DNA from: Macrostomum lignano
Taxonomy: Eukaryota
DNA: 64,000 nt
Direction of reading: 5' to 3'
NCBI GenBank assembly: GCA_002269645.1
Contig: NIVC01002508.1
Coordinates: 1-64,000, forward strand
Shown here: positions 1 to 64,000 of the stretch, one piece after another
Layout of the letters: each line of letters opens with the position of its first letter
How positions within the stretch are numbered: the stretch's first letter is position 1
Made by a program: the position numbers and the translations under genes
The notes under the pieces: model-generated
What the model was told of the DNA's origin: nothing
Databases searched by the model: none
What the model saw: only the letters and a program-made list of their open reading frames with translations

Positions 1-11204: not shown

Positions 11205-11304
11205 AGTAGTAGTATGTTATAAGGGGCTGAGTCATCCAGCGAGCTGGCGCGCAATGCGCCCGAGCAATTAAGTGTGGCGCAGCCCCTTATAACATACTAC
11301 TACT
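11205..11304. repeat. 100-bp element with perfect 25-bp terminal inverted repeats starting AGTAGTAGT
   Basis: AGTAGTAGTATGTTATAAGGGGCTG (11205-11229) and its exact reverse complement (11280-11304), around a GC-rich 50-nt loop. Confidence 0.9.
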
Positions 11305-12470
11305 CATAACGCAGGCGGTGGTTATTTTGGATAAAGACGGCAAAGCTTTCTTCACTTCTGACCACATTATGTCATGCACTTCGGTTGTCTTGCGCTCGTG
11401 CAGAAGAAACATCACTGGACATGTAGGATTTCCTTCGAAAATTGTCAATCGTACAACTACTGGCGAAACAAGAGCTTCAGTCAAACAAAAACCCGTATCA
11501 TAGGACAGAAGCTGGTCTCGGTGCTCCATAGACAATATTGAGTCGACAACTTGAAGCAGACTTTGGAGGCCACTGACAATAGCAACGTCCGGAAATGTTT
11601 GGATTTTAGCAATGAAACCAGGAGTGTCATATGCGAAACAGTGAATAGCGAATAAAGAGTCACTTGAAAACTTAAGCAGTGATTGAACATTTTGGCCAAT
11701 GTTGTGAACCTGCTTTAAATTTCTAGGTTGATAACAAGGGTTGCTATTCGAAGCTTCATTGCCTGTGTGCAATCGATAAACTTTTGAGGGCGGCCCTTGA
11801 TGCTCAGTTAGATTGGCGGCAACTTTTGCACAAACAGATGGGCAGGTCCGAATGTATGGACCACAAGTTAAACGATTGCCATGAAAAAATTCCTCTGGCA
11901 TGCTGGCCGCATCGCCAATGTACTGCAGAAGGGTGCAACTAGAAAAGAAAGATGGAAGCATGTTTTGTAAATTGTGATATGGACAGATGCTGTAAAGACA
12001 GAAAGAATACGATCTCACAGACATACCTATTGTCAACAGTTTCATTTGCTAGAATTTGTCGGAAGGCATACAAACGCAAAGAGGCTGTTGAAAGCCGGGG
12101 AACCATCTTAAATTTAACAACAATTGGCTTTGATCTAAAATAGGAAAAGCGGAATTTTTCTAAATAGCTTCTTTTTAAAACTATTTTTTTTCATAAAAGT
12201 GGCATTACCTTGACAGTCTATCATGGCCATTATCTGACCAGGCATAGCCATCAGACTTCAATCATTTTCTTCACTGCTTCCGCTGGGCTTAAATAGATAG
12301 ATAGTACCACCACTAGACCTGAAGAGAGTCTTCTCAAAGACTTTCACATCACATGTAGAACTCTGTTGATTCGATGCTGCCCTGATTTTTTCAACTGCTG
12401 ACACTGCAGACAACATTGCCAAACTCTAACAGTCAGTGCAGTATTGGCAATTTACCTTCAGTAATCTGTA
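11305..12470 (-). pseudogene. Mutator/MULE-like transposase fragment, spliced and 3'-truncated
   Basis: LLQYIGD...HGN...YIRTCPSV...PRNLKQVHN...QLLSYDTGF...SPVVVRLTIFEGNPTCPVMFLLHERK (YDTTF-type first catalytic D). An upstream exon at ~12210-12465 reads IYLFK...D*KSDGYAW. Breaks off at the 100-bp IR before the second D. Confidence 0.7.
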
Positions 12471-12499
12471 ACAAAGAAATTAGAGTTAGGAATTAGAAA

Positions 12500-12760
12500 T
12501 TAGGAGCAAGAAATACAGGATTTCCATGTGTTTTTGACTGCTAATAAACTAAGCTACTTTTAGTTGGAGGGGTATCTCACTATAAGACTAATAAATAGAC
12601 AGATTGTAATAGGAACAAGGAATACAGGATTTCCATGTGTTTTTGACTGCTAATAAACTAAGCTACTTTTAGTTGGAGGGGTATCTCACTATAAGACTAA
12701 TAAATATATAGATTATTATAGGAATAAATACAAGATTCACATGTGTTGTTGACAGCTGCC
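12500..12760. repeat. Tandem duplication (~110-bp period, ~2.5 copies)
   Basis: ACAGGATTTCCATGTGTTTTTGACTGCTAATAAACTAAGCTACTTTTAGTTGGAGGGGTATCTCACTATAAGACTAATAAATA repeated. Confidence 0.85.
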
Positions 12761-12881
12761 AATGAAAACTGAACTACAATTAGCTAGAAAGATGTCTCAC
12801 TATAAAATTAGAAAATAGTTCTATAAAGTTTTATAATTTTATAGTTCTAATAGAAAAATATAAATAGTTCCTATATTTTAC

Positions 12882-14589
12882 TAGTGTTCCGCCGTAAGGA
12901 GGGTCCATGTACCATAGCCGTAGCCGTAAGCAAAACTACGGCTTACTCCAATTCTCCGTATTCCGTAGCCGTAGGGACCCCAAAATTACCATATTCCTGT
13001 AGTTCCCGTAGCCGTAGCCGTAGTTTTAACATTTTAACAAAAAGTCTAAAAAACAAAATATTTTGAATCAAGAAGATAACCTAGTGCTTAAACAACTGCA
13101 AATTAAATTAGAAAATAAAAGAAACACGTAATTGTGTTTATAAGATTATATTTCGTCTTTTTTAGAGCAACAATACTTAATCAGTATTGAAAGTACTAAG
13201 GCTGAAGTTTTTCACATTAATAAAAATTAGAATTTGCTAGTGTTTTATTGTACTTTTTATGTATATTTTATAAGTTTCTAGGTTCATAATACATTTTACT
13301 AAAAGTTTTTTTGTTTTACTCTACCGGTTTCTAATATTTTTTTTTCAATTTTTAACATTCGAGTTGAGAAAAGGAAAAGAAAAAATTAATACCTCTTGGT
13401 TTGGGCGGGTTGGTTTTCTAAACCTTTGAACTGCCGCCTTCGTGATCTTGGCACTCGTAAAGCCGGAAAATTTCACAGAATAATCGGACGCTTTTCTCCT
13501 TTGTTACTCCGACTGCCGGGTTCCTCAAGTCCGGGGGGAGGGTAGTCATAATCGTAGCAGAGCGGTCGTTAGAGCGGCACGGTCGTTCAGATGGTATACA
13601 CCGGAGCTTTTGACACCGTAGAAATTACGCGTTGAAATCGTTGAACTGCTTACTTTCAGTAGGGTAGAGCTGCCACCACCGTAAATTCGCGTATTACGGA
13701 ACGTTGAATTCTCAGAGCTTTCTTGGAGATGAGAACTTTTGGTTGTTTTATGCCCCAGGGGCAAATGACTTAATATAGACTATAGCGAATGCTTCAGTTA
13801 GTGGATGCCGAAAGTTAATTAGCAAATTAATTAAAGTTTTATTAAGTTTAGCCGCAAGTTTATTAGTCGAAAATTAGTTATAGTTATTTGAGCGACGTAA
13901 AGCGAATTACGATCAAAGATGCTGATCCGGCGTACCGGGGTGCTAAGCTATTACTATAAAATCAAAGCCTAATGGATGAACGGAAAACTGAAGTTACAGG
14001 AGGTTACGGAGGGTACCGAAAAGAAATGTAGTAGAGAAAGGCCAAATGTAGATTGAACACTATTATTTCGCATGCATTAAATATTGAACCGTTATTGTAA
14101 GGGCAGCAATCGGGATAAACGAAGGCCAACACTGGGGCCAAAGCCGGAAGTTGCCAATAGTGCAGCAACGGGGCAAAACAAAATAATAGGCAGAAATCAA
14201 GCAAAAGTGAATTAAAGCACAGAGGTGGGGCAACAAAAGGACCAAGGCCGGGAAAGGACAGACCACAAGAGGGCGCAACAGCGGGACCAACCAAAGGGGC
14301 AAACCCGGGAACAGAAGATGGCGGGGACTACGTCATTCGCACCTCATGGTGGACAAAGTGGGCCAAACCCGGGGACAAACAAAAAACACCGTGGTAGCCT
14401 CACCTACCACACATTAATAACTACGGCTACGGGAATCTACGGAATGTGACAGCAACTACCATATTTCCGTAGTCGTAGCCGTAAGAGCAGCTAGCTACCG
14501 TAGGCGTATCCGTAGCTGCCGTAGGCACCTATTTTACCGTATTTGCCGTAGGATCCCGTAGCCGTAGCTACAGCTACGGCGGAACACTA
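12882..14589. mobile_element. Non-autonomous hAT-type element
   Basis: 15-bp TIR TAGTGTTCCGCCGTA (12882-12896 / 14575-14589), perfect 8-bp TSD TATTTTAC (12874-12881 / 14590-14597), many subterminal GCCGTA/TACGG motifs. Confidence 0.9.
13397..14413 (-). repeat. LTR-like dispersed repeat, copy A (nested in the hAT element)
   Basis: Shares core blocks (CCGGGGGGAGGGTAGTC, GCTGCCACCACCGTAA, GCCCCA-GGGCAAATGACT, CTACCACACATT) with copies at 19.3-21.3, 38.6, 58.6 and 61.5 kb. Confidence 0.7.
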
Positions 14590-15099
14590 TATTTTACATT
14601 TTATGCATAGACAGCAGAGGCTTATGGCATAGGGGACACACGTCTCCTAAAATAGAGTCATGTTGTCAAGAATTTTAACAGAACCCTTTAAAAAAGAAAA
14701 GTCTCACTGTTGTGTTGGTACTAATTTAGTATAGGCCTACTTAATATACAAATTTGATAATAAAATAATATTTTTTATCTTAGTTTAAATTATATATGCT
14801 ATGAAAACATCTTGGTAGGTATTAAATACAATGTTCAAGTGTTTTCTATATAACTAAGCTAGGCCTACCAACTTTTAGATCTATATTTTCCTGAAATTCT
14901 AAAACATTCATGCATAGCACAAATATAATAACTTGCTGAACATAACATATACAGTCCAATATCCAGTTTATTTTTTTGGTCTTCACAGTGGTCTTCATCC
15001 TCATACCCGGTGGGAAAAAAGCTGGCGGTCCGCAAGCGCTGCCGCCATCGGTATCGCCAGCGGCCCGGCAGTCGGGATGCGCCACGAAATGCTAGCGGC

Positions 15100-15230
15100 C
15101 CGCCAGCGGCATGCCGCCGCTTTTCCGCCAAAAGTGCTGATATGCCAGCGGCATGCCGCCGCTTTTCCGCCAAAAGTGCTGATATGCCAGCGGCATGCCG
15201 CCACTATGCCGCCGCTTTACCGGCAGCGCT
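15100..15230. repeat. GC-rich 42-bp tandem repeat (~2.5 copies) with GCGGCATGCCGC palindromes
   Basis: CCAGCGGCATGCCGCCGCTTTTCCGCCAAAAGTGCTGATATG repeated. Confidence 0.85.
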
Positions 15231-15589
15231 GGCGCTACTACTACTGCAGTACAGTACTACTACTTGATTTACAGTGAGATGCCCGCTACTTTTCCAGCAG
15301 TACTGCTGATTTTCTAGAGGCATAGTTGCCACTTGCTGGTTGCCACCAGCAAAATACGCAGGAACGGCAACATTTATCAGACGGCAGCATCGGAGCAAAA
15401 TGATTTTAAGAAAAGAGTGTGCTCTTATTTCATGCTCATTAAGTTCTTTGCTTGTTAATAGGATGATAGAATAAGGTATAAGTATATTTTGTCGCATTTT
15501 CTACATAAAAAGTTTGTGATTGTTGACCAGTGACAGTCAACAGTCAATATATATATACAGTATATATTTAGTTCAACATTAAAAGCAAG

Positions 15590-17239
15590 ACAAAAACTCC
15601 AGCCTTGACCTTTGCCTCCGAAAGTCTTGGAAACAAGTGTTGTAAGTACTCAAAAGCTGAGCCTGTCTGATCCAACTGCTTCACAAACTGCTTGATCAGT
15701 CCGAGCTTCATGTGCAATGGTGGCATAAGCACTTTTGCTGGATCGATTAGTGGATCGTACTTGACGTTGTGTGGGCCAACTAAATACTCCGATCTCAGCG
15801 GCCAGTTGCGCTTGCGGTAGTGGTTGCTCGTATCTCGGCTGTCCCAGAGGCAGATGTAGCATGGGTACTTGGTAAAGCCACCTTGAAGTCCCATTAACAG
15901 GCCAATCATTTTAAAGTCACCGATGATATCCCAGTTGAACTGACTGTACTTCAGAGCATCCAACAGTACCTTTAGATTAAAGTGCTCTTCCTTCATCTGC
16001 ACTGAGTGAGCCAGAGGAATGGCAGGCAGCCGGTTGGTGTTGTGGAGCAGCACAACCTTCAGACTTCTGCAGGAACTGTCAATGAACAGACGCCATTGGT
16101 CAGTGATGCAAGGAACTTTCATAGCTTCGAAGAGACCTTTGACATCATGACAGTAGCAGAATATGTCCTCAAGCGTAAAAAAGCTGAGAATTCCCGATGT
16201 CGCTCTCGCTGAAAAGTAACGCGAACACTGTCATCAAGCAGATCCCACTGCTTCAGGCGCGAGATGAGCAACTCTGCATTGGACTTGGTCAAAGAGAGAT
16301 CTCGGACAAGGTCGTTAATGTCCTGTTGCTTTGGATAGTATGGAGATCTCGTGACAGTGTGAGTCCGGCGTCTTCTGCAGTCTGATGATGGAGCAACCTC
16401 TTCTTCAGACTCATCTGAGTAGACATCTTCTTCTGTAGATGCCGCCTGGGGAGGCTGAGGTACAGGCAGGTGGCTGGCATTGTGAGGAACAGGTGCCATT
16501 GACGACGGAATGTCAGGGTAACTGATTGGGGTTGCATTCTTCCCCTTGCGCCTCTTGGTTGGGTCTACCATGCAGAAGAAGCAGTCATTTAGGTGATATG
16601 TTGGCTCTCGCCACACTCTAGGAATAGCGAAGGGCATTGCTCGCTTTTCCCCTCTGTACCAGCCTTCAAGTGTGCGGCAGCAGTACTCGCAGATCACATG
16701 CGGAGCCCAGGGCTTGTTTTGGTCACCTACTGGCATACCAAAGTACGCCTGATACGCTTGTTTTGCCACAGCACGCCCATCCAGCTTGTGTTTCTTTGCT
16801 GACTTGGCAAAGAATTCGCCACACACGTAGCAGAAGCTGTCCGCTCCGTACTTACATCCCCTTGAAGCCATGGTGTCAGCAACAATAACGTTGAACGATT
16901 CGTTTTGAAATGAATGGCTGCAATGAGTAGCATACATGTACCACGTTGTTAGCAAATGAACAAATCAACACACAGGCATACCAATATATGACTTAACATG
17001 CACTCTAGAGCATCTACTGTTGAAAAAAATATTCAGTGAATGAAAAAAGAAAATCAATAGGAAAAAACATAGCTTTTAGCATAAACAAAACACATAATCT
17101 CAAATAACTGAAGTCAGGCTTGCCAACCCAAAGTTTTTAAGCAATCAGCGATTAAATTGGGTTCAGTAGTTGACCTAGACTAAGAAAAAGCGATTTTTCA
17201 ATGAAGGACAAGATTTTTATTTATTTTTGTTACACGGTG
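15590..17239 (-). mobile_element. Chapaev3-like (CMC superfamily) DNA transposon, 5' portion
   Basis: Terminus CACCGTGTAACAAAAA on the minus strand at 17239. Transposase as listed separately. Truncated at ~15590 next to a TA-rich tract. Confidence 0.75.
15592..16871 (-). pseudogene. Chapaev3-type transposase, one frameshift, C-terminally truncated
   Basis: FCYVCGEF; DQNKPWAPHVIC; WREPTYHLNDCFFC; NDLVRDLSLTKSNAELLISRLKQW; LFIDSS; GLQGGFTKYPCYICLWDSR; PPLHMKLGLIKQFVK; LSEAKVKAGVF. One T is missing from a T6 run at ~16180. Confidence 0.85.
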
Positions 17240-17675
17240 AATTTTCTTTTTATTCTAAAATTTTCTAGAATTCGAATTCTAGAAGGGAAACCCGCAGATT
17301 TTCTACTTATAGCCAGTATTTTCTATTAATGGTTGATTGGGGTTGCCTGGGAAAACGGACGAGTTATGTATTGCATGTGCCAAGTAAAGAACTAGGAAGA
17401 TTGTTAAAGAGTTGGGGGGGTTGAGAAGGTTGGGGGTTTAAACAAGGAACTAAATGGGCGTTTCTGAAGCTAGGCAAGGGATCTTTTGAGCTAGTTAAGG
17501 CTTAAGCTGGGCAAAAGCTTTTTTTCTTTAAAAGCTGCACACGCCGCTCGCGCTATGACAAGAAACAGCTGCCATACCCATTCCGCTATCACGCACCCGC
17601 CACACAGCAAAATACCATGCGTAAAAATATCTATTAATGCAGTCTTAAAGTCTTAAAGCGTATTGTAACGACATT

Positions 17676-17915
17676 CTACAATTGCCTAATGATTTCTGCA
17701 AAGTTATAGTAGCTGTCGTAATCTTTTACGTAGGTTACTCCATACTTATGAAACCAGTGTCTTTGGAGAGCTAGATTAATATTAGGTACATTGATATCAA
17801 CGCCAGGCCAATATTTTCTCATGTACTCGCTGCATTCAAGTTTGCATCGGTACTTACTCTTGTAATTAGGCTCGTGCGCTTTGTAATAAGAACCTGGAGA
17901 GACAACTGGAAACAT
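17676..17915 (-). CDS. Hypothetical 79-aa Tyr/Lys-rich protein
   Basis: ATG in TATAAAAAATG context, protein-like composition. No recognised family. Confidence 0.3.
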   Translation of the reverse strand: MFPVVSPGSYYKAHEPNYKSKYRCKLECSEYMRKYWPGVDINVPNINLALQRHWFHKYGVTYVKDYDSYYNFAEIIRQL

Positions 17916-18090
17916 TTTTTATAGAGAATTTAATTTTTTTCAAAGGGTAAGGACACTGGGTTAGGGGATTTCAAGTTTTAGGGATCTGGTTTCAACGCTT
18001 CGCGTTGCGAATTGAATGTGGGGAGAAGAATGCAGATTTTTTTTCTGATTGTTTCGAAGATGCTATGGGTGGATTTGGAGCTGGTATGCT

Positions 18091-18245
18091 CAGAGCATAA
18101 CAGTAGGACACCTGTTATGCTCTGATTCTGTCAGGGATAATATGGATGGATTTAATGGGATTATGGAGGACGTTTTGTGAGCGAGTGCGACCCCCTTTTT
18201 TCTGATTCTGTCAGGGATAATATGGATGGATTTAATGGGATTATG
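18091..18245. repeat. 13-bp-stem hairpin plus 45-bp direct repeat (80-bp period)
   Basis: CAGAGCATAACAG-N8-CTGTTATGCTCTG (18091-18124); identical 45-mers at 18121-18165 and 18201-18245. Confidence 0.85.
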
Positions 18246-19354
18246 AGGGATGTGAAAAATTTTGTCCCAGAAGCCCCCTCATGCATTCTACTCCTTTCTA
18301 TTCCAAATTTTACACGGATTTATGTTTCTCCTCTTGTCGCCACAACATCGTCAAATCTCGCACGGGCCGCCAGAGGGCCGCTACGAGTTTTCCCACCGGG
18401 TAAGGAGCCACATCTGAGAAATTGCCATTATTTATGCAAATAGAAACTTGCTAAAAAAAGATGACACTGCGATGATGAACTGCAAGACAGGAAAAGCTTC
18501 CCATTTCACGATTGATTTAGATAGATTTTCTCGGCGCAAGCCCGTCGAGTAGTAGGCCTTACACTATTTAATTTTTTCATACGCACGCATGATGGAGAGG
18601 TAAGATCGCTTCTAAAATAAGACCTGTAAACTGTCGAATGAATATAAATTGGTCGTCATAGTACAGTCAACGTAGCAAAGAAGCTCAAAACATTTACTTG
18701 AAACAACAAGTGAACTAATGTTAAGATAAGTGACGAATTCACGGCCCGGCCTGAACTGGGCCGCGAAATAGCAACACCCATTATTCATACGGTACCGTGC
18801 GAATAGCCACTTCCCTTGATTATACCTATCAGTAAAGTAATTTAAACTGATATTTACTATTGTTAAAATGAATATCAATATCCACACTAAAAGAACAACA
18901 CTAGTAAAAGCAATTTACTGAAGCAGCATTGACAAATATTTCTCACTTAACGATTTGTTATAAATTACCGTCTCAAAATGTAGAAAACATGTTTAGACTG
19001 ACCATCTACCCATTTAAAATATTAAACTAGGTTTTTATAACCCTTGAAACATTGTTCCAAAATACTTACCGGTTTTTAAGTAAAATCTTGTCATTTTTTT
19101 GTTGTACTAAGGACGTTAAAATCAGGCTCTTCATAATTGCTTGTTCTGGTTCTAGAACCAGAACCATTTTTTAAAGTATAACTTTTTGTCTCCTAAACTA
19201 GAGGGATATTAGTGTTTTAAAATTGTGATTATTGAATGGCAAAAGCCAAAAAGAAAGTGAAAAATTGTGCAAAGTTAAGGCAGTAAAACATTCAACAAAG
19301 GTAAATAGTTTTACTGCTTTTTTCTTGGAAATCCGAACCGATTCTGGTTCTTGA

Positions 19355-21300
19355 ATTGAGGTGGGGTGGAGAAAAAGTTTTTTTCGAATTTGAAGTTTGC
19401 TGACACTTGTGAGGTGGGGCGGATTCCACGTTTGGATTTCCGCCGACGTCGAGTTCGCACGAATAAAACCGGAAAAATCGCGCAGTTGAATCTCAACGGG
19501 AAAACTTTCTCCTTTTACTCTGACTGCCGGGTTCTCAAGTCCGGGGGGAGGGTAGTCGTAATCGTAGCAGAGCGGTCGTGTAGCGGTTCGGTCGTTCAAA
19601 GCGATGAAACACCAGAGATTTTGACACCGTAAACTAATGCGTCGAGTTGCTGAGTTTGTTACCTTCAGTAGGGTAGTTGCTGCCACCACCGTAATTTACG
19701 TATTACGGAACGAATAAGTCTCAGAGCTTTCTTTGAGATGAGAACTTTGGTTATTTTACGCCCCACGGGCAAATGACTCAATAAAATGTTATGGCTTAGA
19801 GATCAACGAATAAGTATGGATTTATTATTGGGGTCGTTATTATTATTTATTGTTGAGCAGGCGAAAGTAATTAATATAATTGTAGACGAAGATGATGGTC
19901 GCAGGCGGTGCCTGGGTGCTGAATGCAAAAGAGATTTAAAACAAACTAGGTGCGCCGGATAAGTATGAACTGATTCGCAGAACAGATCGGAAAGGCGGGA
20001 AAGGGGAGAGGAGAAGACTACAATTTCACCTGAAAAATAAGGGGTTTAAATAGCCAGCAAAAATGATTCTCCCAATGGAGCAACGGCTGGACTGGGTGAT
20101 GGACGCGCACAATTCACATCATGGATTTCACGCAAAATTTACCGTAAGGAGCGCGTTTTAACAAAAGCTTCAGCATGAGGGCATGCATGAGCAACCGCGT
20201 GGAATATACATTGGACAAAACTGATGGACGAAGTCCAACTGGGGGAAAGGCTGGACTCAAACCAAGCTAAGGAAAATCGAGAAACAGAACATCACGCGGA
20301 CAGTCAAAATTGGTCACCGAAATCGTCACAAGTCACGTTCATGAGGTGGGGGCGGAGGAAGAAAATTTATGGTAGACTTGGCGGTTGCGGATTTTTAACT
20401 CTGGGTTTCTTCGAAACCGCTCGTCGTTGCGTTCGCACGAATTGAAGCTGGAAGATCGAAGAAGACGAGCGGTCTTCGTTAGGCGCGAGCGTTCAGAGAG
20501 GGTCCTCAGACACCGTAGTTAATGCACTTCGATTTCTTGACTGATTACTGTTAGTAGAGTAGCGCTGCCACCACTGTAATTAATTTACGTACTACGGAAC
20601 GTTGAAGTCTCAGAGCTTTCTTTGAGATGAGAACTTGGTTGTTTTACGCCCCACGGGCAAATGACTTAAGATAAACTACGGCTCTTAATTAGGTATTAAA
20701 CGAAGAACAATAGACGTCAGTTTATTAACCAATCACTAAAAATTACTATTATAGCGGAGTCGACCAGACGACAGAAAGTTCCGGGGAGCCGCGTTGCGGG
20801 TCTCTAAATTAGTTAAATTCGAATCACTAGTCTTAGTATTTGGCTTTACTCAACTAGGAACAAATAACAAGTATTAAATTTATGTATTAAGTTTATGTAG
20901 CGATAGAAGGGGGGGCGAGTGCGAGAAGGGAGGAGGAAGGAGAAGGAAGGAAGGCAAACTGGGGGCGGAAGGGAGAGAGAGCCAAGTTAAATAACAAAAA
21001 AGGAGCAGAAGGTGGGCAAGGTGGTCCAGAGAATGGGGACAGGACGTTGACTCCAAGGCCCAGAACTTGGCGAGCAAAATTTCGCAGAGATACACAAAGA
21101 AAAACAAAACTAAACAGAAAAAGGGCACGAAAATCCAGAAAGAGGGCAGTTATGCCAGAAAAGGAACAAATACGTCATAGAATTCGCCAAAGGGTGAACG
21201 GATAGGGCCAGAAATGGGGCGGCGGCAAAAGGGACGGTCCATAAAATGTTATTATAAAATTTAAATATTCGTTAGTGGAAGTCCGCAACTACCACACATT
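19355..21300 (-). repeat. LTR-like dispersed repeat, tandem copies B (~19355-20335) and C (~20340-21300)
   Basis: Same conserved blocks as copy A. Minus-strand ends CCCCACCTCA(CA); copy C begins (AA)TGTGTGGTAG. Confidence 0.7.
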
Positions 21301-22543
21301 TATCATGTATGCCTATCGTAAATTGTATTAAATTAGTAATTCTAAAGAGAGCTCTATAGAAAATATTGAAAAAAGGACCAAACAATTTTCTTGGAAATAT
21401 TGCCAAGGGGCAAGGGAGCCATGGCCCCCTCAGAAGCAAGAAAACTTGTACTGTTTTGCCCCTGACTAACTATTTGGCCATCTTCCCTTTGGAACCTAAA
21501 TACCCATTTTGGCTGTTAGACTTAGTCTTAGACACCTATTTTGGTGCCTAGACACCCATTTTCGCACTCAGACACCCACCTTGGCTCCCAAGGAGACACC
21601 TCTGAGATAACCAAGCATTGGCTTGCCCCCCTCAGGAAATTCCTGGATCTGCACAAGACATTGGTGGTATATAAAGATTATAATAAAGCTACGAGTAGTA
21701 GTAGTATGAGTATAGTATATATGATTATAGTTTATTGCTACAGAGTATGGTATATAACTTAAGCTAATGGTAAATAAAAAGTCAGTGCTCAAATATAGTT
21801 ATTAAGTTTAGCAATTTTGTTCCAGTTCTAGCTAGAAAGCTATGGTTGGTTTTACTTTTTTCCTGACATAATAAAAAACTTGTTCTGCGAGTTTAATTTC
21901 TTTGAAATGGGTCCTTTATTTTAATTTTTAGACAAAATGCTTGCCTTCCTGATCTAGTGTCTACTCATTGTCCCTATTTAATGTCCACTCATCAGTCTCA
22001 TTTTCTCTATACTATATGCACTTTTTAACCTTGAATTTTGTTCTTTGTAACTAGAAGCACTATATTGTGACCTTTTTAAATCATATAAATACTAAATCTG
22101 ATATTTGATCATGAACTGCTTGTAATAAAAAATATTGCAAATGTATATTTTGTGACCACAGGTGTCCATTTATCTATGCCCCTTTGAAATGTTATCATGT
22201 TTTTTAGTAACTCTATGATTGATTTCAATAGTAGGTATGTTGTAAAAAGCTTTTTTTGCTTAGTTTTTACTGCTAATTTCTGCAATATGATTTAACTAAA
22301 TGTCTTAGCTTACAATTTATAGCACAATATATGTACTCATTGACACTTCCAATTTGTATTGAGTTAATTATCCATTCACTGAGGTTTAGTATCAGTGGAA
22401 ACACAATAGAAAGAAATTTTTATAAAGAAAACATGCCTTTTGTGTTTTGGGCTTCATATATTAGGCTTTTGGTACCTTTTTAGACCATGAAATCTATATA
22501 AGTTTTGGATTCATCCACCGGCCCGTAGGCTGTGTTTTTGCCC

Positions 22544-22815
22544 GTCGGCAACCTCCGGCCCGTGGGCCAGATACGGCCCTCAGAGCTTCTCCGTCTGACT
22601 ACAGACCTCTCACATCTTTTCTCATCTTCCCTCTCCCCCTCTCTCCTCACCTCTCATATTCTCTCTCTTCCCCTTCTTATCTATTCTACTCTCCCCTCTC
22701 CTTTCATCTCATGTTAAAGTACATATGTTCTGAAGTTATTACTCAAACACTGGCCCGCAGTCATGTGTTGTAATCTCTATTTGGCCCTCAAGCAGAAATA
22801 GGTTGCCGACCTCTG
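22544..22815. mobile_element. hAT/Charlie-like MITE remnant
   Basis: GTCGGCAACCT...CGGCCCGTGGGCCAGATACGGCCC at left, AGGTTGCCGACCTCTG at right. Confidence 0.6.
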
Positions 22816-22859
22816 TCTTAGACTCATAGCACCTGAATTGTCATCGGGACGTAAAGAAA

Positions 22860-23803
22860 TTACGGTGGCTTCCAATCTTCATTTTTCTCACGCTCAGCCA
22901 ATCTAAACAACAGCGTCGACTCGACACCGGAACCATCAAAGGCGGATTCGAAAATTTGGAGTCCGACGTTACAACTTCTTTCGAATCATCGGTAGACTAA
23001 TTTGAAACGAGGCTCCAAAGAGTTTTCTGGGCTTCTGACAGCCAATGTTACGGCGTATTCTGTCGTGGTGATTTGCGAGCTACCCAAGCTTTCCCAGGTA
23101 AGCTTAACACCATCATTCTCAGCTGTAGCATTGAGAATCAAATCTGATGGCTCGGAAGCGTTCGTACCGTTGCCGATTGCTGCATTGCACGGGGTGAGCG
23201 CTGTATCGGCATCACACTCCACGATGACATCATTTCCTGCATCGACGCTGACTTGTGCGCTGGCGAATATTTCCTCTACATGCTGTAATTATGGCGAAAA
23301 TTAATAGGAATAGAGAGTTACATTTAGCGTTGCCTAGATAGTTGTCATTTTCACATTGGCCGAAAAGAACATCTAATAAATGCAGGCTAGCTAGTACTCA
23401 TTTGCTTTAAAGTGAAGTTATTTTAATTCAAGCTGTACAATTCGACTCATTTGAAATCAACCAGGGATAAATAATACTTCAATAAACTGAAAACTTTTCA
23501 AGAATGGAAGATTAGTTCTACCAACTAAACTCCAACTACAAGTCCCATATACATGCATTCACTTGTGAGCAAAGCCAATATGACACAATCACAGTAATGG
23601 AATACTCACAGAGGAGTTGGTCTGAACAGATCGAAGAATGAACTGTACATCTGCCTCTAGCAGCTCGTTGCACTGTGTAAGATTGAGATTCGACGGATCT
23701 TTTAATTCCGGCACAAAATATCCGCAGCACTCGAAGTTCGACATCCGATGAAAATCACGAGTTAGTGCACTCCACGGAACAGGCCCTTTTTGATTCGCTG
23801 AAT
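22860..23803 (-). pseudogene. Two exons resembling the C-terminal fibronectin-III module of host cell factor (HCF-1-like), premature TGA
   Basis: Exon 23803-23610 (AG/GTGAGT) splices in phase to an exon starting at 23282: GVKLTWES...TEYAVTLAVRS...FKLVYR*FERSCNV...LLFRLAERE, versus HCF-1 GAHLTWEP...EYSVYLAI...FMRVYCG..PSCLV...IIFRIAARN. TGA (22986-22988) sits at the conserved Gly. Confidence 0.5.
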
Positions 23804-24289
23804 CTATAAAGAAGGACAATATGCTTTTAACTCTAATTGATGCAGTACAATTTTTTAATCTGATGAAAATTTTATACTATTTTAACTGCTATATAGTAGC
23901 GAGTAGCTTAATACAAGTGTAAAGCGCTCTTAAAAGTAAAAATAAAGGGAATGCAGCTGAAAGTTATTACACACCCTAAACAAAGAGACAAAAGGGCACA
24001 TGAAATTCGGACATATGTCGAATTTGCATTGTGTACTTTCAGAGCAAGAATCATGTCTTTACCCCTCCAGAGTCCAGGTAATCGAGAAAACGTAAATTAC
24101 CAGTCCGGAATTGTAACAGAGAGCCTAACAGAGCCTAACAGCCTAACAGAGAGGCTACTACCAATGACGCATTTTTCCGGGCGTTTTGGAGGTGGGGTGG
24201 GTGTCAACCCACCCCGCCTCTCATTGGCTGACGCGCGCCGCAGGTGCATGGCGCCAAGCGCCATCCAGGCGCGCGGCGCCAATCAGACG

Positions 24290-24590
24290 CCCATGCCGCA
24301 GGCGCACCCTCCCGATATGTGCACTCTCCCCAGCCGCAGGCGACCCTCCCGATATGTATGCCGCAGGCGCCCATGCCGCAGGGGTGCCCTCCCGATATGT
24401 GTGCGCACTCTCCCTCCCGATATGTATGCCGCAGGCACACCCTCCCGATATGTACCTCGATATGTATGCAGCAGGCGCCCATGCAGCAGGCGCCCATGCC
24501 GCAGGCGCCCCGAGTGTACACTCTCCCGAGCCAAAGGTACACTCTCCCTAGTACACTCTCCCCAGTACACTCTCCCGATATGTAGTCAAT
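24290..24590. repeat. Degenerate GC-rich tandem repeats (CCCTCCCGATATGTATGCCGCAGGCG; TACACTCTCCC)
   Basis: Units directly visible. The overlapping ORFs are repeat artefacts. Confidence 0.85.
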
Positions 24591-24875
24591 GATATTAGGC
24601 TAGTGAAAACTACTTTTAGTAGGTGAAGTTGTGTATATTTACATAAAAAAGTAGGCAAAACATATTGGTAGGTGTAAATATTGGTGCATATAGGTATATG
24701 AGCAGCAAAAAAACGCACAATGTAGGCGCATATTATCGATATATTGACAGAAAAGCGGGTGAAATAATGAATAAAACATAGGTGGAAATACACAGTAGAT
24801 ACAAGTATAATGCACACACTCAAGATTCAAATTATGTAGGTGCATAGGCTAAAATACACACAATGTAGGTGCAAA

Positions 24876-25480
24876 TCTCTACATATAAAAATCAAAACTC
24901 TGTCTGTCTGTCTGTGGACAAATTACTTCGCTATGGACTCCCAAACCGCTCAACCAAATGACACCAAACTTTACACCCACCCTAAACTTACTACGGAGAA
25001 TGTCTTAGGCTACCTTTAAATTTCCTAGACTCAAGTCTTCCTACCTAAAAGTACAAAAAACTGCTCAAAATGCGCGATTTTTTCACTTAATCCTCCATAG
25101 CGCCGCTCCACTTCTACCGATTCTCTTCAAATTTGACACAGATAATCTTTAACTATTTTGGCACAATCATGTAAAATTTCGAGTCTCAAAGTTAATCCTG
25201 AGCGGTGCTGTGAACTTTTAAAGTTTGGCTGTTTTTTTCAGCGTAGCAACCACCCCAACCTCCGCCCGCCTGCCTCTCTTTCCCGATACCGATCTGGGCC
25301 CAGATGTGTAAAAGGGTTTCAAAATTGACTAACTTTCAGCTGCCATAAGTTTGCTCCACGTAAAGCGATTGACTTCAAACTTGACACAATTCTTCATTGA
25401 CTCATTCTCTATCTAAATGTAAAGTTTAAACTCTGTAACTCAACCGAAAAAGAAACTGTAAGCATGTGAAGTTTGTCTGC
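24876..25480 (+). mobile_element. Helitron-like non-autonomous element (5' end)
   Basis: A|TCTCTACATATAAAAATC followed by (CTGT)n and CCGCTCAACC...CCAAACTTT, typical of animal non-autonomous Helitron/DINE-like 5' ends. The 3' boundary is not determined. Confidence 0.45.
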
Positions 25481-26059
25481 TTTTTCTGTTGTTTGTGCCA
25501 CTCACTTACTCATTCCCCCAGAGCCAGACGAAGGGTCAGGCGATAGGACTGAATGTACATAGCAAATGTACAGTGTTTTGGAATTCCACCCCGAGAGTGG
25601 AGAGGCTACGTTTAGCCATAACAGTTTAGTGAGAAATTCTAACCACTGCCCTCCCCTCTGTATTGGCAAACTCTGCAGCTGTTTAACAGTGGATGGCAAA
25701 TCAAGGCAATCCAGCATGGTTTGTAAAAGCGAAAGATTTATGAAAAGGCGATGCAATGCAATAAAACCCTACTAAATTAGTCACAGTCACACCATGGAGA
25801 TTTTAAGTTTCTCTTAAAAGTACTTTGAAATTGAAATGGCCTCCTAAAAAATGTGTATTTCCTTGGTTGTTAGACTGATGCAGACTGCAGTGGAGCTGAA
25901 GATACAAAAATTCTTTTCAGGGCTTGCAAATTGGCAAGAAAGATGACATATCAAAGCATGAGAACAGCCATGAGAGTACTACGTCCCACAAACTGGCTTT
26001 CCAAGCAGGAATGGGCAGACTTTTACCTTTAAGTCCAGAAAAGAATCCAGCTTATGACT

Positions 26060-26959
26060 GAGGGGCAGTTGAGAGTGGGGAGAAGAAGGAATAGACTATT
26101 CGAAAAGAGAGGAGAGGTGAGAGAGGGAATAAGAGATAAGATAAAAGATAATAGGAGAGATGAGGGAGTGAGGACGATGAGAGGAGAGAGTAGAGAGGAG
26201 CGAGTAGAGAGGAAAGAGTAGAGAGGAGCGAGTAGAGAGGAGAGAGTAGAAGAGCGAGTAGAGGGGCGAGTAGAGAGGAGAGAGTAGAGGAGCGAGTAGA
26301 GGAGCGAGTAGATAGGAGAGAGTAGACAGTAGAGTAGATAGGAGAGAGTAGACAGTAGAATAGCGAGTGGAGAGGAGAGTGTAGAGGAGCGAGTAGAGAG
26401 GAGTTAGTAAAGAGGAGAAAGGAGAGATAAGAGAGAGAATGGAAGAGAGAAGAGATAAAGTTGTACAGATGAGAGAGGTGTAAGGAGAGATGAGAGATGA
26501 GAGATGAGAGATAAAGGAGGAGAGTGGAGAGAGAAGAGACGAGACATGGAGAGAGTATATAGAAGAGGGAAGAGAAGAGAAGAAAGGAGAAAGGAAAGTG
26601 AGGAGACAAAGGAGGTGAAAGAAAAGAGTACAGAGGACAAAATGAGAGAACATTAAGACAGTAAAGATGACAGATGAAAGAGGGGGATGAGCTGAGAGCA
26701 GAGACGAAAATGAACAGACGAGAGATGGGAGAGTAGAGAGAACAGAAGAGAGATAAGAGAGAAGAGATTACAGAGACGAGAGGAGAGACAAAGGGAGAGA
26801 GAAGTGAGTGAGGCGAGAGGAGAGAAAAGAGGAGAATGGAGGGGAGAGAGTAGAGAGGAGAAGAAAGATGGGAGAGGAGAGATAAGAGAGAAGAGATTAC
26901 AGAGACTAGAGGAGAGAGGAGAGACAGGGAGAGAGAAGAGGAAATAGGAGAATGAAGAG

Positions 26960-27010
<51 letters not shown>

Positions 27011-27560
27011 CAGAGCAGATAGAAACGAGAAGAGATAAGAGAGAAAAGATAAAAGAAGAGAAAGGAGAGATAAAAATGCAGACCAGAGAGAAGAGAGGTG
27101 AGGGAAGAGACGAGCGACGAGGGGAGAGAGAAGAGAGAGAGGAAAGAGTAGAGAGGAGAGAGGAGAGAGTTAAGAGAAGAGAGAAAAGAATAGAGAGGAG
27201 AAGGAAGAGACGAGAGAAGAGGGGGAGAGAGGAGAGAGAGGAGAAGAGAGAAAACGAAAAAGTAGAGGAGAGAGGAGAGGAGAGAGAAAAGAAAAGGGAA
27301 GAGATGAGATAAGAGATATGAAAGAGAAGAGAGATGAGGGAAGATACGAAAGAAGATAGGAGAGAGGAGAGGAGAGAGAAAACGAAAAGTAGAGAGGAGA
27401 GAGAGAGAAAAGAGTAGAGAGAAGAGACAAGAGATAAGAGAGATGAAAGAGAAGAGAGATGATTGAAGATATGAGAGAAGAGAGGAGAGAGGAGAGAAGA
27501 GAGAGGAGAGACGAGGGACGAGAGAGAAGAAAGGAAACAGAAGAGACGATAGAAATTTTA
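26060..27560. repeat. Purine-rich (GA/GGAGA) low-complexity tract including a (GA)n microsatellite at ~26960-27005
   Basis: Near-pure A/G on the plus strand. Confidence 0.95.
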
Positions 27561-28119
27561 AAGGATCCAAGGGACATAGGGAGAGTCAGGGAGAGGCCAG
27601 AGTTTGCCAATACATGTTTTAGAGTCAGACAGACATTGCCTGACATTCTGTGAAGTACCCCAGTCCAGTCAACAATATCAATGTTTGCCTCAAATCCTAA
27701 TTTTACACGAATGTGCTCCATTTTATGTCTACCTCTATCCTACTAACTATTAACAAGTTTTTGTTTCAGATGGGCTCAGATTTCAGAATACATGCAAAAA
27801 TAGTTCCGGGGATTGGAATTCCCCGGGTTCAAAATCCGCGGGTTTCAACAGCTTGTTAAGTATAATGCGGGAAAATTACATAGCATATAATGCAGGCGCA
27901 GTTTAAACAATACATTTTGCATATTAACCCACAGGCACAAAGTATATATCGGTGCATAGGCTAAAATACACACACACACTGCAAATTGAGTATAATGCAG
28001 GAAAATTGTGACATATACAACATATGTATGCAAAATTAAGCATATAATGTAGGTGCAAAGTAAAAACAAGCAACAGGCCCCCTAGTAAAGAGACACGCCC
28101 CCGCATTCCTCCCCAGGGC

Positions 28120-28880
28120 CGGGGGATCCCAAGTACAGTGCGGGCAGAGAGGAGAGAGAAATTCCATTCCTCCCCAAGCCCTAAATAAGGTTTTTTTTCA
28201 AGGGGATCTCAAGTACAGTGCATGCAGAGAGCTATTTTCCTCCCCAATGGGGGTTATCAAGGACCCCTTACCAAGTACGGTGACGGCAGAGTAACCGCAT
28301 ACAAATAGGGTTATATTCAGGGGGGATCCCAAGTACAGTGCGCTCCGGGGTTGAGGTGTCAAATGAGTGTTTTATCACTTGAAGGGATCTCGCCAGAATG
28401 TACAGTTGGGGCGAGGTGTCAAATGGGAGTTTAGGACTCCTCACCTAGTACAGTGTGGGCGGAGAGCTGTTTTTCCTGCCAGGGGCTTCCAAATAGGGTT
28501 TATTATTCAAGGGACCCCTCACATTGCACAGTGCGGGCAGAGTAACAGACCGCATACAAAGAGAATTCCTCCCATGGAGCCTCAAATAGGGTTATATTCA
28601 AGGGACTGTGGGGGATCCCAAGTACAGTGCATGCAGGCAGAGAGTAATAGAGACCGCCCCCAATGTACAGTGCGCTCCTGGGTGTCAAATGATGAAGGGA
28701 TCCCGCCCCAATGTATAGTGGAGGTAGAGTAACAAACCGCATACAAAGAGAATTCCAGTCAAACTTTACCGCAGCTCCCAACCCCCAATGAGGGATTTTA
28801 GTGGATCCCCAGAGGGTAGCTCTCCAAGTTGAGGGATCCTCCAGTGTGTTGCGAGGCCCAAGTACAGTGCAGGCAGAGAG
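28120..28880. repeat. Degenerate array of ~9-10 units with core CCCAAGTACAGTGC(G/A)...GCAGAG
   Basis: Cores at ~28128, 28208, 28272, 28328, 28446, 28525, 28618, 28661, 28709, 28858. Confidence 0.75.
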
Positions 28881-29372
28881 TAATAGAGTACAAAGAGAAA
28901 TTCCCTTATCAGTCAAACTCGAGCGCGATCTTCAGCCAGGGCAGTCTCCTCCTCATCAGCGCTCTCGAAACATCTGTCAAAGTAAATGTTGGAAATGACA
29001 AGCTAAGGCGAGCAATTGCTATGAGACGAGAAAACGATAGCTCTGAGCCCACGCTCCGTGCGAAACTATTTATTATCAACGATAAAGCACGAACCCGCGA
29101 CAACCCCCCAACCCAGGACTAAAACTCACCGCACTGCACATCAGAGCACGATGACAATAATAATTTGATACGTACACTCAGACTGAACAAAAGTACAAGC
29201 ACCAGTGAAATAAGCAATCAAATAATAAACAGTGCGAAGCCCCGCCAAAGCCTAACAGTGAACAATATTTTAGTGTTCAATATAGACAGATTATATCTAA
29301 TTTATATGCAATTTATATGAAATTAAGCTTACCAAAATCGGGTTCGCGTTGTACGGATGCGGCACGCCTCAA

Positions 29373-29870
29373 TTAGCAACCCTCTTCAAACAGATTTCCC
29401 CAAGGGTAGGGTTTGATGCTGTCAAGGCAGTCCTGCAGATTGTCCTCTGTCTTGGCTCGCTTCGCAGGCGGTGGGGCTTCGGGTGCCGGCTTGAAGAGCT
29501 TGTCCAAACGGGAGGCAAACATCCGGCGCCACAGTTCAGGCGTGAATTCGATCGTGTAGCGCCAATTAAACTTTGGATCCCGATTGAGCCAATTGCGCCG
29601 CAAACGAATCCTACCCTGTGAAGCTTCGATAGCCTTGAAACTGCCCAACACGACCCTCTTGTCCACGTGAAGGCGGGCAGCAGCCTCCAGGTCAGGGCGC
29701 GCAGCTTCGAGCTTCTTCCACTCTCGCTCGCTCAAGTAGATTGCAGGGAAGCCGTCCTTCCACACTCCAGCCTCGTCTGTGTAGAGCCGCCGAATTTCAA
29801 TCAAGTTGTGTTCAGTTTCAAATGTGGGCTTCCGCGCCACAACGTTTTCGTATAGAGAGATAGAAGACAT
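29373..29870 (-). CDS. PC4-like ssDNA-binding protein (possibly two PC4 folds) with basic NLS-like tail
   Basis: IEIRRLYTDEAGVWKDGFPAIYLSEREWKKL matches the PC4 pattern (VDIRE.Y.D..G..KP...GI.L..EQW..L). A second similar block reads IRLRRNW...YTIEFTPELWRRM. Tail PPAKRAK. ORF is intact. Confidence 0.7.
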   Translation of the reverse strand: MSSISLYENVVARKPTFETEHNLIEIRRLYTDEAGVWKDGFPAIYLSEREWKKLEAARPDLEAAARLHVDKRVVLGSFKAIEASQGRIRLRRNWLNRDPKFNWRYTIEFTPELWRRMFASRLDKLFKPAPEAPPPAKRAKTEDNLQDCLDSIKPYPWGNLFEEGC

Positions 29871-30107
29871 GATTTAGCAGCAGAGAGCTCTCTGACAGCC
29901 GTGCAGCGCCTTATATACCCCCGGATGGAGGGTGGGGTGGGTGGTGATTTTGGGGGTAATTTTTGATGATTTTGGTTGGTTTTTGGCGATTTGACCAATA
30001 GCAGGCGAGCTAAGCAGATTTTTTGGTATATATACAGACCCCCAGAGCCAGGGTAGAGAGATAATCCTTCTCTCTCCGCTCGCTCTCTCACGCTCTCTGT
30101 TTGCAAA
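29871..30107. promoter_or_regulatory. Compact bidirectional promoter
   Basis: TATATAAG on the minus strand ~40 bp upstream of the PC4 ATG, GTATATATAC on the plus strand ~75 bp upstream of ATG 30108, with a G-rich tract between. Confidence 0.5.
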
Positions 30108-33100
30108 ATGGCTAAACGCAGCGCCGCAGCAACTGCTTTCCTGGCTGATAAGAGGCAGCGTCTTTATGGTAAGTTTTAATTAATTTCTGGCCGTCTAGTC
30201 TAGACTAGAGTTGCTAGGGTAGGGTACTGATAAGAATTGGCAGGGGTGAGCTGCTGCGACAGCTGCAGGGGTTTAGACAAGTTCCAGCAGGATGTGCGGG
30301 GACAGACTGATAAGAAATTGGTGCAGAGAGGGTGCTGCCCAGACAGGCCGCAGCTGGGGTGCAGATAAGAAATTGCTGCAAAAAAAGAGGGAGTTGCTGC
30401 GGTAGGGTCTGTGGGGCAGCAGAGTAAACAACAAAGACTGAGACTGCTGCGACAGCTGCAGGGGTCTAGACCGGAGTTGCTAGGGGTAGCGCGGTCGGGG
30501 TGCAGATAAGAAATTGGCAGGGTCTGTAGCAAAAAACTACTGGGGTGTGGTTGAGGAGGGCTAGACACGTTTCAGCAGGGTTAGCAGCAACAGCTGCAGG
30601 GTCTGTGGGAGAGGTGCAGCAGAGTAAACAAAGACTGATAAGATTTTGCCTCGGGTAGGGTGTTGTGCGTGTCCAGACAGGCGGGGGGTGTGCGGCAGCA
30701 GGGTACTGATAAGAAATTGCTGCAAAAACAGACAGAGAGTTGCTAGGGTTAACAGCTGCAGGGAATTGGAGGGGTGCAGCAGAGTAAACAACAAAGACTG
30801 GGGCTGCTGCGACAGCTGCAGGGGTCTGGTGGCGGAAGGGTACGTTGCTGATAAGAAATTGGTAGGGGCTGTAACAGATAATCGTTGGGGAGGGCTAGAC
30901 AAGTTTCAGCAGGGTGGCCCTTTCGGGGTGGATGTACTGCCCGAGGCGATCCGTGCCTTGAACCGTCTGCATCCAGCCACGATTTTGGTGTACGAGTGTA
31001 CCGGGCAGAGGAGGCCAACAGGTGCATCTATGAGCTGCCGCACCGAGATTCTGCACCTCCACCTCGTAGAGCAGCACTTCAATGTGGTCACCAAGCTGCC
31101 TGCGTTTTTCGGGGCCCGCCGCTACTGCGCCAAGTGCGAGATGGCCTACGACTGCAATTATGAGAAGCACAAGTGCGCTAACGCTTGTAGCACCTGCAAG
31201 ACTCCGGGCTCCAACTGCAAGGCTAACCGCGCATATGTAAGATGCCATGATTGCGGGCTAAATTGTTATAATGCTCAGTGCCTAGAGAATCACAAGCGCA
31301 AGAATAAGGCGGGTAGATCGCGCTGTGATTCAGTCCACGTTTGCGGCACGTGTGGCTATCTAGAAGAACTGAAAGTAGGCCAGGCCCCCGAGCATCAGTG
31401 CGGGTACGCCAAGTGTCCAGTCTGTAAGCAGTACGACGAAACGGCCACCCACGAGTGCTTTGTCACCCCGCCCAAAGCTAAAGAGTCTAGCGCGCCGTAC
31501 GTTTACTACGATTTCGAGACGTACGTAGACTCTGGCAAGCAGCACCGGGTACACTTGGTTACGGCTGCCACCTCCTGCGAGGCGTGTCCCAAACTCTTCC
31601 CTAGGCCCCGCTGCGGCGCGTGCGGGGGCTACACAGCTCAGCCAATTGCATTGCGGGACGCAATCTGGCGCTGGTTTTTACGAGCTGTGTCTCGCACAAT
31701 GACTGTGCCTGTGGGATGCGAGAGTTTGTATCAGTCGGGCCTCACTCTATCGATGCCTTTTACTGCTGGCTGACTAGTGTCTTCAAGCAAAGGGCAATTG
31801 CTATTGCGCACAACGGCTCTGCGTATGACGCATTCCTCCTGCTCGGCGCCCTACTCAACGGACTGGCCAAGAAGAAGCCACAAGTGATCTTCCAGAACAG
31901 CCGCCTAATGTACATGAAGTGCGACAAGATCACGTTCAAGGACAGCCTCAACTTTATCCCTATTGGTCTGGCGCAATTCCCAAAGGCGCTTGGTTTGGGC
32001 ACCCAACTGACCAAAGGAGATTTCCCGCACGTGTTCAATCAGCCGCAAAACTGGGGTTACGTGGGGCCCTACTGCTCGATTGATATGTACGGAGGGAAAA
32101 AGAACAAGCAGCACGACTCCATCGCCGACTGGCTGGCCAAGCAGGAGGGTCGAGTGTTTAATTTCAACAAGGAGTACCTGGACTATTGCCTGCAGGACAC
32201 TCTAATTTTGCGGGAAGGCTGTCTTAAATACGCCTGCCTGATTAAGGACATTTGCGGACTGGACGCATTTGTCCAATCCAACGCCATTGCGGGCTTGGCT
32301 ATGGCTGTATTCACCACCAAGTTTATGGAGCCCAACACTCTTGGGGTGATTTCCCGCCGATCAGTTGTGCAGTCGCACAAGGCGCGGTGCTGGCTTGCAC
32401 ATTTGAATGCAACCGAGTTTGGCGGCCGGTTGAGGACAGCCGATTCTGGCGGCGAGGCTTTCGCCATGGGCCGTAAGGTGGATGGCTTTGACTCGGAGAC
32501 TAGGACAGTGCTCCAGTTTCACGGCTGTTTCTTCCATGGTTGCCCAAAGTGCTTCCCCAACGGTGACGTGCTGCACCCGCTCAAGAACCAGCCAATGCGG
32601 GCGATTTATGAAGAGACTGAGCGCTTCACTGATGTACGCTGATGTACGTGTTTTGTGGGAGCACGACTATCAGGGCGAGGGAGCACCAGTTCAGTAGCCT
32701 ATTCGCCTGGAGGAAGCCCTGTTTGGCGGCCGCACCGAGGCTTTTGTCCCGCACGCCGAGGCCACTGAGACTGGAGCTGCGCTATCGGGATGTGGTAAGT
32801 TTGTACACTTTTCAAAATTTCTCATGTACACACACACACACAGTTGACATGCGTTTGAGTTTAGCCTACTTATCCCCTAGGTGTCGCTCTACCCGACTGT
32901 CAACAAGTTTGACAAGTACCCTGTCGGGCACCCGGTTCACCACCCCGAGCCTCATCTACTGGATGAGCAGCAGCTGGCCCGGTATTTTGGTATCGCCGAG
33001 GTATCGATTCTGCGCCAACCAATCTCCACATTCCGCTACTGCCCGCCAAGATTAGCAAGAAGCTGGTTTTCGGCCTCTGCCGCGTCTGCATGGAGACACA

Positions 33101-33597
33101 GTGCAGCAGCGAGTGTACACACTCTGACGCTGAGAGAATGCTCCGCGGCACGTGGTCGACCCCAGAGCTCCACAAAGCCCTGCAGTTGGGTTACAAGCTG
33201 CAGTCAGTTCATGCCCTGGCCTATTGGACCAAGACTCGCACGGGCTTGTTTGCAGACTATGTAAACACTTTTTTAAAGCTCAAAGCCGAGTCTAGCGGTT
33301 CGCCGGGAATGACTGAGGACGCCAAGGCTGCCTACATGGCCAGCTTTTTCGAGCGCGAAGGCGTCCGGCTTGACAAGGTGGAAGAGAATCCTGGCCTGCG
33401 CTTTGTTGCCAAGATTTTTCTACACTCGTAAGTTGGGGAGACTGTGCTAGTAGCCAGATATTCGCAATATACAAAAACATATTTTTCCCGGGGAGACTGT
33501 GTTTTTCTACTTACAGTAGCCCGATATACAAAAATTTATTTTTCCCTGCAGGCTCTGGGGCAAATTCTGCCAGCGCGACGACTTGACCTTGACTTGA
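30108..33597 (+). pseudogene. polB: Group-1/alpha-type protein-primed DNA polymerase B with spliceosomal introns; disrupted and truncated after motif B
   Basis: Cys-rich N-terminus (HFNVVTKLPAFF..RYC..C...H.C); ExoI YYDFET; ExoII AHNGSAYD; KDSLNF; KGDFPH; ExoIII YCLQD; Vsr-like KVDGFD...QFHGCFFHGCPKCF; ALFGGRTE; motif A YRDV|VSLYP split by intron 32795-32880; motif B KIFLHS|LWGKF split by intron 33428-33551. Probable first exon 30108-30168 (GTAAGT donor). Lesions at ~31625, ~32635, TAG ~32695, ~32770, ~33013. No motif C. Confidence 0.9.
30200..30900. repeat. Degenerate tandem array (CTGATAAGAAATTG / GCAGCAGAGTAAACAACAAAGACTG / GCGACAGCTGCAGGGG / CTAGAC blocks)
   Basis: Blocks recur ~5-6 times between the putative first exon and recognisable pPolB sequence. 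Confidence 0.75.
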
Positions 33598-34928
33598 CGC
33601 GACGACTTGCCAGCCGACCAGCCAGTCAGCAAGCAAGCCAGCCGACCAGTCAGCCAGCCAGCCAACCAACCGACCTGCCGAACAGCCGACCAGCCAGTCA
33701 GCAATCAAGCCAGCCGACCAGTCAGCCAGCCAGCCGACCAGCCAGCCAGCTAGCCAGCCGAGCCGTAAGCGAGTCAGCCAAAGTTACGAGGAGACGTTTT
33801 TGACTTACCTAACCAACCGACCAGCTAAACGGCGTCAAAGTTCTGCATCGGTGGATACGGAGCGAAAGCTGTTCACCGTCAGAACTGACAGATCGGACTA
33901 CGCTATCTGGACCTATGAGCGTGACAGCTTGCATGGCACACGCTGGATTTCAGCAAGTGTACGTGTCGAAACTGAATCACTCGTTGATGATTAAAATTAA
34001 AATCTCATCATGCATTCCCCTCGTTCACTGCTGCAGATCCCCAACGCCTACATAGCTGTACTGGCATGTCAGGCTAAGTGTGGCATTACGCATCTGTACA
34101 ACTACGAGGTGGACACACTAGGGGACGCCATCCTGCAAGACGAACTTCAGACGAAGCTTGTGAATGCTAATAGGAAGGCAGGCTCCCGCATTCTTGTCGG
34201 CCCTCTGCTACTTAGCCATCACTTTTGCCTGCTCGTCATAGACTTACGACTGCGCAGTCTCGTTGTCATTGACCCGAAGGTCAGGCAGAGCGACGAGCTG
34301 ACTAAGAAATTCGTTATCGCTGTCAAGTAAGCTAAAGTTCTGTTGAAACAGTAAACTTGCTCCATTTCGACATGAAGGTCCAAAAGTTTGCGAAACACCC
34401 ACATTGCTACTTACCCCTAAACACCCACCTAATCTGCACGCAGCCAACTGCAACATCTTACTGGCTGGCCGACCCTGGACAAGCCTGCACGCATGCCAGG
34501 GCACTTCGTTCAGGAGGACAGCTACAGCTGTGGCATCCTGGTGTGCCTCTTTGCGGAGAGCGTCATTTATACGAAGCACACCGTCCTGCCAGAAGTCGTT
34601 CACAACCTCCCTTACCAGAGACTGCGCATCTGGAATACCTTGGTGAAGGCCGCCATCGGCTCAAGTGGCCTGTGCTTCACCTGTGGCGAGGAGGAAGTTT
34701 TTTTCGACTCGGCGGCACAGGAAGCCGGATGAATGGGTAAGAAACATTTGCACACAGCAGCAGTACACGTGTCAAAATTACCTTCCCCATGCCCCTTTAT
34801 CTTCATCACAGATTGCCTGTGATTCCTGTAAAGCCTGGCATCACCAGTTCTGCGTTGGAATCGCAAAGCTAGCACCGTCAAGGGTGTGGCACTGCCCCAC
34901 TTGCCGGCTCGAAAGGCAGACAGACTGA
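33593..34928 (+). CDS. Spliced Ulp1/C48-like cysteine protease + PHD finger; 5' end missing, one frameshift
   Basis: Introns 33959-34036, 34327-34443 and 34737-34811 (all GT..AG, in phase). Spliced product reads RWISAS|IPNAYIAVL, GPLLLSHHFCLLVIDL...VIDP (H, D), HFVQEDSYSCGILV (Q, C), then CFTC...DEW|IACDSC..WHHQFCVG...WHCPTC (PHD). +1 frameshift in T7 at ~34700. Confidence 0.8.
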
Positions 34929-35820
34929 TTGACGAATGGTAATTATCATGATCTGACTAGTCTGTTTCGAGTATCAGCTTGCAGCATTTACTTGCAGCAA
35001 TTTATAAGTACGCTCGTACAACACTTCTCTATAAAATCCACTGAAGTCGTTCCATTTTTGTCTTTATTCAACCGATAATTTTACGCAAGCATTAGATACA
35101 AAAATAAGTATGTCAAAAAAAGTCATCACGATTAATTATGTTACAAACTGTCTTGAATTTCATTAATTCAAGAATAAATTCATTTTGTTGGAGACCACTC
35201 AGTTGCGACATTGTCGTTTTTCACCGTTTATTACTGACATGCCCAGTCCTCTTATGTTTTATCCACAGAACTTACACAAAATGCTCAATCAGCGTTCTCT
35301 TTTTAGAATATAACTGAGTAGAAATAGATACGCGCTCACACTACTTTGTTGATGAAGAGGAATGAGTAGCCATATGTTAGTCTATGGCCAAAACATCGGG
35401 GTTTTCGCGAGTGCCTATGAGGCGAAGGCTTAAAGTTAGTTCTGTGTAAGTTCTGTGGTTTTATTTGCTGTTTAACGTAATGTTATCTTCATCAACTGAT
35501 TGCAATCTTTTGTCGTCAAGGACTATATTTTCTTAACTTGTAATAACAAATACATCGATAACGAAGGCTGAATAATTGAAAACTACGTTTGCATATAACA
35601 CGAGAGATTAAGAAAAAGAACATAAATTACACGTACGAATTTTACTGCCTTAATTGAGTTTAAAGGCAATAAAAACAGGGACTCAGCATACCAATAGCAT
35701 ATAAAAATGATAGCGCCCTATTGTTGTCAAAATCAATTACTGACACTGCGAATGTTGCACATTACTGAAAACAATTATTGCTAGCTTCATTACAACAGTT
35801 ATGTGCTTGCGACCTGCCTT

Positions 35821-36981
35821 TCACTTTGATGCCGATCTGCCGGTGGCCTTCGACTTCGATCCTGATCCGCCGGTGGCCTTCGACTTCGATCCTGATCTGC
35901 CGGTGGCCTTCGACTTCGATCCTGATCTGCCGGTGGCCTTCGACTTCGATCCCGATCCAGTGTTAGCCATTGATTTGCTGACGACGATGCTGCTTTTCTG
36001 CCATTTAGTTTTGCATGCTCTGTTTCTTATTTTCGTAGACGGAAGACGAGCAGCTTCCGAAGCTTCTCTTACGGCAGCTGCCGAAGCTTCTCTTACGGCA
36101 GCTTCCGAAGCTTCTCTTACGGCAGCTTCCGAAGCTTCTCTTACGGCAGCTTCCGAAGCTTCTCTTACGGCAGCTTCCGAAGCTTCTCTTACGGCAGCTT
36201 CCGAAGCTTCTCTTACGGCAGCTTCCGAAGCTTCTCTTACGGCAGCTTCCGAAGCTTCTCTTACGGCAGCTTCCGAAGCCTCTCTTACCGCAGCTTCCGA
36301 AGTCTCGCTTACGGCAGCTTCCGAAGCCTCTTGAATGTCATCATGATCTTGAAACTCTAGAGAAGCGGTTTCGTCACCTGCAGACTCAACATTTTCATTG
36401 ATCTCGCAGTCGTACGTGCTTTTGCCGAACTCAATTTCGGAAACATTACCAGAATTTATACTAAATTTCGTTGCTTTAACGCACTCTGCTTGAATCTGCT
36501 TAGTGCAGGCGATTGAAGCTCGAATGAGGCCTGCCAATGCAGGAGAAGCAAACGACTCTGCTCGCGTTAAATTCTTTAACGCCTTGATGATTAGTCCGTT
36601 AGCCATACCATCATCGTTACGCTCAATTACATCTACGCGCTTCCAATGGTGACCTTCAAGCCAGTCTCTGCCAGCCTCAACAGCACGAAGACGGTTCGAA
36701 TAATCTTGTCTCGCGTCGGACGATGTCTTTTTTTCAAAAAAACAGCTACGCCATCTACTAACGCCAAAGAAAGGCCTCCACAACTTAGATATTTGATGTC
36801 ACTCCCAGGAACTGTTGGCAGATTGGATATTGGATTCTAAAGCATTAACACTCAGATAACGAGCTGCTTCGCGTACGTTGCTAACGTTGACATTTAAACC
36901 AACAACTAGATCGACATCAGGGCAATCGCGCGGCAAGGGCCCCTGAGCTTCGAAAATGACGAACGGATCTTTGACGAAAGC
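35821..36981 (-). CDS. Terminal exon of an unknown protein with EASEAAVR (24-bp, ~11x) and SGSKSKATGR (30-bp, ~4x) repeats; one in-frame stop
   Basis: Splice acceptor TTTCAG at 36982. 66 in-frame codons (one TGA) precede ORF 35821..36783. The repeats keep the frame. Confidence 0.5.
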
Positions 36982-37039
36982 CTGAAATCAATTTTAGAGC
37001 AAATTTTACTGCACGATACTCACTCAGTACAAAAAAACA

Positions 37040-37700
37040 TTGATACTATTGATACTGGTAAAGAAGGCATACTTAAGGTGTCTAGGGCTAGTTTTATTCT
37101 AATTAAACAGCTAAAGGAGAGCTGTTTAAAGGAGAGCTGTTTGCAGAATGGACCTGCACATTATAGTAAACATATGGAAACATGAAAGCATGAAAATATT
37201 GTGTTTTCATGTTTAGTACTATCTATAGATAGTTTAAAGTAAAGAAGGTATTGATACTGGTAAACAAGGCATACTTAAGGTGTCTAGGGCTAGTTTTATT
37301 CTAATCAAGCAGCTAAGGTAAGAATGGACCTGCACATTATAGTAAACACATGGAAACATGAAAGCATGAAAATATTGTGTTTTCATGTTTAGTACTATAT
37401 ATAGATAGTTTAAAGTAAAGAAGGTATTGATACTGGTAAACAAGGCATACTTAAGGTGTCTAGGGCTAGTTTTATTCTAATCAAACAGCTAAGGTAAGAA
37501 TGGACCTGCACAGTATAGTAAACACATGGAAACATGAAAGCATGAAAATATTGTGTTTTCATGTTTAGTACTTTATAGATAGTTTAAAGTAAAGAAGCTA
37601 TTGATACTGGTAAACAAGGCATACTCGAATGGACCTATAAACATATAAAAACATAAAAGCACAAAAATATTGTGTTTTCATGTTTAGTACTAATAGTAGC
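37040..37700. repeat. ~166-bp tandem repeat, ~4 copies
   Basis: GAAGGTATTGATACTGGTAAACAAGGCATACTTAAGGTGTCTAGGGCTAG...GGAAACATGAAAGCATGAAAATATTGTGTTTTCATG repeated. Confidence 0.9.
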
Positions 37701-39858
37701 AGTTTACGTGAAAAGAAGGCTAAGAAAAATGGGGCGTGGTAGGTGCTTCCCGTGTCCTCACTCTTGGATCACTCACAAGTTCATCTCTTTCAACCTGATG
37801 GTCACGCATAATACAACTCGTGTTATGTGAAATGTTTAAACAATATAAGAAGGATAGTTAAGAATTTTTAGTATATGGATGTCAAAAGATTAATTTATTC
37901 AAATAAAATAGCTAAAGCTAAGGCTAAATAAATTGTGGACCTTATTAACTAGATTATGTATTAATATTATTGAAAATATGAAAATTATAATCTAACAGTA
38001 GTTTTGTCTTATAGTATTCAATGATAGGCCTAAGCGTAGAAAAGGTAGACTTTTGGAAATATAGGAAAAGGGTAAAGTAAGTTTAATAAAATTGTATGCA
38101 TGGCTTTCATTATATTTCATTATGTATATTATTATCAAATAACCTATTGAAATAGGTGTGATATGCCATTCAAGTCTAGAAAGAAAGCAATAATGAAAGA
38201 ATAGTTTTATAAAAAGGTAATCAATTCATATTTATTTAGATTTTAGTACTAGGTTTGCTAAAAAGAACATTAAATAATTAAATAATTTTATTCAAATTGT
38301 TATTAGTGGCAATATTTTGAGCTTTGAGATTTGACAAATAAATTTATATAGCTAGCTATAAAGTACAGGAGAGTAATAGCCCTCTTAGCCTAAGAAAGTA
38401 AATAAAGGCCTATACAAAGCATAACTTTTTTATAAATGTTAAAGTCTAAAACTTAATATGTAACATGTTGGATGGATATATAATATAGTTGAAAGAAAAA
38501 ATGATATTTGCGTAATGCCAAAGCTCATGTAAGACTTTGCTTTATACTTAATGTAATAGTAATAGGCATAGATACCTACCGACAAACCATTTTTAGTATT
38601 GGGAGGTTGAATGTAAAACTTAAAATATGTAAAACCTATATAAGTGAGGTGGGGATGGAGAAAGAATTTTCCTTCGCTTGGGTTTACTTTGAAATTTGCT
38701 GACACCAGTGAGGTGGGGCGGATTCCTCGTTTGAATTGCCGCCGACGTTGAGTTCGCACGAGTAAAGCCGGAAAATTCGCGCAGACGAATCACAACGTGA
38801 TCCTTCTCCTTTTACTCTGACAGCCGGGTTCTCAAGTCCGGGGGGAGGGTAGTCGTAATCGTAGCGGAGCGGTCGTGTAACGGCGCGGTCGTTCAAAGCG
38901 ATGAAAACACCGGAGATGCAGACACCGTAAATTATGTGTCGATTTGCTGAGCTTGTTACTTTCAGTAGGGTAGAGCTGCCACCACCGTAATTTACGTATT
39001 ACGGAACGAATAAGTCTCTGGGCTTTCTTTGAGCTGAGAAAACTTGGTTATTTAACGCCCCACGGGCAAAAGGCTCAAGATAGGCTATGGCTTAATGTCA
39101 ACGAATAAAAATATTAATAAATTGGCGGGATATTATTATTATTTATTAGCTTGAGCAGGATAAATTGATAAATTACTTATTGACGACGATGAATTCGGCG
39201 TGCCGCGGTGCGACGACTATTTAACTAGACAAGTGAAAATTGACAAACTTAACCAAACTAAAGATAGGCAAGACAAAGGTGAACTAAGCAAACAAAACGA
39301 GAGAGCGAGAGAGGGAAGAGGGAAAGAGGAAACAAGGGAAAACAAAAAAAACCACAAACAAAAAAAACGCACAAAACCCAGAACATAAACACACACACCT
39401 ATCCCAGCGGAAAAACCAACGTTGATTCAACGTTGTTGCCCTCCGTTGTCCCTCCGTTGGGCGTGTCTGGAGGAAAATCCGTTGATACAACGGCGGTTTA
39501 CCAACGGCAGTCCAACTGCGAATCAACGCTATTCCAACGGTCAAAATATTGTTAGAGGTGCTGATCCACGTGAAATAAAGTATGAAAAAAGCCAATTTTC
39601 GCAATCAAATGTGTCATGTCACTCATGTGTCCAAAAACGTTACATTTTAAAGTTGAGACATTTGGCAAAGATCTATATATTTGTCAAATGAAATTACAGC
39701 AAAGCAAAAAAATTTCTCGCATGCATACGCGTTTAAAGTCTCAGGGTTAGGTATAAGTGTAATCATTGGCAATTATTGCAAACTAAATTACTTGTTTATA
39801 GGATGATATGATGGCTTCAACAACGTTTTTTATAAATCATTTCTTTATTTTTGAATAA

Positions 39859-40140
39859 TCTAATATACTAAAAATGAAATGCTTGGTTGCTTGCTTGTAA
39901 TTGATTTTCTCCCGAACGGCTCAACCGATTTTCTTCAAACTTGCACCATTCGATCAGAAATTTTCCCGGGACGGTACATGCATATTGGCTAAGAAATTGC
40001 TCAATGTTAAAGGGATTAAATATTCGAAAAACATGATTTTTTGCAAAGGTCAAGCAGCTCTTTCGACCTGAAATGCATTGTAAGAATGCTAGAGAAAAAT
40101 CTGACTGGTTGAATTCTGATTCTGAAATAGATTGCATCAC
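39859..40140 (+). mobile_element. Helitron-like non-autonomous 5' fragment
   Basis: A|TCTAATATACTAAAAATGAAATG, (GCTT)n, CGGCTCAACCGATTTTCTTCAAACTT. Confidence 0.45.
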
Positions 40141-40398
40141 AATACACTTTATTTATCGTCTGTGTACTGGCTGAATTTGACACTCAATTGAATTGCGTCA
40201 CAGCTTTGAGGGTGAAAGTATAGTGCAGTACTGAATTTATATTACGTAACCATATTGTTAACTTTCATAGACACTGGTACTGACTTGCCTAAGAAATTGA
40301 TTATGTCATAACTGCTTCGCGTGACTTTTTACTCTACCTGACTTGGTGTGAGTGTTGAATTAATTATATAAGTGGTACAAATTCACTGATAACTTCGA

Positions 40399-40465
40399 TG
40401 AGAGCTAGCCTAGAGCTGAGCAGACCAGACTGCTAATGCAGCGACCTGGGTTCGAATCTAAGTAG
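40399..40465 (+). mobile_element. tRNA-derived SINE-like head, copy 1
   Basis: A-box-like TAGCCTAGAGCTGA and B-box GGTTCGAATC. Homologous to 42647-42710. Confidence 0.55.
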
Positions 40466-40529
40466 TTTAAAAGTAGTAGTGTAAAATTTTTTATTAAAAG
40501 CTTTTATTAAAGGACTAAATAAAAACACT

Positions 40530-42360
40530 TAGATTACTGCACTCGATAAGCTAAGGATTATTGCTCTTGGCAAACCAAGGAATACTGCACTCGATAAGCC
40601 AAGGATTATTGCTCTTGGCAAACCAAGGATTACTGCACTCGATAAGCCATGGATTATTGCTATTAATAAACCAAGGATTACTGCACTCGATAAGCCAAGG
40701 ATTATTGCTATTAATAAACCATGAATTACTGCACTCGATAAGCCAAGGATTATTGCTATTAATAAACCAAGGATTACTGCACTCATAAGCCATGGATTAT
40801 TGCTATTAATAAACCAAGGATTACTGCACTCGATAAGCCAAGGATTATTGCTATTAATAAACCAAGGATTACTGCACTCGATAAACCAAGGATTATTGCT
40901 ATTAATAAACCAAGGATTACTGCACTCGATAAGCCAAGGACTATTGCTATTAATAAACCAAGGATTACTGCACTCAATAAACCAAGGACTATTGCTCTTG
41001 GCAAACCAAGGATTACTGCACTCGATAAGCCAAGGACTATTGCTCTTGGCAAACCAAGGATTACTGCACTCGATAAGCCATGGATTATTGCTATTATTAA
41101 ACCAAGGATTACTGCACTCGATAAGCCAAGGATTATTGCTATTAATAAACTAAGGATTACTGCACTCGATAAACCAAGGATTATTGCTATTAATAAACCA
41201 AGCATTACTGCACTCAATAAACCAAGGACTATTGCTATTAATAAACCAAGGATTACTGCACTCAAAAAACCAAGGACTATTGCTCTTGGCAAACCAAGGA
41301 TTACTGCACTCGATAAGCCAAGGATTATTGCTATTAATAAACCAAGGATTACTGCACTCGATAAGCCAAGGATTATTGCTATTAATAAACCAAGGATTAA
41401 TGCACTCGATAAACCAAGGATTATTGCTATTAATAAACCAAGGATTACTGCACTCGATAAACCAAGGATTATTGCTATTAATAAACCAAGGATTATGCAC
41501 TTGGCAAACCAAGGATTACTGCACTCGATAAGCCAAGGATTATTGATATTAATAAACCAAGGATTACTGCACTCAATAAACCAAGGACTATTGCTATTAA
41601 TAAACCAAGGATTACTGCACTCAATAAACCAAGGACTATTGCTCTTGGCAAACCAAGGATTACTGCACTCGATAAGCCAAGGACTATTGCTCTTGGCAAA
41701 CCAAGGATTACTGCACTCGATAAGCCATGGATTATTGCTATTAATAAACCAAGGATTACTGCACTCGATAAGCCAAGGATTATTGCTATTAATAAACCAA
41801 GGATTACTGCACTCGATAAACCAAGGATTATGCACTTGGCAAACCAAGGATTACTGCACTCGATAAGCCAAGGATTATTGCTATTAATAAACCAAGGATT
41901 ACTGCACTCAATAAACCAAGGACTATTGCTATTAATAAACCAAGGATTACTGCACTCAATAAACCAAGGACTATTGCTCTTGGCAAACCAAGGATTACTG
42001 CACTCGATAAGCCAAGGACTATTGCTCTTGGCAAACCAAGGATTACTGCACTCGATAAGCCATGGATTATTGCTATTAATAAACCAAGGATTACTGCACT
42101 CGATAAGCCAAGGATTATTGCTATTAATAAACCAAGGATTACTGCACTCGATAAGGCATGGATTATTGCTATTAATAAACCAAGGATTACTGCACTCGAT
42201 AAGCCAAGGATTATTGCTATTAATAAACCATGAATTACTGCACTCGATAAGCCAAGGATTATTGCTATTAATAAACCAAGGATTACTGCACTCGATAAGC
42301 CATGGATTATTGCTATTAATAAACCAAGGATTACTGCACTCGATAGCCAAGGATTACTGC
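40530..42360. repeat. 1.8-kb minisatellite of related 24-bp units (CCAAGGATTACTGCACTCGATAAG / CCAAGGATTATTGCTATTAATAAA / CCAAGGACTATTGCTCTTGGCAAA)
   Basis: Units alternate A-B or A-C, with recurring higher-order blocks. Confidence 0.97.
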
Positions 42361-42379
42361 GCTTGATAAGCTTGGCTAC

Positions 42380-42620
42380 ATGTATAGGATTATTTCTATC
42401 CAGGGATGCTTGCTATTTAGGGATTCTTGCTATGTGCAGGATGCTTGCTATCTGGAAGGATGCTTCTACATTATTTGGGGTATGCTTGCTATCTGCAAGA
42501 TGCTTGCTATCTGCAAGATGCTTGCTATCTGCAGATGCTTGCTATCTGGGTGGATGCTTGCTAGGAGTATTAGGGGATGCTTGCTACTGGGGGGATGCTT
42601 GCTGTCTTGGGAATATTTTC
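42380..42620. repeat. Degenerate GATGCTTGCTATCT tandem repeats
   Basis: About 9 visible cores. Confidence 0.85.
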
Positions 42621-42646
42621 TATTTAGGGGTAATGACTAAAATTCA

Positions 42647-42710
42647 TGAGAGCTAGCCTAGAGGTAAACAGACTAAACTGCTAAATGCAGGGACGATGGT
42701 TCGAATTTTT
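42647..42710 (+). mobile_element. tRNA-derived SINE-like head, copy 2
   Basis: TAGCCTAGAGGTAA...GGTTCGAAT. Homologous to 40399-40465. Confidence 0.55.
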
Positions 42711-42769
42711 AGAGAGTAGAGTTTTTTTAATTAAAGCCTTTTAACGCCAAGACAAAAAAAATTATGGAA

Positions 42770-43640
42770 GCGCCATGTAAACAATCATACAAGCGTCATG
42801 TAAACAATCATAGAAGCGTCATGTAAACAATCATAGAAGCGTCATGTAAAAATCATAGAAGCGTCATGTAAAAATCATAGAAGCGTAATGTAAACAATCA
42901 TAGAAGCGTCATGTTAAAATCATAAAAGCGTCATGTAAACAATCATACAAGCGTCATGTAAACAATCATAGAAGCGTCATGTAAAAAAATCATAGAAGCG
43001 TCATGTTAAAATCATAAAAGCGTCATAAAAAATCATAGAAGCGTCATGCAAGCAATCATAGAAGCGTAATGTAAACAATCATAGAAGCGTCATGTTAAAA
43101 TCATACAAGCGTCATGTAAACAATCATACAAGCGTCATGTAAACAATCATAGAAGCGTCATGTAAAAAAATCATAGAAGCGTCATGTTAAAATCATAGAA
43201 GCGTCATGTAAACAATCATAGAAGCGTCATGTAAACAATCATAGAAGCGTCATGTAAAAATCATAGAAGCGTCATGTAAAAATCATAGAAGCGTCATGTA
43301 AACAATCATAAAAGCGTCATGTAAACAATCATAGAAGCGTCATGTATACAATCATAGAAGCGTCATGTAAACAATCATAGAAGCGTCATGTAAAAAATCA
43401 TAGAAGCGTCATGTAAAAATCATAGAAGCGTCATGTAAAAATCATAGAAGCGTCATGTAAAAATCATAGAAGCGTCATGTAAAAAATCATAGAAGCGTCA
43501 TGTAAAAATCATAAAAGCGTCATGTAAAAAATCATAGAAGCGTCATGTAAACAATCATACAAGCGTCATGTAAACAATCATAGAAGCGTCATGTAAAAAT
43601 CATACAAGCGTCATGTAAACAAGCATAGAAGCGTCATGAA
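42770..43640. repeat. 22-23-bp minisatellite ATCATAGAAGCGTCATGTAAA(C)A, ~38 copies
   Basis: Directly visible. Confidence 0.97.
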
Positions 43641-44605
43641 AAAATTATAGAAGCCTCATATAAAAACTAATGAAAGTGTGTCATTTAAAAAATTAAGAAG
43701 CATCATGGAAGAATAAAAGAAGCGTAACGTAAAAATCAAAAGAAGCGTCATGTCAGACATGAAAGAAATGTCATATAAAAATTAAATGAAGCTATAGTAC
43801 AGTGCTGTGCTGGGGAGAATTACTGAGACGTCAAGGCTCACAGAGAATAACTGAGATTACAGTGGGGTTTCTGAGATGTTAAAGCAAAAGTCAGAAGCTA
43901 CTTCAAAGTACATGTACTTTACTTAAGTTTTTTATTGCATTCTTTGTTGGCTTGCCACGGTGGGGGGGGCGCTGATAGAAGAAGAGTCATGTAAAAATAA
44001 AAGGAGCACTATGTATACATAAAATAAAAGTCATGTCATAGTTAAAAGATTCATTTGGGAATTGCTACGATGTCAAAGCTTGGAGGGAATCGTTATAGTG
44101 CTGTGATTCTTAAAGAAGGAATCACTTAAATGCCAAGGCTTAGGGAAGAAGAATTGCTGTGATTTCAAGGCTTTAGGTTGGGTGAAAGTTAGGTTTACGT
44201 CAGGTTTGGGTTGAGGGTTAGATTTTAGCGCGTTTCAAGGTTAACAGGGGATTTTTTAGATTTCAAGGTTTATGGGGGGCATCGCTGACATGTCAAGGCT
44301 TACGAGGGGAATCTATCTATCTATCTATAGCTGAGATGTCAAGGCTCACGGGGGAATAAATGAGATGTCAAGGCTAATGTCAGAAGCTACATGTAGTTTA
44401 TTGGAAAAAAGTTATTACATTATTTGTTGGCTCCTCACGGGAGGGATCGCTGATAGAAAAAGCGTAATGTAAAAAAAAAGAAGCTTCATGTCAAAGTTAA
44501 GAGATTCATTTGGGAATCCCTACGATGTCGAGGCTTGCAGGGAATCGCTATAATGCTGTAGTAGTGCTATAGACTCTTAGAGAGAATTACTGAAATTTCA
44601 ATGCT

Positions 44606-44639
44606 TTAGGGTTAGGGTTAGGGTTAGGGTTAGGGTTAG
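44606..44639 (+). repeat. Interstitial (TTAGGG)5 tract within a region of CTGAGATGTCAAGGCT repeats
   Basis: Directly visible. Confidence 0.9.
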
Positions 44640-45356
44640 AAAATAGACAGATTTTTTAAGATTTCAAGGCTTGTGGGAGCATTGCTGAGATGTCAAGGGG
44701 GAGTTGATATGTTAAGGCTTGTGGGGGGGATTGCTGACATGTCAAGGCTTACAAGGGTACTGGTAGCGTACTGAAGCATACTGGTAGAAGTAGCTCTGAA
44801 AGAAGGCAAGTATGGTTGAATTTCAATGTCTGTTATAAAATTCTGCACAAACATGTTTTATTGGTACATAAGCCTGGAATTAAAATGAGAATTCGATTCC
44901 TAGCCCCCCTCCCTAAGAATTTTTTTTCATTTAAAAGGATTCGTCCCTTGCTTATTGGCCACCCCGAAGGCCATTTTTTATCAAAAATGATAAAAATAAT
45001 TTTTATCAAACACGTTGACATATACAGGGCTCTAAACTAAAAACTGTAAAAAGTTGATAGTTTTGTTTTACCTAAAATGCGTTATTAACGATCTCCAAAA
45101 ATTCCTATTTTAAGCTTAAGCTTAAGAAAAACACTTAAAGTACTCCTGCTAAAAGGTATATTATATTAGACGAATATTAATTATTTCTGCTCCCCGAAGG
45201 GGGGCAAAACTTTAGCTAGTAACTAACTGACTGTGTCCAATGATTGTACTGCACATAAGCTAAGTAGCTAAATTGACACAACATACGATCAATATCCCAT
45301 TCTAGCCTGCTGATTATCTCAAATTGTACTGCTCACAGGTTATGACTCCAAACCAG

Positions 45357-45752
45357 TCACTCATCACTGTCAGCGTCGTAAATGATAGGGACCTTCTGAA
45401 CGGAACGTCGAACCTTGGCAGGCGGAGGGTCTTGCGATGTGCCAACTCTGGCTGCCGACGCCTGGCTGCCTGACTCCGTCGGACCTTGACGTCCACGACT
45501 TCGCCCGTCCTTGCCCAGCTTCAGCGCAGCAATGACTGCAAGCTCTACATCGCGGTCTTTTGGACGCTCAGCAGCATCGCGGTACATTGCCTTCATCGTC
45601 CCTAAAAGTATGTCACAAAAATACAATTATTAAACATAACTGATCTAAAACTAATAGGCCGTCTGATTTTAAAACCTATCAATACGTAAATCAAATGAAT
45701 TAAGAATCAGTATACTCAGTAATTAATTTCGATCATTGAATTTAATGTGATA

Positions 45753-45783
<31 letters not shown>

Positions 45784-47350
45784 ATTGAACTTACGTAGAA
45801 TACTGAGCAAGAACACCGATCGAAAGGCAAGTTCGGTGTCCCCAAGCTCAGAGCCAGAGAGAGCACCAAGACCCTTTCCGTTATAATTGACAGCGGCCAG
45901 CATCTCTGGTGACAGAATTCGCCTCACCATTCGGCGAATGGTGCTGCCAAGGTCGTCAGCCTTGCAGGGCAGCAGCAGCCGTGTCATCTGCAAGGGTGCC
46001 AATAATTTTATCATACATGTAGATGGACAGTCACGAAGAAATATGGAATATTAATATGAAATAAAATGTGGAATATGTCAGAGAAAATTATATTTTCCAA
46101 CTATCGTGAAAGCATGCTGTCGGAGGCTTTTTGAAATAATAGACTTTGCAAAAACAAACACTAAACTATTGGATGTACATACCCATTCGAGAGCCGGTGG
46201 ATTTTTGATGAAGTCAATGTAGTCAGGCCAGGTCGCAATCGGCTTCCATTCTGCATCTGCATCAACTGGACCAAATGTAGTAGCAGCAGCAGCAGCGGCA
46301 CGCGACATGCACTGCTTCAATTCTGAGATTGTTGTCATGCAAGCTGATGTCCGACGAAGGGTATGGAGCCCCAGGTAGCACAGTCCGAGAGGCGATGTCA
46401 GAGAGACTCCAAGCTTAGCCTCCATTCTAGCCTTCAGCAAGTCAAGCCCCCCGGTACCGAAGTTCAATGATGCGACGTCAGCTGCAGCTGCATTGAAACG
46501 CAAGGCTCCTGGCTGATCCGAAGGGCTGAGCAACTCAGCCGCACTCTGCTGTGACCTGCACCTGTCGTTCTGTCCATGGTGGGGCAGTGATTTGGGCGTT
46601 TCCGGTGGAGCTGTTTCAACCGCTAGCTGAGCCGATGGGTTTCTTGTCTCCGGCAAAGGCAACAGCGGCAGCGAGCTTGGGCTTTGTTGAACTGCCCTGG
46701 CGGAATCCTCAGCTTGGGGTAGTCTAACCGACCGTGAGAAGCTTGAGGGCGATCGTTGGCAGTCAGACTCGGACTCGGTCTGCAGATTCTGAGAATGATT
46801 GCGCGCTACTTATAGTAACGTAGTTCGTGAGATCGATTGAATAATAATGACTAATGGTTACAAATGGTTAACATCTTTCGAAGTTTTAATACACACTTAT
46901 AGCAACAAAAACGGTTTGTAGCTAACCTCCAAAGGAAGGAATCTTTGCCTCCTGCCATCGGGTACTCGTTTGACCAGTCCTAAAAGAGTTTGGATTTTGC
47001 AGTGCTTCTCGCGCCTGAACGCCCGAAGCCAATTTACCGTCCCAGTGGCGTCATAATCGTCGTCAGGGAGAACCTAGCGCAAATGCAAAATTACTTAGTG
47101 AAAATCAAAAATACCAAACGACCCCCATATACAAGTATGATTATGGGAACATTCAGGGAATAAAGCGTGCAGTTACCTGAAGAATTGTGCAGTCCCATAC
47201 TTGCTCATTGTAGTATGCCCTTGCAATAGGCTCGCCAACAAAGTTTCGCCAGTTGTCCAGAGTGAATTTTTGGAAGTTTTCTAAGAGGACTTCAGTCTCG
47301 CTCAATTCGACTATTTCTTTGTCAACGTGAAAGATCACGATAAACTTCAT
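45357..47350 (-). CDS. EnSpm ORF2 (TnpA-like), multi-exon, C-terminal DUF4806-like domain
   Basis: Exons ~47350-47177 (MKFIVIFH...), 47073-46927, ~46790-46090, ~46000-45795 (LGSTIRRMVRRILSPEMLAAVNYNGKG) and ~45600-45357 (VELAVIAALKLGKDGRSRG), with GT/AG flanks. Inner junctions are not all verified. Confidence 0.6.
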
Positions 47351-47656
47351 GGCTGAAATGAGAAATAGAAATACTCTTAATAATGGGAATATGTTGGAAA
47401 TATATACATGACATGTTTGTGACATCAAATAAAGAAATTCATATTGTCTGAAACCAAAATAAAAAAATTGTTTTTCATATTATATGTATATTTGTGTTTA
47501 TATTTATAAACAAGCTGAACACACAAGGAGACATTTAATGCTACAAATAATGAAAAATGTACACTTGCACACCCTAGGATGACAGTTGCATGAAAAAAGA
47601 AATTGCTATATTGACCAAGACTGACTTAGTACCAGAAGACAATAGTATAATCATAA

Positions 47657-49573
47657 TCAAATAGCGCAACAATAGGGAATTACTATATATTCACCTCCAG
47701 ATGATGGCAACAAGAAGCACTTTCTGCTTGCATTACCAGTAACAACATTACGTGTCACATGGTAAAATCCAATATTCAGAATTTCTGATGAATATGGACT
47801 TGTATACAAAGGATGCGAAAACTTTAACACATGACCAGTTAGGACATTTCCTACTACTGTACTGATGAGTATTGGAACTCCATTTACAACTGCACAATTA
47901 TTTGGAGACTTCTTAGAAAAAAACACAATACTAGCTGGATCACTTGTAAGAGTAGCACGGACATTAAAAAACTGGTGCAAAATATGCTTAGAAGCAAAGC
48001 GGGTAACTGAAATTCGTCTTTTAACATGCCCCAAATAGTTTTCGAAGTCAAATGCAGAAAAATTGTCAAGTTTTCCATATAGACAAACAAATTCATAAAG
48101 ATGGAGCAAAGTGTGAGGGTTATAAGAAATTGATGCTTCACCATACAATGACTCCATTTCCTTAACAAAAATCTCAATACAACGATGAGCATTTGGTAAG
48201 AGAGTCTGGTGGACATCAGAGCAAAAAACATAGATAGAAAAGTACAAGTGAAGAAAGTGGTCATAGTATTTTTGTGGTAAAAACTTTCTGAAGAAAAAAG
48301 GCCCCAAATATAGCAAAAAGAGTCGAAACTCAGTTGCTTTAAAGTGAGCTAAATTTGTATCAATACGGCGAGGCCTCCGCTGAAACTCAGCAGGAGTGAA
48401 CTTGGCATAGCTATCAATAAAATCAGACAGCTCTTTTAACTTTAGTGCTGAAATCTTACAAGATGAACCAAACTTAGATGAAAAAAGAAAATTAAAAACT
48501 TTTCTACAAACACCTAAACATACAGCATGTTGATAGTCAGGTGGAAAATGAGAATAAAAACCAATATTTTTAATACTCAGCAAAGGTGTTGAATGCCCTA
48601 CCTTCTGGTTATTTTCTTTAGAATCAGCATAGCACTGATCAGTTCGCAAAGTACCAATAGAAGATGAAAAAACAATACGATTAGCAAAATGTCTACCTTC
48701 AGCTTGACAATAACTACATCCCATGCGAGAGTTATGGTTCATAATAGAGCAGATATGAGCATGAGCAGGGGCATCACAAACAAAAAGAGCACGGACTAAC
48801 TTAAAATGGTGGCCAAGAACTTGAATACCATTACTAAAAAAAATGTTTAGCTCTTCACAGAAGCGTGATAACAAAATATTCAATGATGGTTTACTTTTAC
48901 CAACAAAAATAGCAATGGGCAATGGACGCAAATAGCCTGATACTTTCATTAAAATTGGCCAAGCTGACATGGAAGAACTATTATACAAGGGCATTCCATC
49001 TATATTGAAAATGGAATTTACTTTTATGTGCCCAGTTTCAGAATCAGTAATGCATTTTGAAAAGTCAAAATAATTATTGCTAACACAAAATTCCAAATTT
49101 TTGGCCATTGATACATAGAAAAAGTCTCCTTCAGTAGCAATAATAGAATAATAAGAAGAATTAGCAGAATGCTTTTTCAAGCCATATACAGACTTTGGAA
49201 CTGAAATACCCTTGCGATTTAAAAAGGCAAGGATCCAAGCCATAGCAGAGCGTGACACATTAAAAAGTATATAAAATAGAAGCAGTTCTTGCTCAATTGT
49301 TAGCTCTGGCGTAGCATCTTCAACTTCAGGTATATCTTGATCCTCTTCTACAAGGTCTTCATCTGATTCACTATTATCCATTGGATTGCCATGACTGTTG
49401 CCAAGAAAGTCAGTGTCGTATTCTTCAGCTTGAATGAATTCTTCATCTTGTTGATGATTATTGCCTTGGGCTTGATCTTGGTTAATGGGTTCAGATGCTT
49501 TTTGAAGCTGCTCTACTTCAATTTCCTCTAAACAACCCTGAAGCACTTTTCTAGCAAAGTTACGTTTGGACAT
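47657..49573 (-). CDS. EnSpm/CMC-type transposase (638 aa, intact ORF)
   Basis: FNIDGMPLY..S..SAWPIL; FVGKSKP; FVCDAPA; HNSRMGCSYC; RTD; PPDYQHAVCLGV; EFQRRPR; FKATEFRLFLLY; SYNPHTLLHL; GKLDNFSAFDFENYLG. Confidence 0.9.
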   Translation of the reverse strand: MSKRNFARKVLQGCLEEIEVEQLQKASEPINQDQAQGNNHQQDEEFIQAEEYDTDFLGNSHGNPMDNSESDEDLVEEDQDIPEVEDATPELTIEQELLLFYILFNVSRSAMAWILAFLNRKGISVPKSVYGLKKHSANSSYYSIIATEGDFFYVSMAKNLEFCVSNNYFDFSKCITDSETGHIKVNSIFNIDGMPLYNSSSMSAWPILMKVSGYLRPLPIAIFVGKSKPSLNILLSRFCEELNIFFSNGIQVLGHHFKLVRALFVCDAPAHAHICSIMNHNSRMGCSYCQAEGRHFANRIVFSSSIGTLRTDQCYADSKENNQKVGHSTPLLSIKNIGFYSHFPPDYQHAVCLGVCRKVFNFLFSSKFGSSCKISALKLKELSDFIDSYAKFTPAEFQRRPRRIDTNLAHFKATEFRLFLLYLGPFFFRKFLPQKYYDHFLHLYFSIYVFCSDVHQTLLPNAHRCIEIFVKEMESLYGEASISYNPHTLLHLYEFVCLYGKLDNFSAFDFENYLGHVKRRISVTRFASKHILHQFFNVRATLTSDPASIVFFSKKSPNNCAVVNGVPILISTVVGNVLTGHVLKFSHPLYTSPYSSEILNIGFYHVTRNVVTGNASRKCFLLPSSGGEYIVIPYCCAI

Positions 49574-52013
49574 CTGAAAAATAATTCACAAGTAAAATCA
49601 TTTATATCACAATATCTTATAGTAATTGGCAAATAATACTATACTATACTCATACTATATTTACCATGAATAATTATAAACAATTACATTCTTTTATTTC
49701 TATATATACCTGGCACTGCACAGGCACTAGCTAAAGCATATAAATATTTATAGCTAATATATATAGCTATGACATAGCTATAGTAATATGGCCTACAATA
49801 CAAAATAGTTATACAAATATAGCAAATATATAACAAGGAAAACACAGCATCTACCTGGCATTTGAGGAATTGATCTACACACACATAGTAGCTAATAATT
49901 GATATGTTCCTAGGCTATAGCCCATAAAAGCCCTAAATAAAGTAAAGATATAGTGGGTTAAAGGTAAAGCTATATACTGTCATGCTTGCTGGGTTAAATT
50001 GCAAAGAACAATTAGGCATTGCACTTCCACTGTTGCCAAGCCATGTGTGTTGTGTACATTTATGCAACTAAAAAAAAGAAAAAACAATTTTGAAACATGC
50101 ATAGCATGTGAGTTAATCATAAAAAGATAGCTAGCCAGCTAATTCAAAAGTGAAGTTTGCAAAGGATCTGCAATACAAGCCATCCACAAAATAAAACACG
50201 TGAGCATGAAAATCGGAGGAAACTATATGCTAAACAGACCATCAAAATAACAAGTATGACAAAAATCCACATTCTCCTGCTCCAAACAGAAATTGCAAAA
50301 CAATATTGGTACTATGTAAAATAGACGTGCGTCGTGATGCTTTGCAACATATAAGTTTATCAAACCAATTTTGTCTACTAATTATTAACAAAAAACTGCA
50401 CAGTAGTTGCCAAAAAGAAAACACTTTACATAATACGTACTGTGTAGAGCAAATCCAACTTAGTTCTAGAGTTATTACACAATTCCCTGACCTCAGTTTT
50501 ACTCACAGTCTTTTTGGGAAATTTGGTTTACCGTTGAGAAACAACGGCAATTCAACGAAGAGCAATCACAACGGTTTTACAACGGTTTCACAACGCACTT
50601 CAAAAAATGAAATATTGGCTCAGTAAGCAAAATAAAAGCTTTTTTAATTGCTTACGAGCCATTTTGGGTACAAAGACAAACTTTTTTGTTCCCAACGCTT
50701 TTGTGACATACCTCCGTTGAAACACCGTTGGATCAACGTTGTCTTTTCCACTGGGATATAAGCAAAAGTGAGCAAAATTCGCTGCTGGACCAGAATAAGG
50801 AGATTTACACTAACGCGTCTGGTCCAGCGGCGGCAAAGTAATGAAAAGCATAAAATTAAACGGGATACGCAAGAAGGCAAACGGAGGGACAACTTACACG
50901 GGGTGGGGATTAAAGAAATCCCATAGCGGGATGGGGTGCGTGACAAAAATTACGGAAAACTGTCCCTTCAAGGGGAAACGAAATAACGGCTTGGGAAACG
51001 TACACTTGGCGTGAAACATCAATTTCAAAAGTTATTAAACTGCTAATAAATAAATATTAAAAAAACCAGGGGCAGCCACCTGCCACATAAGGTAAAGGCA
51101 GATGCATTTTTCTTAGAACCGGTAATAACAAGTAACTAACTATTACTTTTTAATAAACATAATTAGTACGACAAATAATTATGCTTATAAGACATTCAGA
51201 TAGGTATGCTCCAGTCCTATCGGACAACTTACATGCTATTTTTTGTTTATCTTTGGGAAATTTTAAATCGAAAAATCTGGCCGGGGTTGGGCCTTAAAAA
51301 AGTCATGACCGGTTTTTCAGTTCCAGTTCCCGATAAGATAAAAATAACAAAAAGATCAATTTAGCAGAAAACACCTAAATGTAAAACGATTTTTTTGTCG
51401 AAACTCAAATTTACCATCTGAAATCTGTGTATATATAAAAAATCAGCTCCACACACCTTACTGTTGCTTCAGTGCAGGTCTCCAATCTTGCATAGCGTGA
51501 TGTTGAAACGTCAGTAACTGCAGAATTTTGCATACAGGCCAAATCATTCTACCCCTAGAACTACGAAATACCAAACAGCGACTGTTAACCAATTTTATTT
51601 TTGCAATTTACCATCTGAAATCTGTGTATATATAAAAAATCAGCTCCACACACCTTACTGTTGCTTCAGTGCAGGTCTCGAATCTTGCATGGCGTGATGT
51701 CGCAACGTCAAAAACTCGTTACAAATCATATTTTATTGAAATCGAACCGATTAAAGCACAAAAACAGACAGAACCTAGCCCTTTGTTTTTTTGCAGCATA
51801 CATTTTTTTTGCACGAGTATATAGTGACATTAAACACAGCACATTTGATTATACATGGGAATGAAGAAATTTCGTAAATTTGCTTGTTCATAGCTAGCTA
51901 GAATGGCACATCTAAAAATTTTTGACTAATGCCGAACGTTTGCAAAACAGAAAAAAAAACAGATAATATGTGTAAAATATAGACATGTACGTGTATTTTT
52001 AGCAGGGAAAACA

Positions 52014-55000
52014 TTAAAATTGATTTTTGAGCAGTACTGCAAAAAGCACCAGTAAACGTACAATAAACAACAATGGCACAAAAATCAATTTGTGCAAGCC
52101 GCATTGAACATCGGTTTTAGCGAATATTGCTTGAATGTACGCATAAATGACTTGTATATCCATTTCATTTCGGCCACAAAGCGAGTGTGCACTTTCCTCG
52201 GTAAGAATACATCTACCGTCCTTGTTACAGATAGGAAAACTCAAACCATCTGGAATACCAGCAATAATGCAAGTAGAAGTATCCAGACATCGAGCAACTG
52301 CCGGATGCTCAACTTGGTAGTTTTTTCTACGTTGTCGAGTTTGCCGAAATTTCCGAGGTTGCCGAGGCCGAGGTTGCCGAGGTTGCCGAGGTTGCCGAGG
52401 TTGCCGAGGTTGTTGTTGCGTTTGACGTCGCCGACGTTGGTTAGTGCGACTTTCGGAAGTCTGCTTACTGACTTCTGGAAAACAGCCGGTCCTCTGTTCA
52501 ACACGTTCTCCTATGCCTTCTGTTTCGCAGGTCGGATCTGTGGTTTTTTCACTGCTGAACTCAGTTGCATCGCTGCATCTTTCTTCGGGCTGGCTTTCGC
52601 TGTCGAATTTGAAGTTAAAGTAGCGAGGTTGGACAAACTTTGCTCTTTTTTTCTTTTGCCATGTTTCAGTTGCATCCTGTTGATCCTCTTCATTCAATTT
52701 CCTTTTCTTGTAACATCGTGGCAGTCCATTGCAGCAGCGTTCGTACACCAAAATGTGCTTCTGCGTCCGCTCAAACAAGAAGTCGACAAATGTAGAAGCG
52801 CTAACTTGTTGTGTCACATTGGCCAATTTTGTGCTCTTAATTTGCCGGAAATGGTTCTCGGCAGTTACATTAGAATACCACGACTTAATGAGATTAAGCG
52901 ATGGAAACGCTTGAACAACAAAATGACCCCACAAAGGAGAAAGTGGTAGCCATTGTTCGATCAGAAAATCAAGTAGCTCCGGAGAATAAAAGTTATTGGC
53001 CGGATCCACGTCCTTGCGCTGTTCAAACGACGTCAGCTGACAAAACCTTTTATAAAACGGCGAGTTTCTTCGCAAAGATGACGTTGTCTCGTCCTCGACT
53101 TCGAATTCTGGTGGCCTTTCTTCAATTCCGATCGATTCGCTTGAATCTGAGCTTTTGACTCCTTTCTTCCAGTCAGATATTCTCTGAGTCAACATAAAGA
53201 CGACACGTGGGACAGCTTTTGCTGACCCAAGAATTTTGATGAGCAGCGTTGCGTTGAAAACGAAGGCTTCATATGTCTCGCAGTACATCAGTAGTATGAA
53301 GCCATGTATAAACAGTCGCATGACTCGTTGTGAGACATTGTGAAGTGGCGGCCTTTTAAAACTGCGACGAACAGCAGCAATCGCATGATTTGAGCATATG
53401 AATGGAGGGGCAGACATATTTATGAGCCTGCCGCTTTTACCACAACTCGAATTTTCAAAGAATTCAAAATATCGGCTTAGAACATCGCTGAGTCGAAGCT
53501 GAGTTATTTCGATGCAAACTCCGTGCAACAAGGCCCACGAAAAGTCAATAACAACCATTCCTATTGGTGGCTGAATACGTGAGTGTAGGCGGTTCAGGGA
53601 TTGCGCGAATTGAAGTAGAAAGCTTACAACGTTTTCAACTTTGTGGCTGTTCATCAAGGCATCGGCGATATTGACAGGCACGGTCTCCACTGGACTCTCT
53701 ATTGTTACAGAGTACAGGAAAATAGGTTTGCTGCAAAAGTTCACACTCTTAACAATTCCTCCTGTGGCGTCCAGATGCAGCACATGGCTTTCCATTTTTC
53801 TAAAAAGTAATCTAAGTTGGTCTTCACAGACCATATATACATGGAATGGGCTTACGCCGATCGACTAAATGTAGCCCTTAAGAGTTTTATCAGAAGTTTT
53901 CTTCTCAAATTCAGACATCTGATAGTACAGCTGCTTAATAATATCCTTGCTGACCTTGTCTTTGGTTGCAGCTATGTGCCTAACACGCTTGTGTCTGTGA
54001 ATGCTGCCTGCTTGACTGTAGTTGTGAGACATGATTAGATTGGCATCTGCAGAACAGACTTTGTCGTAAAACATGCAAGCAGTTGAAGGTAATGGTATTT
54101 TTCCGCCTGCATTTTCAAGCAGTTCTTCAACTGCTGCAGCAGTCTCCTCTTCTGTCGCTCTTCGAAAAGTAGCATTTTCGTGACATTGTTTGCCACGAAC
54201 AGTGATGATCACCGTTCCAGAATTCAAGGTAAACAGTGCAGATTTAGGAATACATATTTGGAATTCTCGATGGCAAGATTCGTGCTTGGAAACGACTTCA
54301 TGCTTGAGCCACACGTCGGATTCTGCTCTAGAATTGTCAGTATTTACATTTGCGTAGATCTTTCGCTTCTTAAAAACAATGATGCATGTTGTGTGTTGCT
54401 CTAATCGCTCGTCTTTCTCGTCTATCGCTCGTCTAATCGTCTTTCTCCATTCTCTTGCTGTTTCTTCAGTTAACTTCCGTTGGTTTATACCTTCATCAAG
54501 AATTTTTTTCCACAGCTGACCACAAAGCTCTGTTTGAAAACAATAAATTTGTTCATCATCGTTCGTGGCACTCGGAAATTGACGTTCCTGAGCATTGCTT
54601 TCGGCCGGCTGTTCACTATCCTCTTCTTGCTTATCGGCTAGGTGTTCGCTTTCTTCTTCTTGCTCATCGGCCGGGTGTTCACTATCCTCTTCTTGCTCAT
54701 CGGCTAGGTGTTCGCTTTCTTCTTCTTGCTCATCGGCCGGGTGTTCACTATCCTCTTCTTGCTCATCGGCTAGGTGTTCGCTTTCTTCTTCTTGCTCATC
54801 GGCCGAGGGTTCCAAAGATTCTGCGATTGTCTGAACGGACGATTTAGCAGTTGCAGGATAGCGTTTTATAATTTGTAGATATTTTATCTGAATCTTTCTT
54901 CTATTCTCGAGGCGATTCGCAACTCCGAGAAGGTGACACGTAGCACCCCACGAACTTCGTGCATCTCGCCAGTGACCAGCAGGTCTTGGAAAAATAGGCT

Positions 55001-55025
55001 TTTCAAGCAAACTCTGTAGTTTCAA
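52014..55025 (-). pseudogene. MULE-type DDE transposase with acidic N-terminal repeats and start of a Ulp1-like C-terminal domain; one in-frame stop
   Basis: ORFs 53865..55025 and 52014..53834 are in frame (GYI*SIGVSPFHVYMVCEDQL). Catalytic LHLDATGG, VIDFSWAL, CSNH (CxxH), TAENHF. 33-bp repeats EH(L/P)ADEQEE(D/E)S at 54595-54810; 9-bp QPR repeats at ~52345-52415; C-terminal SLCGRNEMDIQVIYAYI. Confidence 0.82.
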
Positions 55026-56429
55026 GAGTTGGGCCTGAAATGATCAAATATGGTAGCAATAAGTTTTCTTCAACAGAAGAAAAAATAATAATAAGAAAAT
55101 AATCTTTCTCCGGATCCAGATGAGGATTCCCTGTTGAGATGGATCCAGAGATTTTCTCATAGTCAATTGGAATCTTCCACGTATAATAATTTTGGTATGC
55201 CAAAAATTCTAATAATCGGGACCTCGTAAAAATAATAGAGTTGAACCACATCCGCTCAGTGGATTCTCTGTATAGAACCTTGGACCCTCAGAACCAATGA
55301 TCGTGATCTATGAATAATTTTACTGTCAAAAAAACAACTGCCCAAAAATCTCATTGTCAATAACTGATGTATTCACATTCACTCGACTGACATCATCGGC
55401 ATCGTAAAGTGAGTCAAGTCAGCAAGTGTCAGATTATCAACTGCCTGTGACAATCAGTAGCATCAGAATGGTTCGTCTGGTGAATTCGGTCACAGGATTA
55501 CCTGAATTTCAGGGACTCTAATTGTTGGTGAGACCCTTCCTAGACTTTTTAGCCTTTGGGTTCTCTGTGAGTCTCTTCACATGGCCCCTCTTTCAGTAGG
55601 ATTGCTAGGGTAGGATATCTATTGTCTATTTACTTGTGAGGATTAGAAGCAGAATATCTTAACATTATTGTGAGTAGGCTACTCTGCTGATTAAAGAAGT
55701 TACTTGTAAGTATCGATTTCTTATCAGTCATGCATGAAAATCATGCAACACATCAGTGTAATACATGTATGTACGAGTATGCTACCGGCAGGGCGCGGGC
55801 TTCGTGACCAGGAGTAGGAGGCCACAGTGTGTCTAGAAGGAGCATCCGGCATTCCCGAGGACAGACCTAGTCAAGTCAAGACCGAGACTTTTCGGTCAGA
55901 TTTGTAACTCTTTCCTATTTTTCTGGGGTTCATGATGACGCAAAGAATGATCTGATCAATTCATGTAAAAGTTTTTGCTCCGGCGATTCCTGCATGGCTT
56001 CTGAGAAGCAGGCTTGGCGGAACTGGGGGCAGGGTGGGAAATGGCCTATCCAATAATTTTTTTGAGGGGGGTGGTATTGTCTTCCCAGTATTTCAATGAC
56101 ATCAATATGATTTAGGCACGTCCTGGGCCCCCACGAATTTGGCACACCCTCCCTTCCTCCCCTGTGATTCCTCAAACCAATTAGAATTCCAGTATAATTG
56201 ACTGGGTAAGACTCATGTCATGCTTCCCCAAAGGACTCATGCTAATGCTTATCACCCACCCCACACTCCGCGCGCCAACCCCACCTCCTTTCTATTGTAC
56301 GAAATCAATCGTATTTCGTACAGCTTTATTTTTTGTTACAGCTTTACGACCTTAATTCTGTCTTCCCAAGCTTTTCCCCACCTGTTACGTAATCCTTATC
56401 ATAAATCCTTCTTCTCCGATGCGCCTCAT

Positions 56430-56590
56430 CGTAATTTCTTGTCCAATCACAGCGCGGCTGGCGGATGGCGTCATTGGGGTTGCTTGGTAACGGAGGTCAA
56501 GGACAGGTCACGGCCTTCAGTATCACGCATCACGCTCACGTGATCGCCTAACACGTGATCTCAGGGCTATAAATAGCCTGTTATAAATAC
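56430..56590 (+). promoter_or_regulatory. Promoter-like motif cluster
   Basis: CCAATC, X-box-like GTTGCTTGGTAAC, two CACGTG E-boxes and TATAAATA within 160 bp. Confidence 0.3.
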
Positions 56591-59475
56591 TTTGATTGCT
56601 CCTAGATCCTCAGTATCTCCCAAATAAGCACCCGATAACTGTTCTTTCCTTCCCCATCGTCTGCAACTTCCCCTAACACCCACCCCAATCCAAGAAGAGA
56701 TCGCCCATGACTGCAGCCGCCGCCGTAACTATCCGACGACCAACCGCGCCAAGCAGCCGCGTTTGTTAAGGTACTTTCCTCTGTTGCGTTGCCAGCACCC
56801 AGAGCCAAGGCTTTGCGTGCAGCTGACGTGCAGCCCGAATACATTAAATAACTATATTATGACATTTGTCTCTACTCATCGTTACCGGCTTCTCTGTCCA
56901 AAAATAGCAGAGTTTGACCATGTTTTGAACCCCTCCCAAATATTTTTCTTCTACCACCGCGCCTGCTCAGATGCAAGAGTCAAGGAAAACCCATGAAAAT
57001 AAAATACATTTGTTCACGTTTCGGACGATAAAAAAGTAATCCTGTGAATTCTTCTGCGATTATGCATATCACTGTTATTGACCCATTACCCAAAGTAGCC
57101 TGCATGAATTTTCCACGTGTTGCCTTAACCATTATATTTTGTGACGCGACCCTTCTTGTTCGGTGCTGACGGCTATGCACTTATCAATAAAAGAGTCTAC
57201 GTAGCAAGAAAGTTTAGAATTTTAACTTCGACTGATTGTATTTAACCGTATTATATTATTTATTTGAAGACAGGAGTTAACTGTTGCTGTTAAATTATTG
57301 GTAGTAAGTACTAAGTATGGCGAATAGGCACAACGCGGCGGACAAACCAACAGCACACACGAGCCCAGCGAGACAAGAACACTAGAGAACAAAAATGCGA
57401 TATAACCCACTTTTAAATAATGCAATACCCGTATTTCTATGAATGATACAGTAAAACAAATTTTATGTATAAATATAGAATAAATTTAAGATTCGTTTAA
57501 TAAATAGTAGTTAGATTAATAATATAATACTAAAAAGGCATTAATAACACTAGAATATTTTCAGAAATAAATATCAACATCGTTACAATATCATCGTCCA
57601 CAGCCGTGATGTCATCCGCATTTTTTCCCAATCGCAGCTGCATTTGAGATTAAAAAGATACAGTACTATACAAACTTTTGGTGAGTATTTGTGGTGCCAA
57701 TAGAGATTCTCAAGACTGATATCGCTTTTATGTGTTCCAACAGAAAAATTGCTTTAAAACAATCAAAGTTATTTTTCTTTACACTATTTTTTGCATTTTT
57801 ATCAAATTATACTTGATATGCATAATCACATGAAAATTAATAATAAAACTAAAACTGGGCAAATTAGATCTGTTAGATCTGTACAGGTTTTATGCTTTGT
57901 AATTTTCCAAGGTGCACACAGTCAGTTTATCATTTTGTATCCATGCAGTTATTGGTATACTTTATGATATTTCTTTCTGACAAAGTAAAACCATTCACTG
58001 AGATAGAACGTATTCACAACTAATTAGGACCTCTACTTTTTCGACTTTTTTAAGGATAAAATAAGCCATTAATTGTATTGCCGTTTAACCCGTTTTTCGA
58101 TTTATTATTAGTTCAAGACCATTTTAGATTTCAGATAATAATTTAAATAACTTTACAATAAACTGCCTTATCAAGTTTTGAAAGAATGAAAAATTATTTT
58201 TATAGACTCCTATTAGCTAGTTCTTTAGTTATTTAGACGCCATTACGAATTCTTACTTAATTATTCAAATTCACATTATCAAATGGTACTTAACTGTGTA
58301 ATGTCTACATTTTTTAAATATGCTCGATTGAATCGGTTTGCTTTAAAATTTCGCCACATTTATCGCGACATTTTTTTCGAAAAAATCAAAAGTTTAAATA
58401 CACAAATCTATATAAATATTATCATTTTTATTTTAATTTTTAGTCTGTTTTCATTCGAGATTTATTAAAGTAAACGGTTGTTTTATTACGTGCTTCAACA
58501 ATTCCGTTATGGCGGGATTTTGAAGTACGATTTAGGAGCTGTAAAAACTGAAAAACCGGTCATAAAAAAGTCATACCCGTCCAGAAACTGTAATGTTATT
58601 AAAATCAAATGAGCAAATAATCAATCGGTGGTACCCAACTACCACACATTCACGAAAGAGTAATAATTTTAAAAGATAATGAATAATGATTAAATGAATG
58701 CAACAATATTAACAGGGGCAGCCACCTGCCACACTAGTATAGACTATGTAATACTAATAGTACTAGACTTATTCTTAACATCTTAAGCCATAGCTTTGTA
58801 TAAATTCTTCCTTTGATCTACCTTTAGCTTAGCTTATTAACAATTTCTAACATCTCAGTAATCCCCTTATGAGTATTAGCATCTCATAAAATCTACCTAT
58901 ACTATATGAGCCTTGATACTTAATACTTTACAAAATAAACCTTGATAGGCCTATCTTAGCAATTGCCCTAATAGCCATAGATTTTTTTCTGTTATTTATT
59001 TAGATTTCCCCAAATGAGTAGGGGGCCTATTGATACTAAAAATTTCTATTTAAGCCTTGATATATCTTAGAAATTTTCATATATGCTTTTACATCTTAAC
59101 AATTTCCCTTATGTTTTTACATCATAGTAGTTCTCCTTATTAGCCTTAAAACAAAACCAATTTGCTTTATCATAAGCCTTAGTATTGAATTAATTCCCCA
59201 ATTAATTTAATATTTTATTTTGATATAACAATTCTTTTATTGATTAGGCCAGGGCCTAACCTTCACCTTAATTCTAACCCTAGGCCTATTTATAGTCAAA
59301 GAATTTTATCCATGAACCATGAGCTATAACATTTTAGAAATTCCCTTTATAGCCCCAATAATTTTATGATTCCTTCTATAAGCCATGAGCCTTAAAAACT
59401 TGGCAAGTCCATTATGAGTATTTTGTAATTGACAAACCAATTCTTTTTTGGTTAAGGGCCTAACTTATGACTTAT

Positions 59476-60304
59476 GTGGCATTCTTTCGTTATAGAAGAC
59501 CCAAAAATGCGTGACTTTCGTAATGGAAGACCCTTGGAAAAGGGGAAGAAATCAATCAAAAAATAAGCATTCATTAACAAAATGAAAGCGTAGCAAAAGT
59601 TAATTCCACACAAAGTTGATGCTTTAATTGACAGTGCTTAATTTCACACAAAGTTGTTATAATGTAATCGCAAGGGTTTATGCCACCAATCTTATACCCA
59701 GCCTGTCAAACTAACCCAGCCTGGCACTTCTCCTCACCTTCGAAAAAGAAGACCCAACTCATTTCACCTAAGTATTTACAACACGGAGGTCTTGCATTAT
59801 GAAAGTAAGAGCCCTTTATGTTAAGCTTACATCTGCAGAATTTCCAACAGGTAACCGACAATGAACATCGTGATGTCCATTGGGTGCAGCTTTGACCTCT
59901 CAAAAAAGTTTCCATATCCCTTACTTTCGTTTCGGAAGACCTTTAATGGATGCTTAACATTGTCAGTCTTTTAAAACGAAACTATATATATCAGACATTC
60001 ATAGAAAATGTACCCAAGGCCGACACAGGAAAACAAACCCAACGTTTCTGCAACTTTTGTTGCTGCCACCCCTACTACCTTCATTTTGGAAGACCTTCAA
60101 TGAAATAGTAGCTTGACAGTCTTCTAAAACAAAACTGTAATATAAACTATAATAAAGGACACACAAAGCCATTAAGAATAAACAAACAAAATAATAGACA
60201 ACAATATGTGAGCAGCTTCCTATGTTTTAGGCGGGTCTTCTTTTTCGAAACTGCCAGCTTCCAATTTGATACATAGAGGGTCTTCTAAAACGAAAGAATG
60301 CCAC
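59476..60304. mobile_element. MITE with 27-bp TIR and TTAT TSD
   Basis: GTGGCATTCTTTCGTTATAGAAGACCC / GGGTCTTCTAAAACGAAAGAATGCCAC (26/27), flanked by TTAT on both sides. Internal GAAGACC repeats. Confidence 0.85.
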
Positions 60305-60581
60305 TTATGTTTGCCATTATAATTCTTTTAGGTTTGACATGATACTTTTTTTAGTTAACATGACATTTTATGTTTGACTTGAGGCTTTTTTGTTTAACAA
60401 GACTCATGTTAAATGTAATTAACACAATATTTTATGTTGGACTTAAAGCTTCTCTTATTAAGTTTTCCTTGCAATAATAAAATCATTTTTTTAAATTAAT
60501 GCTTTTAAGATTTGATCATAGGTCACAACATTTGCAGCTCAGTCTATTTATATCTAAGATAGCTCTTATTGAATTAATGAC

Positions 60582-61114
60582 ATGTGTGGGTTCCCCGACA
60601 GATATTCACCCCAACAGATATTTTTTTCTTTGGGCAGATAATTCAAACAAAAATGAATTCATGTTTTGGGATACATTCCTTACTCTAGCTAGCTTTAAAA
60701 AATTGTAAGCAGAAAGTTTTGGTTTATCTTGGTTGCAGATTGTTGATCAACAAAAAGTTTGATTTATCACTATGTCTCAATGCTTCAATAATTTGCTCTG
60801 AAACTTTTATTACTACTTGACGCGTCTCAGCTTTGCAATGACATCTTAGACCCATTATTCCCTTTTGTATTTCCCAAGATATTTGCTTCCAAAATGTGTT
60901 TGTAAGGGGTGCCAATGAATTTGTCTTTTGACACACTTTGCATTCATGCCAATTTTTTTTTCTTTGGGACAATTTCTGCTTACAAATTTTTAAAGCTGAA
61001 TATGGCCTCAGAGTAAGGAATGCATCCCAAAACATGAATTCATTTTTTGTTTGAATTATCTGCCTGAAGAAAAAATATCTGTCAGGGTGAATATCTGTCG
61101 AGGAACCCACACAT
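60582..61114. mobile_element. Foldback MITE with ~105-bp TIRs and 8-bp TSD
   Basis: ATGTGTGGGTTCC...GGAACCCACACAT. TSD TTAATGAC at 60574-60581 and 61115-61122. Confidence 0.9.
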
Positions 61115-61464
61115 TTAATGACATGGATTTTAGCATTTATGATATTCAATACTCATATCAAGTCAATTAGAATAAAATCACAAGGACCAATTATAATATA
61201 TTTATGAGCAAACTTCTCACTAAGTTGATTACTAATATGGTTTTGTATTCTATAAAAAATCAAGTTTTTATAGTTTTTATAGTAACAGTTTAATAATTCA
61301 AAATTTGAAGCAATTGTGTTTCTTTGAACTTTAATAGAATCAAATGCTATTCTTTATGCTGTTATAGTTGTATATGTCAATTTATTCTAGAGTTCTAATA
61401 ATATGTTTTAATATTTTGTTTAAGTAGATTTTGTTTCCAAAAAATGAGACTCATGTTTGAGCAT

Positions 61465-61815
61465 GTGAGGTGGGGGTAGAGAAACTTTTCTTGGAAATTT
61501 GGCAGTTTGAAATTAGTTGCTGACACCAATGAGGTGGGGTGGATTTCACATTTGAATTGCCACCTGTGTTGTCTCGGCACTCGTAAAGCTAGAAAATTCC
61601 ACAAACAGATGTGTTTAACTTCTCCTTGATACTCCGTCTGCTGGGTTCTCAATTCCGGGGGGAAGGTAGTTGTGATTTGCAGTCGAGCAGTCTTTTAGCG
61701 GCATGGTTGTTCAAATGGTTCCTTAGACACTGAAAAATTTGTAGTTTGTTGATATGCTTGGATTGTTACTGTCAGTAGTAAAGTAGCACTGCCACCATCA
61801 TAATTTTGTTATATT
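61465..61815 (-). repeat. LTR-like repeat copy E (diverged, partial)
   Basis: Family core plus PBS-like TGGTGTCAGCA (61518-61528, minus). Confidence 0.65.
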
Positions 61816-62329
61816 GTTTTTGTATTATCGAATGTTGAAGGTCTCACAAGTTAGGGCCGCTGTACACTCCTGTGTGAGTGTGTGCCTGCGTAACGTATCC
61901 GCGCGCTTGTATGCCTGCTCAGGGGAGTCAGCGGAATGGGCAGTAATGCCTCTCGCCGGTTGTGTGCCAATGACGCTTAAATTGCGCCAGGGTGCACACA
62001 ACCTCCCTGCCTCTAATAATAATAATAAACACATGCAACTTATAGTATTTTTCTATAAATGTATAGCAGCCTTGGATTTAGATCTTAGCTGTATATTGAA
62101 AACTGCTACACGTGATAAATATGTAATCAGAGTGTCAGTTTGCGCATCTTAGTAATCATAAGACAGAAGGATTCCTAGCCTAGTTAAACATCCAGGTCTG
62201 ACAAGTGTATAGCTGCTCAACCATATACAAGCATATGCTACTAATACTAATAGTCCCTAACTGTGCTAAATGATATAAAATATACTAGACTCATTACACT
62301 AAGTTGCAATGCAGTCTTATGCTATGTTT

Positions 62330-62770
62330 CCACATTGTGTTTTTGGCATTCTTTTGGTTTACAATCACCCCAAACAATGATAATCACCTTAAACAGTGAT
62401 GATCACCACAGAAACAGTTGTAAGATATAAAATCCATAGTTTCCAATGAAACAAAATCAAATGTTGGCAAACTGACTTTGTTTATTTCAAAAGATAGTAA
62501 GATTGTCATAGCACCTTATATTTCACCTTTACTTTACAATCACCTAAATGTACATTGCCCATTGAAATGATCACAAACCAAAGCTAGCAGTAAGAAAGTG
62601 TACTAAGGGTTGACATGCTTTCCTAGAGCCAGCTTTGGATGATTGTAAACCAAAGGTGATAAATATATAAGCTACTAGTGAACTGATGTACACATCTTTT
62701 CAATTTCAAATTAACAAAGTTAGTTGATCAGCAAACTTTTGATTTCTTTTCATTTGAAACTACCATCAGT
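62330..62770. repeat. Old degenerate inverted repeat (MITE-like)
   Basis: ~62440-62500 resembles the reverse complement of ~62695-62765; GGTTTACAATC / GATTGTAAACC pair. Confidence 0.4.
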
Positions 62771-63214
62771 TTTTATGTCTTGGTTTTGAACATGCCATTT
62801 TTGCACTGTAGTACGCAAAATACAAAGTGATCTTAAACCAAAACTGGAAAAATAAAAGGTGATTGTAAATGGAAAGATTGCCAAACTCTACATTGTTTTC
62901 CTCACTATAATACAATTTAAGTAAGATTTACAAATAAACCAATATATTGACTTTAAATAAAAGTCTAACCTCATATGGTGTTGTAATCTTTATTAGAACT
63001 AGAATTAGTCCATTTTTTACTACAGTGATCACAAGGGATTCAAAGTTGAACATTTTCTGTCTTAGTCATTTTCTGAAATCAATGGTAACAGAAATAGAAG
63101 AAATCAAAGATAGATAATAATCATACATGCCCAACACTTGTCTGACCCATCCAAACCAGATAGGTAAAATGTCCACTAGCCAAAGTAATTTGCAAAATAA
63201 AAAAAACAAAAACA

Positions 63215-63415
63215 AAAATTGGGAGAAGAAAGAAAGGAGAAGAAAAGAAAAAGAAAAAAAGGAGGGGAAAGAGAAAGAGGGGAAAAGGAGAAAGAAAGAG
63301 AGAAAGGGTAAAAGGAGTAAGAAAGAAAGAGGGGAAAAGGAGAAAGAAAGAGAGAAAGGGTAAAAGGAGTAAGAAAGAAAGATGGGAAAAGTAGAGAGAA
63401 AGAGAAAAAGCAAGA
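63215..63415. repeat. Purine-rich low-complexity tract with internal duplication
   Basis: AAGGAGAAAGAAAGAGAGAAAGGGTAAAAGGAGTAAGAAAGAAAGA twice. Confidence 0.85.
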
Positions 63416-64000
63416 AAAGTTATATTCAAAGTGAAAATTAAGTCGTAATTAGGGTACTGAGTCACAATTGAGAGGAACTAAGTTGCAAATCTGGACAAAA
63501 CTAAGTTGCACTAGATGGGTGAAATTTTGAGGTTGGGCATATATGATAATAATCTCTCATAGATAAAGACAAAAAGTTTTAGTATAAATAATGACTATTC
63601 ATAGGCCCTATTTAAATACAATTATAATCAAGATCTAAATATAAGGCCTTATGTTTTAGATATTTCTATATTTATAGTTTATAAATTATAACCAACTGTA
63701 AATAGACTTATGCAGTTATAATAGTATGCTTGAAATTTGGTTTATTTACTTAGCTATGAATTAAAGATTATTTTGAATAAATTGTTTTGTTTCTATTGCC
63801 TATAGATATAGAAGGGAAGTATTGATGTACTTTAAATATGGGGTCTACACATAAATACTGATCAATTGTTTAGCTTATTTTGGCAAATGAACAAGTTGGA
63901 TATAAAAATTCAGTAAATCAAATCTTTTGACAAAGGGACTAATATCTATGGCTGAAAGCTTTCTCTTTAGGAATTCTTTAGAAACTTGAAAGACTCAAGT

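Follow-up and report, generated by a model that had tools for sequence, protein, structure and literature searches.

A chimeric locus in Macrostomum lignano with a spliced pPolB element that is probably one half of a bipartite Maverick

Composition of the locus

We analysed a 64,000-nucleotide stretch of the Macrostomum lignano assembly (contig NIVC01002508.1, hereafter the window). The following features were found in it:

24154..24875, no strand: left TIR of the polymerase element, outer part, aligning with the ends of intact copies
24876..27857, no strand: unrelated ~3-kb repeat inside the left TIR, foreign to the polymerase element
27856..28986, no strand: left TIR, inner part, containing a 12-mer array and matching both arms of intact copies
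29373..29870, minus strand: PC4-like gene, predicted ssDNA-binding protein, intact frame (Pfam, atlas comparison, dN/dS)
29871..30107, no strand: divergent intergenic region, candidate promoter
30108..33589, plus strand: pPolB, broken copy of a seven-exon gene (Pfam, GT/AG boundaries, copy comparison)
30108-30168, plus strand: pPolB exon 1
~30909 to 32794, plus strand: pPolB exon 4
32881-33427, plus strand: pPolB exon 5
33552-33589, plus strand: pPolB exon 6, first bases only
33590..33605, no strand: junction filler made of short copies of adjoining sequence, seen at the break
33606..38643, plus strand: right-hand part of a Mutator-like DNA transposon, without transposase core and both ends (similarity to C2608)
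34001..34928, plus strand: Ulp1-like protease and PHD exons (Pfam, motifs)
35821..36987, minus strand: convergent repeat-rich ORF, split here
37047..37625, no strand: 176-bp tandem array within the Mutator-like element

The block was evidently a chimera, in which a truncated polymerase element was joined to the right part of a Mutator-like transposon. Positions 24154-33589 corresponded to a truncated copy of a multicopy polymerase element whose full length, in the intact copies compared, was 8.7-9.8 kb. Its left TIR opened near 24154 with an (ACT)2-type end, the first base of which was altered. The ~3-kb repeat inside this TIR had further copies on C24, C2095 and C2284, and was missing from C2719, a 99% duplicate of the locus. 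The junction cut pPolB inside an exon, and the core of the Mutator-like transposase had been removed. We infer that a deletion repaired by end-joining made the junction at 33590-33605; the Ulp1-PHD block is, by all appearances, a chance neighbour of pPolB that was brought in by deletion. An earlier note on this DNA had taken two tandem arrays to bracket the block. The left one (28.1-28.9 kb) proved to be the inner left TIR of the polymerase element, and the right one, with a period of 176 bp and not 166, belonged to the Mutator-like element. As that note had stated, the block contained no integrase, capsid, ATPase or adenain.

The Mutator-like element

Positions 33606-38643 matched C2608 at 96% over 4079 bp and 97% over 637 bp. 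The full element was 9.1 kb long, with ~80-bp inverted ends and 9-bp duplications in both full copies (C2608 and C2284), and the Ulp1-PHD part recurred at 96-99% on C2608, C2284 and C870, without pPolB or PC4. A spliced Ulp1-PHD gene had been proposed for the window; the PHD domain was found there (Pfam, E 5e-6) and the Ulp1-like frame had His, Asp, Gln and Cys motifs (Pfam C48 only at E 0.13, in the C2608 copy), but the gene was frame-broken relative to C2608. The same was true of the convergent repeat ORF, which was present but broken in comparison with the single 405-codon frame on C2608, and for which Pfam and PHROG gave nothing informative. DDE-like and SWIM-like motifs were seen by eye in the transposase, for which Pfam contained no MULE match and a PDB sequence search no solved structure. 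The full element to which 33606-38643 belongs is probably tied to Mutator-like elements carrying Ulp1 proteases, with which it shares short G-rich inverted ends, 9-bp duplications, Ulp1-like and PHD domains, and a putative DDE-like transposase with a SWIM-like finger. The Mutator-like element of the window appeared to be an ordinary one.

A multicopy element with PC4-like and spliced pPolB genes

Intact polymerase elements, flanked by a 6-bp target duplication, had long inverted repeats and encoded a PC4-like protein and a pPolB interrupted by six introns; ends, TIRs and duplications could be defined from multiple copies, a check that the earlier note had suggested. We identified 16 duplication-bounded polymerase elements, nine of family A and seven of family B, none of which (0/16) contained an integrase or virion gene. 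The PC4-like ORF of the window matched Pfam PC4 at E 0.022, its family-B relative passed the cutoff (E 1e-5), and its atlas comparison gave 0.88 to PC4 clusters, below the 0.9 mark. Compared with other family-A copies, its dN/dS was 0.12-0.30. Only one of the seven family-B polymerase copies contained PC4, which is therefore not a fixed part of the element. The divergent ATGs (29870 and 30108) were separated by the 237-bp gap described previously, with TATA-like motifs on both strands.

DNA_pol_B_2 (Pfam) matched pieces of the window pPolB (E 3e-13 and 9e-5) and GT/AG exon boundaries were present, in agreement with the intron-containing gene proposed for this locus. However, this copy was broken: exons 2-3, most of exon 6, exon 7 and also the right inverted repeat of the element were lost, and frame changes occurred at about 31630, 32600-32770 and 33013. 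The six GT-AG joints of pPolB were spliced in runs X1, X5 and X9, which were classed as RNA by the tool's guess only, and none was spliced in X15. Within pPolB, we recognised from motifs what are presumably vOTU-like and VSR-like stretches. The nearest outside pPolBs were 26-35% identical, and some of these were labelled cnidarian or fish. An extra ORF in the 9.4-9.8 kb family-A copies had no family match. Judged from its copies, the capsid-less, integrase-less element with PC4 and a spliced pPolB is real, multicopy and selected. This core of the replicative element proposed earlier was thus retained, but not as a stand-alone element.

A partner element with integrase and capsid genes

A partner element of 10.2-10.6 kb ended in the same terminal ~32 bp as the polymerase element, with 6-bp duplications, and encoded an integrase, a double jelly-roll capsid, a penton-like protein, a protease and a packaging ATPase. 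The integrase matched rve (E 1.7e-9) and conserved the D, D, E motifs; at pLDDT 55, its structure model was not good enough for comparison. A PDB sequence search with the capsid was empty, but its predicted structure (pLDDT 95.7) matched the double jelly-roll capsids of PBCV-1, iridovirus and mavirus at E 1e-18 to 1e-13. The protease shared 29% identity (E 3e-15) with one of Maverick type, and the ATPase matched that of a resident Maverick (E 6e-17). The penton-like ORF was assigned by position and a weak match (E 0.009). The labels PZ and PW are used tentatively; the PZ-like ORF matched an ORF of a resident Maverick (E 2e-6). Unlike pPolB, the genes of this virion segment were single frames without introns. 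Three small ORFs (136, 175 and 242 codons) were also present, the longest with no usable match in the atlas, and a non-pPolB replication helper may be among them.

Eight duplication-bounded virion elements (three A and five B) were identified, and pPolB occurred in none of them. Likewise, no polymerase, either as the element's own exons or as group-1 pPolB pieces, was detected at any of the 19 virion loci examined (9 + 10). In a quick tree, the virion-segment integrases grouped with six environmental integrases (SH-aLRT 100), apart from those of the resident canonical Mavericks. The environmental relatives were located on short contigs. Scans of viral and metagenome contigs for pPolB, integrase and capsid detected no relatives with context; they returned one fragment of a Maverick and two polinton-like contigs that were complete but distant.

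Shared ends, satellites and element size

The repeats of the family-A polymerase and virion elements were alike only over bases 1-32. The terminal tract was hypervariable, yet its variants crossed classes in our table of end variants: the end of virion element C807 differed from that of polymerase element C3425 at 1 of 30 bases, and the end of virion element C1361 was identical to that of satellite L115. A second, diverged pair (family B) repeated the split, with polymerase-only and polymerase-less elements that had matching ends. For a ~80%-identical integrase family we predicted family-B ends and no polymerase, and the prediction held; clean family-B ends with duplications were found at five of seven fetched loci, and pPolB at none of the seven.

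Non-coding fold-back satellites had the same ends as the polymerase and virion elements, and both non-coding and polymerase-broken fold-back molecules were inserted with clean 6-bp duplications. The arm of the main satellite contained pieces of the virion-A repeat as well as the outer repeat of the polymerase-A element, and L119 was half polymerase element and half satellite. A search of the ~9-kb palindromes for coding sequence matched no Maverick gene. Although 43 of 46 bounded elements were 8.1-10.6 kb long, the size argument is soft, since 15 of these belonged to one satellite family, the sequence retrieved for most was a 10-kb stretch, and atypical loci sampled later measured 2.7, 4.0, 6.7, 7.7, over 8.8 and 11.3 kb, the last being the largest uninterrupted element seen.

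Linkage and selection

No fused copy was found: none of 97 polymerase matches was located within 40 kb of the 56 matching integrases, and the two sets of positions had three contigs in common, with the nearest pair 44 kb apart. pPolB and integrase occurred together in none of the 46 bounded elements. Both polymerase searches scored every candidate (134/134 and 132/132). Between families A and B, dN/dS was 0.06-0.15 for pPolB exons where dS was estimable, about 0.03 for the capsid and 0.08-0.14 for the integrase, with dS above 1.1 in this comparison. Purifying selection acts on both halves.

The same assembly contained numerous young and complete canonical Mavericks, which encoded group-1 pPolB, integrase and capsids and ended in (AGT)2, the reverse of the split-pair ends. 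We had considered these (AGT)2-ended Mavericks as the polymerase-less partner and dropped them; their longer copies carry their own group-1 pPolB.

A probable bipartite Maverick

Because they have the same ends and complementary gene sets, the two elements are likely one split Maverick. We therefore regard the PC4-pPolB and virion elements as probably forming a bipartite Maverick, the halves of which would complement each other in trans; both complementation and particles are inferred here. The polymerase element is most likely one half of this split Maverick, and not a decayed Maverick with captured cargo, as had been offered as an alternative. Host RNA polymerase II would transcribe and splice pPolB, which would then prime strand-displacement replication at the shared ends of any polymerase, virion or satellite molecule, with PC4 as a single-strand binder. 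Template switching could generate the fold-back satellites, and the integrase of the partner would insert any molecule with the shared ends. Each molecule, up to ~11 kb, might be packaged singly in the partner's capsid, which is the least certain step; the conserved virion genes and the upper size near 11 kb bear on packaging only indirectly. Some RNA and ssDNA viruses have multipartite genomes, and the two elements described here, like the segments of such viruses, share terminal signals and carry complementary genes. We lean slightly towards the broader reading of a dsDNA virus of the double jelly-roll lineage that is active, multipartite and integrating, derived from a Maverick that split long ago and whose segments are packaged and inserted separately. 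In this reading, the satellites are defective fold-back forms, and all classes have in common a terminal tract that is shuffled rapidly.

Several other explanations were weighed. The two elements could be independent, each a partial parasite of the canonical Mavericks, with the polymerase element borrowing their integrase, the virion element borrowing their polymerase, and the shared ends being a relic of common descent. Potential hosts are indeed numerous, young and complete, but we consider this unlikely, since canonical ends are the reverse of those of both elements, the ends of the A and B pairs match each other, and hypervariable end variants common to the polymerase, virion and satellite classes point to continuing exchange; in addition, the virion-segment integrases are only 35-37% identical to the canonical ones and form a separate clade. 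Deletion from a full-length ~19-kb Maverick, either unassembled or present only as free virus, could also give rise to both types. With 5269 contigs, the assembly is fragmented, and Mavericks are expected to have non-autonomous derivatives, of which there are many in the canonical families here. However, one parent would have left the whole inverted repeat in common, and only 32 bp are; about 100 polymerase and 56 integrase positions gave no linked pair; the split is present in two families whose synonymous sites are saturated, and the genes kept are under purifying selection; and intron gain is confined to the polymerase gene. This origin is accordingly quite improbable.

We give still less weight to a two-component transposon whose halves complement each other only within the germ-line nucleus, with particles absent or dispensable. 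A spliced, host-like pPolB gene and the loose lower size limits would fit it, whereas conservation between A and B is highest in the genes for capsid (dN/dS about 0.03), protease and ATPase, and no uninterrupted element exceeded the 11.3 kb noted above. The single self-synthesising element of the earlier note, in which a SUMO protease-PHD gene and a repeat-protein gene would be coupled to pPolB and an SSB, is refuted by the test which that note had itself set. Its genes adjoin in the window and on the duplicate C2719, but this synteny did not recur in other copies: each half occurs many times alone, with its own ends and with duplications of 6 versus 9 bp, and nine bounded family-A polymerase elements held no window sequence past 33589. 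The joint itself falls inside a pPolB exon, with the transposase core gone. There is also no basis here for the suggested role in escape from SUMO-dependent silencing, as Ulp1-PHD belongs to a separate 9.1-kb Mutator-like element and recurs in it without pPolB or PC4.

Comparison with known systems

The proposed bipartite Maverick resembles Mavericks/Polintons (adintoviruses, Eupolintoviridae; VSR-containing pPolB2 type) in its long inverted repeats and 6-bp duplications and, with the halves combined, in having pPolB, an rve integrase, an ATPase, an adenain-like protease, a double jelly-roll capsid and a putative penton-like protein. However, described intact Mavericks are single 13-25 kb units, whereas here the set is split over two elements of ~9-10.5 kb, and Maverick ORFs are intronless, whereas this pPolB has six introns. 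Maverick 5' ends are (AG)3 or (AGT)2 (PMC8097293), unlike the (ACT)2 or ACTACG/A-type ends found here. Bidnaviruses and the Drosophila Vesanto virus also have a Polinton-derived pPolB in a segmented genome, but these are ssDNA viruses with a parvovirus-derived capsid unrelated to the double jelly-roll, whereas the segments described here are dsDNA insertions with an integrase and a double jelly-roll capsid. Tlr elements and pPolB-less polinton-like viruses are similar to the virion segment in having integrase, ATPase and capsids without pPolB; Tlr has a superfamily 1 helicase, whereas the virion segment shows no replicase and has a pPolB partner with identical-type ends. Linear cytoplasmic or mitochondrial pPolB plasmids and transpovirons are, like the polymerase element, capsid-less replicons built around a protein-primed polymerase; they are not known as nuclear insertions that are flanked by 6-bp duplications and contain spliceosomal introns. 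No case of a split, integrating double jelly-roll dsDNA element was found in the literature searched.

Implications

If the bipartite reading is true, a virus with an undivided genome would have separated, in nature, into two parts that complement each other, and copy numbers, defective forms and end variants would all be preserved as fossils within one genome. That a viral polymerase has gained introns suggests that it is controlled through splicing by the host. With near-identical copies in a host that, from UniRef labels, is probably a laboratory flatworm, it becomes testable whether Mavericks form particles and which features of the ends their integrase and polymerase recognise. The polymerase half would escape screens in which an element must have five or more Polinton proteins. 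Environmental relatives, which agree in exon bounds and have an integrase clade to match, suggest that pipelines requiring many core genes per element have overlooked an entire lineage.

Two elements joined in the window

All genes that the earlier note had named in the window (the PC4-like ORF and, 237 bp from it in divergent orientation, pPolB, as well as the Ulp1-like/PHD region and the convergent repeat ORF) were confirmed, but not their reading as one element: copies recur apart, and the window is a deletion junction of two elements. In the genome (G000, 764 Mb in 5269 contigs), the PC4 protein had at least 53 matches including the window, that spanned 134 or more of its 166 residues at 83–100% identity (150 of 256 candidates scored). 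Of the seven PC4 loci fetched first, one (contig C2719) duplicated the entire window region at 99% identity. In the other six, alignment was confined to window 24150–33589, and each was an element of 8.7–8.8 kb, flanked by 6-bp duplications and ending in inverted repeats that reached 1.35 kb; PC4 and a seven-exon pPolB were its only genes. Copies of 9.4–9.8 kb had one extra ORF that belonged to no known family. The Ulp1-PHD DNA had 99% copies on contigs C2608, C2284 and C870, and pPolB was absent beside all three. On C2608 and C2284 it was preceded by a transposase-like frame, within an element of 9.1 kb whose inverted ends are ~80 bp long. Synteny with pPolB recurred for PC4 (six loci) and not for Ulp1-PHD (three loci); multi-copy comparison gave inverted repeats and 6-bp duplications for the PC4/pPolB part, and separate ends with 9-bp duplications for the Ulp1-PHD part. 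The four-gene block is a chance chimera; tracing its left half points to a Maverick that is likely bipartite. Other features of the window are as follows.

1–9467: AT-rich polinton-like virus fragment, unrelated to the PC4-pPolB element, with penton-like, adenain-like and F5/8 fibre-like genes, a frameshifted pPolB with an endonuclease VII domain, and convergent primase and D5-like helicase genes; no inverted repeat was found in the first 16 kb
11287–12048, 15568–16964, 47657–49585 and 52014–55043: transposase-like frames (a second Mutator-like fragment, a CxC-type transposase fragment, a DUF1258-like frame and a large transposon-like pair), labeled by eye save for one weak Pfam match
35262–35432: inside the Mutator-like element, a match to a distinct family of small non-autonomous elements, at their inverted ends
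40532–43782 and 44606–44639: 48-bp and 23-bp tandem arrays, together with a short interstitial repeat of the telomere type

The window pPolB lacks exons 2–3 and the 3' end and has frameshifts; database proteins 97–98% identical to it are labeled Macrostomum lignano, a flatworm and the likely host. On the intact copy of contig C24, GT-AG joints skipped 71, 67, 209, 70 and 737 bases, each in 2–3 sequencing runs (X1, X5 and X9, from three studies, whose RNA status is a tool's guess), and one X9 contig bridged the sixth intron. None of these joints was present on this copy in run X15. Two ORFs from environmental samples, with 66% and 61% identity, start and stop at the bounds of the 183-codon exon, and therefore the intron positions occur outside the host.

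Elements sharing the same ends

A motif from the repeat of these pol elements (family A) had 229 exact genome matches (control, 0). All 17 end pairs fetched, chosen on contig stretches without a listed pol or PC4 gene, were bounded by 6-bp duplications; 15 represented a single family (satellites) that is non-coding and largely palindromic, duplicated retrotransposon DNA filled another, and the last was short. Locus L108 (C558:43471–53355), a natural carrier of foreign DNA, is a 9.9-kb element with family ends that encloses a Gypsy-like retrotransposon piece twice in tandem. A search pattern built on the extreme end matched 63 sites, and the 18 loci fetched comprised eight palindromes, a 1.4-kb remnant and nine elements of a new type, designated virion segment. 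This 10.5-kb element has the pol-element end, 6-bp duplications and genes for a Fic protein, three small unassigned ORFs, TBP-like and PZ-like proteins, integrase, penton-like and basic core-protein-like ORFs, a capsid with a predicted double jelly-roll fold, protease and ATPase. No polymerase match was detected in the new-type loci searched. The Fic/DOC-domain gene (L136:3421–4224, contig C181; E 7e-14) lies on virion segment A and is missing from the B-type virion segments examined.

The pPolB exon search revealed 56 family A positions and 41 of a second family (B), mostly about 70% identical. Seven of nine family B loci were bounded elements of 9.5–10.4 kb that have related ends and keep the exon layout. 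In six of these pPolB is the sole gene; the seventh also has PC4 and dUTPase. In this last element the dUTPase (L088:6306–6833, contig C1263; Pfam E 3e-28) and another ORF accompany PC4; copies of the pol segment differ in their accessory arm.

A search with the virion-segment integrase gave 28 close positions and another 28 with about 80% identity. We predicted beforehand that the latter set should have family B ends and no pPolB. Five of seven loci fetched were clean 9.6–10.4 kb elements with family B ends, one had such ends without a clean duplication and one was rearranged; pPolB was found in none. Three further A-type virion loci, one cleanly bounded, also lacked it.

A probable bipartite Maverick

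The repeats of pol-A and virion-A share only bases 1–32, and those of pol-B and virion-B share 136 bp (88%); the satellite arm includes pieces of the virion-A repeat. The terminal tract differs among copies; the two ends of a given copy mostly agree, and variants of the tract cross element classes. This variability might stem from an exchange of ends during replication. Bases 8–27 are hypervariable and look modular, both ends of a copy being usually identical. Comparison of A and B indicated purifying selection on both halves, many copies being identical in protein. No pol match was detected within 40 kb of virion-segment integrases.

Shared ends, complementary genes, splicing and selection were all observed, and molecules unable to encode their own integrase are inserted. 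From the sequences, we consider it probable that the left half of the block derives from a bipartite Maverick. The absence of PC4 from most family B pol copies counts against this reading. Less probably, a helper missing from the assembly may serve the segments, or they may rely on the canonical Mavericks of this genome, which have (AGT)2 ends and their own group-1 pPolB, and whose integrases form a clade separate from those of virion segments. The latter cluster with six environmental integrases (68–71% identity), and an environmental capsid is 81% identical; these relatives lie on contigs of 1–9 kb. Canonical Mavericks with PC4 and TBP-like genes made up three or more families and had numerous deletion derivatives (L067, L069–L070, L077–L078); one 12-kb derivative is nested within a new-family element on contig C106.

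If the Maverick is bipartite, protein-primed strand-displacement replication would start from ends common to the segments, template switching would generate the fold-back satellites, integration would occur in trans and the molecules would be packaged separately. This mechanism is inferred from known pPolB biology, including the terminal protein and vOTU domains (PMC11161782). As to element size, 43 of 46 bounded elements were 8.1–10.6 kb; these are not independent and odd loci range from 2.7 to 11.3 kb, so only an upper limit is suggested.

Neither a split Maverick nor a Polinton study of Macrostomum lignano was found in the accessible portions of the literature searched (including 10.1101/2023.08.22.554363, PMC12567637, 10.64898/2026.10.13.758929, PMC11161782, PMC4028283, PMC8097293 and PMC8363768), which did not extend to the original Polinton/adintovirus papers, Repbase and most subscription journals; an earlier notice in such sources is possible. 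Within that literature, no description of the two-part architecture was found. The presence of both PC4 and TBP-like genes in canonical Mavericks suggests an ancestor with both genes, of which each half received one at the split.

Follow-up and report, generated by a model that had tools for sequence, protein, structure and literature searches.

The genome of Macrostomum lignano probably harbours a two-component (bipartite) Maverick/Polinton system, made up of a polymerase-bearing element and a separate element carrying integrase and capsid genes. This reading is based on two classes of element with complementary, non-overlapping gene sets, separate 6-bp target duplications and family-specific shared termini, and on selection acting on both. 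Taken separately, neither of the halves is a canonical Maverick; in combination they contain the Maverick gene set. The polymerase gene consists of seven exons and six introns. The evidence for the system comprises genomic sequence and likely-RNA contigs, and from it complementation between the two halves and particles are inferred.

The Polymerase Element of the Window

The window, a stretch of 64,000 nucleotides (positions 1–64,000 of contig NIVC01002508.1), contains a broken polymerase element of family A which spans positions 24157–33589. The following features were assigned to it:

24157–24876, plus strand: left terminus (5'-ACTAC...) with the initial portion of the left terminal inverted repeat, family A (blastn against the termini of sister copies L029/L027; sequence read)
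24877–27855, strand not assigned: later insertion of ~3.0 kb into the left repeat, including an AG-rich array (absent from the 99% identical duplicate locus L021/L061)
27856–28986, plus strand: rest of the left terminal inverted repeat and subterminal repeats (matches both ends of sister copies)
29373–29870, minus strand: PC4-like small gene of 165 aa, divergent from the polymerase (Pfam PC4 and profile matches)
30108–30168, plus strand: polymerase exon 1, 61 nt, followed by a phase 1 donor (GT at 30169)
30169–30908, plus strand: intron 1, 5' part only (anchors for the acceptor of junction 1 and for junctions 2 and 3 are missing in the window)
30909–32794, plus strand: polymerase exon 4, with a Cys-rich region, exonuclease motifs and the start of motif A (Pfam DNA_pol_B_2, E 3e-13; alignment to sister copy)
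32795–32880, plus strand: intron 4, 86 nt, phase 0, inside motif A (GT..AG across copies; skipped in 2/3 likely-RNA runs)
32881–33427, plus strand: polymerase exon 5, end of motif A to start of motif B
33428–33551, plus strand: intron 5, 124 nt, phase 2, inside motif B (GT..AG across copies; skipped in 3/3 likely-RNA runs)
33552–33589, plus strand: first 38 nt of exon 6, where the copy is cut

The reading frames flanking the window introns match Pfam DNA_pol_B_2 (PF03175), and the ~3.0 kb insertion is, by comparison of the loci, foreign to the polymerase element. The acceptor of intron 1, exons 2–3 and introns 2–3 are deleted, with alignment resuming at 30909. When aligned to a sister copy, exon 4 is frameshifted near positions 30975, 31040, 31629, 32629–32642 and 32774; in exon 5 the frame shifts near 33013, and one motif-B position that is conserved elsewhere is substituted. 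Within the window the copy has no motif C, intron 6, exon 7 or right terminal repeat. As judged from these lesions, the copy of the polymerase-bearing element in the window is dead, and the damage reported in an earlier, sequence-only reading of the window is borne out. That reading had placed the gene at 30108–33597; exon 1 does start at 30108, but homology stops at 33589 and the element begins at 24157. The three GTAAGT donors it named were all found where it had put them (exon 1 ending at 30168, with GT at 30169) and all three introns proved to be real, but the family total is six, the window copy having lost introns 2, 3 and 6. The element at 3858–6920, to which the gene had been compared, is not a close comparator; its polymerase is of a different type, with an endonuclease VII domain and an adjoining primase-helicase.

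Copies, Ends, and Gene Content of the Polymerase Element

Searching the genome with exon 4 returned at least 142 matches, with 49 near full-length at 87–100% identity (family A), 22 at 69–70% (family B) and the remainder being fragments; after merging, at least 104 polymerase loci were counted. These copy lists are lower bounds made up of the best-scoring candidates, and copy numbers overstate independent insertions because the assembly holds duplicated loci (L021, L043/L044, L046/L047). Families A and B are ~65–70% identical to each other. Twenty copies of each were fetched with their flanks, and 27 of the 40 could be delimited at both ends. Polymerase elements have a length of ~9–10 kb and terminal inverted repeats of ~0.2–1.4 kb, which are longer in fold-back copies, with ends reading 5'-ACTAC...GTAGT-3'; an exact 6-bp target duplication was present in 26 of the 27 two-ended elements. 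A lone degraded polymerase (L136, 37% identity) was also observed and is linked to neither family.

No match to integrase, capsid, penton, protease or ATPase was found in any of the 27 two-ended polymerase elements. Integrase and capsid matches flanking copies L029 and L036 fall outside the element ends, are 26–34% identical and belong to unrelated Mavericks. The PC4-like gene was present in all 12 two-ended family-A copies. The window protein alone matches Pfam PC4 at only E 0.021, all eight aligned homologues match it (best E 5e-8), and the profile matches the solved structure of human PC4 with E 2e-9; from these comparisons, the product is likely a single-stranded DNA-binding protein. An atlas search with this protein gave a best score of 0.87, which is a lead only. 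Many canonical Mavericks, with AGTAGT ends, integrases and 6-bp duplications, are present in the M. lignano genome; in canonical Mavericks here the integrase is preceded by a PC4-like gene from the same family.

Six Introns in the Polymerase Gene

All six introns are alike in position and phase in families A and B, the sole phase difference, after exon 6 of copy L036, being a frameshift in that copy. One intron lies inside each of motifs A, B and C, that of motif C being the sixth, and the motif residues on either side of each intron are conserved across copies. In 21 A copies all junctions found have GT..AG borders, and in 20 B copies 92 of the 99 junctions found do so. The introns at 32795–32880 (86 nt, phase 0) and 33428–33551 (124 nt, phase 2), which the sequence-only reading had seen to split motifs A and B, were each confirmed by GT..AG in 21/21 A and 18/20 B copies. 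Among family-A copies the motif-A intron measures 65–121 nt and the motif-B intron 67–124 nt, regardless of frame. Homologous copies without these introns had been named as what would speak against them; no intronless genomic copy was found among the 41 copies examined, at any junction found. As far as the compared copies go, the six introns predate the A/B split and are fixed in all of them.

Evidence of splicing was obtained from contigs of three likely-RNA runs (three studies), which were aligned to the sister copy L036, so that the test is one of the family and not of the window copy, and the RNA or DNA type of each run is a guess, none being recorded as RNA. The introns predicted in L036 are 488, 70, 209, 67, 71, and 69 nt long, and the observed splice joints equal these lengths. 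The first five were skipped at GT..AG in 2/3, 3/3, 3/3, 2/3, and 3/3 runs, respectively, and the 69-nt motif-C intron was bridged in one record of one run only (X8). The three introns for which a junction check had been proposed are all skipped in likely-RNA contigs on L036. Run X17, probably DNA, gave no splice joints on L036, one X17 joint row at a repeat being left out. Gene models of M. lignano in the database already join motif A in 8, motif B in 10, and motif C in 6 of the 16 proteins checked. One intron per motif arose in ~4 of 100,000 random placements, the motif windows having been drawn after the fact.

The best polymerase relatives outside M. lignano are 27–41% identical. Two relatives from IMG/VR are single ORFs beside capsid genes, and contiguous motifs A, B, and C were found in 77, 71, and 75 of 82 long relatives (gene structures not seen). 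Exon 3 aligns with the N-terminus of an intronless relative over a Cys motif (E 1e-6). Related-locus searches returned none for P0035 and P0038, and none for A4 in viral contigs. In a quick tree of 87 rows, A and B formed one clade (SH-aLRT 100, stem 0.94) nested among Maverick-type polymerases. The suggestion that introns were gained in an intron-rich mobile lineage is supported, given that relatives are single ORFs through motifs A–C and that A and B form one long-branched clade with all six intron positions in common; the gain appears, from the tree and the relatives, to have occurred on the common stem of the A and B polymerases.

The introns do not resemble one another: 12 of them (from one A and one B copy) score 10–27 mutually and 122–1996 against themselves. 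An origin from introners was rejected on this ground. Dinoflagellate polinton-like proviruses carry introners, young transposon copies, according to the available part of the report (10.1101/2025.03.18.643946), and resemble the present case in having spliceosomal-type introns inside polinton-like elements; the six introns here differ in being mutually dissimilar, fixed in all copies and older than the A/B split. Introns of protist polinton-like elements are described as group I in the accessible portion of PMC12220804. A literature search for a parallel with inteins in polymerase motifs returned no paper. Inteins or group I introns are inserted at conserved catalytic motifs of family B polymerases, and adenovirus pol and pTP have spliced leaders and a short first coding exon. 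Unlike either of these, the inserts here are spliceosomal, internal and one to each of motifs A, B, and C.

The Partner Element with Integrase and Capsid Genes

Because the 6-bp duplications imply an integrase, the genome was searched with the integrase of the relative L145. The first partner found was a 10.9-kb element with family-B ends, its own target duplication, and integrase and capsid-module genes, and without a polymerase. Its integrase retrieved two groups, ~92–100% and ~72–85% identical, the second of which has family-A ends. None of the 22 capsid/integrase elements fetched had a match to the polymerase; 17 were delimited at both ends, 15 of these with an exact 6-bp duplication. The class is ~10.5 kb in length, and its genes, which are intronless, encode integrase, double-jelly-roll capsid, putative ATPase and protease-like proteins. 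Elements of both segment classes are mostly 8.8–10.9 kb.

The partner integrase matches Pfam rve with E 2e-9 and a chromodomain with only E 0.055. The major capsid protein (MCP), as modelled, is a double jelly roll: a model built from a 20-row alignment reached pLDDT 85.8 (a single-sequence fold gave 35) and its Foldseek matches are PBCV-1 Vp54 and the major capsids of mavirus and Sputnik (best E 5e-18). The capsid has homologues at 80–81% (P0198–P0200). The genes called penton, protease and ATPase were named from a Walker A motif, from their order and from likeness to genes that adjoin related capsids; none of the three had a Pfam match above cut-off, and a Pox_A32 profile search of the genome gave no matches, though ATPase-like genes exist.

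Searching genome-wide by pattern, 30 A-type (11 pairs, 10.3–14.0 kb) and 70 B-type (27 pairs, 7.6–14.4 kb) capsid-class ends were located. The longest pairs carry insertions or fold-backs and no polymerase, and four short ones are gene-less palindromes. Among the best-scoring candidates, only 3 of the 56 family integrase loci share a contig with any of the 104 polymerase loci, at distances of 45, 168, and 466 kb. Other polymerase-less elements with the ends of the polymerase element, considered as candidate partners, were mostly whole-length palindromes without clear genes, or carried mariner/LTR insertions. Both families have both halves, plus whole-length palindromes with the same ends.

Shared Ends and Selection

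Within a family, the terminal 32 nt of polymerase elements lie at a mean Hamming distance of 8.4 (minimum 0–1) from those of capsid elements, the distance within one element class being 6–10 and that across families 15.5–16.7. From nt 33 to 45, the partner classes differ at ~11 of 13 positions. After nt 33 the B-type capsid elements resemble the A-type polymerase elements, and ends have therefore been exchanged. Of 59 elements, 11 have two ends that are unlike in their first 33 nt.

Divergence between A and B at non-synonymous sites (dN) is 0.20–0.49 for the polymerase exons, 0.066 for the MCP, 0.125 for the integrase and 0.079 for the ATPase, with dS near saturation in all; dN/dS was calculated from six A–B pairs for the polymerase exons and one for the capsid genes. 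By this sequence measure both halves are under purifying selection between A and B.

Alternative Explanations

It is unlikely that both classes are deletion derivatives of a monopartite Maverick, or of an exogenous adintovirus, which is absent from the assembly and provides every function. Truncated and defective palindromic copies abound and deletion products therefore do get integrated, and the searches scored only the best candidates; however, no end pair exceeds 14.4 kb among the 38 capsid-type pairs, the long ones are without polymerase, and the repeats of the two classes differ beyond nt 33. The same split is also seen in both families A and B, whose synonymous sites are saturated, so that on this reading it would have arisen twice or be old.

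Separate origins of the two partners are quite improbable. A polymerase-only linear replicon and a polymerase-less Maverick would have captured each other's terminal origin, giving a consortium, not a split genome, with the same mechanism but another history. The halves may have separate origins because the relatives retrieved with the capsid query, from metagenomes, are monopartite with polymerases unlike those of A and B (a polymerase ORF in 6 of 18 long loci, with no tblastn match to the A/B polymerase). Mixed pairings of polymerase and capsid are reported among adintoviruses in the available part of PMC11071296, and the B-type capsid ends that continue past nt 33 like A-type polymerase ends would also fit. 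Against this, the polymerase element has a PC4-like gene whose family is also represented ahead of the integrase in canonical Mavericks here, and the A/B pairs diverge in parallel.

Very improbable is the integration of the polymerase element by canonical AGT-ended Mavericks, with its likeness in ends to the capsid element being incidental: the ends of canonical Mavericks are AGTAGT and not ACTAC, and the polymerase and capsid elements share identical or one-mismatch 32-mers which are family-specific, although the many canonical Mavericks with integrases and 6-bp duplications could act in trans and copy L036 sits inside one of them. A domesticated host polymerase that acquired introns is scarcely credible, and so is a dead gene with unspliced insertions, for although the multi-exon structure and transcription are host-like and automatic gene models stand in UniRef, the ~100 loci are dispersed and have terminal repeats and target duplications, which refutes domestication (one of two options in the sequence-only reading), and unspliced insertions are contradicted by the conserved GT..AG and the splice joints.

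A Proposed Mechanism for the Probable Bipartite System

For the probable bipartite Maverick/Polinton system, the following cycle is proposed. The polymerase would be made by host Pol II and the spliceosome, and its predicted N-terminal terminal-protein/vOTU part, to which exon 3 would correspond by its alignment to that region of an intronless relative, would prime at the ACTAC ends, the vOTU domain then releasing the terminal protein if polinton biology, as given in the accessible part of PMC11161782, applies. It would replicate in trans every molecule with cognate ends, both its own element and the partner, with strand-displacement synthesis and end-to-end (panhandle) pairing keeping the two ends of a copy alike and the PC4-like protein coating displaced strands. 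The partner RVE integrase would make the 6-bp duplications of all element classes. The strongly constrained capsid probably packages molecules of ~8–11 kb, the size range of both segments and most palindromes, and the whole-length palindromes may be snap-back satellites using both halves. More speculatively, introns may persist in three catalytic motifs since imprecise loss there would be lethal, and they may tie replication to host splicing.

A stronger form of this proposal, that of a segmented integrating dsDNA animal virus with a double-jelly-roll capsid and a polymerase gene rendered host-like by six old spliceosomal introns, which packages both segments and the palindromic satellites in particles and has a concertedly evolving terminal origin, is evenly balanced between true and false in our estimation. 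Particle formation, taken by itself, could equally fall either way.

Comparison with Known Systems

The feature set of Mavericks/Polintons is taken as listed in the available parts of PMC8097293 and PMC5718144, and adintoviruses are defined, in the part of PMC11071296 consulted, by a PolB whose N-terminal domain is OTU-like and by an integrase with a C-terminal chromodomain. The system described here resembles animal Mavericks/Polintons (adintoviruses) in its protein-primed PolB, RVE integrase, double-jelly-roll capsid, putative ATPase and protease-like gene, and also in having long terminal inverted repeats together with a 6-bp target duplication. It differs in that this gene set is split over two separately integrated elements of ~10 kb, with the integrase sitting on the partner and not in the polymerase element (0/27). 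Mavericks/Polintons are monopartite, 15–20 kb long and intronless in their core genes, whereas here there are two ~10 kb segments and six polymerase introns; introns are reported to be lacking from intact Mavericks of vertebrates and from the Maverick core genes of nematodes in the portions of the literature available. From the canonical Mavericks of the same genome it is set apart by its ends (5'-ACTAC as against AGTAGT).

The Bidnaviridae (Bombyx mori bidensovirus) and the Drosophila Vesanto virus are segmented and have a polinton-derived PolB and matching segment termini, according to the accessible portions of PMC8502044, PMC4061559 and PMC8363768. Segments with matching termini are the point of likeness. 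Those viruses, however, have ssDNA, a parvovirus-type (single-jelly-roll) capsid and a helicase, while here the capsid is of the double-jelly-roll type and target duplications accompany the integration of every segment. Literature searches, with Repbase and subscription papers outside their scope, found no bipartite or segmented Polinton, no inherited spliceosomal introns in a Polinton polymerase and no M. lignano Mavericks. Nothing of relevance came from PMC12801592, which gave no mention of Mavericks or Polintons, or from 10.64898/2026.10.13.758929, 10.64898/2026.07.28.741278 and 10.1101/2024.01.15.575659.

Significance

Mavericks have been treated as monopartite, intronless virus-like transposons that may form particles. 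A lineage with a split genome, both halves of which have been selected since synonymous saturation, and with host introns stands between a transposon, a multipartite virus and a host gene. It also shows how a viral gene may have gained introns non-randomly, each catalytic motif having received one, and it offers a route to segmented polinton-derived viruses. Maverick screens based on ORFs and on gene content in cis would miss such elements or misclassify them as fragments. Because a tractable animal transcribes this polymerase, direct searches for episomes, particles and mobility are feasible. If the virus reading is true, a transgenic laboratory animal would host a multipartite representative of the polinton-adenovirus lineage.

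Duplicate of the Polymerase Copy and Neighboring Elements

The region at window positions 15027-37754, which includes the broken family-A polymerase element, was found to have a 99% duplicate at G000:C2719. In this duplicate the open frame of exon 4 is longer than in the window (671 vs. 345 aa), and some of the small frameshifts of the window polymerase copy may therefore be assembly errors. The deletion and the truncation of the polymerase copy are common to both loci.

Three other features were identified in the window:

1-10000: a Polinton-like element of another kind, free of introns, whose polymerase bears an endonuclease VII domain and which also has a primase-helicase and protease-like and penton-like ORFs
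11205-11304: a 100-bp hairpin, starting AGTAGTAGT and ending ACTACTACT
34001-34940: an intron-interrupted Ulp1-like protease fragment and a PHD finger (E 5e-6)

A genome search with the protease-like ORF of the first gave at least 150 matches, and the hairpin resembles a minimal end pair of a canonical Maverick. The Ulp1-like/PHD stretch falls outside the polymerase element and probably belongs to another transposon.

Accessory Genes

Some family-B polymerase elements (variants L055 and L175) possess a dUTPase gene (Pfam E 7e-27 in L175) and a PC4-like gene, both of which are absent from most family-B copies. A PC4-like gene also directly precedes the integrase in the canonical AGT-ended Mavericks of this genome (L167, L181-L182, L191-L200). 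On the sister polymerase copy L036, a further spliced GT..AG intron lies on the opposite strand, 3' of the PC4-like stop codon (L036:9138-9214), and was seen in two of the three likely-RNA runs. Longer family-A polymerase copies carry an extra ORF of ~330 aa, and the genes of the family-A capsid element include:

L216:1930-2706: Fic/DOC-family protein (Pfam E 7e-14)

Termini and Palindromic Elements

Nucleotides ~10-30 of the termini differ among copies of all classes compared, in modules of ~5 nt which recur in the polymerase, capsid and palindromic classes. Within single copies, the modules at one end matched those at the other in 48 of 59 cases; different copies had them in common in 24 of 841 pairs.

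Many of the elements that share these termini are 3-9.6 kb long and palindromic over almost their entire length (L102-L109, L111-L120, L121-L127, L129-L131, L306-L309). Most of these have 6-bp duplications, clear genes were not found in most, and they are likely to be snap-back satellites.

Other palindromes consist of polymerase or capsid fragments (L042-L044, L140, C1313).

Capsid proteins 80-81% identical to that of the partner element were encoded on ENA/Logan contigs (P0198-P0200), indicating that a related family is present outside the M. lignano assembly.
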